Notes under the pieces: model-generated
The model's input: the letters and a program-made list of their open reading frames with translations, nothing else
What the model was told of the DNA's origin: nothing
Database searches by the model: none
In this document: positions 1-64,000 of the stretch, in pieces
Layout: each line of letters begins with the position of its first letter
Numbering within the stretch: the stretch's first letter is position 1
Program-made: the position numbers and the translations under genes
Origin: Candidatus Hydrogenedentota bacterium
Lineage (GTDB): Bacteria; Hydrogenedentota; Hydrogenedentia; Hydrogenedentales; SLHB01
NCBI GenBank assembly: GCA_963745075.1
Contig: CAVUWV010000010.1
Location: 64,001 to 128,000 of the forward strand
DNA length: 64,000 nucleotides
Direction: 5' to 3'

Positions 1-2
1 TC

Positions 3-533
3 ATGGTGCTCGCCACGCAGAACCCCATCGAGCAGGAGGGAACCTACCCGCTCCCCGAAGCCCAGGTTGACCGTTTCATGCTCAAGCTTCGGGTCAACTA
101 CCCGACCAAAGTCGAAGAGCGGGAAATCATGGATCGCGTCGATTTGCTCAACGAAACCCGGGTGGACACCGTGGTCACCAAACACGAAATTCTCCACGCG
201 CGGAGCGTGGTCAATCAGATCTACGTCGACGAGAAGGCGAAGAATTACATTGTCGACATCGTCCAGGCCACCCGGCATCCCGATGCTTACGGAATGCCCA
301 TTAAACACCTGATCGAATACGGCGCGTCGCCCCGCGCGACCATCTATCTCCAGCAAGCGGCACGCGCGCAGGCATTCCTTCAGGGCGAAGGGAACGTGTT
401 CCCCAATGACGTGAAGCAGGTCGCCATGGATATCTTGCGTCATCGGGTGATCATTACCTACGAGGCGGAAGCGGAGAACAAGACGAGTGAAGACATTATC
501 CGGATGATACTCGATACGGTACCGGTGCCCTGA
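3..533 (+). CDS. moxR: MoxR-family AAA+ ATPase, C-terminal part (5' end lies outside the window)
   Basis: ATQNPIEQEGTYPLPEAQVDRF and YGASPRA motifs; directly upstream of DUF58/VWA genes. Confidence 0.93.
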   Translation: MVLATQNPIEQEGTYPLPEAQVDRFMLKLRVNYPTKVEEREIMDRVDLLNETRVDTVVTKHEILHARSVVNQIYVDEKAKNYIVDIVQATRHPDAYGMPIKHLIEYGASPRATIYLQQAARAQAFLQGEGNVFPNDVKQVAMDILRHRVIITYEAEAENKTSEDIIRMILDTVPVP

Positions 534-561
534 TCGTCTCAGAACTGCGAGAAGTGGTGCA

Positions 562-1440
562 ATGATACCCCAGGAAGTCATGCAAGAAATTCGCCGGATT
601 CAGATCCGGACGAATCATATGGTCAACGACATACTCACGGGTCAGTACGAGAGTGTGTTCAAAGGCCAGGGCATGGAATTTAAGGAAGTTCGCGAGTACG
701 TTCCGGGTGACGAGATCCGCCTCATCGACTGGAACGTGACCGCGCGAACCGGCATCCCCCATGTGAAGCTGCTCGCCGAAGAACGCGAACTGACCGTCAT
801 GCTTCTCGTCGACGCCAGTGGTTCGGGACGGTTCGGCAGCGTGCACCGGTTCAAAAATGAACTCGCCGCCGAACTCTGCGCGGTCCTCGCCATTTCCGCC
901 ATCAAGAACAATGACAAAGTCGGCCTGATCATTTTCACCGACGACGTCGAGCTGTACGTTCCCCCCAGCAAGGGACGGCGTCACGTCCTCCGCGTGATCC
1001 GCGAGATCCTCTTCTTCGAGCCCAAAGGACGGAAGACCAACATCCCGGGCGCATTGCATTTTCTCAACGGTATTACGAAGCGCCGCGCCGTCACGTTCCT
1101 GGTTTCCGACTTCATGGCGGACGGCTACGAAGTGCCCATGCGCGTTGCCGCCCGGCGCCACGACCTGATCGGCGTCGTGGTCAGCGACCCCCGGGAGGCG
1201 GAACTGCCGGACGTGGGGCTGCTGTGCGTGCGGGACGCCGAGACGGATCGGGAAATTCTGGTCAACACGAGCAATCCAAAAGTCCGTGAGGAATATGCCA
1301 AAGACGCCCGGAAACGCAGCGCGGCGCGGGACCGGATTTTTCAACGTAACCGGGTCGATACCATTCACGTGCGTACCGATCGGCCGTACGTGGAAGAAAT
1401 CTACCGATTTTTCCGCATGCGCGAACGACGGTACGCCTGA
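562..1440 (+). CDS. DUF58 domain protein (MoxR-associated)
   Basis: G-x-G-MEF-x-EVREY-x-PGD-x-IR-x-IDWNVTAR and DASGS motifs; position in operon. Confidence 0.92.
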   Translation: MIPQEVMQEIRRIQIRTNHMVNDILTGQYESVFKGQGMEFKEVREYVPGDEIRLIDWNVTARTGIPHVKLLAEERELTVMLLVDASGSGRFGSVHRFKNELAAELCAVLAISAIKNNDKVGLIIFTDDVELYVPPSKGRRHVLRVIREILFFEPKGRKTNIPGALHFLNGITKRRAVTFLVSDFMADGYEVPMRVAARRHDLIGVVVSDPREAELPDVGLLCVRDAETDREILVNTSNPKVREEYAKDARKRSAARDRIFQRNRVDTIHVRTDRPYVEEIYRFFRMRERRYA

Positions 1441-1455
1441 CGAAGTACGTGAGCG

Positions 1456-2502
1456 ATGAGTGAGAATACCCCTGAAAGACTGAAAGAGTTCCGCGAACAG
1501 TACCGCGAAAACGCACGCGGCTCGAAGACAGCGCGGGTACTCAAGCCCCTGCTGCTGGTCGCGGCCGTGGCGCTCGGGTTGTGGGGCGCGCAAGTGTTTC
1601 TCCGGAGCGCTTTGGCGAGTTCTGCAACGCGATCCGGCGGCATGTCCCCGGAGCAGTGGCGGTCCTACGCCGTGTACTTGGAAGGCAAAGACCTGCCCGC
1701 CGAGTCGCTGCACGCATACGAACACTATATCGAAATCGCGCCGCTCACGGACGCCGAGCGAGCCAAAGTCTGCTTCGCGATGGGATCCCTCGCCGCCGAT
1801 ATCGAGGACTACCAGAAGGCCCTCGCCTACCTCTACCAGTCGGAGATGTTGGCGCCCGAATCGGAAATGAAGCCCGACATCGACAAAAAGGTCGTCATGT
1901 GCCTCGACCGGCTGGGGCGTACGACCGACCTCCGGCGCGAATTGCGCAACCGGAGTGGCGCTCAACATTCCGTCGCCGATGTTGGCCCAAACGAGACCGT
2001 GATCGCGGAATACGGCAACGTCGTCTTTACCGATCGGGACCTGGAACAGGAACTGCAAAAGTTGCCGCCGGTGTCGCGCGCCCGGCTGGATTCCCCGGAT
2101 GCGAAAGCCGATTTCGTGCGCAATCTCATTGCGCGCCGATTGATGGTCGACAAGGCCCTGCGGCGGGAACTCGACAAAGATCCGGCCATCGAAAAACAAT
2201 TGGTCGCCCAGCGTGATGCGCTTCTGGTGCAACGGCTGGTCGACGACCGGCTGAAGGGGCAGCCCGAGCCTACGACGGATGACCTTAAACAGTACTACAA
2301 AGCCAATTCGGATCGCTTCAAATCGGCCGACGCCGACGAAGCCCCACCGTTTGAACAAGTGCGGGACCGCGTTGCCCGCATGATGAAGGCCCAAGCGGTG
2401 CAGGATGCTGTAAACCAGTTAATATCAGACACGCTGGACGAGCGCGGCGTGAAGTTTTATCCCGACCGGCTGAGTCCTCAGAAAGAGGAGGACGCACAAT
2501 GA
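1456..2502 (+). CDS. Membrane-anchored TPR + SurA/PrsA-like chaperone-domain protein
   Basis: N-terminal TM segment, TPR-like helices, then VIAEYGNVVFT...LKQYY...PFEQVRDRV typical of PrsA/SurA N- and C-lobes. Confidence 0.6.
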   Translation: MSENTPERLKEFREQYRENARGSKTARVLKPLLLVAAVALGLWGAQVFLRSALASSATRSGGMSPEQWRSYAVYLEGKDLPAESLHAYEHYIEIAPLTDAERAKVCFAMGSLAADIEDYQKALAYLYQSEMLAPESEMKPDIDKKVVMCLDRLGRTTDLRRELRNRSGAQHSVADVGPNETVIAEYGNVVFTDRDLEQELQKLPPVSRARLDSPDAKADFVRNLIARRLMVDKALRRELDKDPAIEKQLVAQRDALLVQRLVDDRLKGQPEPTTDDLKQYYKANSDRFKSADADEAPPFEQVRDRVARMMKAQAVQDAVNQLISDTLDERGVKFYPDRLSPQKEEDAQ

Positions 2503-3422
2503 GGGCGCTGCTCCTGGTTCTGGCTTTCACGGCGGTCGCGCAGGCCCAGCCGGACATCAACGTAGCGGTCACGGTCGATCCTCCGGTCATCCCGTTCCAC
2601 CGGCAGACGAAATTCACGATTACAGTCGAGGCCCCTGAGTCGGCGGACGTCGAGTTGCCGCAAATGGCCGGGAAGTTCGGTGGCTTGAACGTGTACGGAC
2701 AGCCCGACTATCTCATGGAGCCCCTTCCAAACGGCCGCAAACGCATCGTCGAAACCTACACGCTCGACCCGATTTTCACCGGCATCTATCCGGTCGAGCC
2801 CATTACCGTGACCGTGGACGGGAAGACAAAAATTGCGACGCCGTCTCCTGCCATCAAGGTTCGCGAACTTACCGAGGCGGAAGAAAAGGCCGCCATGGAT
2901 TTTGTGGAGAGCGCGGGACCCATCGACATGGAACAGCCGCTGTTCCAGCGATGGGAAGTGTGGGCCGCCATCGGGACCGCTGCCGCCCTCGCGCTGGCGG
3001 CGTTGATTTACTTCCTACGCCGTCAAAGAATCGTCGAACGTCTGACACCCGCACCGCCCGCATGGGACGTGGCGTACGCGCGCCTCCGGGAACTGGACGC
3101 AAGACGCTGGCCCAATCAGGGTAAGATTCAACCCTACTACGTGGAATTGTCGTCAATCCTGCGCCAATACATCGAAGACCGGTTCAGCCTTCACGCGCCC
3201 GAACGGACCACGCCGGAGTTCCTGGCCGAGGCGTCCAACAGCGGTGCGCTGAATACCGATCATCAGGAGTTGCTGGCCCATTTCCTGCGCCACAGCGATC
3301 GGGTGAAGTTTGCACAGTTCGAACCGACGACCGGGGATATGGAGCGGAGCTTCGCTGAAGTGCTGCGATTTGTCGATGAAACGGTGCCCAAACCAGCGAC
3401 GGAAGAGGAGGCCGCGGCATGA
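2499..3422 (+). CDS. Bat-operon membrane protein (BatD-like Ig N-terminus, TM, helical C-terminal domain)
   Basis: Signal peptide, beta-rich domain, TM, then YYVELSSILRQYIEDRF...ERTTPE...DRVKFA; immediately precedes batA. Confidence 0.7.
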   Translation: MRALLLVLAFTAVAQAQPDINVAVTVDPPVIPFHRQTKFTITVEAPESADVELPQMAGKFGGLNVYGQPDYLMEPLPNGRKRIVETYTLDPIFTGIYPVEPITVTVDGKTKIATPSPAIKVRELTEAEEKAAMDFVESAGPIDMEQPLFQRWEVWAAIGTAAALALAALIYFLRRQRIVERLTPAPPAWDVAYARLRELDARRWPNQGKIQPYYVELSSILRQYIEDRFSLHAPERTTPEFLAEASNSGALNTDHQELLAHFLRHSDRVKFAQFEPTTGDMERSFAEVLRFVDETVPKPATEEEAAA

Positions 3423-4471
3423 GTCTCCTTCACGTCTTCACGTTCAACGCGCTCATGTATCCGGCCGCACTCTTCCTGCTCGCGGTCGTGCTCCTCTTGC
3501 TCGTGGCCGAATTCTTCTCGCGAGCGCCCGGGGCCTTGAGTGTGTCCACCGGAGAGACCATTGCGCGCATTCAGGGGTATCGGCCCGGTTTGCTCCGACG
3601 GTCCCCTGCGATTCTGCGCGCGGTGGGCCTCGCATTGCTTGTCGTCGCACTGGCGCGGCCCTTGCAAGGATTGTCGCCCCAGAAGGACAAGGCCGATATC
3701 GTGGACGTGATGCTGTGTGTCAACGTCTCCCAGAGCATGAGCGTCACCGACTTCCGCACCCGCAATACGCGCATGAATCGCTTGGACGTCACCAAGGAGG
3801 CCGTGCGCGATTTCATCAATAGCCGCAAGAACCGGCCCGAGGATCGGTATGGGCTCGACCGTCTCGGTCTCATCCTCTACGCCAAGTACGCCTGGACCCA
3901 GACGCCGCTGACGCTCGACTACGCGGTGTTGGAACGCGATCTGGACAACGCCGAAATCAACACGCGGGACGCCAGCAAGCAGGGCACGGCGATCGGTTCC
4001 GCGGTCGGACTCGCCGTCAACAAGCTCCGCAAGTCCGAGGCCAAGAACAAGGTCATCATCCTGCTCACCGACGGGCGAAACAACGAGGGCGAGCTGGATC
4101 CGATCACGGCGGCCCAGTTGGCCAAGGAGTACGGCATCCGCATTTACACAATCGGCGCCGGCTCCGGCGATGAGGTGCTGGTGCCCACGCAGACCCTCTT
4201 TGGACCAGCGGCGGATGTCCGCCGGCTCCCGATCGACGAAGACACCCTGCGTCGCATTGCCGACATCACCGGCGGCCGGTTCTACCGCGCGACCGACATC
4301 GCGTCGTTGCAGGGTGCGTACCGGGAAATTAACGAACTCGAAACGACCGAGGTCGAACTCGGCGATTACTACGAGTATAAAGAGGCTTTCGTACCGTGGG
4401 CGGCATTGGGCGCCTTGGCACTGCTGGCCAGCATTCTGTCGCGACGGTACCGGTTTGAACCGATTCCGTAG
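3419..4471 (+). CDS. batA: BatA VWA-domain protein
   Basis: ALARP, PLTLD, GTAIG, ILLTDG, IYTIG, TGGRFYRA motifs; MIDAS reads NVSQS. Confidence 0.88.
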   Translation: MSLLHVFTFNALMYPAALFLLAVVLLLLVAEFFSRAPGALSVSTGETIARIQGYRPGLLRRSPAILRAVGLALLVVALARPLQGLSPQKDKADIVDVMLCVNVSQSMSVTDFRTRNTRMNRLDVTKEAVRDFINSRKNRPEDRYGLDRLGLILYAKYAWTQTPLTLDYAVLERDLDNAEINTRDASKQGTAIGSAVGLAVNKLRKSEAKNKVIILLTDGRNNEGELDPITAAQLAKEYGIRIYTIGAGSGDEVLVPTQTLFGPAADVRRLPIDEDTLRRIADITGGRFYRATDIASLQGAYREINELETTEVELGDYYEYKEAFVPWAALGALALLASILSRRYRFEPIP

Positions 4472-4480
4472 GAGTCCGTA

Positions 4481-5593
4481 GTGGATATTGGATTTGCATT
4501 CGATTGGCGGTACCTACCGTGGTGGCTTGCAGTTGCAGTCGCTGCGCTGGCGCTCGTATACCTCGCCCTTCGACTGCTTGAACGGCGCCGTAACGCGCGG
4601 CTCCAACAGGTGGTGGAGGCCAAACTGGCCCCGCGTCTGTTGCCCGGTTACGATGCCCGCATCCGCCGCCCGCTCACGTGGTTCACTATCTTCGGTTGCG
4701 TGTGTCTTGCCCTGGCCTTTGCCCAACCCCACTGGGGCCAATCCTGGCAGGAAGTTCGCCGGGCCAGTCGTGACGTCGTGATTCTCCTGGATACGTCGGA
4801 GAGCATGCGTGCTGCCAATCCGTTGCCCAACCGCCTCGATCGGGCCAAGCAAAAGATCGCCGCGCTGCTGGATGAGGCCCCGGGCGACCGCTTCGCGCTC
4901 ATCGCCTTTTCAGGCGCCGCCGCCCTCCAGTGCCCGCTGACGCTCGACCATGGCTACTTCAAGTCGGTGTTGAACACTATCGACACGGACACCATCAGTG
5001 CCAAGGGCACCAATATTGCCGCCGCGATCGATGCCGCGGTGGACTTATTCAAGAAGGAAGACGAAAGCACAGGGCGCAGCGGAAAAGCCTCCCGTGCGGT
5101 CTTATTGATTTCGGACGGTGAACAAGTTTCCGGCGATGCCTTGGAGGCGGCGACCGCCGGGGCCGATTACGGGCGAATCTTCGTCATCGGCGTAGGCGAT
5201 CCCAACGGGACGGAAGTCCGTCTGCCCGATTGGATGGGCCGCTACGTTACCGCAATGGACGGCGACAAGCCCCATATTTCGAAATTGGATGAAGACATGC
5301 TGCGCCGCATCGCCATCGCGGGAAACGGCGCCTACACCCGGTCGAGCGTCGACAACTGGGACATCGACCAGTTGTACAAGCGCTTTGACGTTCTTTCGAC
5401 GCGGGATATGAGCAGCGACGTGCGGCTGCGGCTTGTCAACCGCTACCAATGGCCATTGGCGTTGGCCTTTCTGGCATTCGTCCTGGAAGGGGTATGGCTG
5501 GTGTTGATGCCTTGGTTCCGGCATTTGCGCCTGCGACGCATGGAACGCGCCACCGCCAACAGCACCAGAGAGGCGGGGCAGGAATATGCGTAG
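4481..5593 (+). CDS. batB: BatB VWA-domain protein
   Basis: AQPHWG, LDTSESM (MIDAS), CPLTLD, LISDGE, GVGDPNG. Confidence 0.88.
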   Translation: MDIGFAFDWRYLPWWLAVAVAALALVYLALRLLERRRNARLQQVVEAKLAPRLLPGYDARIRRPLTWFTIFGCVCLALAFAQPHWGQSWQEVRRASRDVVILLDTSESMRAANPLPNRLDRAKQKIAALLDEAPGDRFALIAFSGAAALQCPLTLDHGYFKSVLNTIDTDTISAKGTNIAAAIDAAVDLFKKEDESTGRSGKASRAVLLISDGEQVSGDALEAATAGADYGRIFVIGVGDPNGTEVRLPDWMGRYVTAMDGDKPHISKLDEDMLRRIAIAGNGAYTRSSVDNWDIDQLYKRFDVLSTRDMSSDVRLRLVNRYQWPLALAFLAFVLEGVWLVLMPWFRHLRLRRMERATANSTREAGQEYA

Positions 5594-6534
5594 CCTCGCG
5601 CCGATCGCGATCCTGGCGTTCATCCCCCTACTCGCTCATGCCGATTCGATCCGGGAGCGTCTGAACGCCGCCAACCAACTGCTGCGCCAGGGCGACGTTG
5701 AAGGCGCCTTGAACGGATACCGTGACCTCCGCGTCGACGCCCCGGAATCGCCGGAATTGCAGTACGACATCGGCTGTGCGGAGTATCAACGCGCGTTGCA
5801 GGACATCGACAGTGCCGAAGTGGGCAAGGACAAGGATCCGTTCGAGGAAGCGCGGGTATCCTTCGACAAGGCACTCGCCATGGGTTCCGGGCGCGTCCGG
5901 CAAAATGCGGCGTTCAACCGGGCGAATTGTCTGGCCCAATATGCGAAACATATGCCCAATGATGCGGATCAGAAGGCCTTGGTGGATGCGTACCAGCAAT
6001 CCATCTCGGCGTACGAAGAACGTCCTGCGCCAGTATCCCGAGAACGAAGGCGCCCGGAAGAACCTCGATCACATGCGGTATCTCCTGAAGAAGATGCTTC
6101 AGAATCCGCCGCAGAACAAGGAAGACCAAGGCGAGGGCGAGAATAAGCCCCAAGAAAATCAGCAACAAAAAGACGAACAACAACCGCAGCAGAACCCGGA
6201 TCAAGAGCAGGGCCAGCAGGACAAGGACCAGCAGCAGCAAGCGCAGCAGGAGCAATCCTCCGAAGAGGAAAAACAGGAGCAGTCCGAACAGCAATCCAAG
6301 TCCGAACAAAGCCAGCAACAACCGGAACAAGAACAGAATCGGCCCCAGATGGGTTCGGAATCCGACGAGCAAAAGCCGGAACAGCAGCAAGCGCAGGCCA
6401 CTGAAAACGCCAAGTCTCCGGACCAGCAGACGATCGAGGCTTTGCTCGAATCCCTCGAGGATCGGGACCAACTCGAGCAGCGCTACGAACGGCGACAGCC
6501 GCCTACGACGCGGATCAAGAAGGAATGGTGGTGA
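5586..6534 (+). CDS. batC: BatC TPR protein with Q/E-rich linker; frameshifted near 6016-6021
   Basis: ORF 5586-6146 (TPRs) continues in ORF 5722-6534 (VLRQYPENEGARKNL...Q-rich...KEWW); one extra A in gaagaacgtc joins them. Confidence 0.8.
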
Positions 6535-8273
6535 TGCGCGCGTGGCCGATAGCCCTGCTTGCTGTTTGGACCTTTGCTCCGGTGGTTCTCGCCGAGGGCA
6601 ACGTCCAGGTTACCGTCGACCGCGATACCGTCGTTCAGGGTGACGAGTTCCGCATTACCGTTCAGGTTGCGGGGGATCGTCTTGGCGAACCCGAGCTACC
6701 GGACGTGCCGGGATTGGAGATTTCACCGCAACCCGTTTACCGCAGCATTCAGGCGAGCATCGTCAACGGTCGTACGTCGACCAGCAAAGTGCGTGGCTAC
6801 AATGCCATAGCAAACCAAACCGGGACGATTACCATTCCGCCCATTCCCGTGAAGATCGGAGACAGCGTCGCCGTCAGTCAGCCGCTAACGATCACCGTTC
6901 TCCCCAAACAACACGGCGCCAGTAATCGCGGGAACAGCCAGTTGACCATGGACGACGTGCTCCAGCTTACCGTTGACGTCAGTCGGCACGAGGTGTACGT
7001 GGGGCAACCGGTCAAAGTGACGTACACCCTGTGGGCCCTCGGCGGTTCCGTCGTTCGGCAATACAGCTCTGACTTCCCCGAGACGGCCGGGTTCTACGCC
7101 GTGCCGCGCGACCCTCAGCAATTGGACGACGGCGTCAGCGCTACACGAAACGCTCGCCAATACACCGCGGTCCATTGGGTGCAGACGCTTTACCCCACCC
7201 GAACCGGCGAACTGGAAATCGGACCGTGGAAATGGCAGGGCGTGGTCTCGGCGCCGTTTTCCGTGAGCGCCCGCAACAAGAGCTTCGCGACGGATCCCGT
7301 GACGATCAACGTCAAGGCCTTGCCGGCGCCACCGAAAGGGTTTACCGGCGCCGTGGGCCACTTCGACATCGCCGCCCGTAAAACGAACGCCAGCGCCATA
7401 CGCGGCGTACCTTTCGACCTGACCGTCACCGTTTCCGGCAAAGGAAACCCGGATAGCATTCAAGCGCCTACGCTACCCGAGATTGACTGGGCTTACGTAG
7501 CCGAACCCCAACGCCAACCCGGCAACGATCCGCGATCCGGTGACGACACGGTCTCGCGCACCTTCGTGTATTCGATTACGCCCATTAAGGATGGCAAGCA
7601 GGAGTTGCCGGGAATTCAATTCTGTTACTTCGACCCGGAACTCGAGGATTACGTCACCGCTGCCACCGGCGAACTCGACTGGGACGTACGCCCCTCGTCG
7701 GAGTCCGACCACCAAGCGGTAGTAGACGCGGGCCGGCCCAACGGCGAGGGCAACGTGGAAGTGCTGGGGCAGGACATTTTGCCCATCGTGACGGACGCCG
7801 GCACCCTGCACCGCCACTCGTCTCTGGTGTGGGTTGCCACGCCGATTGTCTTGCTACCTTCCCTTGCCTACGGTGGACTGCTCCTATTTGTGCGCCGACG
7901 CCGGCGGTTCGAGGGGGATACCCGGTATGCCCGGGCGCATCGTGCGACTCGGCTTGCCCAGCGCCGGTTCGCGGGCATTCACGAATTGCCCGATCCAGTG
8001 GACGGCGTGTACAAAGCACTGGCCGGTTATCTTGCCGATGTGTTTAACGTGCAAGAGACTGGCATGACCTCGGCCGACGCGGAAAAACTGCTCGCGACCC
8101 ACGGCATCGACACCGATATCGCCAACGGCCTGGTTCGCATTCTGAAAACCTGTGAGCGCGCCCGTTACGGATCGACCGCCCTGACCGACGACGAATTGAA
8201 CGCCCTCGTCCACGGAGCGTTAATGAATATGGAGCGTCTCGACGCGGTCCGTACCAAAGGAGGCGTGTCATGA
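6534..8273 (+). CDS. batD: BatD family protein
   Basis: Signal peptide, Ig-like repeats, FTGAVG-x-F, YFDP, C-terminal TM and ARYG; TGATG overlap with batC. Confidence 0.88.
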   Translation: MRAWPIALLAVWTFAPVVLAEGNVQVTVDRDTVVQGDEFRITVQVAGDRLGEPELPDVPGLEISPQPVYRSIQASIVNGRTSTSKVRGYNAIANQTGTITIPPIPVKIGDSVAVSQPLTITVLPKQHGASNRGNSQLTMDDVLQLTVDVSRHEVYVGQPVKVTYTLWALGGSVVRQYSSDFPETAGFYAVPRDPQQLDDGVSATRNARQYTAVHWVQTLYPTRTGELEIGPWKWQGVVSAPFSVSARNKSFATDPVTINVKALPAPPKGFTGAVGHFDIAARKTNASAIRGVPFDLTVTVSGKGNPDSIQAPTLPEIDWAYVAEPQRQPGNDPRSGDDTVSRTFVYSITPIKDGKQELPGIQFCYFDPELEDYVTAATGELDWDVRPSSESDHQAVVDAGRPNGEGNVEVLGQDILPIVTDAGTLHRHSSLVWVATPIVLLPSLAYGGLLLFVRRRRRFEGDTRYARAHRATRLAQRRFAGIHELPDPVDGVYKALAGYLADVFNVQETGMTSADAEKLLATHGIDTDIANGLVRILKTCERARYGSTALTDDELNALVHGALMNMERLDAVRTKGGVS

Positions 8274-9046
8274 CCGTTGCAATCCTGTCCAGCCTGATGA
8301 TCTACGGAGCAACCGTTTTCAATCCCGTGTTCGACGACGCCAATGCCGCCTACAAAGACGGCAATTACGACAAGGCCGTGAAACTCTACGAACAACTGGT
8401 GTCCGAAGGCGTCGAAAGTGCCGATCTCTTCTATAACCTCGGCAACGCCTACTACCGGCAGAATCGGCTTGGACCAGCAATCGCGAACTACGAGCGCGCG
8501 CTCCATTTGCGGCCCGGCTTCGATTTCGCCACCCGGAACCTGCAACAGTGTCTCGCGCAGACGAAGCGTCAGCTCAGTGCGCCATTGCCGCCACCGTGGC
8601 AACAAGCCCTTCTCTTCTGGCACAAAAGTCTGACGCCGCAATTCTCCTTCCGCATGGCGGCACTGTGCTGGATCGCACTGTGGGTCGTGTTGGCCGTGCG
8701 CCTCTGGCGGCCGCTGCCCTACCTGCGTCGGACGGCACTTGTATTCGCGGTGTTGGCCGTCTTCTTTGGGCTCTCGTCCTGGGTGAAAGTACATCCCGCC
8801 CTGGTCGCCGTGGCGAACCATGACGGTACTCAGGTACGCTACGGGATCGGGACGGACGAAACCGTCCGGTTCGAGTTGTTCACGGGTGACCGCGTGCAGG
8901 TTGACAAGCGCGCCAACGGGTGGGTGCGTGTGGCGACCGCCGGCGGCGAAAGGGGTTGGGTGCAGGATTCTTCGCTTTCGTTTGTGGGGCCTCCCTATCT
9001 TCGCGCCCCGGAGCCGACGGCCGGCCCGGAGGAAGGCCATACGTGA
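8270..9046 (+). CDS. batE: BatE TPR + SH3 protein
   Basis: YNLGNAYYR...IANYERAL TPRs, two TMs, SH3-like GWVRV...GERGWV. Confidence 0.85.
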   Translation: MTVAILSSLMIYGATVFNPVFDDANAAYKDGNYDKAVKLYEQLVSEGVESADLFYNLGNAYYRQNRLGPAIANYERALHLRPGFDFATRNLQQCLAQTKRQLSAPLPPPWQQALLFWHKSLTPQFSFRMAALCWIALWVVLAVRLWRPLPYLRRTALVFAVLAVFFGLSSWVKVHPALVAVANHDGTQVRYGIGTDETVRFELFTGDRVQVDKRANGWVRVATAGGERGWVQDSSLSFVGPPYLRAPEPTAGPEEGHT

Positions 9047-11730
9047 CAGTTTCCTTTGGAGAACTGGTCGACCGCGCCCGGTTGGGAAACGGCTATAGCG
9101 ATGTTCTCGAGCGGGACGATTGTCTTCGAGTCACACGCACGCATGCCTCCCGGCAGCGGGCCGCGGTACGCAAGCGCCACGACGACGCCGCCTCGGGCAG
9201 TGACATCGTGCGCATGATGTCCGCCGCGGCGGACGAAATCGTGCGCGGCGTGTTTCAGTTCGCGACGAATTCGCTCCCAACGAGGCGCTCGATCTCGACG
9301 CGTGTGGCTCTCTGCGCGCTCGGCGGATACGGCCGCGCCGAACTCAGCCCCTATTCCGACCTCGACGTCTGCCTCTTGTACGAAGGCGCCCTCGACGAGC
9401 CCGTCCGTGCCTTGAATAGCTACATCATCCCGTTTCTTTGGGACAGCGGTTTTGCCGTCGGCTACTCGATCCACAGTGTGCGCGAAGCCGTCGATCTGGC
9501 AAAAAACGACATGCAAGCCTTTACCCGATTCCTGGAGGGCCGGCTCCTCGCCGGGGAAAGCACCGTCTATGCCCGGTTGAAACTGAGCATTCGCGAAATT
9601 CGATCCGGCGAACTGGCGCGCCGGTTTATTGAATCCAAGGTGCGCGACCGGTACGACGATCTTTCCGCAGAGTACCGGGACATCTTCGCGCCCGAACCAG
9701 ATGTGAAAGAGAACGCGGGCGGACTTCGCGATTTTCATACCGCGCTGTGGTTGTTGATGATGGCGCATGACGTCGACACGCTGGACGATGCCGTGGGGCT
9801 CGGCATCCTGACGCCTGACGAACACCTCGATTTTGTCGATGGCCTCGATTTCATATGGCGCATACGAAACGAACTCCACTTTCATTGTGGAAAAGCGGAA
9901 GACCGGCTCTCCTTCGCGCTCCAGTCGCACGTCGCTGAGGCGTTTGGCTACGCGAACAGCCACCACTTCATGCAAAGCTACTACACCGCGGCCAGTAAGC
10001 TCCGCCGGTTTCTCCGCATCGCCGCCCGATCGTGCCACTATGCGTCCATGGCCAACTTGCCCGACGCAGGGATGCCCGTCGCGCAGGAGTACGCAATCGA
10101 GAACGATGAACTCTACGTCGGTGCGGGCGATCCGAAATGGTTCGCCCATAATCCGGCCCGGCTTATGGAAGTCTTCTGGTTGTGCGCCCGCCACTACGTG
10201 CCGTTGAGCCGCCCTTCTGAAATGCTCGTCGTCGCGAATCTGGACCTCGTGAACGAAACGTTTCGGTCCAACAACATTGTGCGCCGCTTCTTTCAGGCCA
10301 TCTGCAATCGCCCCTTCCGCTCCGGCCACGCCTTGCGGCAAGCGGCCGTATGCGGTTTGCTGGGCCGGTATCTCCCCGAGTTCGAAGCCGTCCACGACGT
10401 GATTCGGTATGAAGACTTTCACTCCTATCCCGTGGGAGAGCACACCTTGCGCGCCGTCGAGGCCATCGCCCGTGTCGAGGATCTGGATGGGGCGGTGGGC
10501 CGCTGCCTTCACGAGGCCCTCGAAAACCTGTCCGATCCCTACATTCTGATTCTTGCCATTCTGTTTCACGACTTGGGCAAGGTCGAGGGAGACGTTCATA
10601 CCGAAGCCAGCGTTCGCATCACCCGGCAGATCTGCACGCGTATCGGGATTCCACCGGAAGATGAAGAGCGCATCGCGTTTCTGGTCCAACATCACACCCT
10701 GATGACCAACATCAGCCAGTACCGCGACATCGACGACGAGCACATCGTTCGCAGTTTTGCCGAAACGATGAAGACCGAACAACGCCTCCGCGCCCTGTTC
10801 TTGCTTTCCTACGCGGACCTGTCAGCCGTAGGACCTGCCGTGTGGACGGATTGGAAGGGCGCCTTGTTACTTCAGCTTTACCTGCGGGCCGTGAAACATC
10901 TGCTGGGCCGAGCCGAAACCGTCGGCGAAACGTATTGGGATTCTCCCAAGGCGGAGCAGGCCCGCGCCGCCGCGCCGGATGAGCTGAAGGACGAGGTCGA
11001 GCCCCATCTCCGAGGCTTGGGCCAACGCTATTTTATTGCCTTTGAAGCCAATCAGATCGCGGAACACCTCGCGTGTGTGGCCGAGGCCCGTCAAACCGGA
11101 CTCTCCGTTCGTTGCACGTCCAAAGACGCCATCGGGATGAGCGAAGTCATGATCTGTACACAAGATAGGCACGGACTCTTCGCCAAGATAGCCGGGTGTT
11201 TCTCATCCCTGTTGATAGACGTTAACAATGCGGCATTGTTTACGCGGGAAGATGGCATCGTTCTCGATTGTTTCACCGTAGCGGACGCGCGACGGCTGCG
11301 CCCGCTCACTTCGGCTCAAACCGCAAAAGTGACACAAGTCTTGCGCGCAGTATTGTTGGAGAACGAGGACGTTCAGGGGTTCGTCGATCGCGCCCGGCGT
11401 CGACTCTTTGCCTTGTTGCAGCCTCGGATTCCCATCCAGACCCGCGTCGAGTTTGACAATGATTCCTCTCGAGGACATACCATTATAGATATTGAATCTG
11501 GTGACCGAACCGGTCTTCTCTACGACATCACCCGGGCCATGACGGAATTGGGCCTGGATATCGCCACCGCGCGCATCGTTACGGATGCCCGCCGGGTGCG
11601 CGACTCATTCTATGTGACGCAGAACAACCGAAAGATCGACGACGAAGAAGTATTGGCATCGATTCGGGACGGCATCCTTCACGCCATTCATCCCAGAGCC
11701 GTTGCCGACACCAAAGGAGAGCAAGCATGA
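9043..11730 (+). CDS. glnD: [Protein-PII] uridylyltransferase / uridylyl-removing enzyme
   Basis: GGYGR-x-ELSPYSDLD NTase, EPDVKENAGGLRD, HD domain (EHTL...HDLGK), two ACT domains (DRHGLF, DRTGLL); GTG start overlaps batE stop. Confidence 0.93.
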   Translation: MTVSFGELVDRARLGNGYSDVLERDDCLRVTRTHASRQRAAVRKRHDDAASGSDIVRMMSAAADEIVRGVFQFATNSLPTRRSISTRVALCALGGYGRAELSPYSDLDVCLLYEGALDEPVRALNSYIIPFLWDSGFAVGYSIHSVREAVDLAKNDMQAFTRFLEGRLLAGESTVYARLKLSIREIRSGELARRFIESKVRDRYDDLSAEYRDIFAPEPDVKENAGGLRDFHTALWLLMMAHDVDTLDDAVGLGILTPDEHLDFVDGLDFIWRIRNELHFHCGKAEDRLSFALQSHVAEAFGYANSHHFMQSYYTAASKLRRFLRIAARSCHYASMANLPDAGMPVAQEYAIENDELYVGAGDPKWFAHNPARLMEVFWLCARHYVPLSRPSEMLVVANLDLVNETFRSNNIVRRFFQAICNRPFRSGHALRQAAVCGLLGRYLPEFEAVHDVIRYEDFHSYPVGEHTLRAVEAIARVEDLDGAVGRCLHEALENLSDPYILILAILFHDLGKVEGDVHTEASVRITRQICTRIGIPPEDEERIAFLVQHHTLMTNISQYRDIDDEHIVRSFAETMKTEQRLRALFLLSYADLSAVGPAVWTDWKGALLLQLYLRAVKHLLGRAETVGETYWDSPKAEQARAAAPDELKDEVEPHLRGLGQRYFIAFEANQIAEHLACVAEARQTGLSVRCTSKDAIGMSEVMICTQDRHGLFAKIAGCFSSLLIDVNNAALFTREDGIVLDCFTVADARRLRPLTSAQTAKVTQVLRAVLLENEDVQGFVDRARRRLFALLQPRIPIQTRVEFDNDSSRGHTIIDIESGDRTGLLYDITRAMTELGLDIATARIVTDARRVRDSFYVTQNNRKIDDEEVLASIRDGILHAIHPRAVADTKGEQA

Positions 11731-13178
11731 ACAAGCATGGTTTTCGAGCGCTGATCGTATTGACGGCGGCAGTCGGTTGGGCGACGGCCGCGTCTGCGAT
11801 GAGCCCGATGCTGCGAGAATTGGAAGATGCCTTCATTCGCATTGGCGACCAGGTCCGTCCGTGCGTCGTGAATATCGACGCCGAACAGGAAGTCCCCGAA
11901 GGCATGGGCGATTCACGCATGAACATGGAAGACCTCTTCCATTACTTCAACATTCCCATGCCGGAAGGCCATCCCCCGCGCGGCCGCCGGCCGTCCCCCG
12001 TAGCTTCCGGGTCGGGATTCATCTACGACAAGGAAGGCCACGTCATCACGAACAACCACGTCGTGGAGAACGCGGCGAACTTGAAAGTGCGCTTGACCAA
12101 TGGGAAAGTCTACGAGGCTACCGTAGTCGGCCGGGATCCGGATACCGACTTGGCCGTCATCAAGATCGACGCCGACGAAGATCTGCCTACCGCCGATCTC
12201 GGCGATTCCGATCGACTGAAAGTCGGCCAATTCGCCATTGCGCTCGGCAGTCCACGCGGGCTGGAAGGATCCCTGTCCTTCGGTCATGTAAGCGCATTGG
12301 GCAGGAACGATCTCCGTCTGCCCACCAACATGCGGTTTCAGAATTTCATTCAGACCGACGCCGCCATCAACTTGGGCAATAGCGGCGGACCGCTTTGCGA
12401 CATCGACGGCCGGGTCATCGGCATCAATACCGCCATCGTCTACGGCGCCGAATCGCTCGGATTCGCCATCCCGATTAACATGGCCAAACGCATCGTTCCC
12501 CAGTTGATCGCCCAGGGGAAAATCGTACGCGGGTTCCTCGGGGTCAGCATTATGGATGTGCCGGATGTGGCCGAGACTTCCGAGGGTTCGTTCACGGTGG
12601 ACGATTTGGTGGAAGTCCTCGGTCTGCCGGACACGAAAGGCGCCTACGTTGAGAGCGCCACACCGGATTCGCCCGCGGCGAAAGCGGGTATCAAGAACGA
12701 TGACGTTATCCGAAAAGTAAACGACGTTACCATCGAAGACTCGAAAGACCTCGTTCGGCGGATATCCGATATGGAGCCGGGCACGAAAGCCAATCTGGAA
12801 GTCTGGCGTGCCAAGAAGCCGATGAATGTGGAAGTCACCCTCTCGGAATTCCCTGGCCCCGTGGAAGCCGTGCTCGGAAAAGGCATCCTTGGCATGCGGC
12901 TGCAGCCGCTTACTCCCGAACTTCGCGATCAACTCCAGATCGACGAGGACATCAAAGGGCTGCTGGTCGTCGATGTCGAACCGGACTCGCCGGCGGCTGA
13001 GGCCGAGATCAGCAGCGGAGACATCATCACGGAAGTGGCGCAGCAGGACATCGAGACGGTCGATGACTTCAAGAAAGTGATCGAACAGTATGGTAAACCC
13101 GGCGAGTCGCTCCTGATGCGGGTGACCCGTCCCGGTGAACGTCCCATGCCGAAAGTCCTCAAAATCCCGACGGAGTAA
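11727..13178 (+). CDS. DegP/DegQ (HtrA) serine protease with two PDZ domains
   Basis: Signal peptide, TNNHVV, TDLAV, QTDAAINLGNSGGPL catalytic triad motifs, two PDZ domains. Confidence 0.95.
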   Translation: MNKHGFRALIVLTAAVGWATAASAMSPMLRELEDAFIRIGDQVRPCVVNIDAEQEVPEGMGDSRMNMEDLFHYFNIPMPEGHPPRGRRPSPVASGSGFIYDKEGHVITNNHVVENAANLKVRLTNGKVYEATVVGRDPDTDLAVIKIDADEDLPTADLGDSDRLKVGQFAIALGSPRGLEGSLSFGHVSALGRNDLRLPTNMRFQNFIQTDAAINLGNSGGPLCDIDGRVIGINTAIVYGAESLGFAIPINMAKRIVPQLIAQGKIVRGFLGVSIMDVPDVAETSEGSFTVDDLVEVLGLPDTKGAYVESATPDSPAAKAGIKNDDVIRKVNDVTIEDSKDLVRRISDMEPGTKANLEVWRAKKPMNVEVTLSEFPGPVEAVLGKGILGMRLQPLTPELRDQLQIDEDIKGLLVVDVEPDSPAAEAEISSGDIITEVAQQDIETVDDFKKVIEQYGKPGESLLMRVTRPGERPMPKVLKIPTE

Positions 13179-13221
13179 CGGCAACGGCGCGCGCCAAATT
13201 TTCGCGTAAACCATTCCAATT

Positions 13222-13257
13222 GACCGCGGATCGCCTCAGGCGGTCCGCGGTTTCGTT
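13222..13257 (+). terminator. Rho-independent terminator ending the bat-glnD-htrA operon
   Basis: ACCGCGGATCGCC-TCA-GGCGGTCCGCGGT hairpin followed by TTCGTT. Confidence 0.7.
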
Positions 13258-13321
13258 GTCTTGGCGCGACAATTCTTCCCGTGCCTGTCTATTGTGGTAG
13301 GATATGGGCGGAGGCTACCGT

Positions 13322-13777
13322 ATGGTAAGTAGCGTGGAAGATAGACCGGTTTACACCGTGCTCACGCCTCGAGAACGCGTGCATGCGGGCGTCGCGGCTT
13401 CGGGCGCAATCGCCATCCTCGTCCTGGCGTGGATCCTGGTCCCCGACGCGCGCGGTTTGGGTACCCACGAAGAGTTGGGACTGCCGCCGTGCATGACCCT
13501 CCGCACGCTGGGGTTTCCTTGCCCGTTTTGCGGGATGACGACCGCGTTCTCGCATATGGCCCACGGCCATCCCGAAGTTGCGGTCCGTACGCAACCGGCG
13601 GGAGCGCTCGCGTTCTTCGGGGCGATCGCCTTTGCCATTCTCTACGCAACCATGGGAGTAACCGGACGAAAACCGGCGATCCTCGAGAATGCCAGCCTGC
13701 GAAAACTGCTGTGGCGGTGTGGAATCGGAATTGTCCTGGTGGCATGGATCTACAAGCTTATTACGTTTCTGGGCTAA
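13322..13777 (+). CDS. DUF2752 membrane protein
   Basis: GLPPC...GFPCPFCGMTTAF motif with TM helices. Confidence 0.85.
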   Translation: MVSSVEDRPVYTVLTPRERVHAGVAASGAIAILVLAWILVPDARGLGTHEELGLPPCMTLRTLGFPCPFCGMTTAFSHMAHGHPEVAVRTQPAGALAFFGAIAFAILYATMGVTGRKPAILENASLRKLLWRCGIGIVLVAWIYKLITFLG

Positions 13778-13888
13778 ACGGTGGGATGGTGAGCCCGATA
13801 CCGGCGCGTGTACCCTTCACGATCGCGTTGGTTTTCCTCGTCGTGGTGACGTATACTCCCGCCGCTTCAAGGTAAAAGGTAGCATGTG

Positions 13889-15205
13889 ATGGAATCAGAC
13901 TATTCAGCGCAGCGTATTCTAGTCGCGGACGACGAAGCCCCGGTCGCTAAAGTGATCTCCACGGAAATCGAACGGCGGTTGGGGTGTTCCGTCGAGGTCG
14001 TTTTCGATGGCGATCAAGTGGTGGAGGCTCTCGAAAATGAACCGTTCGACGTGCTCGTCACCGACATGATGATGCCCGGCATTCATGGTGTGGAACTGGT
14101 CACCTACGTGAAACAGCAGCACCCGACGACCGACGTGCTGGTCACGACCGCGTTTCCGGTGGACTTCCCGTTTGTCGAAGTGGTGCACGCGGGCGCCACC
14201 GATTTCCTGGAAAAACCCCATCCTCCCGAGGAGATGCAGGCCAAGCTCATCCGGATCATTCGCGAACGGAAGTTGAACCAAGAACTCGCCAGGGAAAAAC
14301 AGCAGATTCTGTCCGATATGGAGGCCATGGCGCGTCTGCGCGACGAGCGCTCCGTAGCGGAAGCGATGTTTCAGCATATCTTCGAGTACTGCATGAACGG
14401 AATGCTCGTGGTTGCGCCGTACAGCTTCGTCATCAACGAGGTGAATCACGCCTTCAGCGAGATCTGCGCCCGCTCTGCCGACGACCTGGTCGGCCGGCCT
14501 ATCTTCGAATTCTTTGACGATGTGGAACGGGAACGGCTGCGTCAGGGTATGGTCCTCGTTACAAACGTCGGCAAGGCCATGCTGGGTGACATTATGCTGC
14601 AACGGCCCGACCGGTCCGTGGTCTGTCTCGACGTGAGCCTGAGCCACATTCCCATCGAACCCGAACCCCTGATCCACTTCGTGTGCCAGGACGTGACGGA
14701 ACAACGCGAACTTCAGCGGCGTCTTACGGAAATCGCCCAAACCGATCAGCTTACCGGCTTATACAACAAACGCAGTTTCGACACGCGGCTCAGTGCCGCC
14801 GTGGGCCGCGCCCATAAGGAAGGCTATCCCCTGACTTTGCTGTTCCTCGACATCGACGACTTCAAGCAATGCAACGACACGCACGGTCATCAGGCCGGTG
14901 ATGAACTCCTCGCGTCGGCCGGCAAACTCATCTTGCGGCATACCAGAACCCGGCTCGATGCGGCGTTCCGATACGGCGGCGACGAGTTCGCGGTGATTCT
15001 CTCGCAAGCGGACACGACCGTCGGAACCCGTGTTGCCGAGCGGATCCGGTCCGAGTTCTGCTCGCAGGAAACCCACGGCACTTCGCTCAGCATCGGCATC
15101 GGCGCCTATCAACAGGGTATGAGTGCTACCGAGCTGCTTCGGGCCGCGGACGACAGTCTCTACCGCGCAAAGCACTCCGGAAAAAACCAGATCAACGTTC
15201 AATGA
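13889..15205 (+). CDS. REC-PAS-GGDEF diguanylate cyclase
   Basis: ILVADD...TDMMMPG...EKP receiver; PAS; DQLTGLYN, DIDDFK, RYGGDEF. Confidence 0.92.
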   Translation: MESDYSAQRILVADDEAPVAKVISTEIERRLGCSVEVVFDGDQVVEALENEPFDVLVTDMMMPGIHGVELVTYVKQQHPTTDVLVTTAFPVDFPFVEVVHAGATDFLEKPHPPEEMQAKLIRIIRERKLNQELAREKQQILSDMEAMARLRDERSVAEAMFQHIFEYCMNGMLVVAPYSFVINEVNHAFSEICARSADDLVGRPIFEFFDDVERERLRQGMVLVTNVGKAMLGDIMLQRPDRSVVCLDVSLSHIPIEPEPLIHFVCQDVTEQRELQRRLTEIAQTDQLTGLYNKRSFDTRLSAAVGRAHKEGYPLTLLFLDIDDFKQCNDTHGHQAGDELLASAGKLILRHTRTRLDAAFRYGGDEFAVILSQADTTVGTRVAERIRSEFCSQETHGTSLSIGIGAYQQGMSATELLRAADDSLYRAKHSGKNQINVQ

Positions 15206-15260
15206 TTCCGACGACACGACCATCGGCGGGAGGCGTCGACACGCGGAGCACTACCGTGTG

Positions 15261-16148
15261 ATGGACATTCTGTCGGCCGTGGTCCCGGTGTTTCTGATTG
15301 CCGGTGTCGGTTTTGCCATCCGCAAAGCGTTCCCGATCCACCTCAAGACGTTGTCCGTTCTGAATATTTACGTGCTGATTCCCAGCCTCGTATTCGGAAA
15401 CCTCTCCAAACGCGCATTGGATTGGACCGTGTTCGGAAAGATCGCCCTGGCGGCCTTCTTCATGGTGCTGGCCATGGGAACGGCATTATCCGTCATCGCC
15501 AAATTTCGCCGCATGGAGCCGCAGCTCGAAAGCGCGTTTCTCATGACCATGTTTGCCAACCTCGGGAACTTCGGACTCCCCGTGGTCCTCTTTGCCTTCG
15601 GCGACGACGCGCTTTCGCTTGCCGTTGTCGTGATGGTGTGCGGTGGCTTCCTGCAGAACAGCATCGGCCTCTATTTCGCCCAGCGAAGCCGTCACAACGC
15701 CCTCGCGTCAGGCCTTCAGGTATTTCGATTCCCGATGATTTACGCCTTCGCGGCGGCGCTTGTTTTTCAGCGCGCGGGCTGGCATCTTCCCCTGCCTGCC
15801 GAACGCGCCGTCGATATCACCGCGGCAGCCGCCATTCCCATTCAATTGCTGATCGTCGGCGCGACACTCGCCGAGACCCGGCTTGAAGTAAGCACGGAAG
15901 TCTTCATTGCCAGTGCCATGCGTCTGGCGGCCGCGCCCATCCTTGCCCTCGGCGTTTCGGCAACGATCGGCTTGGGCGCGGAAGCTTCGCGCGTTTTTGT
16001 GTTGCAAATGAGCGGACCCGTCGCGGTAGGCATGGCCGTGTATGGCGTTCAGTTCGACTTGAAACCGGGATTCCTCGCCAGCGCGGTCGCCTGGACGTTT
16101 GTGCTTAGCGCCATTTCGGTTTCGGTGGTGCTGGCAGTGCTTACGTGA
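15261..16148 (+). CDS. AEC (auxin efflux carrier) family transporter
   Basis: About 10 TM segments, NLGNFGLPVVLFAFG motif. Confidence 0.85.
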   Translation: MDILSAVVPVFLIAGVGFAIRKAFPIHLKTLSVLNIYVLIPSLVFGNLSKRALDWTVFGKIALAAFFMVLAMGTALSVIAKFRRMEPQLESAFLMTMFANLGNFGLPVVLFAFGDDALSLAVVVMVCGGFLQNSIGLYFAQRSRHNALASGLQVFRFPMIYAFAAALVFQRAGWHLPLPAERAVDITAAAAIPIQLLIVGATLAETRLEVSTEVFIASAMRLAAAPILALGVSATIGLGAEASRVFVLQMSGPVAVGMAVYGVQFDLKPGFLASAVAWTFVLSAISVSVVLAVLT

Positions 16149-16175
16149 TCCCACCGCAGGACGAGTTCGGGCTGC

Positions 16176-16706
16176 TCAAGGCTCGGCGGTATTGTCCACC
16201 GCGCCGGACGATTCCCGACTCGGATGGGACGGGTGCGCATTTCCGGCCAACGTCACGCGCAGGAGGAACGGCCCAAGTTCGCTGTCGAACGGTACCGTCA
16301 GCCACACGGTATCCGCCGGATGGTCGATGACGTAATCGCGTCCGCGAACGACGGCCGGCATGGTCAGGGTGAGGGGGGGTGCTTCCTCGCCGGTTAGCTT
16401 GGCCTTCGCGTTGCCCGCGATCATATTTACCAGCTCGGCGATTCCGTCGACCACAGTCGAGTCGACGTATTTGATTTCCGAACCCAGCATCCGATTCACG
16501 CACGCAACGGCAACGGCGGATGAAAAAGCAAGTGCGACCGTACCTCGCACGCGCCCGCTCAATCCGATGATCGCGGTCAATTCGATGGGGGAGAACTCGC
16601 GGGTCCGCGTGATCCGGCATTCGCCGCGGGATACATTCGTCTCCAGCATGGTCTCATAGACGTTGGTCGCAGCTTCGATAAACGGATTTATGTACTCTAC
16701 ATCCAC
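16176..16706 (-). CDS. cheX: Chemotaxis phosphatase CheX
   Basis: EYINPF, IIGLSG, IAELVNMIAGNA, P-x-VV-x-G. Confidence 0.9.
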   Translation of the reverse strand: MDVEYINPFIEAATNVYETMLETNVSRGECRITRTREFSPIELTAIIGLSGRVRGTVALAFSSAVAVACVNRMLGSEIKYVDSTVVDGIAELVNMIAGNAKAKLTGEEAPPLTLTMPAVVRGRDYVIDHPADTVWLTVPFDSELGPFLLRVTLAGNAHPSHPSRESSGAVDNTAEP

Positions 16707-16768
16707 AAGTCCCCGCCACGTGTTTTGGGGTCCCCCTGAAAAGCGCGGGGGCGGAAAGGCGCGTTCGC

Positions 16769-17432
16769 TTATCCCCGCATCTCTGGGAAATAGTGTACTT
16801 CAATCAATGCGCAAAACGTATGGTAGATGACCAAGTGCGCTTCCTGGATGGTTTTGACCGTGGTTCCCGGCGCCTTGATGGCGATATCGGCCGCCGCGGC
16901 CATCTTGCCGCCCTTCGGACCGGTTAATGATACCGTCGTGGCGCCGATTGCCTTCGCCACGGACATCGCCATCAGGCAGTTCCGCGCGTTCCCGGAAGTG
17001 GAAATCCCCAACAAGAACGTCTTCCGGCTTGACCAGAGCGATGGTTTCCTGCGCGAATGCCATGTCGCGCAACGGCGAGTCGTTTTCCACGGCCGTCTTC
17101 AGTGACCCGTTGAAGCCCAGCGGGATCGCCGCCAAACCCGCTTCCAGGTGTTTGGCGAGATCGTCGCCCATGGGTTGCGTCTTGAGTTTGCGCGAAATCT
17201 TGGCGGGCAAGGGGCGCAACCGCTCGAAACTCTTGCACAACTCCCCGGCGATGTGCATCGCATCGGCATTGCTGCCTCCGTTTCCGCAAAGCAGCAACTT
17301 CCCTCCAGCATTGTACGTTTTGACCAGCGCCCGATGGAGCTTCAGCAGGTCCTGCACGCAGTCGCTCAAATCCGGCCGGCGCGCAAACATGCCATCGACG
17401 ATTTCCTGTTCAAGTGGTGTAAGACGGCTCAT
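16769..17432 (-). CDS. SIS-domain phosphoheptose-isomerase (GmhA)-like protein; frameshifted near 17012-17018
   Basis: CGNGGSNADAMHIAGEL in ORF 16800-17432; GISTSGNA...IQEAHL-x-IYH in ORF 16769-17014. Confidence 0.8.
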
Positions 17433-17474
17433 GGTTGGGCTTCTCCCGCTTCCCCCGCATTCATCGCTTCGCGA

Positions 17475-18584
17475 TTAGCGAACCTTATCGAGTTCCTGCA
17501 CTAACGTCAGCAGAAAGTCCCGATTGTCCGCCGACACGTACCGCATCGATCCGCCCATCCGGGCGAACGTCTTATTGTACCGCAGGTAATAGTCGGGATT
17601 CGTATCCGGCGGTTCCCCCTGACTCCAGTCCCAATGCGATTCCTGCAAATCGACGATGACCATGAAGTGCGTGTCGATGTGCCAGTCCTTCTGGATCGCC
17701 AGGTTTTGCGCCATCGATAGCGACTTCTCGAAAATCATCGGCGACATCACCGCCGAACCCACGGACAGATACACCCCGTCGTTCAGATTGGACACGTTGT
17801 TGGCATAGGCCAGGAAATCCCGCTGCGCCGCGCGCCCGATCGCGGCGCAATGATTCATGGGGTGCACGTAAATAATATCGTGGCCGATCATGGGATGGCT
17901 CGTGTACGGCACCTTCAACCGGTATGCCGCCGATTGGAGCCCGTATTGTTTGTACGGATGGGGGACGCGCATCCAGCCCGGCTCTAGTTTGAAGGCCCGC
18001 ACCTGCGTCAGCACGTCCGCGGCCGCGGCGGCCCGGTCCGGTTCGTCGTCGATCGAGGTTTCGATCGTGTACTTCAGAGTAGTTTCGGACGGAATCTGCA
18101 AGCCTTCCTTCTCGACCAGCGCGCCCACGGACTCCCCGTACCCTAGCCCCTGATACGCCCCGATCAGAATGGCGAGGTTGATGTAGAACCCCGTCTCGTC
18201 CCAGACCCCGAATTCGCCCCGGTCCACGTTGGCGCGGACGTCCTCGCTGCTTTCCCCCTGGTACGCGAATTCCCAATCGTGGATAATCCCCGCGCCGTTC
18301 GTGGCGAGATGCGTGATCCACCCGTCTTCGATGAGTTTGGTGAACACCGGCGCCAGGCCGTTCTTGATGGAGTGCGCGCCGAAGGCCATCATCCGCGAAC
18401 GCTTCTTCTCCCGGGCCGTGACGAGACGCTCAACCGTCTCGCGAATGACCTTCTTGCCGGTCTCCGACAGCTCCCGCGGTTCCGCCGTCGTGGGGACGTG
18501 GTCTTCCTCGATATGCACCTTGTTCTTGCGTTCGCGTAACGGTTTGAACCGGATTGCGTGCCGGTCCAGCTCTTTGTACGGCAT
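17475..18584 (-). CDS. Conserved protein of unknown function, deoxyhypusine-synthase-like NAD-binding fold
   Basis: GAHSIKNGL...ATNGAGIIHD-x-E...SEDV...GSAVMSP-x-IFEK motif pattern; family call made from motif recollection. Confidence 0.55.
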   Translation of the reverse strand: MPYKELDRHAIRFKPLRERKNKVHIEEDHVPTTAEPRELSETGKKVIRETVERLVTAREKKRSRMMAFGAHSIKNGLAPVFTKLIEDGWITHLATNGAGIIHDWEFAYQGESSEDVRANVDRGEFGVWDETGFYINLAILIGAYQGLGYGESVGALVEKEGLQIPSETTLKYTIETSIDDEPDRAAAAADVLTQVRAFKLEPGWMRVPHPYKQYGLQSAAYRLKVPYTSHPMIGHDIIYVHPMNHCAAIGRAAQRDFLAYANNVSNLNDGVYLSVGSAVMSPMIFEKSLSMAQNLAIQKDWHIDTHFMVIVDLQESHWDWSQGEPPDTNPDYYLRYNKTFARMGGSMRYVSADNRDFLLTLVQELDKVR

Positions 18585-18782
18585 GATCCTCTCCGAAAAG
18601 TGTTAACGGTAAAACCGGAATTGTATCACGCCATCCAAACCGATTACATTTGCCGCCCGCCCCGCATATGCCTTCCGATCCGCGACTATTCCCCACTGGG
18701 AGCGCCACGCACCAGCGTGGCGACTTTTGGATTCCTGGAAATGGCCGACCCAATTAAGGATGACGTGAGATTCTGTGCAGGT

Positions 18783-18822
18783 CGTCCATACAGCCCATCT
18801 CGTCCATACCGTCCATCAGCCC
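18783..18822. repeat. Tandem 9-mer array (CGTCCATAC-like, about 4 copies)
   Basis: cgtccatac agcccatct cgtccatac cgtccatca. Confidence 0.6.
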
Positions 18823-18880
18823 CAAAGCCGTCACGCGTTCCGAATTCTCCTTCCCTCCAGCCTCCGGACTCTCGCCTCCT

Positions 18881-21484
18881 TCAAACCGCGCTCATCGCCG
18901 GCAACAGCGCCACCTCCGCCGGCCGCAGATCCAACACGAACCCCCGCTTTGGAACCGTCCGCACCAGACTCGCCCGGTGCGGCGCCACTTCCTTGATGCC
19001 CGCCAGCAAGCGTCGCTTCTGGAAATGCATCTGGTTCTGTTCGACCACCGTCTCGCCCCAAATCTCTTCATAGATCGTGTCGTAAGGGATGCACTCGCCC
19101 GGCGCGCCCGCCAAGGCCCGCACCAAGCGGAACTGTTTGTCCTGGAGTTTCACCCGCTTGCCTTCGACCACGATCTCGTTCGGACGCCGGTCGTCGACGA
19201 CAAGGACCGGCAGGGAGGAGGGTGGGCTTGGTACCTCCCTGCCGGGCGGGTTTCCTTGTTCGTCGTTGTTCCGCAGCCCCCACGATTTCAGCTCATGAGC
19301 CGTGGCCGCCGGGACCCATTGGTCGAGGAGGTGGGTGGGTGTCCCGGCCAGCGCGGACGGTGAGTGGAGCCCATGCGCTTCCAAAGCGATGATGGCGCTG
19401 CGTTCCAGGCCCGGTAAGCGGAGCCGGGCCAGTTTGATACCCTCGTCGCGTAAACCATGTTGTACACGTTCCGCGAGCTGGGCGATGCGGTCGATAAAAT
19501 CCTCTTGCGCCCCAAACGCGACGGCCAATGCCGCAGTCGCGTCAATTATCCATGACACCTGCTCCGCTGCGGACACGATTTGCCCCAGCAGGGTGTGGTA
19601 CTTCTCTTCAATGTCGTATATCGATGACTCGTCGATCCAGTCCGCCAGAAACAGCCCGATCTTGATGGCCCGGACTTCCTCAAAAAACGGCATCAAACTG
19701 CTGTTCCGCAGCCGGTTCAGAGGCACATCCGCCTCGGAATCCTCGTCCAGGGTCAGCCGCTTCAGGATGCCGGGGTAATCCGCCCGGTCATATTCGCGAA
19801 CGTCAGGGTGACCTGGAGCATGCGCCCGTCCGGCGTCAAGGCCGCGGCGAGGATGAGGTCCAAGTCGCTCCAGATGCGCGTTTCCGACTCGTGGAGCCAG
19901 TGGGCCAGGTCCTGGGCGGTGGCGATGGAAATGCCCTTCGACGCGACGGCCTGTCCCAAGGGCGTCGCCGCCAACCGGCCTTCGCCGTCCCGGGTGATCA
20001 TGCCGGTATCGATGGCCCGGTTGACCGCCGCGCGAACACGAAACTCGGTTTCCTCCAAGGGCACCGACTCCGCCCAAATCCAGGTGCCGGTCAGGGTTTT
20101 TTCGAAGAAGGCGTGCAACTCGCTCTCCGTCAGACAGGACCGCGATGCCACCAGCCGCAGCACGTGGTTCTCCAACGGCTCCTTTGCCAGCCGCGGTTCG
20201 ACCTTCTCCCGTTCGCCGTCGACGTAACGCCGCCACAACGTCGTCTCGTCGTATTGCGTCACGGCAATGAGGATGGACCGCCCGAAGGGGATGCCCGACC
20301 CGTACCGCCCCGCGCGGCCGCCCATGTTCTCGTATTCCGACCGCAGGATCGGCGTCTTCCACGGCATGCCGAACCGGTTGTCGTACATCCATTTGTCCGC
20401 CGCGATAAACACGTTCTGCGCCGGCAGGTTCATGCCCACCGCCAGCGTGCTCGTCGAGATCAGCGCCTTCACCTCGCCCGCGCGGAACGCCTCCTCCACG
20501 ATGCGCCGTTCCTCGCCGGAGAGGTCCGCGCTGTGAAAGGCCACGCCCACGGACAGCGTATCCATCAGGCAGTCCCGGCAATGCGTCGTCTCCACCTTGC
20601 GCAACGCCTCGATGCCCCGCTCCGCCGCGGACTCGTGCACCCGCCCCGCCAGCAACTCGGCCCCGCGCCGCGCCTCGTGCTTCGCCTTCACGAACACGAG
20701 ACAGTTCTCGCCCCGCTCCACGAAGGCGCACAGGTTCTCCGTCAGGATCTCCCAACTCGAATCGGAATGCCCGCCCACGAGCCGCTCTTCGCGCCTGGCT
20801 GTACTCGTTGTAGGTGCGGTATTTGAACACCCCCTCGTGCAACACCCCGAACCGCAGCTCCACCGGCCGCCGCTCGTGCAACGCCAGGTCCGCCTTCATC
20901 CACTGCGCCAGCTTGTCCGCCTGCCCGATGACCGCCGACAACCCGATCATCCGGCACTTCGTCTGGAGGATACGCGTCAGCAGCAGCTCCACCTGCGCGC
21001 CCCGGTCCGGGTCCGACAGGATCTCCAGTTCGTCCGCGATGAGCAGCTCGACCTCTTCCAGCCGCTCCGGCCGCCGCACCAGCAACTGCGCCAGCTTCTC
21101 GTACACCACCACCGCAATCGAAAAGTTGCCCGCCTCGAGCCGCCCGTCAAACTCCCGCCGGTCCCGCGTCGAAATGATGACCTCGATCCCGTACGGCGCA
21201 TACTTCTCCCGGAAATCGACGAATTTTTCCTCCGCCAGCGCCTTCAACGGCACCACATAGATGACCTTTTTCCGCCGCAACGCCGTCTGGATCGCCGCCA
21301 TCTCCCCGATAAAGGTCTTCCCCGAACTCGTCGGCGCCTGCAACAGCAAGTTCCCGCCCTCAAACAGGTTATGCCGTTTCACCGCCATCTCCTGCAGCGG
21401 CAGCAACACCTCGCTCTCCCGTTTCTGCCACAAACAAATGATTTCCGGCGGAATGTCGTACCGAAGCAACTCCGTCATCTTCAT
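18881..21484 (-). CDS. Ski2/Hel308-like SF2 helicase with C-terminal OmpR-type winged helix; two compensating frameshifts (about 20795 and 19800)
   Basis: Q motif LLPLQ, APTSSGKT, PLKALA, DELE, LSA; motifs IV-VI (LVFV, STSTLAVGMNLP, MGGRAGR) lie in ORF 19762-20778; C-terminal IWGE...RLLA...VRTVPKRGFVL. Confidence 0.85.
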   Translation of the reverse strand: MKMTELLRYDIPPEIICLWQKRESEVLLPLQEMAVKRHNLFEGGNLLLQAPTSSGKTFIGEMAAIQTALRRKKVIYVVPLKALAEEKFVDFREKYAPYGIEVIISTRDRREFDGRLEAGNFSIAVVVYEKLAQLLVRRPERLEEVELLIADELEILSDPDRGAQVELLLTRILQTKCRMIGLSAVIGQADKLAQWMKADLALHERRPVELRFGVLHEGVFKYRTYNEYSQARRAARGRAFRFELGDPDGEPVRLRGAGRELSRVREGEARGAARGRVAGGAGARVRGGAGHRGVAQGGDDALPGLPDGYAVRGRGLSQRGPLRRGTAHRGGGVPRGRGEGADLDEHAGGGHEPAGAERVYRGGQMDVRQPVRHAVEDADPAVGIREHGRPRGAVRVGHPLRAVHPHCRDAIRRDDVVAALRRRRTGEGRTAAGKGAVGEPRAAAGGIAVLSDGERVARLLRKNPDRHLDLGGVGALGGNRVSCSRGGQPGHRYRHDHPGRRRPVGGDALGTGRRVEGHFHRHRPGPGPLAPRVGNAHLERLGPHPRRGLDAGRAHAPGHPDVREYDRADYPGILKRLTLDEDSEADVPLNRLRNSSLMPFFEEVRAIKIGLFLADWIDESSIYDIEEKYHTLLGQIVSAAEQVSWIIDATAALAVAFGAQEDFIDRIAQLAERVQHGLRDEGIKLARLRLPGLERSAIIALEAHGLHSPSALAGTPTHLLDQWVPAATAHELKSWGLRNNDEQGNPPGREVPSPPSSLPVLVVDDRRPNEIVVEGKRVKLQDKQFRLVRALAGAPGECIPYDTIYEEIWGETVVEQNQMHFQKRRLLAGIKEVAPHRASLVRTVPKRGFVLDLRPAEVALLPAMSAV

Positions 21485-21558
21485 CGCACAACGCCTCCAA
21501 CGGCCAAAATCGCAACCCCGGCCCAAGCCCGAGAACGGGCTCGGCCATCACAAAGGGT

Positions 21559-21587
21559 AGTATACTGAATAAAAATTCAGTTGTCAA
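21559..21587 (-). promoter_or_regulatory. Sigma70 promoter of the helicase with a palindromic operator in the spacer
   Basis: Minus strand TTGACA-N17-TATACT; perfect 7-bp inverted repeat ACTGAAT-AAAA-ATTCAGT at 21564-21581. Confidence 0.8.
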
Positions 21588-21588
21588 G

Positions 21589-21703
21589 ATGTAGCGCAGG
21601 CGTCCCCGCCTGCAAGTGCGAAGGGTTACTTCAGCCTGATCGCCGACTACTTCCGAAGATGAGTTTGTAGCGAAGAATGCAGGCGGGGACGCCTGCGCTA
21701 CAT
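21589..21703. repeat. REP doublet (REPIN) 1, GTAG family
   Basis: GTAGCGCAGGCGTCCCCGCCTGCA at 21591-21614 and its reverse complement at 21678-21701. Confidence 0.9.
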
Positions 21704-22408
21704 TCATTCCGACCTTGGTTTGGCGAATACGCTGCTCAAGGGCCAGTCTTCTGGTCGACTGCAAAGACCGGCCTTCACGGGGTTCCGAATAGTATAGTCA
21801 CAGCGCCTGACCAACTCTGCGTCGTCCCGGATCAGCCGATCATAAGACTCGCGTTGCCAAAAAGGACGGCCTTTAGGAATTGGCGGGCGAGACGCCTGCG
21901 CTAAGTTTTGCACTTCATGCGCCGTGAACGATTTCCAACTGTGAAGAATGTCTTCCAGTGCGTGCCGCTGTTGAGGAGTTGCAACCACGTGCACGTGATT
22001 GCTCATCACAACCCAGGCGTGCAATACGTAGCGCTCCCGGTCAAAGTGCATGAGCGCGTCCACAACCATGCTGCCGACCTCGGGATACTTCAACCAGCAC
22101 TTCCCGTCGCCCGAATCGAGATACGACTCGATCCGTTCTTCGTAAAGTTCCCGAAGACGCTCCTTCTCGGCTTTAGGTAGAGTCCGGCCAGCTTGTTTTG
22201 CCCGTTTCTCAATCCCCTCGCGCTCGGCACGCACACTCGCCAGCACCTCCATGGGCAATGCGTCTGCAAGACGAAACGTGACAAAGTACGTGCCGCCGTC
22301 CGCACGGAGGTGAGGAAGATACCCCCGGCTTTGCCAACCCGTGCGAAGCGCTGCAACCGGCGCAATTCGGTGTTCACTATCTTCGGTAGGCAATTCACTC
22401 ACATCCAC
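21704..22408 (-). mobile_element. REP-associated tyrosine transposase (RAYT, Y1 HUH family)
   Basis: YLPH...YFVTFRL, VMSNHVH (HUH), WKSFTA, FWQRESYDRLIRD, Y-x-x-x-NPVKAGL...DWPLSS; REP doublets on both sides. Confidence 0.92.
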
Positions 22409-22416
22409 TTCCCGTC

Positions 22417-22534
22417 AATGTAGCGCAGGCGTCCCCGCCTGCATTCTTTGGCTGGTTGCCGGTCATCCATAGTACTCCGCCGTCAGACCGAGAATACCGT
22501 ATGCACTTGCAGGCGAGGACGCCTGCGCTACATT
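22417..22534. repeat. REP doublet (REPIN) 2, inverted relative to doublet 1
   Basis: GTAGCGCAGGCGTCCCCGCCTGCA at 22420-22443 and a reverse-complement copy with one mismatch at 22508-22531. Confidence 0.9.
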
Positions 22535-22625
22535 GGCCGGAAGTAGATGTAGTTGGTGCGATTGACGGACAGATCGGGGCTTCTTCAATGCGCTTAGCAC
22601 ATCGCATGGTTGGCGACTGCTCCGA

Positions 22626-23114
22626 TCACGAAATCCAGTGCATAGTGTCGTTGGTCACGGTCCATTTTCCGCTCGTCCACTCGACCCGATAGGTGTTGCC
22701 GGAGGCACTCAATCCGGCTTCGTAGTAACCTCCTTCCACGTCCACCGTGCGTTCGTCAATCCATTGAATCGCTCCGACCTTCAAGATCAGCCCACGTCCA
22801 CCGTGGTCCTTGTGCGAAACTCCCTCAGACGGAGAAGCGGTTGCTTTAGAGACCGGTAGAACTGTCGGAGAATGCCCGTCGAACCGGGCCATGAATTCGG
22901 GTGTCGCACCTTCGGGGCCGAGATCGAGGAAGTAGTAGTCGACGCTCTGCTGCCCCCCCGACTTATTGTGCTTGAACTGATAGCGGAAGACCGCCTCGCG
23001 AATGTCGTTCTCGGCCGCCGACGGATTTGGTTCATGGGGAATCTCACGTTGACACGAAACCGCCAAAATGCCGGCGATTATCAGTGACAAGAAGATTAAT
23101 CGAGCGAATGACAT
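22626..23114 (-). CDS. Hypothetical lipoprotein (paralog of 27777-28289)
   Basis: Lipobox-like LAVSC; shares DIREAVF-x-YQF-x-HN and GGY-x-EAGLSASGNTYRV with the paralog. Confidence 0.75.
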   Translation of the reverse strand: MSFARLIFLSLIIAGILAVSCQREIPHEPNPSAAENDIREAVFRYQFKHNKSGGQQSVDYYFLDLGPEGATPEFMARFDGHSPTVLPVSKATASPSEGVSHKDHGGRGLILKVGAIQWIDERTVDVEGGYYEAGLSASGNTYRVEWTSGKWTVTNDTMHWIS

Positions 23115-23142
23115 CTATCAGCTCTCCTCAACAAATCCGGCT

Positions 23143-23468
23143 CTATATCGCGCGATCCTTCACCCGTCCCGGAAGGCCGCGAATCTCCCTCCAGTACTCT
23201 TCGCGTACGTCCTCGTCAATCTCGACGCGCCCGCCGCCGGCCCAGTGGCGGTCCTGGCCATTCTTCTTGGGACCGGAGAGCCAGTATTCATCCCCGGTAT
23301 TGACGTCGTAATAGTTTACGCAAACACCGTGGCAACGTTATAACTCGATCTTTCGGTACCGGATAGTCTTGCCGGTCTTCGAGAACGTGACCCGTCCAAC
23401 CCGCGCGGGCCCCGATCATTGTGTCCATCGCCAGATTTCAGTTCGATGTACATGATACGGGTTTTCAT
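23143..23468 (-). pseudogene. Disrupted small conserved hypothetical gene (about 108 aa)
   Basis: Reconstructed as MKTRIMYIELKSGDGHNDRGP/ARVGRVTFSKTGKTIRYRKIEL*RCHGVCVNYYDVNTGDEYWLSGPKKNGQDRHWAGGGRVEIDEDVREEYWREIR; frameshift near 23408 and in-frame TAA at 23338-23340. Confidence 0.7.
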
Positions 23469-23836
23469 GGTGCGTGCTTCCGGGAAAACGATTCCGTAAT
23501 CCAGCCATCGCGAAGCCGAGTAACAAACCTGCAATGTGTTCCATCGGACTCGTAATAGAACAATTCAAGGAGCGACGCGTCGCCGCCATCAGGGTAGGTC
23601 AAGGGCAGTTCATCCAGCGAACGCGGATACTCGCCACCCTCGGGCACCGCACGGAGGAGCGATTCGATCTCGCCTAGGAGCGCGGCCTGTGCGGAATGCT
23701 GCGCCAACGCATCCGCTTCTTGAAGCTCAGTCTGCACCCAGCGGCCCACTTGAAAGGCAACGACTGTGAGCACGGCCACGAGCAATAGCTTCACCACGAT
23801 CCCCCGTGTCCGACGTTTCTCACGCACATCACTCAT
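23465..23836 (-). CDS. Hypothetical membrane-anchored protein
   Basis: Basic N-terminus, one TM, YPRSLDEL motif; ATGA overlap with the downstream gene. Confidence 0.55.
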   Translation of the reverse strand: MSDVREKRRTRGIVVKLLLVAVLTVVAFQVGRWVQTELQEADALAQHSAQAALLGEIESLLRAVPEGGEYPRSLDELPLTYPDGGDASLLELFYYESDGTHCRFVTRLRDGWITESFSRKHAP

Positions 23837-24003
23837 GCCGCCATCTTCTCGTCTCGATTTGTGTGGCAATCCCAAGGATTGCAGTATATACCTGCAATTG
23901 TCTTTCGACAACGCCAAAACCGCGTGCGCAGCGACGGACACGAAGAAGAGACCAGTGAGAAAGACCTGGGGAGGGGGGTGAGTCTTCGCGGCTTTTCTTT
24001 CTT

Positions 24004-24026
24004 GTGGCGCGGGCGTCCTCGCCTGC
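24004..24026 (+). repeat. Degenerate solo GTAG-family REP
   Basis: GTGGCGCGGGCGTCCTCGCCTGC. Confidence 0.65.
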
Positions 24027-24126
24027 GTCAACCCTCGGAGGATGTGCAGCCGAGACAGCCGCACCGCAATTGGCTCCAAACGTCCAAGGTTTTTCGTCCA
24101 ATCCTCAATTGCCAATGCAACGCCCT

Positions 24127-24397
24127 GGTCTATATCTATAGGGACAACTCCGCCCATGCCAAACTACACCGAACGCGGCCGTCATCCTCGTCCTCGTCCT
24201 CGCGAAAGCGGGGAACCGGGGAACCCGAGGGCTCCCCACCCGCGCGAACATGCCCGGTACACCCCCTTGAATCGTCAAAATACAGAGGGGGGTGCATCCC
24301 CACCGCTCCAATCACCGGACGCCGGCCCCATCCCGTTGCAAGTCCCTGCCGTCCATATCTATAAGGAGGACTCCGCCCATGACCAACACCACCGAAC
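24127..24397 (+). repeat. Two copies (24127-24217, 24351-24397) of a dispersed repeat also present at 39124-39201
   Basis: Shared core GTCYATATCTAYARGGASRAYTCYGSCCATG...CACC. Confidence 0.7.
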
Positions 24398-24719
24398 ACC
24401 TCCCGCCAAGCCGGGGCACCCCCCCTTGTTCCGTCAAAAGAGAAAAGGAAGGGGGGGTGACGTCAGACGGGTGTCTCATCGCGCGGACCGACGGGAGGCA
24501 AGCCACAATACGACGGGCGTCTCGACCCCCGGAACTGGGAGATGAACATCAGAAAACGCGCGAAGCATGGCGTGCAATGCAGCCAAATGGCGGAAAGGAT
24601 TGCGCGACTTTTTGCGTTCTTTGTGTTCCTTGCGGTGGGAGTTTGGTTTTGTTTGTGGACGGATTCTTGCGAATCCGTATCGGTTCGCCAGGCTGTCCCC
24701 CCTTTCGCGAGGATGACGG
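24179..24719. repeat. Inverted pair of CGTC-tagged palindromic repeats
   Basis: CCGTCATCCTCG(TCCTCG)2CGAAAGCGGGGA at 24179-24214 versus reverse complement CCGTCATCCTCGCGAAAGGGGGGA at 24696-24719. Confidence 0.6.
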
Positions 24720-24844
24720 TATGGGGTGCGGACGGCGCGAAGCCAAGCGCGGGATGCAGCCAAACGGCGGCCGTCGAGTATTATGACCGTATCGTCTAAT
24801 TTGGGGCTGATTCCGCACTGTACACAACCGTGAGGGACCTTGCC

Positions 24845-25177
24845 ATGAAGCGAATTGCCGTTGCGACGATTTGCGCCGTCCCAATTACCGTAATGTCGTT
24901 AGTGCTAACCTCCTGCGACCCGATGTACCGCTTCAAGTTCACCCGCTTCGCTTTTGTTTCGGACATGTTGGCCGGGAATCCGACCAAAGTCGATCACGTC
25001 AAGGAAGGGGACCTTGAAGTTAGACGTGTGGCACGGCCGCCCCCGGCTGTGGTCTTTGTACCAATCCCCCTAACCAGTAGCCGCGTACCGGATCAGCAAG
25101 CTGCTCCGCTTCTCCGGGATGCGCAGCGTAATCCCATTGCGCCAATTCCGCGCCGGTGTGGGTTTCGGTCGTGGTAG
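24845..25177 (+). CDS. Possible truncated lipoprotein gene
   Basis: GAGGGA RBS, MKRIAV...LVLTSC-DP lipobox; the frame runs into the 3' end of the convergent GH36 gene. Confidence 0.3.
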   Translation: MKRIAVATICAVPITVMSLVLTSCDPMYRFKFTRFAFVSDMLAGNPTKVDHVKEGDLEVRRVARPPPAVVFVPIPLTSSRVPDQQAAPLLRDAQRNPIAPIPRRCGFRSW

Positions 25178-27611
25178 TGCCGGACTCGTCGATGATGTCG
25201 ACGCGGTAGTGGGTATCGGCGTGCAGACCGTTCAGTCCCAGCACGAGGCCCAGGTATTCGCAGTCCCTGTGACGGAAGGCCAGCACGATCCCCGCGTCGA
25301 GGTCGGGACGGTGCAGTTGATACGCCATGAACTGGTCGGGGGCGGTCGAAGCCGGGGTGAGCGGGTAGAAATCGCCGTACCAATACGGGCCGTTGATATG
25401 CGCTTCGTTGATGAGCGCCTCCGCGCGGTCCATGGGAAAATCCGGATCGAGATAGGCGAACTGACAGAGCAACCCGCCCGTCCCGGCGCTCCGGGCTTCG
25501 TACGCCTCAGGCGTCCACACGCAGGCCGTGTTTAGCGGCACGTACGTGCAGAGCGCCGCCGACTGCAACTGGTTCCAATCCGGATGGCCGGGCGAACAGT
25601 TCGTATCGCTGCGCCACAACGGCACCGACCGCGAGCACATCTCGATGTCGATGCGCCGTCCGCCGCTGCTGCAATTGTCGATGAGCAGACCGGGATGCCG
25701 CGCGAGGAGTTCGTCCCACATGGTGTACAAGCCTTCCACGTAGCGGATTTCCGAAATGCCTTGCCGGTCCGGCGCGTCGTTCTTCTGCCAGTAGGAGAGG
25801 GGGTCCATATTGAAATCGTTGCGGTAGAGCGTCACGCCGTATTCCGTGATCCGTTGCGACAGCAGGTCCGTCAGCCAACGCCGCGCCGCCGGGTCGCCGA
25901 GATTGAACAGGCCGCCGCCTTTGCCGCCGAGCACGAACTCGGGATGCTCCTCGGCGATCTGCGTGCCCGGTGCGACTCGTTCCGGCTCAAACCACAGGAT
26001 GAAGCGCATGCCGTTGTTCCGGCACGCGTCGCCCACAGGTTTCAGGCCGTTCGGGAACGCGTCCGGTTTGCAGTACCAATTGCCCACGCCGTTCGGGAAG
26101 TTGCCGGGGAACCACGCCGCGTCAAACCAGTACGTATCGCAGCCCAGTATATTGGCCGCGCTCACCGCGTCGAGCTGTCCCGCTTCCGTGGCCCAACCCG
26201 GCCGGGCGTTGTAGCGATCGAAAGTCTGCAACGCGACCGGCAGGCGCGCGGGTGAGCCGTCTTGCGAGGGAAAATACTTGAACAGCACCAAGCGGCGGAA
26301 CTGGTTGTGTGCCCGCCGCCGGTCGCCTTCCCAGGGCAGCAACACGATGCGCGGCGTGCGGACCGTCTCGCCGGGGTGCAGCAGGAAATGCGTGTGTTCC
26401 ATCCCCGCGCGGAACCGGGTCGGACCGTTTTCGGCGCGGTCGAACTGCGCGGCCCATTGGCCGGTCCACCCGATGGCGGCGATGATGCCACGGCCTTCGT
26501 ACTCGAAATTGAAGAAGGGGAAGGCACTGATCGACGAGGGCCGTCCGCCCGTCGGGGCCAGGTGCAGCGCTTGGCCCGCGTCCAATGCGGAGTCCTTCGG
26601 CTGGAACGTGTGCTCACCGCAGGCGTCGCCCTCCAGTTCGTGCAGGACCGGCGCGTGGCGCATGTAGCCGGTCCGCAGCCGCGTGTCGAGGGCCTGGATG
26701 TCCTCGATGATCGGCGTGTCCTGGGCGCCGGTGTTTTCAAAGGTGAGCACCCAGTCCACTGCGGGGTATCGGTCATACGTGGTCACCACTGCCGTTACGC
26801 GGAGCCCGGTCGCAGGGTCGGTCCAGCTGACATGGTCCACCCGGCGGTCGGGGAGGGTCTGCGTCTCCGATTCGCGCGTCCAGGTCTTCAGGAAGTCGCG
26901 TGAATCCGCGCCGCCGTACTGGAACGAAAACGGCGGTTCGCGATCGAGAAAGAGCAGGCGGCTCTGGTGGTCGTCGAGGTAGCGCACGGAACCGTCGCCC
27001 ATGACGAACCGCGCATCCGCCCAATCGGCCTGGTCGTGACTGGCCCCGTCTTCCGTCGTGTCGACTTTCAAGACGATCCGGTCGACGCCCTCCGATAGGG
27101 GCACATCCACCGCGACGGCCTCGTCCTTCCCCGTCAGGGTCGCGCTGTGAAAGACTTCTTTGCCCGCGACCTCCACACTGAACTGGACACTGCCGCGCAT
27201 GCCTTGCGTGTCGTCGTTGTTATCGATGCCCACCGACGCCTGGAACTTGGTCGCGCCGGCCGGCACCGACACGACGATTTCGCTGTTGGCGTGCGTGCCA
27301 AGCCCGTGGTCGAAGGCTTGCGAGCCGACCCGAATGGGCGTCTCGATGCATGACCGGCCGTAGCCCAGCACGCTGTGGTCCTGCCGCACGACGTCGATAC
27401 GTATCGGAGCGTCCTCGCCCTCGGGATAGACATCCCGAAACGCCGCCGCTACCCAATCCTGCACGTCGGCGACTTCGGCATCCGTTGCCGTGACCGCGTC
27501 GTCATACTCCGCCGTGGGCAAGGGTGCGATTATGTCGTCACAAAGCCCCGCGAAGGGGTACCCAAGGAACAGTACCAAGGAAAGGACGGCGGTGGACGGA
27601 AATCTGGACAT
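25070..27611 (-). CDS. Secreted GH36 alpha-galactosidase with NPCBM/NEW2 domain; likely frameshift near 25140
   Basis: Signal peptide; GLGTHANS...DQADWAD (NPCBM); WFDAAW, FPNGL, LWFEPE, RNDFN, DNCSSGGRRID, WRSD (GH36); shifted frame ends GITLRIPEKRSSLLIRYAATG*. Confidence 0.88.
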
Positions 27612-27776
27612 GGCGATGAATCCCCTCGTTGCGCGAATGTGCCCGATCACAGTGTTTGGAATCGTACCCGGCACAAGCTTAGCGTGTAGCCACACGCCAC
27701 GCAATGCGCCTAGTTACGTTGGGAATTTCAGTCCGATTGGAGGGGACACGGAATCACGCAGTTGGGAACATCGCAT

Positions 27777-28289
27777 TTATGCAATCCAATTCATCGTATC
27801 CTTCGTTACCACCCATTCTCCGTTCCGGCGTTTGACCCGGTACGTATTGCCGGAGGCGCTCAATCCGGCTTCGAAGTAGCCACCCGTAACCTTGGCCGCG
27901 TTCTCGCTAGTCCAATGGATGTCATCAACGTTGAAAAAGAGTCCTTTCCCGCCGAGCGACTTGTGGGTAACCCCGTCCGGCGAATTTATCGCAAGGGACC
28001 CGGGGAGGACCGGGGGTGAGTGACCTTTGAATCGGGCCATCAACTCCGGTGACGGGTCCTGTCCGTCGCCGAGTGCCAGGAAATAATAATCAGCCTTTTG
28101 CTGAATCGCCGATGCATTGTGTTCAAACTGATAGCAAAACACGGCTTCCCGAATGTCGTCTTCGGCGAGCGCGCGGGTCTGTGAATTGAGGACACCGTGC
28201 TGGCACGACGTCAAGGAAAGACCCCAAAAGAGCGCTACGAAAGTCAGTTGTGTCGCGAGGCTATGTCCGCACATCGTTCGGCGAGCCAT
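27777..28289 (-). CDS. Hypothetical lipoprotein (paralog of 22626-23114)
   Basis: Lipobox-like SLTSC; aligns along its length with the paralog. Confidence 0.75.
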   Translation of the reverse strand: MARRTMCGHSLATQLTFVALFWGLSLTSCQHGVLNSQTRALAEDDIREAVFCYQFEHNASAIQQKADYYFLALGDGQDPSPELMARFKGHSPPVLPGSLAINSPDGVTHKSLGGKGLFFNVDDIHWTSENAAKVTGGYFEAGLSASGNTYRVKRRNGEWVVTKDTMNWIA

Positions 28290-28351
28290 TGATCCTTCTC
28301 CGTAAACAACGCCCACACGACACGATCCATTACGCGGACCTTAAGTTCCAC

Positions 28352-28549
28352 TCAACCCTCTTCAATGGCTTTGAGAATTTGTTTGATGACCTTTGGATGG
28401 AGGTCCCGACCGGCGTGAAAGGGAATGATACACCTGCGCTGACCCTTGCGGTAGATGCGGTGACTGCCTTTCGTGCGGATGAGTTCAAAGCCGGAATTGA
28501 GAAGCAGCGCTTCGGCTTCGGACGCGGTGAGCCTGGGAACTTTCGGCAC
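28352..28549 (-). CDS. hicA: HicA mRNA-interferase toxin
   Basis: GF...KGSH...IP-x-H...IL; 65 aa, basic. Confidence 0.9.
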   Translation of the reverse strand: MPKVPRLTASEAEALLLNSGFELIRTKGSHRIYRKGQRRCIIPFHAGRDLHPKVIKQILKAIEEG

Positions 28550-28552
28550 GCG

Positions 28553-28768
28553 CTACACCTCGACGGCGACGGTGATGACTTCCTTACTGAGACAGTCCGT
28601 GCGCTCATCGTCATCCAGCGTTTCCAGGTACAACTGTGCCGCCTCACGGGCGTTCGTCAACGCCTCCTCAAAGGTATCCCCTTGCGTGTGGCACCCGGGC
28701 AGATCGGGGCAGTATGCGAAGTAGCCGTGGTCATCGCGCTCGATTACGACATTTACCTTGGTGGACAT
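28553..28768 (-). CDS. hicB: HicB antitoxin, short form with no DNA-binding domain
   Basis: VVIERDDHGYFAYCPDLPGCHTQGDTFEEAL-x-N-x-REA. Confidence 0.9.
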   Translation of the reverse strand: MSTKVNVVIERDDHGYFAYCPDLPGCHTQGDTFEEALTNAREAAQLYLETLDDDERTDCLSKEVITVAVEV

Positions 28769-29060
28769 TCCGGCGCTCCTCTCGGGTTTCGCACTCACTA
28801 CGCCGCCATCTCGAGTATACCCCAATTCTGGGAACCCATTGAAGCCTCCGTTTGCCGACGCACTGTCGGTCCCTCGCCGAGCCTGCTCACTCTTTGAAAT
28901 CTCTCGCCCCCCGGTGGTAGCCTTGTAAGTGTAAGCTGCGCAAGGGTGCAACGATTCTGCGGCGCGGAATTCCGGGCGCGTGTTGGGCAGCGACGCTTGG
29001 CGCGTGTCCCCGCATGCGGAATCCGCAATAAATCCTGCTTCTCCGGGGTTTTTGTTATAA

Positions 29061-31001
<1,941 letters not shown>

Positions 31002-31084
31002 CGCCTCATCCCGTATAACGAAATCACACCCGCTGGTTTGTGACATCAAAACTGCCATTTCATGAATGGAAGGAATACATATTT

Positions 31085-31420
31085 ATGACCGAAAACGCTG
31101 CGAGTTGTACGCCCCAGGAATTGGTTGAACGAAACAACGGCGCATCAAATTTCGTACTTCTGGATGTGCGGACCGAGGAGGAACTGGACATTGCGTGTAT
31201 ACCGGATTGCCTCCACATTCCGCTGCACGAGTTGCAGTCCAGAGTCGATGAACTGGCTCCGCACAAGGATCGCGAAATCGTGGTCATGTGCCATCATGGC
31301 GGCCGTTCGGCGCAGGCCCAGCAGTTTCTCCTTGCTCGAGGATTCGATCAGGTGACCAACCTGACCGGCGGCATCGATATGTACGCGGTTCAGGTGGATT
31401 CATCTATCCCGCGATACTGA
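31085..31420 (+). CDS. Single-domain rhodanese/sulfurtransferase
   Basis: LLDVR...CHHGGRS...NLTGGID...D-x-SIPRY. Confidence 0.88.
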   Translation: MTENAASCTPQELVERNNGASNFVLLDVRTEEELDIACIPDCLHIPLHELQSRVDELAPHKDREIVVMCHHGGRSAQAQQFLLARGFDQVTNLTGGIDMYAVQVDSSIPRY

Positions 31421-31484
31421 ACACGTTTCCCGGACGCGGTGACGCCGTTCCGGGGTTGCAGTAAGCAGTAGCAAAGGACTTCGT

Positions 31485-32198
31485 ATGTCTGGTTTCGTCG
31501 ATGTCAGCGTTCGCCGATTGGAACCGGAAATCCTGGACCAGCCAGGATTGGATGCGCAGCGCCACGTCCACGCGCTGCGTGGTTTGGAACGCATCAACCT
31601 CCTCAGTCTGACCGCCAGTGCGTTACGCGGTCCCATACGGCAATTCGCCGCCCGTCATTCCGGACGGCCAGTACGGCTGCTCGATCTCGCGTCCGGCGCA
31701 GGCGACACGCCGATTCATCTCAAACGCTGGGCCGACAAGCGCAACATCCCCCTCGACATTCATGGGTGCGATATCAGCCCCATTTCCGTTGACTACGCGC
31801 AGCAACGTGCCGACGCACACCATGCCGATGTCTCATTCTTCGTACACGATGTCGTACGCGACGGCATACCCGAAGGTTTCGATATCGTCACGAGCACCCT
31901 GTTTCTCCACCACCTCCGCAACGATGATATCCGCGACTTGCTGCGTTCCGCGTCCAGAAATACACGCCTGGTTCTCGTCAGCGATTTGGTTCGCGGTTGG
32001 GCGGGGTACATTCTCGCGCAAGTGGTGTGCAGGGCTATCACGCGGTCCGATGTCGTTCACAACGATGGACCCTTGTCGGTCGCGGCCTCGTTCACCATGG
32101 AAGAATTCCGTCACCTTGCTGCCGATGCGGGACTCCAAGGCTACTCCATTGCATGGCAGTGGCCGTTTCGCTTTTTATTCACGTGGAGCCGTCCGTGA
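31485..32198 (+). CDS. SAM-dependent methyltransferase (type III PKS-associated)
   Basis: LDLASGAGD, LFLHH, VSDL-x-R, DGPLSVAASFT, WPFRF. Confidence 0.88.
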   Translation: MSGFVDVSVRRLEPEILDQPGLDAQRHVHALRGLERINLLSLTASALRGPIRQFAARHSGRPVRLLDLASGAGDTPIHLKRWADKRNIPLDIHGCDISPISVDYAQQRADAHHADVSFFVHDVVRDGIPEGFDIVTSTLFLHHLRNDDIRDLLRSASRNTRLVLVSDLVRGWAGYILAQVVCRAITRSDVVHNDGPLSVAASFTMEEFRHLAADAGLQGYSIAWQWPFRFLFTWSRP

Positions 32199-33374
32199 AT
32201 TCCGTTGCCCCGACGCTTTCGCCTGACGAGGCGGCCGCCGGAACCTGGGACGTGCTGGTCGTGGGCGCGGGATGCGCCGGCGCGCTTACTGCCCGCGAGG
32301 TCGCGCGACGCGGACTCTCCGTCTTGCTCGTTGACAAGGCTGCGTTTCCCCGATGGAAAGTCTGCGGATGCTGCATCAATGCTCGGGCTCAAACGGCGTT
32401 GGACGCCGCGGGCTTGACGCGACTGCTTGCGGAGAACGGAGCGGTTTCTCTGCATAGTCTTCGGGTCGCCGCACGAGGGCGTACCGCGACAGATCCCCCT
32501 TCCCGGGTACGTGTCCCTGTCTCGTGAACGACTGGATGCCGCCCTCGTGCAAGAAGCCATCGAGGCCGGCGCACACTTCCTGCCCAAAACCCAGGCAACC
32601 ATGGGTGCGGTCACGGACGCGAATCGTTCGTTGCTGTTGCGCAGTGGCGAGACCGAAGTCGAAGCGGTAACGCGTCTGGTTCTGGTCGCGGACGGCCTGG
32701 GCGGACGTCTGCTGCGCGCGACGGATTCCTTCGACTCGCCCGCGGACGAGCACTCCCGAATCGGTGCGGGCGCGATCGCGGCGAACGTTCCGGAGACATA
32801 CGCTGCCGGGATCATCCACATGGCCTGCAGCTACGGCGGCTACGTGGGACTTGTCCGTCTGGAGGATCACCGGCTCGACATTGCCGCGGCATTCGACACC
32901 GAACTGGTTCGTCGCGAAGGCGGACTGGCCGGTGCGGCATCGCGTGTACTGGACGAAGCCGGATTCCCGGGAATCCCCGGCATTAACACGCTTACATGGC
33001 GTGGGACCCCCGCGCTGACCCGCACGGCCAGCCGTTTGTCCGCGCATCGGGCCCTGGTGCTGGGTGACGCGGCTGGTTACGTGGAACCCTTTACCGGCGA
33101 GGGGATCGCCTGGGCATTGACCTCCGCCCTTGCCGTGGCAGCACTTACGCCCGCTGCGGTCCAGCGTTTTGACACCGGAATCGAGCGGGCCTGGTCAAAA
33201 ACGCATCGGTCGATTGTTACGCGAAGGCAACTGGTATGCCGGGCCGTCTCGGCAGGATTGCGCCGTCCGGGAGTGGTTTGCCGCTCCATCGATCTGCTAT
33301 CGTGGGCGCCGGTTTTGGTGCGTCCCTTTGTTCGACACGTTAATGCACCCGTGCGTGCACGGAAGGGAGTCTAG
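32195..33374 (+). CDS. FAD-dependent oxidoreductase (geranylgeranyl-reductase-like); frameshift near 32490
   Basis: VVGAGCAG, FPRWKVCG, VADG, LGDAAGYVEPFTGEGI. Confidence 0.85.
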
Positions 33375-33379
33375 CTGCG

Positions 33380-34474
33380 ATGAGGTTCTCCATACTCGGG
33401 CAGGGTACCGCCGTCCCGCCGTATTCCTTGAGCTACGAAGAGGCCGTTGCCTATGCGCAGGCATCCTTTTGCGAGACGGAGGAACAACAGCGGCAAATCA
33501 AGCTGTTGTACCGCATGACGGGCGTGAAATCGCGCAATTGCTGCGTGCTGGACGGCCCCTCGGACATGCCGGACCGTCAGACTTTCTTCCCTGCACCGAA
33601 CGGGTCCGTCGGCAAGATGGGTCCCTCCATCCGCGAGCGCATGGCGAAGTACGAGGACAAGGCCCTCCCACTGGCGCTGGAAGCAAGCCGGGAAGCCTTC
33701 GAAGCTTCCGAAGTATTGCCAAGCGCGATTACGCACCTTGTCACGGTCTCGTGCAGCGGGTTCGCGGCGCCGGGCGTCGATATCGGGCTCATCAAGCAAC
33801 TGGGTCTGCCTCCGACCACCCAACGTGTGCACGTCGGGTTCATGGGCTGCCACGGCGCGCTGAACGGCATCCGTGCGGCCCGCGGGTTTGCGGAGAGCGA
33901 CCCCCATGCGCGTGTGCTGATCTGCGCCATCGAGTTGTGCAGCCTCCACTACCACTACGGCTGGAACCCGGACCAACTCGTCGCCAATGCCCTCTTTGCG
34001 GACGGTTCCGCCGCTATCGTCGGCGCCGCGACCGACGTTCAAAGCGAAGGTCCTTGGCAGGTCGCCGCCACCGGATCCTGCCTGATCCCCGATTCCGAAG
34101 AGGCCATGACCTGGCGCATCGGCAACAACGGCTTCATCATGTCCCTGTCCAGCCGCGTGCCCGAACTCATCGGCACGCACCTCCGTCCCTGGATGGAAGC
34201 GTGGCTCAAGGAGGCTGGGTTCACCATCCCCGACATCCAGTCCTGGGCCGTTCACCCCGGTGGCCCCCGCATACTCAGCTCCACCTGCAAGGCCCTCGGC
34301 CTCGAGAAAGACGCCGTCGCCGTCTCCCGCGAAGTCCTGAAGGAGCACGGCAACATGTCGTCTCCGACCATCCTCTTCATCCTCAAACGCCTGCGCGACC
34401 GCAACGCCCCCCGCCCCTGCGTTGCCCTCGGCTTCGGCCCGGGCCTGATGGCAGAGGCGACGTTGTTCGTGTAG
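33380..34474 (+). CDS. Type III polyketide synthase
   Basis: Cys-His-Asn triad: GFMGCHG, VHPGG, HGNMSS; also ALFADG, GFGPGL. Confidence 0.95.
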   Translation: MRFSILGQGTAVPPYSLSYEEAVAYAQASFCETEEQQRQIKLLYRMTGVKSRNCCVLDGPSDMPDRQTFFPAPNGSVGKMGPSIRERMAKYEDKALPLALEASREAFEASEVLPSAITHLVTVSCSGFAAPGVDIGLIKQLGLPPTTQRVHVGFMGCHGALNGIRAARGFAESDPHARVLICAIELCSLHYHYGWNPDQLVANALFADGSAAIVGAATDVQSEGPWQVAATGSCLIPDSEEAMTWRIGNNGFIMSLSSRVPELIGTHLRPWMEAWLKEAGFTIPDIQSWAVHPGGPRILSSTCKALGLEKDAVAVSREVLKEHGNMSSPTILFILKRLRDRNAPRPCVALGFGPGLMAEATLFV

Positions 34475-34512
34475 CGCGGGCAGCCCCAACCAGAAACTGA
34501 GCGCTCCATCAA

Positions 34513-34551
34513 ATCGGACGGATCGGTCTGATCGGTCGGATCGGTCCGATC
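34513..34551. repeat. Tandem 9-mer array ATCGGWCNG (about 4.3 copies)
   Basis: atcggacgg atcggtctg atcggtcgg atcggtccg atc. Confidence 0.75.
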
Positions 34552-34587
34552 AAAAACATGCCATCGGAAGCCGGCTTCGCGGCGCCC

Positions 34588-34785
34588 CCTTTGGAGTGCG
34601 GCCGCTTGCGGCTGCTTTTCTTTCGGTATTCTCGGTTACCTGATTCTCTTACGCTGCGAAACGGATCGCGCTACCCTCGGCAACGATTGCGCGCAGTCCA
34701 CCGCGCTCAATGCATTCGCCGGAGTGAAGTTAGGTGTTCGGCATACGTTCAAGAAAAGCAGCCGCAAGCGGCCGCACTCCAAAGG
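34588..34785. repeat. Perfect 35-bp inverted repeat pair (second REP/REPIN-like family)
   Basis: CCTTTGGAGTGCGGCCGCTTGCGGCTGCTTTTCTT at 34588-34622 and its exact reverse complement at 34751-34785. Confidence 0.88.
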
Positions 34786-34892
34786 TTGCCGCCTATGAAT
34801 TGCCGCAATTGCGACAAAGTAAGCATGCCTACGGAACCCGCAAGCTGTCAGAAGTGCTAGGCTGGTGCCTTCCCGTTGGTCGCAGAGTCGGC

Positions 34893-35961
34893 TCAGCGCG
34901 AGGCCGGTCGCAGCCGAATCTCGATTCCGCCGCATCGCCGCAGCATGCGAAATGCCGATCCGGCCAGAATGTACGTTACCGCCGCGGCTCCTGCGACTGT
35001 CACGATCATCGCAGTCGAATATCCCAGCAATGCCAGCGCCGTGACCAGCATATTATCCGGCGCTATTCCATAGGCCTCTTGGAATGCAGCGACGTTCGTG
35101 GCAGTCGTCTGAATCTCGAATCTCGCTGTCGTCTCACCAAATAGATAGGTTGGATTTCCAAACAGAACCGATGGAATATCCTTGCCGACGCCCAGCGCCA
35201 CCAACGCCATTACCGCCGCCAAGATGGACCTGATTCTCAGGGTTCCCCGATCGGCCCACCAGATCCACAACATTGATACCGCGACCGCGAGCGCCGGTCC
35301 GAGGGCAATGAAAAGCCAGTGGACCGGCCGCGGCAAGCCGAGCAGGAAGTACACTAACGAATCGGCCGCTTTGGATAGCACATCGCCGACAACACGAACA
35401 TCGGGAATGCACCACCTCAGCGCAACCAGCGCAAGAAATATCAGCGCGAAAGGGGACGGCTTACGATCCTGGTACCATACGTGTACGCCGCAACGTTCGC
35501 GCGCGTACCACCATCGCAATACGAGAAAGATCGCACCGGCGTTCAAGGCGGGCCCGAGCCAAATCACCGGTATCATGCGCGGATCGAACAAACCGATCGC
35601 CGACTGCGTGTCCAGAAAGAAAGCGATTAGCACCTTGATCGCTTCGAACGCAACACCAACCGTCAAGGTCAACAGCGCCACCGCCCCCAGCCGCCTCGGC
35701 AGGCTAATCGGACTCCGAAACGGCACCGTCTTTACACCCAACTCCGGAAACGCTCCCGGATCCCCGAAATGCTCCCGCGTCAACAACACCGCATCCGCTT
35801 CGGAGACGTCTTCTTCCCCCGACAGATATCCGAGCGTCTTGTCCTCCAGGTGCCCGTACAATTCTTCCAGGGTTTCAACGTTCAAATGGCGTGATCGGCC
35901 AATCTCCTTCGCCAGCTTTCGCAATGCCGCTTCGGGTATTCGGACTCAGTTGCTTGTCCAT
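34893..35961 (-). CDS. Permease-prefix-domain (HAAS-like) membrane protein 3; frameshift near 35935
   Basis: MDKQLSPNT/EAALRKLAKEI...EELYGHLEDKTLGYLSG...EHFGDP, then multiple TMs. Confidence 0.75.
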
Positions 35962-36020
35962 AGCCTATTAACCCCAGTTTCGTGACCGTAATGTGAGTGC
36001 CTCTCGTTCATGAATATGCA

Positions 36021-37070
36021 TTATCGTGTGACAAGCCGGGCCCGTGGTGAAAGTCGGAAGAGACTCCGCGCGGTGAATGCCGCCAGTCCGGGTAACAGCA
36101 CTGCCATGACGTTCAGTACGATATAGAATTGAGATTGCGTTGCTTGCGTCGCGGTGCCGGTATAGAGGGGAAAGCTGGGCCCGCGCGCAAAGAGGTAGCG
36201 GCCCAAGCCGAGAGCCTGATGTGAAGCCAGCGACCCGGGCTGGCCATGTGCCAGGAACTCGAACGATGGCACAAGGGCAAACAGCAGGCCAAAACAGCAC
36301 CAGGCTGCGAACGCAAGAACGAGGCTTGCCCAGCGACGGTCGTCGCGGGTACACCACCAGAGCCAAGCCATGCATTGAACGATCAGCGCTGCCGGTATCA
36401 GGCCCAGGTTCACTGGCTTAAGAAGCCTCGTCCAACCGGTAGCGTGCGTCATGGGGAAAGTACTCCACCCTGCCAAGATTGTAGGCGGGATCAGTTTCGT
36501 CACAAAGACAAGTGCCACAAACATCAAAGAAAGGCCCAAGAGGGACTGGCGCATCGGCCATGGCATGTGCCCCATCTCAATTTGACGCTGTAACCGGCTT
36601 AGCGTCAGGCCAAAGAGTGCCGAAATGGCTATCAGCAAAACGGCGAGCACCGGCGGTCGCACCGGCTCGTACGTTGAAAACCCGAAACGGGACGAAGAAG
36701 CCACGAGCCCAGCCAGGACGAGGGCGCACCACACGGCATTCAAGGACGTGAGCAGGAGGGCCGCCGTAAGAACCCGGCGCGGAAACGCGCATTTCGCGTC
36801 GTCTGGCAGAAACATCATGTGCCGCTTTCTGTCGTTCTGTGAGTTGCAGCCCGAAGATGCTGTCAAGACGCCTCCAAAATGCTCCCACGTGAGCAACACC
36901 GCGTCCGCTTCGGAGATTTCTTCGTCGCCGGAGAGATACCCGAGCGTCTTGTCTTCGAGATGACCGTACAACTCTTCCTGGACCTCATCGCCCAAGCCGC
37001 GTGCCCGGCTGATTTCCCGCGCCAGTTTCTTGAGTGCTGCTTCGGTCTCGGAACTCAGCTGCTTATCCAT
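36021..37070 (-). CDS. Permease-prefix-domain (HAAS-like) membrane protein 2
   Basis: MDKQLSSETEAALKKLAREI...EELYGHLEDKTLGYLSG...EHFG, then multiple TMs. Confidence 0.8.
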   Translation of the reverse strand: MDKQLSSETEAALKKLAREISRARGLGDEVQEELYGHLEDKTLGYLSGDEEISEADAVLLTWEHFGGVLTASSGCNSQNDRKRHMMFLPDDAKCAFPRRVLTAALLLTSLNAVWCALVLAGLVASSSRFGFSTYEPVRPPVLAVLLIAISALFGLTLSRLQRQIEMGHMPWPMRQSLLGLSLMFVALVFVTKLIPPTILAGWSTFPMTHATGWTRLLKPVNLGLIPAALIVQCMAWLWWCTRDDRRWASLVLAFAAWCCFGLLFALVPSFEFLAHGQPGSLASHQALGLGRYLFARGPSFPLYTGTATQATQSQFYIVLNVMAVLLPGLAAFTARSLFRLSPRARLVTR

Positions 37071-37247
37071 GGTTTCCCCCGTTGATGATGGCGGAGACTC
37101 CGCGCATTCACTCGAGTTGCAGGATAGAAAACGGTGTACAAAGCTAACGCCCTCCAGTTGCTGCGTCGGCCATGCCTTCGGCTCAGGGCCGACGTTATCT
37201 TGTTCCGGTAACCTCTGAATTCAGGCGTGTCCGGGAACGAATTGAAG

Positions 37248-38233
37248 TTAAACGACGGATCCAGCAACTCCTTCGCGATGACGGCTCCGATTTCGTACTT
37301 GGATAAACACAAAATACAGGGTCCCGGCCAGAATGGCTTTTCCGATATCTCCGGTCAGTAATCCTGTGCTAAACCGCAGTGGACTTTGAAGCAGGTATTC
37401 CAGGCTGGGAAAGAGACCTTGTGACATCGCCACGTCGACAAGATGGCGCATGGAAAAAACCGCGAATGCGAAGAGTACCGTGCTCAGGATCACCCACGTT
37501 GCCAGGGAAATCAGCACCGAGCGAGTACGGCGCGGAGGCCGATCCATCCACCAAATCCAGAGCAAGGGCCAACCTAGCGACGCGATCCACATACCATACG
37601 AGAAGAACGGACCGCCCGATCCATTCAACCGTTGAACCGGCTCCGAGAAGTCCGCTGGATTCATCTGGGGCGAGGGTACAGACGCGTACGTCACCAACAG
37701 TGCGACAGTGATCAGTGCTTGGCGCGCTAGGCTCCAACGCAGAATCTGCGTCCTTCTTCCGTCGTCCAACCAGCGTTGCCAGCGAAACAACACGTACCAT
37801 GCGATGGCCACTCCCAACACCATTGCGAAACCACCGCGCACGACAAAGATCAGAAGCAGCGCAACAACGTCCGATCCGGTCACGGTCGCTACCGCGGCTG
37901 CTCCCACTACTCCGACTGTAATCACGAGATAGACTGCCACGGAGACCATACTGACCGCCGCCAGCCGTTGTGCGACCGACAGGAGACGTTCTCCGCGATG
38001 AACGGCCCCGAGGAAGTCGCGCAACGCGCGCGGATCGCCAAAATGCTCCCGCGTCAGAAGCACCACGTCGGGCTGCGATAAGGACTCTTCGCCCGACAGG
38101 TACCCAATCGCCTTGTCTTCCATATGGCCGAACAACTCTTCCTGGATCTCTCATCCAGGTCGTGCGCCACACTCATTTCCCGCGCCAGATTCCTTAGCGC
38201 CGCCTCAGTTTCCGGACTCAGTTGCTTATCCAT
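37248..38233 (-). CDS. Permease-prefix-domain (HAAS-like) membrane protein 1; frameshift near 38150
   Basis: MDKQLSPETEAALRNLAREM.../IQEELFGHMEDKAIGYLSG...EHFGDP, then TMs; start overlaps the PadR stop. Confidence 0.75.
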
Positions 38234-38561
38234 TGCGCGCTTCCCCGAGTTTCATGACCATGCCGTGCCAGCGTTCCCATTGCTCGAAGCCTTGGCCAAG
38301 GGCTTCGCGGCCGCCGGCGGTGATGTAGTAATACTTGCGGCGGCGCCCCGTGTCCGCCGTTTGCCATTGCGCGCGGACGAGGCCCTGCTTCTCGAGTTTG
38401 TGCAAGATGGGGTAGACCGTACCTTCCTGCCACTCGAAGAGCCCGTCCGCTTCCCGGTTGATGGCCTTGATGAGCCGATAGCCGTACGTGGCTTCCCGGG
38501 CCAGTACCGACAGCACGAGCAGGCTCGTGCTCGCGCCCACGAGTTCCTTGTCCAGTTTCAT
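38226..38561 (-). CDS. PadR-family transcriptional regulator
   Basis: YGY-x-L...EGTVYPILHKLEKQGL...RRKYY-x-IT-x-x-G...W. Confidence 0.93.
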   Translation of the reverse strand: MKLDKELVGASTSLLVLSVLAREATYGYRLIKAINREADGLFEWQEGTVYPILHKLEKQGLVRAQWQTADTGRRRKYYYITAGGREALGQGFEQWERWHGMVMKLGEARNG

Positions 38562-38573
38562 AATTGGTCCCTC

Positions 38574-38622
38574 TACTTTGGAGTTCAAGGTATAAAGTAC
38601 CATGAACCTCCAGGTATGTCAA
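38574..38622 (-). promoter_or_regulatory. Sigma70 promoter with two 19-bp palindromic operators (likely PadR autoregulation)
   Basis: Minus strand TTGACA-N17-TACTTT; boxes TACTTTGGAGTTCAAGGTA (38574-38592) and TACCATGAACCTCCAGGTA (38598-38616). Confidence 0.75.
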
Positions 38623-38683
38623 GCGGGAAGGCTGGAGTCTGGATGGCCTAGAACGGTTTCTCTCGTAGCCGCCACTGACCGCA

Positions 38684-38828
38684 CGTACTCGTTCTCGTAC
38701 TTCGTACTCGTACTCGGATCGTCGAGCAGGAAGAGTTGCAGTTTGGCTAATCCAACACGTCGTTTCTCCACCGCGACAAGAGATCGCATCTCGTCGAGTA
38801 CGAGTACGAGACCGAGTACGAAGTACGA
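38684..38828. repeat. Inverted arrays of the GTACTC hexamer
   Basis: (CGTACT)n-like array at 38684-38716 and (CGAGTA)n-like array at 38795-38828. Confidence 0.8.
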
Positions 38829-38887
38829 TTGAGGGGACACGGAATAACTTAAAATGCTCAACAGTGAGCCTACAGTCTTTCTCGGGA

Positions 38888-38953
38888 GCATTTCTCACCG
38901 CACCCAGAGTTTATCGGTCCGCAAGAGGACAGCTTTTGGGCGGTGAGAAATGC
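38888..38953. repeat. 14-bp perfect inverted repeat (mini-MITE or hairpin)
   Basis: GCATTTCTCACCGC (38888-38901) / GCGGTGAGAAATGC (38940-38953). Confidence 0.65.
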
Positions 38954-39123
38954 GGACTAGGGACTCTATTCTGGCAACGGGAGACCAGCACCGGGGGCGA
39001 AGTTTGGGAGTATCGACCCCTCCGATCCTCCGCACGATCACCGCTCGCTCGTTGGGCCGAGGAACCGGTCACTCCTCACAACTCCAACCGGCACGACCTC
39101 CAGCCTCCAAAGTGCAACCCCCC

Positions 39124-39201
39124 GGTCCATATCTACAAGGAGAATTCTGGCCATGACAGACTACACCCGACGCGCCCGTCGTCCTCGCGAACGCCGGGAC
39201 C
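39124..39201 (+). repeat. Third copy of the dispersed repeat seen at 24127 and 24351
   Basis: GGTCCATATCTACAAGGAGAATTCTGGCCATGACAGACTACACC...CCGTCGTCCTCGCGAACGCCGGGACC. Confidence 0.7.
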
Positions 39202-39374
39202 ACCTCCTGCACCCCCCTCACCTTCAGCCTCCGCCTCAGTACACGTCTGTCATGCGCATAGGTGTACTCGTGAGCGGGCGAGTACAGCGCATTACAGCGG
39301 CTGAATCGCCGATCGGAAGTCATAAGAGGCAATCTGCAAGCAACTTATGATGTAGATAGGCCGTCTTGAGAATT

Positions 39375-39391
39375 CTGGCACGAATCGTGCT
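39375..39391 (+). promoter_or_regulatory. Sigma54 (-24/-12) promoter
   Basis: CTGGCACGAATCGTGCT: TGGCACG and GG-N10-GC spacing match the consensus. Confidence 0.7.
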
Positions 39392-39550
39392 CTATAGGGT
39401 GCTGTGATGGCCGATAAGGGTCTGGATGGTCCTGACGGTTACTCCAAGACGGTCCTCGGAAATGGGGGATTCGGTTTCGATGCCCGACGAATTTCGGGGG
39501 ATTGACCGGCGACTCCAAGGGGGGACTTAATCGGAATGGTGGAGGCAGGC

Positions 39551-39970
39551 ATGTCGCGAATCGTAGTAATCGACGACGAACCGGTCCTGCGGCTGACCTT
39601 CCGGTTGATTCTGGAGCAAGACGGTCACGAAGTCTGGGACGCTGGAAATGGCCGAGACGGCTTGGACATATGCCGCCACGAGCGTCCAGACCTGGTCATC
39701 ACGGACATTATGATGCCGGAGCAGGAAGGCACGGAGACCATGTCCATCTTGCACGACGAATTCCCGGAATTGCCGGTAATCGTCATGTCGGGAGCGGGAA
39801 TCGTCTTCGCAGGATTAGGACCGGAAGAGAGCGAGAGCTACCGATACATCGCCAAGCCGGTCGACGGTCCGAACCTGCTCCAAGTGGTACACAGTTTGTT
39901 ACCGGATAACCAATGCCATGAACGGGAGGAATGTACGGCCAAAGGCGAGGAAAGCGAGTCAGAGCGATGA
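39551..39970 (+). CDS. Stand-alone response-regulator receiver protein
   Basis: VVIDDE, TDIMMP, MSG, AKP; GGAGG RBS. Confidence 0.9.
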   Translation: MSRIVVIDDEPVLRLTFRLILEQDGHEVWDAGNGRDGLDICRHERPDLVITDIMMPEQEGTETMSILHDEFPELPVIVMSGAGIVFAGLGPEESESYRYIAKPVDGPNLLQVVHSLLPDNQCHEREECTAKGEESESER

Positions 39971-40186
39971 ACAACACCTACCTGACAGATCTGACAGACC
40001 TTTTCGACCAGCCCAAGCCTTCACATCCCACCTTTGTCACCAGGACAGCCTTGCAGCTAAGACCGATGATTGGGAGTCTTCAGCCGGCCGTTCCTCCCGT
40101 TTTGGATATATCGACATCAGATTTGGTTGGGGGGAGACATCCTTAGCCAATTCGGGGGAACTTGATTCCTCTGGGGGGAAGAGAAT

Positions 40187-40229
40187 CCCGGCGACTTTCG
40201 GGGGAGAGACGCCGGGCTTCTCTATTTTT
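40187..40229 (+). terminator. Rho-independent terminator
   Basis: CCCGGCG-ACTTTC-GGGG-GAGAGA-CGCCGGG followed by CTTCTCTATTTTT. Confidence 0.65.
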
Positions 40230-40249
40230 GGGCAGTCCCGCAGAAACTT

Positions 40250-40445
40250 AAATCCGAAATCCGAATATCGAAATCCGAAACAAATTCCAAATTCGAAATC
40301 CAAAATCACGCGGAAATACGTTCTATCAAACGAAGAGCGCGACGGGTACCGTAAAGGACTGCGTGCGATCTGTTTGGGACATTTCCCGTTTTGGTCATTC
40401 GAATTTGTTTCGGATTTCGATATTCGGATTTCGTGCTTCGAATCT
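40250..40445. repeat. Heptamer-based (AAATCCG) inverted repeat element
   Basis: 33-bp perfect IR CGAAATCCGAATATCGAAATCCGAAACAAATTC at 40255-40287 / 40401-40433. Confidence 0.88.
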
Positions 40446-40497
40446 GAGATCCCAGCTTCGGCGCGGGCATGTTGAAATGCGATTCAGCCCCGATCCG

Positions 40498-41502
40498 TTA
40501 CTCCATCCAGGTCTCGAACACGGCTGCAATATTCTCCGCGGGGTCCCGGTTGCCCCACTCGCACTGGGCCATGACTCCGCCGTTCCCTTTGTCCAGCGCG
40601 GCCCGGACCCGCCGCACCGCCGCGCGCACCTCGTCAACCGTCCCGAACGGCAGAATGCGCTGCCGGCAGATCTCGCCCCAAAACGTGATTTTTCCCTGGA
40701 ACTGCCGCCCGATCTCTTCGATGTTCATGCAGAAGAGCTGGCTGTTCAAGGCGTCCACGCCGATCTCGATCAAGTCCGGAATGATCTCGCGGATATGCCC
40801 GTCCGAATGAAAGAAGACCCGCTTCCCGGATGACTTGATGATGTCGCAGTACTCGCGATACATCGGCTTGAAGAAGGACCGCCACAGCTCCGGATCGATC
40901 AGCAGGCTGCCCTGCGCGCCCCAATCGTCCATGAATTGGATTCCTTCGACTTCCGTGGCCGCCCACAGTTCCAGTTCGCGCAGGAAGAAACCGTGCACCA
41001 TGTCGCGCAGGGCAAACAGTTCGGCCGGTTGCACCATCAAATCCACGAGCAGATTCTCCGTGCCCCGAAGGAACTGCATCCGCTCGAAGGGCCGCACGCC
41101 CGTCCCGGTACGCGTAAAGCGATCCGACGCCCGGCAATAGGCCGTGATGCCGGAGAAATCGGCGTTGTCCAAGATTTCGTTGGGCGGCGTGAAATCCTCC
41201 AACGCCGACCACTCGGCCAGGGGTGACCGCTTCACTTCACCGCAGACTCCGGGTTCGGCGACGGTCCAGGTGCAGTCCCATTCGTCGGTGTAAGAGCCGA
41301 CCTCAGCCGGGGTGCCCGCCATGCGTGTGCAGGGCCCGTAGGGGCTGGGCGGGTTGTCAAAGTCGACGGGGAACCGCGCCAGCAGCGTTCGCAGTTCCTC
41401 CGAACGGTACCGCTCCACCCCGGCCAGCCGCCATAGGTCGCGGGGTGCCCGGTCCGGTGTATCAAAGTCTAAACAGCGGTTTACACGCTCACGTGAATTC
41501 AT
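40498..41502 (-). CDS. UroD/MtaA (methylcobamide methyltransferase-like) family protein
   Basis: MNSRERV...PDRAP, LRGTEN, MDDWG-x-Q, FHSDG, GT-x-DEVR. Confidence 0.85.
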   Translation of the reverse strand: MNSRERVNRCLDFDTPDRAPRDLWRLAGVERYRSEELRTLLARFPVDFDNPPSPYGPCTRMAGTPAEVGSYTDEWDCTWTVAEPGVCGEVKRSPLAEWSALEDFTPPNEILDNADFSGITAYCRASDRFTRTGTGVRPFERMQFLRGTENLLVDLMVQPAELFALRDMVHGFFLRELELWAATEVEGIQFMDDWGAQGSLLIDPELWRSFFKPMYREYCDIIKSSGKRVFFHSDGHIREIIPDLIEIGVDALNSQLFCMNIEEIGRQFQGKITFWGEICRQRILPFGTVDEVRAAVRRVRAALDKGNGGVMAQCEWGNRDPAENIAAVFETWME

Positions 41503-41623
41503 GGTTCCCCCCTTCAGAGACGATACCGGATTGACCCCTAATCCATCTGCGGGAAAAGTATACCATCGGAACAAAACGAGAATCCTGCGACCGGGAAATG
41601 GTACTATTTAGCGGGGGAACACC

Positions 41624-42790
41624 ATGGATTACGACGAGATTGGCGTCATGCTCGGGCAGGCACCTGCCGCTTTCCATTCGGGTGGAGATGCGGAGTCGTC
41701 GCTACGCGAGCGATTCCGCCGAACCATGTTTTTCCAGCACGTCGACCGGCGCCCGAACTTCGAGTTTGGATATTGGGCCCGCACCATTGAGGTCTGGCAT
41801 TCCCAGGGTCTACCGGATTCTGTCGTCGATGAAGCGACAGCGTACGATTACTTCGGGATCGAGTCGTGGCCGGTGTTGAATGTCACGTCCAATCCGTTGC
41901 CATTGTACGAACGCACGGTCCTCGAAGAAACCGACGAATACGAAACCTATTGCGACGAACTCGGATGTATTGCGCGCATCAACAAGCACGGCGACCAGTC
42001 CATCCCACATTTCCTCGAGTACCCCGTCAAAGACCGCGCGACGTGGGAACCCTTCAAGGCGGCGATGGACCCGAACGCTCCGGCGCGTTGGGAGGACTTC
42101 GAGGAATCGCTCGTCACACTCAGTCGCGTCGATGCGCCCATTGGCGTGTACGGCGGCAGCATGGCGGGCGTTCCGCGCAATCTGATCGGCTTCGAGCATA
42201 TCGCCACGTTGCCCTACGAAGACCCCGCGTTTCTTACAGAGATCATCGACGCGTTTGGCGCGTGTACGGTGGCCGTACTCGAACGTGTGCTGCCGCGCAT
42301 CCAGGTCGACTTCTGCATGGGCTGGGAAGATATCTGCTTCAACATGGGACCCATCATCCCGCCGGACTTCTTTCGGGCCGTCGTCGGTCCGTGGTATCGG
42401 CGCATCGCAGACCTGCTGACGGCGCACGGCTGCTGCGTGTACACGACTGACACTGACGGCAACATTCTTCCCGTGGTAGACGCCTTTCTCGACAACGGCC
42501 TCAACACCATGTTTCCAGTCGAAGTCCACGCCGGTTCCGATCCCTGCCGACTGCGGGACGTGTATGGGAAACGCATCCGATTATGGGGCGGCGTGTGTAA
42601 GCGGAAACTGGCCCATTCCCGCGACGCCATCGACGCGGAACTGGAGCGGTTGCGTCCCTATGTGGAGCAAGGCGGATTTATCCCGGGTGTCGACCACCGT
42701 GTGCCGGCCGACGTGCCGCTCGACCTGTACAAGTACTATCTCGACCGCAAGCGCGACGTGCTGCGCGTGGGCGGCGAACCCAAATATTGA
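41624..42790 (+). CDS. UroD/MtaA family protein
   Basis: WEDIC, TDTDG, FPVEV, GGVCK, GGFIPGVDH-x-VP. Confidence 0.82.
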   Translation: MDYDEIGVMLGQAPAAFHSGGDAESSLRERFRRTMFFQHVDRRPNFEFGYWARTIEVWHSQGLPDSVVDEATAYDYFGIESWPVLNVTSNPLPLYERTVLEETDEYETYCDELGCIARINKHGDQSIPHFLEYPVKDRATWEPFKAAMDPNAPARWEDFEESLVTLSRVDAPIGVYGGSMAGVPRNLIGFEHIATLPYEDPAFLTEIIDAFGACTVAVLERVLPRIQVDFCMGWEDICFNMGPIIPPDFFRAVVGPWYRRIADLLTAHGCCVYTTDTDGNILPVVDAFLDNGLNTMFPVEVHAGSDPCRLRDVYGKRIRLWGGVCKRKLAHSRDAIDAELERLRPYVEQGGFIPGVDHRVPADVPLDLYKYYLDRKRDVLRVGGEPKY

Positions 42791-42798
42791 GCGAAATT

Positions 42799-43872
42799 AT
42801 GAACGGCATCGAACGCATATCGAACATTCTCCGACGCAAACCGGTGGACCGGATCGGTTTGTTCGAACACTTCTGGGGCGACACGCAGAAGAAGTGGTCC
42901 GGGGAAGGCCATCTCGCGCCGGACGAATCGTTGGAGGAGCACTTCGGATTCGACATGCAGTTGTGCTGGCCGTTCAACATGACCGCCAACCTCGATCACG
43001 AACCCGAGGTGCTGGAGGAAACCGAAGAGACCATCCTCACGCGTGACGGAAATGGCGCCGTGCTGCGGCGGCATAAACTGCACGACGCCACTCCCGAGCA
43101 TATTGATTTCCTCGTCAAGGATCGGGCGGCCTGGGAGGAGCATATCAAACCCTATCTCGAACCCGAACGGGCACGCATCGATTTCGCCGCCTATCGCAAG
43201 GCCCGATGTGAAGCGGAGCACCGTGGCCGTTTCTTTGGGTGGTCGGGCGTCAATGTTTTCGAGTTGATGCATCCCGTTTGCGGGCACGAACACATGCTCG
43301 TGGGCATGGCGGTGGATCCGGACTGGATTCGGGATATGGTTGATACCTACGCAAACCTCACCGTCTCCCTCATGGAGATCCTCTTCGCCGAGGAAGGGTA
43401 CCCCGACGGCCTTTGGTTCTACGAAGATATGGGGTTTAAGAAACGATCCTTCTTTTCGCTGGATATGTACCGGGAAATCATCCAGCCCGGCCACCGCCGG
43501 ACCATCGACTTCGCCAAGAGCCACGGGTTACCGGTCATCATGCATTCCTGCGGCTACGTCGCGCCCCTAATTCCGGGGATGTTGGAGTCCGGCATCGACT
43601 GCCTCCAGGTCATCGAGGTCAAAGCCGGGATGGACCTCCTGGAACTCTACCGGGCCTACGGCGACCGGCTTTCGTTTATGGGCGGAATCGACGTTCGCGT
43701 CCTCTATACCAACGACCGGGAGCAAATCGAGGCCGAACTGGCCGCGAAGATTCCGGCCGTTAAGGAGCACTACGGATACGTGTTGCATTCGGACCACTCC
43801 ATCCCCGATCAAGTCGACTATGAGAGCTACCGGTTTTTTGTTGACCGGGGGATGGAAATCGGACGATACTAG
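42799..43872 (+). CDS. UroD/MtaA family protein with H-x-C Zn motif
   Basis: YEDMG, MHSCG, EVKAGMD, GGID, HSDHSIP. Confidence 0.85.
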   Translation: MNGIERISNILRRKPVDRIGLFEHFWGDTQKKWSGEGHLAPDESLEEHFGFDMQLCWPFNMTANLDHEPEVLEETEETILTRDGNGAVLRRHKLHDATPEHIDFLVKDRAAWEEHIKPYLEPERARIDFAAYRKARCEAEHRGRFFGWSGVNVFELMHPVCGHEHMLVGMAVDPDWIRDMVDTYANLTVSLMEILFAEEGYPDGLWFYEDMGFKKRSFFSLDMYREIIQPGHRRTIDFAKSHGLPVIMHSCGYVAPLIPGMLESGIDCLQVIEVKAGMDLLELYRAYGDRLSFMGGIDVRVLYTNDREQIEAELAAKIPAVKEHYGYVLHSDHSIPDQVDYESYRFFVDRGMEIGRY

Positions 43873-43905
43873 ATAGCACTGTATATGGGAAGAGAGGGAG
43901 ATGCC

Positions 43906-44574
43906 ATGGAAGAGATTCTGAAGAACATCGCAACGTGTATCGAGCGGGGCAAGGTCAATGCCGCGTCGCCGTATCCGCCGGACTTGAAGGGGCAGGACGG
44001 CGCCGACGAGTTGACGAAAGCCGCGCTGGACATGGGAATCGATCCCAATGACGTGCTTGCCCAAGGCCTCGTCGTCGGCATGAATGCGATCGGCCGGAAG
44101 TTCAGCGAAAACAAGGTGTTCGTGCCCGATCTGCTCATGGCTTCCAAGGCCATGCAGGCCGCCATGGCACACCTGAAGCCCTTCTTCGAATCCGGCCAGG
44201 CCAAGCACCGTGGATCGTTTATCGTCGGCACGGTCCAGGGTGACCTGCACGATATCGGCAAGAATCTGGTCAGCATGGTTATGGAAGGCGGGGGCTGGGA
44301 AGTCATTGACCTCGGCGTTGACGTAAGCGCCGAGAAATTCGTCGACGCCCTGCGCGAACGCCCGGGAAGCGCCATCGGACTCAGCGCGTTGTTGACCACG
44401 ACTATGGTCAACATGGAGAAGACCGTAACAGCCGTACGCCAGGAATTCCCCGACACCAAGATCATCGTAGGTGGCGCCCCCCTGACCGCGGAGTTCGCAA
44501 AGAAGATCGGCGCGGACGCCTATTCGCCCGATCCGCAAGGCGCTCTGGATTATCTCGCCGGCGCGGTGGCCTGA
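43906..44574 (+). CDS. Stand-alone corrinoid (B12-binding) protein, MtaC / MetH cap+cob-like
   Basis: GTVQGDLHDIGKNLV (DxHxxG), DLGVDV, LSALLTTTM, VGGAP. Confidence 0.95.
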   Translation: MEEILKNIATCIERGKVNAASPYPPDLKGQDGADELTKAALDMGIDPNDVLAQGLVVGMNAIGRKFSENKVFVPDLLMASKAMQAAMAHLKPFFESGQAKHRGSFIVGTVQGDLHDIGKNLVSMVMEGGGWEVIDLGVDVSAEKFVDALRERPGSAIGLSALLTTTMVNMEKTVTAVRQEFPDTKIIVGGAPLTAEFAKKIGADAYSPDPQGALDYLAGAVA

Positions 44575-44621
44575 GTGCGGGTTTCCTCGTCGCGCATCGG
44601 GGGAAGCTGAGAGGGGGACTG

Positions 44622-45317
44622 GTGATGGACGGCTCCGTCGAGGAGTACGCCGTTGATTTCGCGTCCATGGGGTTGACTCCTGCCCACGTCGAGTGGGCTA
44701 TGGGCTATCCCATGGGACAGGCGCCCGATCCGCTGCCGGTATTGATCGCGGAGTTGTTGGAGGAAGCCCCTCATCAGTCAGCGGGGCGCGTGGGCGCGCG
44801 TACGCTTCCACCGGGTAGGGTACGCGTCGGGGACGATTGCCTGAGTCTGGACGGCACGGTATTTAGGACCGGCCCGCAGATTGCCGCATTGATGAGTGAC
44901 TCGGAATCCGTCGTGGTCTTTGTGGCCACGGTTGGTCGCTCGATGGATGCGTGGATCAAGGGGTACTTCGAGCGCGGCGACCCGATGCGCGGTTACGTGG
45001 CGGACACCATCGGCTCGGAAGCCGTGGAAGGGGCCGCCAACTGGTTGGAAGAACGAATCATGGACCGCGCGATCGAATCCAGCCACTACACGACCAGCCG
45101 GTTCAGCCCCGGCTTTTGCGACTGGGACGTGGACGAGCAACATCGTTTGTTTTCGTTGCTGCCGGAAGGATTCTGCGGCATACAACTCACGGATAGCGCG
45201 CTGATGCTGCCGGTCAAGTCGGTCAGCGGCGTTCTCGGCATCGGAACGGATTGCGAACGCGTGGTGACGGCTTGCAGCGTCTGCACACTGGAAACCTGCT
45301 TTCGGCGCAGGCTATAG
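44622..45317 (+). CDS. Stand-alone B12 methionine-synthase activation (AdoMet-binding) domain protein
   Basis: FVATVG, RFSPGFCDW...Q, LMLP-x-KSVSG, C-terminal CxxCxxxxC. Confidence 0.85.
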   Translation: MMDGSVEEYAVDFASMGLTPAHVEWAMGYPMGQAPDPLPVLIAELLEEAPHQSAGRVGARTLPPGRVRVGDDCLSLDGTVFRTGPQIAALMSDSESVVVFVATVGRSMDAWIKGYFERGDPMRGYVADTIGSEAVEGAANWLEERIMDRAIESSHYTTSRFSPGFCDWDVDEQHRLFSLLPEGFCGIQLTDSALMLPVKSVSGVLGIGTDCERVVTACSVCTLETCFRRRL

Positions 45318-45335
45318 ACCGCCAAATGGGGGATC

Positions 45336-46232
45336 ATGAACTCAATCCTAAATGCACTTCGGGAACGCAAGTACCTCGTCTCTGACGGGGGATGGGGAAC
45401 CTTCCTCGTGGCGGCCGGTCTGGGGCCCGGAGAATGTCCGGAACTGTGGAACGCCGATCGCCCCGACGTGGTGCGTACCATTGCATCGACCTACGCAGAA
45501 GCCGGCGCCGACATCGTCATGACCAACAGCTTCGGCGGTTCGCGCATTACACTCGAACCGTACGGCCTTGCGTCGCGCGCGTCCGAGCTGAACGAAGCGG
45601 CCGCACGACTTTCTCGGGAAGCCGTCGGCGACCGAGCGCAGGTACTCGCCTCCGTGGGGCCCACGGGCAAGATTCTCATGATGGGCGACGTGACCGAAGA
45701 AGAACTCTATGACGCCTTCAAGGAGCAAGCGGAGGCCTTGGCTCGCGGCGGTGCGGACGCATGCAGCGTGGAAACCATGACCGCCATCGACGAGGCCGCC
45801 ATCGCCGCTCGGGCGGTAAAAGAAAACACCGACCTCGAGCTGGTCTGTTCGTTTACCTTCAGCATGCGGACCGACGACGGCTACCGAACCATGATGGGCG
45901 TTTCCGTCGCGGAAATGGCGGAGGCCATGCTTGCCGCGGGGGCCGACGTGCTCGGCGTGAACTGTAGTTTGGGGCCCAAAGAAATGGTCGAGGTCGTGCG
46001 AGATCTGCATGCTGCCGCTCCCGACACGCCGATCCTCGTTCATCCCAACGCCGGTATGCCGAAGCGCGCCGATGATGGGACGGTGACCTATCCCGAGTCT
46101 CCGGAAGGTATGGCGTGCCAAGTGCCCGCCCTGGTCGCGGCTGGAGCCAGCATCCTCGGCGGCTGTTGCGGTACCGGTCCCGATCACATTCGCGCTATCG
46201 CCCGGACGGTGCGGGAGTTGGCAAACCAGTAG
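45336..46232 (+). CDS. Stand-alone homocysteine S-methyltransferase (MetH N-terminal domain)
   Basis: DGGWGT, AGAD-x-x-x-TNSF, GVNCS, PNAG-x-P, GGCCGTGP-x-HI (three Zn-binding Cys). Confidence 0.93.
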   Translation: MNSILNALRERKYLVSDGGWGTFLVAAGLGPGECPELWNADRPDVVRTIASTYAEAGADIVMTNSFGGSRITLEPYGLASRASELNEAAARLSREAVGDRAQVLASVGPTGKILMMGDVTEEELYDAFKEQAEALARGGADACSVETMTAIDEAAIAARAVKENTDLELVCSFTFSMRTDDGYRTMMGVSVAEMAEAMLAAGADVLGVNCSLGPKEMVEVVRDLHAAAPDTPILVHPNAGMPKRADDGTVTYPESPEGMACQVPALVAAGASILGGCCGTGPDHIRAIARTVRELANQ

Positions 46233-46245
46233 GACAAGCAATACG

Positions 46246-47613
46246 ATGAAACGTTTCGAGTCCCTGGTCGTTTCCGATCTCGCCGAACTGCACTTCGGTC
46301 GCGCGCCGAACCCCGTCCAGATCGCTCCACACGTTGTCGTTGGAGCGGGGGAGACCATTCCCGAAGTCAACTACATTCTCCCGTACAACAGCGAAGTCAG
46401 CGCGGCGACGCTCGAGAACGTCGTCGAGTTGTACCGGACGATGGCGCGTGGCGTGCTTCAACGCGCGGTGGACCTCGAAATCCCGCGTCTGATAATCGAA
46501 ATCGAACTGGTGTTCGAACTGACGGCCGAACCGGAGTGGGGGGAACGGGTTATCCGGGCAACCCGCGAGGCGATCGACGAGTTCGCAGAGCGCGGCGTTC
46601 AAGCTGCGCTGCGCACCACCGTGGCCGATATCCGCGACCGCGTACGCCCACCCCGAAACCGGACCAGCGGCGAAACGGAACTCGTCTTTGAAGCTTTTGA
46701 ACGCTGTGCTCCCTACTCCGATATTCTCTCCATCGAGTCAACCGGTGGAAAGGAAGTCTCGGACAACGCGCTGCTGCATTGCAGTGCCGGAGAACTCGTC
46801 TATGCCCTCGGCGTACTGGCGTCCAACGACATGGAGTTTCTCTGGAAACGCGTGTGCGCCATCGCTGCATCCCATGGAAAAGTTGCCGGCGGTGACGCCG
46901 CATGCGGATTCGCCAACACCGCCATGCAACTTGCCCGGAAACACATGGTTCCCACGGTGTTCGCCGCCGTGGTCCGTGCCATGGGCGCGGCACGTTCACT
47001 CGTGGCCGTCGAGTGCGGCGCGACCGGTCCCGACAAGGACTGCGCCTACGAGGGCCCGGTCCTGAAGGTCATCTCGGGTATTCCCATTGCCATGGAGGGC
47101 AAGTCCGCGGCCTGCGCCCATTCCAGCCCCCTGGGGAACGTGGCGATGGCCTGTTGCGACACGTGGAGCAACGAATCCGTACCGTACACGCAACTGTTCG
47201 GCGGCTACTCGCCGGAAGTCATGCTCGAACAGCTTTGGTACGACTGCAAACTGATGAACGAGGCGCTTCGCAGCGGGGATGCCTTGGTTCTGCGCGATTT
47301 GCTCACCCGTTCCGATACGGGAACCAGCGCGGAGGCGTTGGTGTTGGCGCCCGAGTCCTCCCTGCGGATTGCGCGTGCCATTGTGACTACTCCCGACCGG
47401 GCCGAACGGACGTGCCGTGCTGCGCTGGAAGCGCTTGCAATCATCACCGAAGCCCACCGCGCGGGAGCGCTGACCTTGCCGGACATCGAAATTCCGTGGC
47501 TTGACCGCATCCGGGAAGAGTTGGAAGCGTTTGCATCGGATGGTCCGCGTGCAGTGGAAGGTCAAACGGCCGCGCTTGCGGGGCAGTTCGTCGCGGAAGA
47601 GTACGGACTCTAA
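46246..47613 (+). CDS. mtaB: Methanol:corrinoid methyltransferase MtaB homolog
   Basis: PEVNY, SIESTGGKE, GDAACGFANTAM, GPDKDCAYE, EGKSAACAHSSPLGN, WSNESV, YDCKLMN. Confidence 0.88.
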   Translation: MKRFESLVVSDLAELHFGRAPNPVQIAPHVVVGAGETIPEVNYILPYNSEVSAATLENVVELYRTMARGVLQRAVDLEIPRLIIEIELVFELTAEPEWGERVIRATREAIDEFAERGVQAALRTTVADIRDRVRPPRNRTSGETELVFEAFERCAPYSDILSIESTGGKEVSDNALLHCSAGELVYALGVLASNDMEFLWKRVCAIAASHGKVAGGDAACGFANTAMQLARKHMVPTVFAAVVRAMGAARSLVAVECGATGPDKDCAYEGPVLKVISGIPIAMEGKSAACAHSSPLGNVAMACCDTWSNESVPYTQLFGGYSPEVMLEQLWYDCKLMNEALRSGDALVLRDLLTRSDTGTSAEALVLAPESSLRIARAIVTTPDRAERTCRAALEALAIITEAHRAGALTLPDIEIPWLDRIREELEAFASDGPRAVEGQTAALAGQFVAEEYGL

Positions 47614-47738
47614 CCCGTATTGCCGATTGGTGCAGCAGCTCTTGGCAGGGAATTCTTCCGGAACGCCCAGATCTTTCCCCTTGCGAATTCGCGCATTTCG
47701 TGGTTAGATCGTGATAGAGGCATATGGGAGGGGTTCCT

Positions 47739-48185
47739 ATGGCTCCGTTGCGCTTTATTGATGTCCTCCGGAAGGCCGAAGCGTTCCACCGGGATCTGAG
47801 CAACTTCTACCGTTCTCGTATCGCGGAAACTCAGGACGAGCACCTTCGGGTATTGCTGGACCATCTGAGCAGGCATGAAGCGTATATCGAGCACTGCCTC
47901 GAAGAATACGAACACGGCGCATCCAGAGGCGTGCTCGATGCCTGGTTCAAGATCTCACCTAATTTCCGTGCTCTTCCACGAATGCAGCAAATGCGGGTCG
48001 GAGAAGACCTGACACGGGACGCCTTGGTCCAAATGGGGCTCGACCTTGACCGCTTTCTCATCTCCATCTACCGGGAGCTTATCGGACGGGCCATCTCGAC
48101 CCCGCTGCGCGAGGCACTTACAGACTTGCTCGATATGGAGCACCGGGAAGAAATCAGGATGATGTGCAACGCTGCGGCCGACTGA
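47739..48185 (+). CDS. Ferritin/rubrerythrin-like helical hypothetical protein
   Basis: FH...Y...LLDHLSRHE...IYREL...LLDMEHRE four-helix pattern; GGAGG RBS. Confidence 0.55.
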   Translation: MAPLRFIDVLRKAEAFHRDLSNFYRSRIAETQDEHLRVLLDHLSRHEAYIEHCLEEYEHGASRGVLDAWFKISPNFRALPRMQQMRVGEDLTRDALVQMGLDLDRFLISIYRELIGRAISTPLREALTDLLDMEHREEIRMMCNAAAD

Positions 48186-48186
48186 G

Positions 48187-48381
48187 TCAGGATTGGTGAA
48201 GGCCACAAGTGTCGGAGTGGTTGCAGCTTCCGCAGTCGTGGCCCATACCTTCCAGGAGGTCGCAGTCGTCCGGTACGTTCGGCGTATTGCGGCGCACCCA
48301 TTGCTGCACCCCGACCCACACCACGGCGATGAATACCATTCCGCCGATTCCGATTCCAAAGGTGTAAAGCAGGTGCATCAT
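48187..48381 (-). CDS. Small membrane protein with Cys-rich tail, last gene of the rnf operon
   Basis: One TM plus C...CGSCNHSDTC; co-oriented just after rnfA. Confidence 0.6.
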   Translation of the reverse strand: MMHLLYTFGIGIGGMVFIAVVWVGVQQWVRRNTPNVPDDCDLLEGMGHDCGSCNHSDTCGLHQS

Positions 48382-48420
48382 GGTACGCGACCTCATCCGG
48401 TTAGCGTCTCGACGCTTTCT

Positions 48421-49005
48421 TTACGTAGTGCCCAAGCCCGCAAATCCCATGAAGGCCATGGATAGAATGCCTGCGACCATCAACGCGATCGCAGTACCTT
48501 TCGCGACACCGGGTACATCGGCCAGGTTAAGCTGTTCCCGAATACCCGACATGATGATCAGGGCCAGCGCGAAGCCCAAGCCGGAGCCGATGCTGAATAC
48601 GACGCTCTGGGCGAAACTGTACTCCCGAAGCGTTTGAAACAAGGCGACGCCAAGAATGGCGCAGTTGGTGGTAATAAGCGGGAGATAAATCCCCAACGCG
48701 CGGAAGAGCGCGGGACTTGTCTTCTTGATGAACATCTCGACCAACTGCACGGTCGAAGCAATGACCACAATATAGGCGATAATGCGGAGGTATTCGGCGC
48801 CCGTTGCGATCAGCAATTGGTTGATCCCGTAGGTCAGTGTCGAACTGACCATCATGACGAATATGACGGCGCCTCCCATTCGCGACGCAGTATCCAACTT
48901 TCCGGATACCCCGAGAAACGGACAGATGCCGAGGAATACGGCCAACACCAGGTTATTGATGAGGAGCGAGTCGATAAAGATAAACGAGAGGGATGCCGTA
49001 TTCAC
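48421..49005 (-). CDS. rnfA: Rnf subunit A
   Basis: FLGICPFLG, YLPLITTNCAILG. Confidence 0.93.
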   Translation of the reverse strand: MNTASLSFIFIDSLLINNLVLAVFLGICPFLGVSGKLDTASRMGGAVIFVMMVSSTLTYGINQLLIATGAEYLRIIAYIVVIASTVQLVEMFIKKTSPALFRALGIYLPLITTNCAILGVALFQTLREYSFAQSVVFSIGSGLGFALALIIMSGIREQLNLADVPGVAKGTAIALMVAGILSMAFMGFAGLGTT

Positions 49006-49652
49006 GATGCCTGCTCCTCTGCCGTTGCCAGGACGGCTTTCCGGTCCTTACGCTCTCGCCAAACGGCGAAGGCGAGGAGCCACGCGCCCAAGGTGAAGAA
49101 TCCGCCGCTGGGTAGGAGAAAGATCACCCAGGGCTCATAATGGGAGCCGAACAAGTGGACACCCAGGAAAGTGCCCGCGCCCAGGATCTCGCGTACACTT
49201 CCCAGGCTTAACAGCGCGAGCGAGAAGCCGAGCCCCATTCCCAACGCGTCCAAAATGGCGCGGAAAACGGTGTTCTTTGATGCGAAGGCTTCGGCACGAC
49301 CCAGGATAATGCAGTTCACCACGATAAGTGGGACGAACGGGCCCAACGCGCGGGAAACGGGGATGCTGACCGCTTGGAGGATGTAGTCCGCCGCCGTAAC
49401 AAAAGTCGAAATGATGAGAATGTACGTGGCGATGCGAACCTGTTTGGGAACGATTTTCCGAACCATCGATACGACCGTACTCGACATGACCAGGACAAAC
49501 ATCGTGGCCAACCCCATCGCGATGGCGTTTTGGACCGAGTTTGTCACTGCCAACAGGGGGCACATTCCCAGTACCTGCACAAATACCGGATTCTCTTTCC
49601 AAAGCCCGTTGAAGAGTATATCGGTTTGCGAAGATTTCGCCCCGTCGCTCAT
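49002..49652 (-). CDS. rnfE: Rnf subunit E
   Basis: ENPVFVQVLGMCP, PLIVVNCIILGRAEAFA. Confidence 0.93.
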   Translation of the reverse strand: MSDGAKSSQTDILFNGLWKENPVFVQVLGMCPLLAVTNSVQNAIAMGLATMFVLVMSSTVVSMVRKIVPKQVRIATYILIISTFVTAADYILQAVSIPVSRALGPFVPLIVVNCIILGRAEAFASKNTVFRAILDALGMGLGFSLALLSLGSVREILGAGTFLGVHLFGSHYEPWVIFLLPSGGFFTLGAWLLAFAVWRERKDRKAVLATAEEQAS

Positions 49653-50350
49653 TGTGTGCCTGCCTTTCGAATCTCGTCCAGATGCTCCGTCACGATCGGG
49701 AGCATGGCATCCGTGCTAACGCGTATGATGTTGCCGACCGCCTTGGAAGAAATCGTTGCACCGGATATCGCGTCGATTTGCCATGGCTCGGACTTCGTCC
49801 CATGTTTTACCGTCACAATCTCATGGGCCGGCTTATCGGTTGTCGGATCTAACGCGACGTCGAGGTCGTTGAAATTGTCCAGGAACCCTGGGTCCGAAGC
49901 GATTTTCGCGCCCAGCCCGGGCGTTTCCTTGGATTCGAGCACCTTGAAGCCGTTGATGCACGCCTTGTCCGGTGAATAGCTGTAAAGCACATTGATGATA
50001 TCTTGATACCCGCGGCCGCTGGCCTCGATCGCGATGCCGGCTAGCTTCCCCGAGTCGTCGTAGCCCACGTAGATTTTCGGCAATGTGGACTTTTCATCCG
50101 GGTTTTCCGTGATGGTCCCATTCGCCAAATCGATCGCAAAGATCTTTTGCGTAGTTGCCGTTGACAGGACTTCGTTAACCGAATCCCGGATGACTTTCGC
50201 ACGATTCCGTGCGATCGCCGGACTGGCGAGTTGGAACACCGTCACAATCAATAGCCCGCAGAGCGTCGCGACCGCAGTCATGACCAGGATCATGTACGCG
50301 CTGCTCGTCTGCTTGGGCACGGGAGCGGCTTGTTCGGACGCCGCACTCAT
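49649..50350 (-). CDS. rnfG: Rnf subunit G
   Basis: TM anchor, ETPGLG, DAISGATISS FMN-attachment site. Confidence 0.92.
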   Translation of the reverse strand: MSAASEQAAPVPKQTSSAYMILVMTAVATLCGLLIVTVFQLASPAIARNRAKVIRDSVNEVLSTATTQKIFAIDLANGTITENPDEKSTLPKIYVGYDDSGKLAGIAIEASGRGYQDIINVLYSYSPDKACINGFKVLESKETPGLGAKIASDPGFLDNFNDLDVALDPTTDKPAHEIVTVKHGTKSEPWQIDAISGATISSKAVGNIIRVSTDAMLPIVTEHLDEIRKAGTQ

Positions 50351-51420
50351 TTCGATTCTCCCTTCTTTCGCACGCCGAAGATTCTTGGCTGCGTGAGATT
50401 ATCAATCAATGGGGTGCACGCGTTGCCGAGCAGGATGGCGTACATCGTCCCCTCGGGTAGTCCGCCTTTCAGGCGGATCACGATGGTCACCCCGCCAATC
50501 AGCGCGCCGTATATCCAGACCCCCAACGTGGTCGTCGGCGATCCCACCATATCCGAGGCCATGAACATGGCGCCCAGCATCAACCCGCCGGAAAACAGCA
50601 TGAATAACGGAGTGGGATAGACCTTGGGATCGGACAGGTAAAATGCCCCGCTGACCATCGCGGCCGTCAGCAGGATACTGACTGGTATCCGCCAGTTCAT
50701 CATTCCGCGGAACATGAGATATAGACCGCAGATCAAGATCAGGATGGATGACGTTTCACCGGTCGAGCCCGCGATTTTTCCAAAGAAGAGGTCCACCACC
50801 GCGGTCGCGTGATGGTCGAACTTCATCTGGGACAAGGGCGTGGCGCCCGAGAACCCGTCCAGCGATAGTCCCGAAAGAAACGACGGTGCGGTCTCCGGTC
50901 CCATGAACGGGAGCGACAAGGTTGCCGGATTGATCAGATGCATGAACCGGTCCGGGGACCACAAATCGGGCCAGAAACACGGGGCCCACGTGGTAATCGC
51001 GACGGGAAACGCCGCCTGAAGGAAAGCGCGCCCCACCAGCGCAGGGTTGAAGGGATTCATGCCCAATCCGCCGAAGAGTGCCTTGCCCAGTCCGATGGAA
51101 ATCACTCCGCCGACCATGGCCATCCAAAGCGGGAACGTGGGGGGCAACGTCAAGGCAAGCAGCAGTCCGGTAATCACCGCGCTGTAATCGCCGATCGTCG
51201 TTGGTTTGCCGGCCAATTTACAGAGCACATGCTCCGTCAAGATGCAGGTTCCCGTCGTCACTATGATGAGGAGCAACGCGCTTAACCCGAACGAGAAGAC
51301 GGCAAACGCCGTAACCGGCACCAGCGCGTAGACCACATTCAACATGATCGTATCCGTCCTCAGCCGCCCCTTGATATGGGGCGACGTCCGGATATCGATG
51401 GCATGGGTTCCTACACTCAT
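50347..51420 (-). CDS. rnfD: Rnf subunit D
   Basis: SPH, FGGLG-x-N-x-FNPA, SGATPL FMN site. Confidence 0.93.
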   Translation of the reverse strand: MSVGTHAIDIRTSPHIKGRLRTDTIMLNVVYALVPVTAFAVFSFGLSALLLIIVTTGTCILTEHVLCKLAGKPTTIGDYSAVITGLLLALTLPPTFPLWMAMVGGVISIGLGKALFGGLGMNPFNPALVGRAFLQAAFPVAITTWAPCFWPDLWSPDRFMHLINPATLSLPFMGPETAPSFLSGLSLDGFSGATPLSQMKFDHHATAVVDLFFGKIAGSTGETSSILILICGLYLMFRGMMNWRIPVSILLTAAMVSGAFYLSDPKVYPTPLFMLFSGGLMLGAMFMASDMVGSPTTTLGVWIYGALIGGVTIVIRLKGGLPEGTMYAILLGNACTPLIDNLTQPRIFGVRKKGESK

Positions 51421-52766
51421 GAGGGAACCTTTCTTTCGCGAGTAATCGCCTTGGCGACGCGGAAGTACTGCACCAAGGGGATGTTGGATGGACACACGAA
51501 CGAGCAACAGCCACATTCGAAACAGTCCATGAGATGGTATTCTTCGGCCATCAAGGCGTACTCCTTCTGGCGCGCCAACAGCCCCAGTTCCGAAGGATTC
51601 AGGTGCATGGGACAGGCCTCGACACAGGAAGCGCACTTGATGCATGGAAAGACGCGGCCGTTACGTATGGCCAGCGGATGATCCTTGGCGATGGCGAGAA
51701 TTCCGGTGACGCCCTTGGTAACCGGCAAATCCAGCGAACTCACGGCCGTCCCCATCATGGGGCCGCCCAGGATTACCTGGCATTCCCGCTCTTTGAACCC
51801 AACCTGGTCCATAATGAAGCGTAGCGGCGTTCCAAGTGCCATCAGATAGTTGCCCGGATTGCGGACCCCCGTCCCCGAGACGGTCACGACCCGTTCGATG
51901 AGACCTTGCCGGACCGGCAGCAACTCGCCGATCTGCGCAAGGGTTGCTACGTTGAATACCGCCACGCCCACGTCGATGGGGATTCCACCCGAGGGCACTT
52001 CTCGATTCAACAAGGCTTTGGTCAGCATCTTTTCCGCGCCCTGGGGATACTTGGCCTCGATGGCTTCGACCGTACACGGAACCCCTTCCGGGATGCCGGC
52101 ACGCATCGTTGCGACCGCGTCCATCTTGTTGGTTTCGATCCCGACGATCGCGCGTTTTGCGCCGAGCGCGCGAAGAACGATTCGTATGCCCTTGTAGATG
52201 CTGTCGACCTGCTCGAGCATCACGCGGTGGTCGGTCGTCAGGAAGGGTTCGCATTCGCACCCGTTGACGATCACCGTGTCCACCGACTTTCCTTCGGGCA
52301 GCGCGAGTTTGACGTGCGTGGGAAAGGCTGCGCCCCCCAGTCCGACCACGCCGGTTGCCTGGACCGCTTTGACCAGTTCCTGCGGGGAGAGGCTGTCGAT
52401 ATCCGTCTCCGCCCCGTACAGGATCTCCTGATTGGCGGCCTGGTATTGCTCGATAAAGATGGCAGGGGACATCGTGCCGCGGACGTCACGCGCCAAGCCG
52501 ATCTTTTCGATCCGGCCCGTGACCGGCGCGTGCATCGGAACCGAAACAAATCCACCGGGCTCGGCGATCGGCTCTCCGCGGGCGACCTCCTGGCCTTCGC
52601 GCACGATGGGTTTTGCCGGGGCGCCGGTGTGTTGAGACAAGGGAATGACTAAATGGGGCGCGAAGGGCAGCCGCCGAATCGGCTTGTCCTTGGTCAGGTC
52701 CTTACTCTCGGGAGGATGAATGCCGTGCGAAAAAGTCTTTCGCGACGTTAGCGCGGATAGCCACAT
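51417..52766 (-). CDS. rnfC: Rnf subunit C
   Basis: GLGGAAFPT, NGCECEP, YPQGAEK, GGPMMG, CIKCASCVEACP, CFECGCCSFVCP. Confidence 0.95.
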   Translation of the reverse strand: MWLSALTSRKTFSHGIHPPESKDLTKDKPIRRLPFAPHLVIPLSQHTGAPAKPIVREGQEVARGEPIAEPGGFVSVPMHAPVTGRIEKIGLARDVRGTMSPAIFIEQYQAANQEILYGAETDIDSLSPQELVKAVQATGVVGLGGAAFPTHVKLALPEGKSVDTVIVNGCECEPFLTTDHRVMLEQVDSIYKGIRIVLRALGAKRAIVGIETNKMDAVATMRAGIPEGVPCTVEAIEAKYPQGAEKMLTKALLNREVPSGGIPIDVGVAVFNVATLAQIGELLPVRQGLIERVVTVSGTGVRNPGNYLMALGTPLRFIMDQVGFKERECQVILGGPMMGTAVSSLDLPVTKGVTGILAIAKDHPLAIRNGRVFPCIKCASCVEACPMHLNPSELGLLARQKEYALMAEEYHLMDCFECGCCSFVCPSNIPLVQYFRVAKAITRERKVPS

Positions 52767-52827
52767 CCCTCAATTATCCCTTCATCATCGCGTCGAGACG
52801 CGCTGCCGCGACGCGTACGTGATAAGA

Positions 52828-52866
52828 GGCCCGGCGCCATGTGTTGGTATCACTTCGCGCCGGGCC
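52828..52866 (-). other. GC-rich hairpin between PFOR and rnfC
   Basis: GGCCCGGCGC / GCGCCGGGCC 10-bp stem; no clear U-tract. Confidence 0.45.
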
Positions 52867-52873
52867 CATCGAT

Positions 52874-55800
52874 TTACGAGTTATACTTCGCCGCCCGCTT
52901 GACCAGTTTTTCGATCTCTTTTCCGGACTTGTCGGCCGGGATACCCGGTTGAATTGCCCGCGCGGCGCACTTTTCTGCGGCCTTCACCAAATCTTTGAAT
53001 GGGCCGCCTTTCGCGTTTTTGATGACCGCCTGCTTCTTGTCGTTCCAACCGAAGATCTTCGGATTCACGAGAACGCATTCGCCGCATCCCGTGCACTCGT
53101 TCGAGTCGAGATAGGGCGCGATGAACCCGTCACTCCCGGACGAACCGTTCCCCGATGCGGGCGCTACGGCCGTTTCCTTCGGAGCGGGTCCCGCGGATGC
53201 TTCCACCGGCGTCATCGCCGGCATGGGCGCGGATGGCATCACCATCGGCGCCGCGCCGTCTCCGCCCCCCGCGAGTTCGAGCAGCCCGGCGGTCAGTTTC
53301 TGCACGACATCCACACGGGTCTCATCTTTGATCGCCTGGATATCAACGTCTTTGCCGACACCTGCCAGTGCTTTCAACATGACCCAGAAGTTCCGGCGAT
53401 CTTCACACGCCTTGACGACCGGCTCGGCCACAATGACCCGGCTCAGCCGGTTCTTTTTGTCCACTGCCCACACGAAGGGGAACTTGCCCTCGCGGTCGTC
53501 CGCATCCAGTTGCAGGAACTCCGCCACCGGGACCATGTCATCGTTCCACGTATCCCGCGGGGCTTTCTTGAAGTGTTTGCGGAACCGCGCCTCCGTGACG
53601 GCGAAGTCGGCGAAGGTCAGCGGCAACTCCATGGAGCCCGGGCTTCCGTCTTCGTCCACATACGTCAACGTATAGGAAGGCCAATCGTCATCCAGAGCGG
53701 GGTTGCCGTCCAGATTGAAGCACTCTTCCGGCAACAGACCCTTGTCCGGGTCGTAGGTGAACACCGGATAGGCCCGCGACTCGAGGGCCAGCTTGCTCTG
53801 ATGCTTGCCCAGGTCGTCGCCGATGCCGTGTTCCGGCATACAGGCCGAGTACAGGTTAAAGAGGGCCGGCCGCTTGGCGATGATGCCGCGAATCATACCT
53901 TCGATGAGGTGCGACGTGTTCGCCATCGTACCTTGGAGCACATAGGTTGTCCGGTGGGCCATGCCGATGAGGCCGATTTCCTTCCGGATTTCTTCCTTAC
54001 CCTTGTGGGCCTTGCCGTACTGTGCCATATCCGACACCTGGCCGAAGAACCCGGACGTGCATGCCTGGCCGCCCGTGTTCGAATACACCTGCGTGTCGAG
54101 CACGACCACCTTGATGGGTTTGCCCGTCATCATCAGGCGGGAAAGGTTCTGGAAGCCGATGTCGTACATCGCGCCGTCGCCGCCCACGGCTACGACCGGC
54201 GGACACAGTGCGAATTCTTCATCCGAGAACTTGGTCCAGTCGAAGTACCGGAAGAAGTCATCGTGTTCCGCCGAATTGAACTTACCTTCGAGTTCCAACT
54301 CGGCCATGCGAATCGCTTTGAAGCCGTCGGCCATCTTGGCCATGTGGCCCTCAAAGACGCCCAAGGCCATGGAGGCGCTGTCCTGGAACAAGTGGTTCGC
54401 CCAGGGGAAGGGGTAGGGGTTGTAGGGATAGGTCGAACCCCACACCGAGGTGCAGCCCGTGCTGTTGATCATGCCCAGGCTCGAGCGTCCACGGCCGGTG
54501 GTGCCCTGGGTGTACTGCCATTTCAGATGCTTCAGTTTGGCCAGGAGCTGCGTGACGCGTTTCAGCCAATCGCTGTCCAACGGCGCACTCACTTTCGCTT
54601 TGTCGAGAGCGCCGGACAAATTCGACAGCGTCAGGTCCTTGTTCTTCAGCGCATCGATAGCGGAAACCATGGCGCTCGTATCGCCCACGTCGACCGATTC
54701 GGCCAGCTTCAGGCGGATATGCTTCTCAAGGCCCTGGATCATCTCTTCAATCTTGGTGATATGCCGTGCCACGCGGGGCCGCATCAGCGCTTCGACTGTC
54801 GCCGTGAACAGGTGCATGACGGTCTTCTCGCCGCACCCCAGGCAGGCGCCGTCGCCGCCGACCATCGATTTGTAGTTGGTCTTGTCGAGCAGCAACGTTT
54901 CGAGCGCACCGATGGCCTCCTCGAGATCGTCGATGCGGATGTAATCCTGGGAGGTATTCGGCAAGTCCAGCCAGAACCCCCAGTTCTTGCGCAAGGTCGT
55001 GACCGAATCCGACGTCTGCACCGTCATGTGCAGCGCATCATCCGGGCAAACCTGCACGCATTCCTTACAGCCTTTGCAGGTATACGGGTCGATGGTGATG
55101 GACAACAAGCCGCCGCTACCCGCTGCTTCCTTCTCCTTAAGGGAGTAGAAGGGTTTGGTCAGGGCGAACTTGAAGTCGCGGACTTCTTCCAGGAACCAGT
55201 CCAGTTCCTGCGACAGCTCGGCGCGCTCCGCTTCGGGGAGCGTGTGATCCTGCCGCAGGGCGTCCACCGCGATCTCGAGGTATGAATCGACCGCCGCGTC
55301 TTCGCCGCCCGCATTCATGAGGTCGCGCAGTTTGCGTTCCATCGTCCGGGACGCTTTGCGCAGGTGACGCACCGTTTTGCCGCCGACTTCAACGCGCTTG
55401 ATGGCGGTTTCAAACACTTCCGATACGGAGTTCACCAGACCGGGAATTGCGGAGTCGGGGCAGATCGTCCAGCACGAACCGCACCCGGTACATTTCTGCG
55501 GATCCCATTCCGGATGGTTGAACCGGATCTGCGTCATATCGCGGAACACGCCCGTCGCCGCCGGAATACAACTCATGCCGATAAACGGGTCGGTCAAATT
55601 GTCGCCGCCCTTACCGGTGAGGTAGAAGTTTCCGGTTTGTTCCCAGAACCGGTGGATGTCCGTCGCCGGGGCTTCACTTCCGGGCTGCTCCTTAAGCATC
55701 ACGGGAATCGCAATCTCTTTGCGGAGCGACGGGCTCTGGTCTTCGGACAAGGTCTTCTCGGTGATTTCCACGGATTCCACGAACCCGCGGCGCACCACTT

Positions 55801-57853
55801 TCACGTTGTCTTCGACGATGCGCGCGCCCTTGCCCCCGAACTTGTGCTGCAACTGGTCTTCAATCGCTTTGAACAGCGCCTCTTCGCTGAGGTTCGCCTG
55901 CTTCATCACCGGCGAGGCGTGGAAGAACGCGCCCATGAACGCGATGCCCTGCATGCGGAACTGCAGTTCCGGGTCGGTCGCGATTTCGCGCGCGACCTTA
56001 AACCCGTCGAGGTAGAAGACCCGGAGGTCGTTTTCAATGATGATCTGCTGGAACCGCCGTGGGATCTGTTTAGCCCAGACTTCCTGCGGATCTTCGTATT
56101 CGCTCTGGATGATGAAGACGCCGCCCTTCTTGAGACCGGCCAAGGGATTTGAATGCCCGAATACGTTCGGGTCCGGCGACAGCACAACGTCGACGTAGTA
56201 GTATTCGGAGTTGATGCGAATGGGTTCCGGCGCGGCCGACAGGTAGTATGTGGTCGGCTGGCCCTTCTTTTCGGAACCGTACTTCGGGTTCGCCTTGATG
56301 TAGTATCCGAGCAGGTCGAACAGCGTCATCGCCAGGTTCTTACCGGTGGTGATAGCGCCCCAGCCGCCCACCGAGTGGAACCGCACCGTGATGGCGTCTT
56401 TCGGCATCAGGTTCGGGTTCTCGCTGCCCCGCACCGCCAGGTCTTTAATGTTCGGATAGCCGTCGAGGATCTGTTGTTGGTAGATTTCCTGCTTCGGCGT
56501 AAACGGCTTGTCATGGATAAAGTCGATGGACATGTAGAACATCTTCTTCTTCTTGCCGTCCGGCAACATGTTTTCGATGGCGCCGATCACGCCTTCCGGC
56601 TGAAGGTCGCGGCTGCCCAGTCCATACGAGCCGGAATACAACGCCGGCAAATCTTCCGATTTCTTGTAGGTGTCGTACTTGGGATACACGAGGCCTTTGC
56701 CGTTGGACTTTCCGTTCTCGATACACTTGTTCAACGTGGCGCGAACTTCGCGCATCAAGGGAAGGTCCTCGGCCAGCGGCTGGTCGGTGCGTTCCAGTAC
56801 CGCGACGCCCTTGCGGCCCCTCAGAATCGGTCCCAACAGGTCGCCCGGGAACGGCCGGAACATGGTCATGTTCACCACGCCGATCTTGATGCCGCGCGTG
56901 TCGCGCAGGTAGTCCGCGACCACTTCCGCGCTCGGCACAAGGCTGCCTTGGCCGATGATGAGGTAGTCGGCGTCTTCGCAGCGATACGTGGAAACGCGCG
57001 AGTAGCGCCGCCCGGTCAGCTCGTAGAACTCCGACATGGCCTGTTCGGCCAGCTCGGCGATGTGGTCGAAGAAGAAGGGCCGTTGCGCGGCGACACTCTG
57101 CATGTACGAGTCCTGGTTCTGCACCGTGCCCGCCATGACCGGATTGTCCACGCTCCACAATTCGGGGATGCGCCGGCGGTATTCACCGAAGATCAGCCGC
57201 TGCGCCGGCGTCGGTGTTTCGATGATGTCGTCCGGGTGGCCGAGGTAATCTTCGATCAGTTCCCGTTCGGGGAGCATCAGGGATTCAATGAGGTGGGTGG
57301 TAAGGAATCCGTCCTGAGCGCAGATCCCCGGATTCAGCGAGAGTTCGGCGATTCGGTGCGAGATGATATTCAGATCGCTGACCTCTTGCACGTCTTTCCC
57401 GAAGACCTGGAAGAAACCCGTATCGTCCACGCAGTGATAGTCGTCGTGGCCCGCATGCACGTTAAGTGTTGCTTTGGTCATGGCGCGGCAGCCCATATTG
57501 AGCACGTAGGTCAGCCGTTTGCCGACCGCCGCGTACAGGGATTCGTGCATGTAGGCGATGCCTTGCCCGGAAGAGAAATTCGTCGAGCGGAGACCCGTCA
57601 TTGACAGGCCTGCCGTCACGGCCGCGGCGGCGTGTTCGCCTTCTGGCTCGATAAAGATCAAGGGGCGCCCCGACACATTGATGTGCCCGGCCGCCGCATT
57701 TTCCGCCCAGTACTCGCCCATCTGCGTGGACGGGGTAATGGGATACGCGCCGGCGGCGTCCGTGGATTCACGTTCGCACATGACGACCGCGGTGTTTCCA
57801 TCCATCGCGTCCCGTTTGCCGGGGTACTTAAACGTCTTTTCCTTAGCTTTCAT
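52874..57853 (-). CDS. Long single-chain pyruvate:ferredoxin/flavodoxin oxidoreductase with extra C-terminal ferredoxin
   Basis: YPITPS, SVGGWG, YGSEKKG, two CxxCxxCxxxCP, GACLGCGE, GCTSVW, GGDG...SNTGGQ, C-terminal CTGCGEC...C. Confidence 0.92.
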   Translation of the reverse strand: MKAKEKTFKYPGKRDAMDGNTAVVMCERESTDAAGAYPITPSTQMGEYWAENAAAGHINVSGRPLIFIEPEGEHAAAAVTAGLSMTGLRSTNFSSGQGIAYMHESLYAAVGKRLTYVLNMGCRAMTKATLNVHAGHDDYHCVDDTGFFQVFGKDVQEVSDLNIISHRIAELSLNPGICAQDGFLTTHLIESLMLPERELIEDYLGHPDDIIETPTPAQRLIFGEYRRRIPELWSVDNPVMAGTVQNQDSYMQSVAAQRPFFFDHIAELAEQAMSEFYELTGRRYSRVSTYRCEDADYLIIGQGSLVPSAEVVADYLRDTRGIKIGVVNMTMFRPFPGDLLGPILRGRKGVAVLERTDQPLAEDLPLMREVRATLNKCIENGKSNGKGLVYPKYDTYKKSEDLPALYSGSYGLGSRDLQPEGVIGAIENMLPDGKKKKMFYMSIDFIHDKPFTPKQEIYQQQILDGYPNIKDLAVRGSENPNLMPKDAITVRFHSVGGWGAITTGKNLAMTLFDLLGYYIKANPKYGSEKKGQPTTYYLSAAPEPIRINSEYYYVDVVLSPDPNVFGHSNPLAGLKKGGVFIIQSEYEDPQEVWAKQIPRRFQQIIIENDLRVFYLDGFKVAREIATDPELQFRMQGIAFMGAFFHASPVMKQANLSEEALFKAIEDQLQHKFGGKGARIVEDNVKVVRRGFVESVEITEKTLSEDQSPSLRKEIAIPVMLKEQPGSEAPATDIHRFWEQTGNFYLTGKGGDNLTDPFIGMSCIPAATGVFRDMTQIRFNHPEWDPQKCTGCGSCWTICPDSAIPGLVNSVSEVFETAIKRVEVGGKTVRHLRKASRTMERKLRDLMNAGGEDAAVDSYLEIAVDALRQDHTLPEAERAELSQELDWFLEEVRDFKFALTKPFYSLKEKEAAGSGGLLSITIDPYTCKGCKECVQVCPDDALHMTVQTSDSVTTLRKNWGFWLDLPNTSQDYIRIDDLEEAIGALETLLLDKTNYKSMVGGDGACLGCGEKTVMHLFTATVEALMRPRVARHITKIEEMIQGLEKHIRLKLAESVDVGDTSAMVSAIDALKNKDLTLSNLSGALDKAKVSAPLDSDWLKRVTQLLAKLKHLKWQYTQGTTGRGRSSLGMINSTGCTSVWGSTYPYNPYPFPWANHLFQDSASMALGVFEGHMAKMADGFKAIRMAELELEGKFNSAEHDDFFRYFDWTKFSDEEFALCPPVVAVGGDGAMYDIGFQNLSRLMMTGKPIKVVVLDTQVYSNTGGQACTSGFFGQVSDMAQYGKAHKGKEEIRKEIGLIGMAHRTTYVLQGTMANTSHLIEGMIRGIIAKRPALFNLYSACMPEHGIGDDLGKHQSKLALESRAYPVFTYDPDKGLLPEECFNLDGNPALDDDWPSYTLTYVDEDGSPGSMELPLTFADFAVTEARFRKHFKKAPRDTWNDDMVPVAEFLQLDADDREGKFPFVWAVDKKNRLSRVIVAEPVVKACEDRRNFWVMLKALAGVGKDVDIQAIKDETRVDVVQKLTAGLLELAGGGDGAAPMVMPSAPMPAMTPVEASAGPAPKETAVAPASGNGSSGSDGFIAPYLDSNECTGCGECVLVNPKIFGWNDKKQAVIKNAKGGPFKDLVKAAEKCAARAIQPGIPADKSGKEIEKLVKRAAKYNS

Positions 57854-57917
57854 GGCTCCACCTCAGTCTGTTTCAAGTGATTCCACGTGGCCGTCGTCCG
57901 ATACGCAGGATGTCATC

Positions 57918-58787
57918 TCAACCGACCGGCAATGCCGATTTTCGCGTGATCTTCCGTGCCGCCGCGCCTTTTCGTGTTCCCTCTTTTTCATCCAACCACA
58001 CAATCGCGCCCGTGGGGCAGCGCTGGATCGCGTCCTGCGAAGCTGCCTCGTTGCGCGAGTAATCGACTATGGCAAGATTATTTTTGATTTCGATCAATCC
58101 GGGAGCCGCGTCTGCCGCGCACAGACCGCAGCCGGTGCACGCAACCTCGCACTCCCGTTCCGCCTCGTCGCCTTTGGCGAGGCTTTTGCACGCCACCCAA
58201 AGACGGTGGCTTACCGGCTGAATGGAGAATAAGGCGCGCGGACAAATCGCTACGCAATCGCCGCACGCCGTACACTTCTCCGTATCCACCATCGGCAAGC
58301 CATGTTCGTCCATGGTGATCGCCCCGAAGTCACAGACATCGCGGCAATCACCAAACCCGAGACATCCCCAGGCACAACCCTTCCCGCCGCCGGCCACCAA
58401 TGCCGCCGCGCGACAGGTCGGGATACCCTCGTAATGGGCCCGAATCCGCGCTACGTGGGTTCCCCCCGCGCACGCAAGACGAGCCACGCGCTTTTCCTCT
58501 CGACCGGCCAACACGCCAAGCAAATCCGCGATCTGCTGCGTCATTTCCGGCGAATTCACCGTGCACTTGCCGGGAGTAATTTCGCCTTTGACCGCCATCT
58601 CTGCGAAGGCGCGGCACCCCGGTGTTCCGCATGCCCCGCAATTCGCTTTGGGGAGCATGTCTTCGACTTGGTCGATCCGGGGATCTTCGTAAACATAGAG
58701 TTTTCTATTCGCTACGGCCAGGATCGCCGAAAGGGCGCCTCCCAAACCAATCATGATACTCCCTGCTGTAACGATTTCTGTAAGCAT
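57918..58787 (-). CDS. rnfB: Rnf subunit B
   Basis: TM, LPKANCGACG-x-PGC, multiple ferredoxin motifs. Confidence 0.92.
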   Translation of the reverse strand: MLTEIVTAGSIMIGLGGALSAILAVANRKLYVYEDPRIDQVEDMLPKANCGACGTPGCRAFAEMAVKGEITPGKCTVNSPEMTQQIADLLGVLAGREEKRVARLACAGGTHVARIRAHYEGIPTCRAAALVAGGGKGCAWGCLGFGDCRDVCDFGAITMDEHGLPMVDTEKCTACGDCVAICPRALFSIQPVSHRLWVACKSLAKGDEAERECEVACTGCGLCAADAAPGLIEIKNNLAIVDYSRNEAASQDAIQRCPTGAIVWLDEKEGTRKGAAARKITRKSALPVG

Positions 58788-59056
58788 TCCACCAGGCCTT
58801 CGACGTTGCCTTGGCTCGTTGCCAAGACCCACCAGACTGTTAGCTGACAGCCTATACGCTATTTAGTATGCAACTTCAGTGCCAGTGGGTTTTCGATGTT
58901 GTCTCGATGTCTTAACATTCTCGTATGCAATTGTTTGCGATTGTTTTGGGTGACGGAACATCGTGTCCTCATTTGGTCTGCAGTTCTGCTCATGACATGA
59001 GTGTGCAGGACATATATGTCATGTGAAGATCTTCGGCAATCACCGCGATCGCCGGG

Positions 59057-59095
59057 AAAGACAAAACGGCGCGTCCCGCATTCAGGACGCGCCGT
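59057..59095 (-). terminator. Rho-independent terminator after the BACON-VWA gene
   Basis: Minus strand ACGGCGCGTCC-8 nt-GGACGCGCCGT-TTTGTCTTT. Confidence 0.8.
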
Positions 59096-59140
59096 CATTC
59101 TAGGCCTCTGTTGCAGATTTATGCAACTCTGTGCATTGAA

Positions 59141-62100
59141 TCATGGAACCGCGGTCATGCTTACCGGGATTCCGAGAACGTTGCCTCCATTGGACAACAC
59201 GTCGATGGTGGTGTTTACCGTGGCGCCGGTCGCAACGGCGGTGGGATCCACCGTGACAAAGACCGTGTCCACTTCAGTTGTCGTGGATCCGGACGACGCC
59301 ACGATGGATTCGATCCACGCGGGCAATCCGTCTGTCGGGATCTGCCAGTTCATGGTGCTTTGGCCGGTGTTCTGGATGGTGAAGGTCGCCATTTGCGATC
59401 CGCCGGCCTGCGACACGTTGCCGAAGGCCAAATTAGCCGTATCGTTGACGGTAAGTTCCGGGGGCCGGATTTGGATGCGCATCATCACCGGAATGGTGCC
59501 GAAAACGCCCAGTGTTCCGGTGGAATAGCGGATGCTCAACACACTGTTGTATGTGCCCGCGGCGATCGTGCGATCCACCAGCACGACCAGCGTGTCAATC
59601 GAGGTGGTCGTGTTCAACGTACCCTCATCCGGAGTCACACTTCCCACGAAGATCGGAATATCTTCCACGCTCCATTCCAGATAGACCTGGTTAACCGGGC
59701 CGTAGGGATACGTGCCACCGATGTTGCGGACATTTATCGTGGTGTCGTTCGTGCCGGTTCCGAAGTCGATTACCACCGGATCGACGAACGGCGTTGGAAG
59801 CGCGGGCGCCAGGAACGGATCCCCATCCACGTCGATGGCATCCGGAAAGATGAAATACTTCGGCTCGGGATCGCCGGCGTAAATCGTATTGTCGACGTCC
59901 AGGTCTACTGTGAAGGGACCGCCGACCCCAGCGAAGTCCAGACGGACGAGATCGCCGAAGGTACCGTAAGGCAGTACGTCAGCGGGAGTGGGGGCGGACA
60001 GGTTGTACGTGCCAACGCCCAGCGGGGTCAGCGTCCATCCCGAGACCGCGCCGCCCTCGTCCAACGGGACGATGGAGACCGTCGGGGCCGGGCCGGTTGA
60101 ACTCACAGTAAACTCGATCTGGTTGATGTTGCGCGGGGCGTAATCGAGCCGCAACGTCACCTGCGAGGCGCCACCGACGATACCCGGCGTCCGCATCGAG
60201 ATTTGGCCCATGCGGATGTCGCCTACGACGGTCGAGAGATCGACATTTTGTTCGTCCAGTGTCCCCTGAACGATTCCCTGGTCGGGGTTGTCATAGGGAT
60301 TGTCGAGCGCGCCGTCGAAACGAAGCGGCACATTTTCTTCCTCGTTCAGCGACACGTAGCTCAGGACCGTGTGGGAGGCGAGGTCCGTATTGCATTCGTC
60401 CACCTTATCCATGAAGTTTGCGACAACCGGATCGCCGTTCGAGTCCAATTGGCTCAGATAGTAGTGACCGCCGGTTCCGCTGGCAAGGCGCGCCATGGGT
60501 TCGTGGTTCACATCCACGCCCCAACCCAGGGAGAAGATCTGCACCTTGAGCGCGATGAGATAGTCGATGGTGTCCTGGATCTCGCCGGGCGGCGTTGTGA
60601 GGCGCCCGTCCGAGAACATCGCCACCGCCCGGATATCCGCGTCGTCGAAGGGAAGCAGCGGGAAATCCTGTTGCGCCAACTCGTTCCCCGCTTCCTCGAC
60701 AGCGGGTAGAATCGCGGACGCACCATGATCGGTCACGTTGATGTTCTGCAATGCGGCGTGCAAGGTTGCCCGGTCGTCTGTAAAGTCCTGAATCACGGAT
60801 GCCGGCGCATTGCGATCGTGGAACTCCATGATCGCCATTTGAGCGAATCCGCGTTCGACGTTGGCGAACAGATCGAAGAAGTTGTCGATGAACTGCCCCC
60901 CCGTGGTTTCATATAAGGTCTGCACGTCGGTGCCAACGGATGCCGCCGCGTTGGCGACACTTCCCGAGTAGTCGAGCAGCAAGACGACCTTCGTGCGTAA
61001 ATCCATGCGGTAATCGGATAACGGTTCGGTAACGGTGCTGTTCTGAAGCAGGAGAACTTGCGAGGTTTCCGCGGGTTGCTCGATCTGCTCGCCATCTTCG
61101 AAAATCCGGTATGCGCCGGTGAGGAGTTCCGGCGCCATCACGAACGACTGGTCGTGGATGTCGCGCATGAGGAAACTCCAGCGCACCATCGACGGTATGC
61201 GGGTCCGTGCGATTGCGGTGTGGAAGGACAGCGGCGTCGCCTCCACGGAAATCGTCACCTCGGCCGGTTCCACGTCCGGCCGGATGTTGCCCAGCGAATC
61301 CAGCGCGTACACGGTGAACGTGCCGGTGGCCCCGGTGCTTTCCAGAAGGCTGCGGTCGATCGATACGTTGATCGGCTGGAAGTCTTTGATCGGGCTGCTG
61401 GTCCCGATGCTGGTTCCCGTCGACGGACTGTGGAACAGCCAGATCCGATCGCTGACCACGAGGAAGTTCAGTACGGTTCCCGGATCGCCAATGTTGGCGA
61501 CGAAGAATGTTGCGGTATTCCCGGACAATCCGAAGTCCAGGTTGTCCGGCGACACACCGATGACGGGACGGAGCGGCACTTGGATGGTGACATCCAGCGT
61601 GCGGGTTCCGCCGTTCGACGTAACCGGGATATAGGCAACGTAACCGCCGGGCGCCAGTGTCGAACGATCGACGGTGATCGTCAGGTTGGTGAATTGCCCG
61701 TTGATATTGGAACCCGCCACCGGCGCAATAGTCAGCCAGGTCGGGAACGAGTTCGGATCGATGTTCCAATTCAATGTGCCCGTGCCAATATTCTCAATGG
61801 TGAAGCCGTACGTCGTGGCCGTATCGCCAAGGGGGGCCAAGGGCTGCCCGCTGCTGTTGACGAAACCGGTATCGACGCTCAATATGGGCACTTCGGCGAC
61901 TGTCAGGTTGACGGTGACATCCACGTCACCCGCGTTGCTGGTGACCGGGAACGTGAACGTGTGAACGCCCACGGAGAGCCCGGTCCGGTCAACCATGAGA
62001 ATGACGGACTGCGTATCCGTCGTTACGCTACCGTTCGTCGGGACGGGCGATACCACGCTCAACCAACTCGGGAACGTCCCCGTGTTCACACTCCAGTTGA

Positions 62101-63196
62101 CCGTGCCGGTGCCGCCATTGCTCACGATAAAGAGCTTCGTCGTGGCGAATTTTCCGAAGTTCAGCGTCGTCGGCGTAACCACGAGTTGCGCCGGCGCCAC
62201 GGTCAAGTTGGCGGTGACGTTCGCCGATCCGCCGTCCGACGTTATGGCGAGTATCCCCGTATAATCGTCCGGACTCAGCCCGGTCCGGTCCACATCCACG
62301 GTGATAATCTCCGTTTCCGTTGTGGTGGACCCGGAGAGGGGGCTAGCCGTGAGCCATGGGATGGATTCGGCGATATTCCAATTCAATGTTCCGGTCCCGG
62401 TATTGCGGATCGTGAACGTCAATTCGGTCAGATTCGTTCCAAACTCCAAGACGGTGGTTGATACGGACAATTGCGGCGTCGGACCCGGCACGGTCATGGT
62501 CACCGGGACCGTCACGTCGCCGCCGTTGGATGTAAACTCGATGTTGTCGCTGTAGATTCCCGGAGACAAACCGGTCCGGTTCACCGTGACAATGACGGTC
62601 GTCGGCGTCCCGCCGGTGCTGCCTTGAACCGCTGACGTTGAGAGCCAGGGGATGGTTTCTGCAAGCTGCCAGTCAACGGTACCCGTGCCTGCGTTGGCGA
62701 CCGACAAGTTCTCGGACACGTCCGTGTCGCCAAAATCGAGACTGGCAGGGGTGACTTGAAGCGTGGGGGGGAGTGGCGGTGCGGCCACTTGGATCGTCAC
62801 GCTCACGATCCGATTCCCGCCATTCGATGCGATCATGAACTCGCCGTTGTACGTTCCGGGCGACAAACCGGTCCGGTCCACGTTCATCGTGACGGTCGTC
62901 GGGCCGCCCACCGGTGTACTGCCCGAAGTTGGGCTGACCGACAACCAGGAAGGCGTCGGCCCGATGTTCCAGGCCAGCACGCCATCGCCCGCGTTGGAAA
63001 CCGCGAAGGTATCCGTGACCGTGGTCGCGCCAAGGTTAAACGCGGCCGGGTTGACCTGGATCGCGGCGTCTCCCGTCGAATTGGTGCCCGTAGGACAGCC
63101 TGCGGCGCCTAACAGCACTACGGCTGCCAACGCCAGTTGTCCCATCCAGGAACGTGTGGCGCGGGATCCGATAACCTGTTTGAGAGTTCGCTTCAT
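59141..63196 (-). CDS. Large surface lipoprotein: about 6 tandem BACON/Ig-like repeats + VWA + further Ig-like domains
   Basis: Lipobox GAAGC; repeated N-x-G-x-G-x-L-x-W...WL-x-x-x-P-x-x-G...VDRTGL...SNGG; MIDAS LLDYSGS and FSDG. Confidence 0.85.
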   Translation of the reverse strand: MKRTLKQVIGSRATRSWMGQLALAAVVLLGAAGCPTGTNSTGDAAIQVNPAAFNLGATTVTDTFAVSNAGDGVLAWNIGPTPSWLSVSPTSGSTPVGGPTTVTMNVDRTGLSPGTYNGEFMIASNGGNRIVSVTIQVAAPPLPPTLQVTPASLDFGDTDVSENLSVANAGTGTVDWQLAETIPWLSTSAVQGSTGGTPTTVIVTVNRTGLSPGIYSDNIEFTSNGGDVTVPVTMTVPGPTPQLSVSTTVLEFGTNLTELTFTIRNTGTGTLNWNIAESIPWLTASPLSGSTTTETEIITVDVDRTGLSPDDYTGILAITSDGGSANVTANLTVAPAQLVVTPTTLNFGKFATTKLFIVSNGGTGTVNWSVNTGTFPSWLSVVSPVPTNGSVTTDTQSVILMVDRTGLSVGVHTFTFPVTSNAGDVDVTVNLTVAEVPILSVDTGFVNSSGQPLAPLGDTATTYGFTIENIGTGTLNWNIDPNSFPTWLTIAPVAGSNINGQFTNLTITVDRSTLAPGGYVAYIPVTSNGGTRTLDVTIQVPLRPVIGVSPDNLDFGLSGNTATFFVANIGDPGTVLNFLVVSDRIWLFHSPSTGTSIGTSSPIKDFQPINVSIDRSLLESTGATGTFTVYALDSLGNIRPDVEPAEVTISVEATPLSFHTAIARTRIPSMVRWSFLMRDIHDQSFVMAPELLTGAYRIFEDGEQIEQPAETSQVLLLQNSTVTEPLSDYRMDLRTKVVLLLDYSGSVANAAASVGTDVQTLYETTGGQFIDNFFDLFANVERGFAQMAIMEFHDRNAPASVIQDFTDDRATLHAALQNINVTDHGASAILPAVEEAGNELAQQDFPLLPFDDADIRAVAMFSDGRLTTPPGEIQDTIDYLIALKVQIFSLGWGVDVNHEPMARLASGTGGHYYLSQLDSNGDPVVANFMDKVDECNTDLASHTVLSYVSLNEEENVPLRFDGALDNPYDNPDQGIVQGTLDEQNVDLSTVVGDIRMGQISMRTPGIVGGASQVTLRLDYAPRNINQIEFTVSSTGPAPTVSIVPLDEGGAVSGWTLTPLGVGTYNLSAPTPADVLPYGTFGDLVRLDFAGVGGPFTVDLDVDNTIYAGDPEPKYFIFPDAIDVDGDPFLAPALPTPFVDPVVIDFGTGTNDTTINVRNIGGTYPYGPVNQVYLEWSVEDIPIFVGSVTPDEGTLNTTTSIDTLVVLVDRTIAAGTYNSVLSIRYSTGTLGVFGTIPVMMRIQIRPPELTVNDTANLAFGNVSQAGGSQMATFTIQNTGQSTMNWQIPTDGLPAWIESIVASSGSTTTEVDTVFVTVDPTAVATGATVNTTIDVLSNGGNVLGIPVSMTAVP

Positions 63197-63296
63197 GGCT
63201 TACTCCTCGGCGAAAAACGCCGGCCTTCTTCTGTTCGCCGATAGCAGCGGCTCATTCGTATTTCCCCTGGCCGCCGATTTCGGCGGCGTGAATGTC

Positions 63297-64000
63297 TCAT
63301 GGTTCCTTGGGCAACGGTAGCTGACTGACGCCGACCGCTGGGTCGTCAAAGTCCGTTATGCTGTCATCGTCGTAGTCGTAGGCATCGGTCGCGTCGGGAT
63401 CGAACCCGTCTTCAAGCAAGAGTGGTATCACGTCCGTTTGCGTCGTTCCCGTCGTCACTTGGAGCCCCGTCGGGTATTGGAAATACTTCGTGAACGGAGG
63501 ATTCACGTAGACTTGGTTGTCCACGCGGAATGCAATGGTCACGTCACCCGCCAGACCCGAGTAGTTAATTTGGAACAGGTTGCCGAAGTCCCCGTACCGA
63601 AGGGGGGTGGTCTCGGCGGTGAGCGCGGTATAAACGCCGCCGCCTTCGTCGAGCAATACCCAGTCGCTGATGAGTCCGTTCGGGTCGATGGATAGCGTGT
63701 ACGGATCGGTGGACGCCACGCGTATGCGGATTTGACTGATGTTTCTCGGGATGTAGTCCGCCCGAATGTCTACCCGTGCGCTGTTATCCGGCTGGAGCCC
63801 GGTGGTATGCAGCGCAAGTTGACCCGCGCGCACGTCCCCATCGAGGGCGATGACGGCGTCCTTCTGGAAGCTCCCCTCGAGGCCCTGGTAGTTTCCGGAA
63901 ATCAGATAGTTGTGCGATCCGTCCTGGAACAGCGAGATGTACGTCAATACGATCTGGCGTTTCAGCTCTTTCACGATTTTTCCCGGGGCCCCGGCGCCCA
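63297..64000 (-). CDS. C-terminal part of a paralogous VWA-associated surface protein (5' end lies outside the window)
   Basis: GDVRAGQL...DYIPRNISQI...YGDFGNL...VDNQVY...KYF-x-YP aligns with the post-VWA region of 59141-63196. Confidence 0.75.
   Translation of the reverse strand, partial: GAGAPGKIVKELKRQIVLTYISLFQDGSHNYLISGNYQGLEGSFQKDAVIALDGDVRAGQLALHTTGLQPDNSARVDIRADYIPRNISQIRIRVASTDPYTLSIDPNGLISDWVLLDEGGGVYTALTAETTPLRYGDFGNLFQINYSGLAGDVTIAFRVDNQVYVNPPFTKYFQYPTGLQVTTGTTQTDVIPLLLEDGFDPDATDAYDYDDDSITDFDDPAVGVSQLPLPKEP

Follow-up and report, generated by a model that had tools for sequence, protein, structure and literature searches.

The window, which is the whole stretch of 64,000 nucleotides analysed here, belongs to a contig of a Candidatus Hydrogenedentota bacterium and harbors a compact operon at positions 41624-47613, which is headed by two URO-D genes. 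The features are the following:

40498..41574, minus strand: UroD3, URO-D family protein (Pfam URO-D, 5.9e-12), divergent from the operon
41624..42790, plus strand: UroD1, URO-D family protein (Pfam URO-D, 1.1e-05), operon gene 1, candidate methyl-donor methyltransferase subunit
42787..43872, plus strand: UroD2, URO-D family protein (Pfam URO-D, 1.8e-16), candidate methyl-donor methyltransferase
43885..44574, plus strand: corrinoid (cobalamin-binding) carrier protein (Pfam B12-binding and B12-binding_2), likely true start 43906
44622..45317, plus strand: TM0269-type MetH reactivation (AdoMet-binding) domain protein (Pfam Met_synt_B12; PDB 1j6r)
45336..46232, plus strand: HcyMT, stand-alone MetH-type Zn homocysteine methyltransferase (Pfam S-methyl_trans, 8e-73)
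46246..47613, plus strand: MtaB homolog (methanol:corrinoid methyltransferase; Pfam MtaB, 3.9e-144), last gene of the operon
46196..47697, no strand: one-gene indel of about 1.5 kb holding exactly mtaB (blastn against locus L225)

The genes of UroD1 and UroD2 overlap by 4 bp, the corrinoid gene follows UroD2 after 12 bp, and the gaps between the corrinoid, reactivation, HcyMT and mtaB genes amount to 47, 18 and 13 bp. The original prediction had described the latter four genes, and all of them were found at their place on the plus strand, 13-47 bp apart. However, it omitted the two co-oriented URO-D genes directly upstream (41624-43872). Its view of MtaB standing in place of the folate module holds insofar as a pterin-less MetH-like set lies next to an MtaB with intact Zn site, but is too narrow, since two URO-D genes head the operon. 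As it had also stated, no methanogenesis, Wood-Ljungdahl or RamA/RACo genes, and furthermore no pterin-binding family, were detected among the window ORFs scanned; a RamA/RACo homolog is encoded elsewhere in the genome.

The corrinoid protein matches Pfam B12-binding (1.1e-25) and B12-binding_2 (3.5e-18), and its second ATG at 43906 agrees better than 43885 with the start favoured by the consensus of 48 homologs. The DxHxxG motif (D120, H122, G125) is invariant in 48/48 sequences. Its highest NCBIfam scores, none of which reaches the cut-off, come from models of generic methyltransferase corrinoid proteins (192 bits for MtgC, 101-110 bits for MtaC), and on these models the protein is not specifically MtaC-like. 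A complex prediction of the corrinoid protein with HcyMT returned the verdict 'weak support', with a score of 0.60 and a best control of 0.00; at least 74% of the contacts were common to the runs and the partner pLDDT was at least 82. Of 157 solved complexes, 116 pass the mark applied, against 2 of 215 mismatches; passing scores of 0.60 or under were obtained for only 18 of the 157 and for both mismatches. Because solved MetH structures exist, the pass may reflect likeness alone.

For the reactivation protein, Pfam Met_synt_B12 is matched at 2.6e-10 (40.6 bits, cut-off 25) and the closest solved structure is TM0269 of T. maritima (1j6r, 1e-09). The AlphaFold model (pLDDT 92.9) retrieves 1j6r in Foldseek with an E-value of 1.4e-12 and a TMt of 0.86, and also matches MetH reactivation domains. 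An extra motif of four cysteines (C165, C217, C220, C225) is invariant in 63/63 sequences. The database copy of this protein begins one codon later and comprises 230 aa.

HcyMT is the proposed methyl-corrinoid:homocysteine methyltransferase of the operon. All 50 sequences compared retain the Zn cysteines C210, C277 and C278 as well as D17, G18, E146 and T147. The best solved relative is the homocysteine domain of T. maritima MetH with 160 bits (MetH homocysteine domains 146-160), compared to 60-67 bits for solved BHMT and 58 bits for the homocysteine S-methyltransferase 5dml. On the NCBIfam models, the YitJ-type bifunctional family (250 bits) ranks before the bacterial BHMT-type (238) and MetH (184), all below cut-off. 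In L189, a SAM-II riboswitch precedes metK and then the gene of a 53%-identical relative, which adjoins MTHFR and a MetH-like gene, a setting which marks a biosynthetic regulon.

The MtaB homolog aligns end-to-end with M. barkeri MtaB (2i2x, 302 bits). The SIES, DAAC and KDC motifs, which had been named as carrying its Zn ligands, are present and align to E164, C220 and C269 of 2i2x; these ligands are invariant in 70/70 full-length homologs, including the sequences from Acetobacterium, which uses MtaB for methanol. The identity to the Acetobacterium and Bacteroidota homologs is about 42-46%, and NCBIfam MtaB_Meth gives 418.7 bits where the equivalog cut-off demands 720. Hydrogenedentota also have a second MtaB clade, which lacks any corrinoid neighbours.

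UroD1 reaches 25.1 bits on Pfam URO-D (cut-off 23.9), has neither an NCBIfam match nor a PDB sequence match, and displays H268, C270, D276, D278, D357 and H358 as invariant residues in twelve orthologs. UroD2, whose gene immediately precedes that of the corrinoid protein in most related loci, scores only 28-36 bits on MtaA-type NCBIfam models and has no PDB sequence match; H253-x-C255, H334, D336 and H337 are invariant in seventeen orthologs. UroD3 obtains 37.6 bits on mtaA_cmuA (cut-off 235), and its position is kept in L008, L009, L120, L123-L125, L224 and L225. Together, UroD1-3 score 0-38 bits on MtaA-type models with cut-offs of 235-400, and the alignment shows them without the His-Cys-Cys triad, which is described for S-methyltransferases of this superfamily (PMC10418091). 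The metal residues of UroD1 and UroD2, which are not of the Cys/Cys kind, hint at an O-methyl compound as substrate.

The genome, which is 89.7% complete, also encodes a full four-module MetH and MTHFR, so that the operon would provide an additional route rather than the only one. In the whole-genome profile search proposed with the original prediction, Pterin_bind matched only the 1255-aa MetH ORF and DHPS (TIGR01496, 327 bits), so that a stand-alone pterin methyltransferase was not found in this 89.7% complete genome; likewise no CdhC/ACS match and no coenzyme M context were found. The same two-match pattern of MetH and DHPS is seen in 4 of 5 relatives and in 3/3 Bacteroidota genomes with an HcyMT-MtaC-MtaB-Act arrangement. 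The fifth relative, G085, has three Pterin_bind matches, namely two DHPS-like fragments and one in an 827-aa ORF. The presence of a full MetH and MTHFR counts against a second route, for which it leaves no evident need.

A neighbourhood survey of mtaB homologs, which had also been suggested, revealed that HcyMT without a pterin enzyme recurs in Hydrogenedentota and independently in Bacteroidota. Among 60 MtaB-centred genome loci, HcyMT lies beside MtaB in 11 from two phyla (8 Hydrogenedentota-type, 3 Bacteroidota) and a pterin methyltransferase in 9, all of them Bacillota, e.g., Acetobacterium; both enzymes together occur in none of the 60. In the Bacteroidales loci L057 and L061, HcyMT-MtaC-MtaB-Act forms one co-oriented block. 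In an HcyMT tree of 96 rows, at least three changes of the MtaB-neighbour label are required, which suggests independent recruitment of MtaB beside HcyMT. Within 401 sampled genomes of the Bacteroidales, the order of G135, HcyMT is present in 11/14 genomes with full MtaB vs. 39/387 others (Fisher p = 1e-8, with kin not independent), the two genes lying mostly on separate contigs. Termite-gut Bacteroidales display a further arrangement, MtaB-URO-D-MtaC-Act (L032, L033, L037, L038).

Centred on HcyMT, 80 metagenome loci with relatives of 49-68% identity were surveyed. A corrinoid protein, URO-D, RACo, MTTB or MtaB is found nearby in 38 of these, and 42 have no corrinoid-system neighbour in the available DNA, some of them on long contigs. 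The arrangements include MTTB-MtaC-HcyMT-Act (L154), URO-D-RACo-HcyMT (L188) and MtaC-MtaA-like URO-D-HcyMT-CobW (L147, L165, L171 and others); the MtaC-URO-D(+thioredoxin-like)-HcyMT-CobW clusters reach 175 bits on the methylcobalamin:CoM model.

Within the phylum, the operon is found with and without mtaB. The same-genus genomes G106 (99% complete) and G107 contain a collinear operon where only mtaB is missing. By blastn, window positions 41752-46195 correspond to 4429-8860 of the same-genus locus L225 and 47698-47913 to 8942-9161, so that 81 bp are present where the window has the mtaB segment of about 1.5 kb; the gene order of L224 and L225 otherwise equals that of the window. Six metagenome loci, each with at least 1.4 kb of downstream DNA, also show URO-D/URO-D/corrinoid/HcyMT without mtaB. 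The orthologous clusters in Hydrogenedentota and the independent ones in Bacteroidota, where HcyMT stays next to MtaB, all lack a pterin methyltransferase, but mtaB is absent from the operon in G106 and G107 and from these six loci. The corrinoid protein and HcyMT are constantly accompanied by the URO-D genes and not by mtaB, which is dispensable for the operon. For this MtaB clade, HcyMT lies directly upstream of MtaB in 11 of 18 loci (species representatives of the phylum with enough upstream DNA) and not beside it in the other 7, among them L111 and L125. The MtaB/HcyMT association within the phylum is weak (25/35 vs. 57/100, p = 0.16).

Taken together, a modular methionine synthase, corrinoid-dependent and folate-independent, is moderately probable as the product of the operon 41624-47613, and the methyl group of the methionine probably stems from methanol and other methylated compounds. 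The comparative evidence favours the order methanol, corrinoid, homocysteine. Observed are the gene content, the motifs and folds, the patterns of synteny and co-occurrence and the lack of a pterin methyltransferase; we infer the catalysis at each step, the way in which the methyl group flows, the use of methanol by MtaB and the substrate of the URO-D proteins. One small corrinoid protein would carry the methyl group, and interchangeable donor enzymes would load its Co(I), MtaB for methanol and the UroD1/UroD2 pair for another methylated substrate. HcyMT would then transfer the methyl group from methyl-Co(III) to homocysteine, yielding methionine. Oxidised Co(II) would be restored via reductive methylation with AdoMet by the TM0269-like protein, perhaps helped by its four-cysteine metal site. 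URO-D, corrinoid, reactivation and HcyMT proteins would thereby form the core, to which mtaB as an accessory one-gene module may add methanol, and the pathway would run parallel to the ordinary MetH/MetF route. Its role is most likely anabolic, serving the methionine/SAM methyl pool and not energy metabolism.

A different assignment of the URO-D proteins has to be considered. As in the MtaABC systems of methanogens, MtaB could load the corrinoid protein and MtaA-like UroD1/UroD2 pass the methyl group to a thiol cofactor, tetrahydrofolate or another acceptor, with HcyMT and the reactivation protein as a side branch or later add-on. UroD1-UroD2-MtaC-MtaB clusters devoid of a close HcyMT (L111/L013 in G113 and L125/L018 in G101, genomes 99% and 95% complete and without close HcyMT at E <= 1e-80; G113 has just a 43%-identical homolog) fit a URO-D protein, not HcyMT, as acceptor-side enzyme, and so do the termite-gut loci as well as the fact that no neighbour accompanies the corrinoid gene more constantly than the URO-D pair. 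Nevertheless, this is unlikely: with URO-D proteins on the acceptor side, the MtaB-less UroD1-UroD2-MtaC-HcyMT clusters (six metagenome loci, G106, G107) would be without a donor enzyme, UroD1-3 score far below the MtaA-type cut-offs and lack the His-Cys-Cys triad, and neither coenzyme M context nor a stand-alone pterin enzyme was found. It is clearly more doubtful that MtaB of this clade acts on a small methylated or hydroxylated compound other than methanol while the operon feeds homocysteine all the same. The score under the equivalog cut-off, the modest identity to the Acetobacterium and Bacteroidota homologs and the second clade lacking corrinoid neighbours would allow this, but the end-to-end match to M. 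barkeri MtaB and the Zn ligands, invariant up to Acetobacterium, argue for methanol, and the MtaB family is not known to use any other substrate.

HcyMT itself might belong to the MmuM/YagD/YitJ type, methylating homocysteine from AdoMet or S-methylmethionine without cobalamin, and be merely a regulon or neighbourhood mate of an unrelated corrinoid methyltransferase system. This appears very unlikely, although the YitJ-type and BHMT models rank ahead of MetH and a corrinoid-system neighbour is missing from the available DNA of 42/80 relatives. All these NCBIfam scores are below cut-off, solved structures place HcyMT far nearer to MetH homocysteine domains, the gene is flanked by the corrinoid/reactivation genes and by mtaB at gaps of 13-18 bp, and the corrinoid linkage is found in two phyla. 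A reversed flow, where HcyMT methylates the corrinoid protein at the expense of methionine or another S-methyl donor and a URO-D protein then hands on the methyl group, is highly improbable. It would leave MtaB without a role, an acceptor pathway (pterin methyltransferase, ACS) was not found in the genome, a family member lies behind a SAM-II riboswitch with metK, and MetH strongly favours transfer from methylcobalamin to homocysteine; such corrinoid/thiol transfers are reversible in principle. Published work bears on both points: in Alphaproteobacteria, stand-alone 'BHMT'-like proteins are the homocysteine subunit of a cobalamin-dependent methionine synthase in split form, which speaks for a cobalamin-dependent HcyMT, and a bidirectional split-MetH subunit was proposed for MtgD (both PMC12478193), which together with the methyl-sulfur/methyl-selenium roles proposed for URO-D clusters (PMC10418091) would be in line with the reversed flow.

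Compared to known systems, the proposed methionine synthase resembles MetH, including the T. maritima form with separate TM0269, in its homocysteine Zn domain, His-on B12 domain and AdoMet reactivation fold. In contrast, its parts are three separate small proteins, the cluster has no pterin (CH3-THF) module, TM0269 lacks the first cysteine of the invariant four-Cys motif in the alignment, and the genome possesses a normal MetH besides. With MtaABC of Methanosarcina and the acetogen MtaB/MtaC with pterin-binding MtaA it shares a Glu/Cys/Cys Zn MtaB near a corrinoid protein. However, the acceptor side is neither an MtaA-type URO-D protein nor a pterin enzyme (present in 9/9 Bacillota loci), the corrinoid protein is not MtaC-like on NCBIfam models, and the window offers no context of methanogenesis or of a Wood-Ljungdahl pathway.

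The 'core' methionine synthases MesA-MesD are folate-independent and follow the same proposed logic, homocysteine and a methyl-corrinoid protein giving methionine without methyl-THF, but resemble MetE (PF01717 fold) and not the MetH homocysteine domain, and MtrA or CoFeSP is proposed as their methyl donor (Price et al., 2021, PMC7857596; 'methanol' and 'mtab' have 0 occurrences in its main text). Type 1 mlp gene clusters (Kountz and Balskus preprint, PMC10418091) likewise combine several URO-D-family methyltransferases and a corrinoid protein without H4folate methyltransferase, and a figure legend there considers recycling of the methyl group into methionine. These clusters differ by MtaA-like His-Cys-Cys proteins, from which the URO-D proteins of the window are distant, a Ram/RACE activase and the lack of HcyMT and MtaB as described there, and are nearer to the metagenome MtaC-URO-D(+thioredoxin-like)-HcyMT-CobW clusters than to the operon.

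In MtgB/MtgC/MtgD/MtgE of Ruegeria pomeroyi, reported along with a three-part split MetH of Phaeobacter inhibens, one corrinoid protein is common to the donor methyltransferase and a stand-alone homocysteine-binding subunit, a sharing demonstrated via knock-outs (Mausz et al., 2025, PMC12478193). As portrayed there, this system is aerobic and Alphaproteobacterial, uses glycine betaine as donor, retains the pterin-binding MtgD, which is essential for both functions, and is reactivated via RamA and DUF1638, not a TM0269-like protein. A similar system is that of Electryoneota and other bacteria, a proposed novel methionine synthesis whose donor is not known (Williams et al., 2022, PMC9324843). 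According to the passages concerned, it also consists of three MetH-derived proteins with an adjoining corrinoid-dependent donor methyltransferase and no pterin module, in genomes with a typical MetH, and L154 is one locus of that type among our metagenome loci. Its donor enzyme belongs to the MttB family, whereas the window encodes MtaB and two URO-D proteins; 'mtab' and 'methanol' have 0 occurrences in its supplements and none in its main-text passages concerned. Measured against these parts of the publication, the MttB version was hypothesised in print before, itself as a proposal, and the predicted version with MtaB and URO-D donors is a new one of this known kind.

The original prediction placed genes for a corrinoid protein, a MetH-type reactivation protein, a homocysteine methyltransferase and an MtaB homolog side by side in the same orientation, and all four are present at that place according to the ORF listing and Pfam searches. 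The start proposed for the corrinoid protein, 43906, is the second ATG of its ORF and agrees with the homolog consensus. It had further been claimed that every MetH module except the pterin-binding one is encoded here. The Hcy, B12 and reactivation modules were indeed found, and no Pterin_bind match is present in the cluster or the window, but two upstream genes of the URO-D family had been overlooked. Since these genes, UroD1 and UroD2, are co-oriented with the others, the locus represents a six-gene operon, UroD1-UroD2-CP-Act-HcyMT-MtaB. Its genes and the divergent UroD3 gene next to it are:

40498-41574, minus strand, divergent from the operon: UroD3, URO-D family
41624-42790, plus strand: UroD1, URO-D family, directly upstream of UroD2 with a 4 bp overlap
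42787-43872, plus strand: UroD2, URO-D family, ending 12 bp before the corrinoid ORF
43885-44574, plus strand: corrinoid protein (CP), Pfam B12-binding 1.1e-25 and B12-binding_2 3.5e-18
44622-45317, plus strand: reactivation protein Act, Pfam Met_synt_B12 2.6e-10, 40.6 bits against a cut-off of 25
45336-46232, plus strand: homocysteine methyltransferase HcyMT, Pfam S-methyl_trans 8e-73
46246-47613, plus strand: MtaB, Pfam MtaB 3.9e-144

Among the scanned ORFs of the remaining window no genes related to the cluster were detected. An Rfam scan of the window gave no riboswitch match at the gathering score, and within 39000-48600 neither promoters (4 versus 3.3 in shuffled sequence) nor terminators (8 versus 8.5) exceeded expectation. 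The region 41624-47613 was found in six DNA sequencing runs with word shares of at most 0.17, and no RNA run was among the matches listed. Between the operon and rnfA lies a conserved helical ORF of 153 amino acids (47724-48185), which matches no Pfam or NCBIfam family and occupies the same place in L224 and L225, the corresponding loci of two genomes of the same genus.

MtaB is used for methanol in Acetobacterium. The window MtaB is a full-length match to Pfam PF12176 (481.4 bits, cut-off 25), spanning positions 2-442 of the 460 in the model, and aligns end to end with MtaB of M. barkeri (2i2x, 302 bits), while its 418.7 bits on the NCBIfam equivalog model lie under the cut-off of 720. The SIES, DAAC and KDC motifs, which had been proposed to carry the metal ligands, align with Glu164, Cys220 and Cys269 of the M. 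barkeri enzyme, which we take to be its Zn ligands, and correspond to E164, C220 and C266 of the window protein. These candidate ligands are invariant in all 70 full-length homologs collected. The full-length match and the Glu/Cys/Cys residues are shared with the MtaB family, and the putative activity of the window protein is to methylate a Co(I) corrinoid protein with methanol as the donor.

The stand-alone HcyMT belongs to a family of proteins of about 297 amino acids, with 7638 proteins at E <= 1e-10 among 8000 scored candidates. Among solved structures, T. maritima MetH comes closest to it with its Hcy domain (160 bits); BHMT scores 67 bits and the homocysteine S-methyltransferase 5dml 58. 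All 50 sequences compared keep the DGG and ET motifs as well as the Zn cysteines C210, C277 and C278. Homocysteine binding involves the DGG and Glu motifs. The corrinoid protein displays a B12-binding domain with the DxHxxG motif. A complex prediction for HcyMT and the corrinoid protein resulted in a score of 0.60 compared to 0.00 for the best control, which counts as 'weak support' and may reflect likeness only, because structures of MetH have been solved. Here, the runs agreed in at least 74% of the contacts, with a partner pLDDT of at least 82. Among solved complexes 116 of 157 reach the mark for such predictions, and among mismatches 2 of 215; scores from the mark up to 0.60 were obtained for 18 of the 157 solved complexes and for both mismatches.

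The closest solved relative of Act is TM0269 (1j6r), which is needed for the reactivation of T. maritima MetH. With the AlphaFold model of Act (pLDDT 92.9), a structure search found first 1j6r (E 1.4e-12, TMt 0.86) and next the reactivation domains of MetH, and on this model Act is predicted to be an AdoMet-binding reactivation protein of the MetH type. An extra feature of the Act subfamily is a set of four cysteines, C165, C217, C220 and C225 in the numbering of the 230-aa form, which are invariant in 63 of 63 sequences. C165 lies in an SPG[FY]C motif, where TM0269 has a Gly at the position of the cysteine, and the other three form a C-terminal C-x2-C-x4-C motif, the sole low-confidence part of the model. 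The four cysteines may constitute a putative Fe-S, Zn or other metal site for electron input.

The window covers positions 64001-128000 of contig C10. The assembly (6.8 Mb, 36 contigs, 89.7% complete) also encodes a full four-module MetH in a single ORF of 1255 amino acids, MTHFR, a RACo/RamA homolog outside the cluster on contig C20, one pectinesterase, and proteins with 9 B12-binding and 20 URO-D matches, and a search for CdhC/ACS gave no match. The lack of a pterin partner, which the original prediction had noted for the cluster, extends to the whole genome, where a Pterin_bind profile search matched only MetH and DHPS. The latter was considered as a methyl-THF methyltransferase and rejected, as it scores 327.5 bits on TIGR01496 against a cut-off of 162.6. 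The same pattern was observed in four of five relatives searched, the fifth (G085) containing split DHPS-like fragments and one ORF of 827 amino acids, as well as in all three Bacteroidota genomes that carry an HcyMT-MtaC-MtaB-Act cluster (MtaC denotes the corrinoid protein). The Rnf genes and a PFOR-like giant ORF beside the operon mark an anaerobe. On the minus strand, 48421-52766 and 52874-58832 comprise rnfA, rnfE, rnfG, rnfD and rnfC, then an ORF of 1659 amino acids, whose domains are of the PFOR, ferredoxin and TPP types, and finally the gene of an RnfB-like Fe-S protein (57918-58832); given this position between rnfC and the RnfB-like gene, the giant oxidoreductase lies inside or beside the rnf cluster. 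Elsewhere in the window, a class I methyltransferase, a weak lycopene-cyclase-like ORF and a type III polyketide synthase with chalcone/stilbene synthase domains are found in series (31485-34474, plus strand), and 3-8273 contains a MoxR-type AAA ATPase, DUF58, several VWA-domain proteins and BatD in series, resembling a Bat/aerotolerance operon.

With the window MtaB, 60 genome loci were found, and their neighbours were labelled by phmmer with the window proteins. HcyMT lies beside MtaB in 11 of them, eight of the Hydrogenedentota type (L008, L009, L011, L012, L014, L015, L016, L022) and three from Bacteroidota (L049, L057, L061), and L057 and L061 contain the minimal block HcyMT-MtaC-MtaB-Act with a divergent URO-D gene upstream. 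A pterin methyltransferase lies beside MtaB in nine loci, all from Bacillota (Acetobacterium, Desulfosporosinus and others), and both enzymes together in none of the 60. The expected pairing of MtaB with HcyMT and no pterin enzyme was seen in 11 of 60 loci. Among species representatives of the phylum it is not universal within the window's own MtaB clade, as 7 of the 18 clade loci with enough upstream DNA lack HcyMT beside MtaB. In the other 11 HcyMT is directly upstream, three have a corrinoid gene without HcyMT (L111, L113, L125), and in four MtaB stands alone (L108, L114, L118, L122), with an Rrf2 regulator upstream in L108 and L114. The four genomes with such an orphan MtaB encode an HcyMT of 62-69% identity at another place, which in G007 is arranged as UroD2-MtaC-HcyMT. 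In L113/L010, Act and MtaB are separated by 866 bp. This stretch was considered as a decayed HcyMT gene and rejected (best tblastn E 0.18), and the ORF within it matches no Pfam family.

MtaB occurs in 35 of 135 species representatives of the phylum Hydrogenedentota. A second Hydrogenedentota clade of MtaB comprises 11 loci (L097-L107, from G120, G117, G081, G092, G015, G112, G010, G011, G009, G023 and G026), which score 540-574 bits on the Pfam model, above the window's clade, and lack neighbouring genes for a corrinoid protein, HcyMT or URO-D. In L099, L103 and L107 an AraC-type regulator is encoded upstream.

Within the genus, three of six genomes carry mtaB. G106 (99% complete) and G107 encode HcyMT at 82% identity and have no MtaB, and in L224 and L225, their corresponding loci, the gene order of the window is kept: PadR, a response regulator, UroD3, UroD1, (UroD2,) CP, Act, HcyMT, the ORF 47724-48185 and rnfA/E/G. 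By blastn, window 41752-46195 corresponds to L225 4429-8860 and window 47698-47913 to L225 8942-9161, so that about 1.5 kb containing exactly mtaB (46196-47697) stands against 81 bp (L225 8861-8941). Within a collinear region of about 75% DNA identity, mtaB is thus a clean single-gene presence/absence difference, which means that the remaining core functions, or is at any rate maintained, in the absence of MtaB.

The same core was also followed from the side of HcyMT, using the neighbourhoods of 80 metagenome loci with relatives of 49-68% identity, where counts are limited to the sequence available per locus. A corrinoid protein, URO-D, RACo, MTTB or MtaB is nearby in 38 of them (corrinoid protein 24, URO-D 26, RACo 4, MTTB 1, and MtaB 1 in L143), and such a neighbour is absent in 42, some on long contigs with unrelated genes. 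A stand-alone pterin protein was detected in none of the 80 by a query that does find the Acetobacterium enzymes. Six loci show UroD(1/)2-MtaC-HcyMT without MtaB, each with at least 1.4 kb of downstream sequence, while L154 is arranged as MTTB-MtaC-HcyMT-Act and L188 as URO-D-RACo-HcyMT. A recurrent metagenome cluster is MtaC-URO-D-HcyMT-CobW (L147, L161, L165, L167, L171, L173, L176, L177, L049 and truncated relatives). The URO-D protein of this cluster resembles MtaA, reaching 175 bits on the methylcobalamin:CoM model, and has a thioredoxin-like C-terminus. The arrangement appears to be a variant of the methionine-forming scheme for methyl-sulfur or methyl-selenium compounds. In L189 and L190, metK-HcyMT adjoins MTHFR and a MetH-like gene, and in L189 a SAM-II riboswitch precedes metK-HcyMT (4476-4535, 51 bits versus a gathering score of 44), which puts a 53%-identical HcyMT member in a SAM-controlled regulon. 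This was the sole regulatory match in an Rfam scan of 10 loci, in which no riboswitch was found before MtaB-type clusters.

In a quick maximum-likelihood tree of HcyMT (96 rows, rooted on the own MetH domain) the neighbour types cluster, the label for an MtaB neighbour changes at least three times, and the Bacteroidales pair L057/L061 stands apart from the Hydrogenedentota clade. A close HcyMT (E <= 1e-80) is encoded by 82 of 135 Hydrogenedentota genomes, without significant association with MtaB (25 of 35 genomes with MtaB versus 57 of 100 without, p = 0.16). In the order to which G135 belongs, 401 genomes were sampled, of which 14 contain a full-length MtaB, one more a fragment with three stop codons, and 50 an HcyMT. 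Here, HcyMT is present in 11 of the 14 MtaB-positive genomes versus 39 of the other 387 (odds ratio 33), for which the Fisher p = 1e-8 overstates the evidence because kin are not independent and the genomes lack taxonomy. In 10 of the 11 double-positive genomes both genes lie on different contigs.

The URO-D proteins of the window are divergent. On the MtaA/mtaA_cmuA NCBIfam models UroD2 and UroD3 reach 28-38 bits against cut-offs of 235-400, and UroD1 gives no match on the MtaA-type models. UroD1 and UroD2 have no match at E <= 0.01 among PDB sequences and fall only into generic URO-D clusters of the ESM Atlas. Orthologs of UroD2 keep H253-x-C255, H334, D336 and H337, and those of UroD1 keep H268, C270, D276, D278, D357 and H358. 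According to a study of this superfamily, S-methyltransferases use His-Cys-Cys, whereas in O-methyltransferases one or both Cys are replaced by carboxylates (PMC10418091). By their metal residues the window proteins might resemble the O-methyltransferase type, a weak assignment since the alignment was made without an MtaA reference. Of the about 20 URO-D matches of the genome, two (with 315 and 209 bits) appear to be genuine uroporphyrinogen decarboxylases, and the low scores of the others suggest a large paralog family of candidate methyltransferases.

The most economical reading is a scheme of four parts, which fits all architectures seen. Here, the small corrinoid protein would be the methyl carrier and HcyMT the acceptor-side enzyme transferring the methyl group from methyl-Co(III) to homocysteine. 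Repair would be performed by the TM0269-like protein or, in other lineages, by RACo, and the donor-side enzyme would be the variable neighbour, MtaB, a divergent URO-D, an MtaA-like URO-D or an MttB-like protein. The window would then possess two donor systems, the URO-D pair and MtaB. The main rival places a URO-D protein on the acceptor side, as MtaA is. Clusters of the type UroD1-UroD2-MtaC-MtaB without HcyMT would fit this assignment, but it is weakened by the mirror-image clusters, which have no MtaB.

The role of the route is probably anabolic with a small flux, because homocysteine is unsuited as a catalytic sink for large fluxes and because, with a pterin methyltransferase and ACS absent from the genomes, no other way to oxidise or assimilate the methyl group is visible. 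The second half-reaction of MetH has a thermodynamic bias. As a speculation, the benefit beside MetH and MetF could be that reduced C1 units are spared whenever there is a supply of methanol or methoxy groups, e.g., through the own pectinesterase.

A far wider generalization, which we regard as possible but less likely than not, would make HcyMT and the small corrinoid protein a general folate-independent methionine-synthase core of anaerobic heterotrophs. Its donor cassettes would be MtaB for methanol, divergent URO-D for O-methyl, MtaA-like URO-D for methyl-S/Se and MttB-like proteins for quaternary amines. Polysaccharide degraders that are not methylotrophs (Hydrogenedentota, Bacteroidales) could then draw their whole Met/SAM methyl pool from pectin methanol or from methoxy groups of plants. 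Sister species would differ in methanol use through the gain or loss of mtaB alone, and the four-cysteine site of Act would serve as a built-in electron entry replacing flavodoxin or RamA.

Should the route proposed for the window exist, bacteria outside the methanogens, acetogens and methylotrophs would incorporate methanol directly into biomass, as the methyl group of Met/AdoMet. In anoxic soils, sediments and guts, methanol and probably also other methylated compounds from plants or osmolytes would thereby have a sink that has gone unrecognised, in competition with methylotrophic methanogens for the same substrate. Methionine synthase would become a modular platform, whose methyl-donor half can be swapped by single-gene events, an exchange visible as a natural presence/absence pair in one genus. 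Furthermore, the system offers a simple testbed for the proposed pterin-less MetH-derived synthases, since it consists of only four small proteins, its labelled substrate is cheap and a negative control is already built in.

In the literature searched, judged mainly by titles and abstracts and with subscription journals outside its coverage, no printed description of the MtaB or divergent-URO-D version and none linking Hydrogenedentota and MtaB was found. Williams et al. (2022, PMC9324843) describe clusters of an MttB/MtgB homologue, HcyMT, a corrinoid and an activation protein in diverse bacteria that also possess a normal MetH, and propose a novel methionine synthesis with an unknown donor. 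These clusters likewise contain no pterin module, and they differ in their MttB-type donor, since the window has no MTTB family protein and MtaB and URO-D instead. In Ruegeria, knock-outs revealed one corrinoid protein for glycine-betaine demethylation and a split methionine synthase, which in contrast keeps its pterin subunit (Mausz et al., 2025, PMC12478193). MetE-like folate-independent methionine synthases (Price et al., 2021, PMC7857596) and URO-D clusters without an H4folate methyltransferase (Kountz and Balskus, PMC10418091) have also been described.

The MtaABC methanol:coenzyme M system contains an MtaA-type URO-D methyltransferase, of which the window has none by model scores. The methanol system of acetogens includes a pterin-binding methyl-corrinoid:THF methyltransferase in nine of nine Bacillota loci, which is absent in the window and in all Hydrogenedentota and Bacteroidota loci surveyed. 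The window cluster might resemble a type 1 mlp gene cluster in having URO-D proteins and a corrinoid protein, but the scores on the MtaA models are very low, the metal residues differ in an alignment made without an MtaA reference, and RACo lies elsewhere in the genome. With MetH, the window cluster has in common the Hcy Zn domain, the DxHxxG B12 domain and the reactivation domain, here as separate proteins, whereas the pterin-binding (CH3-THF) module of MetH is absent from the cluster and the window. Judged by its sequences, the MtaB/URO-D version is a candidate addition to the proposed pterin-less MetH-derived synthases and, because a normal MetH is also present, the route would add to known metabolism and not replace it.
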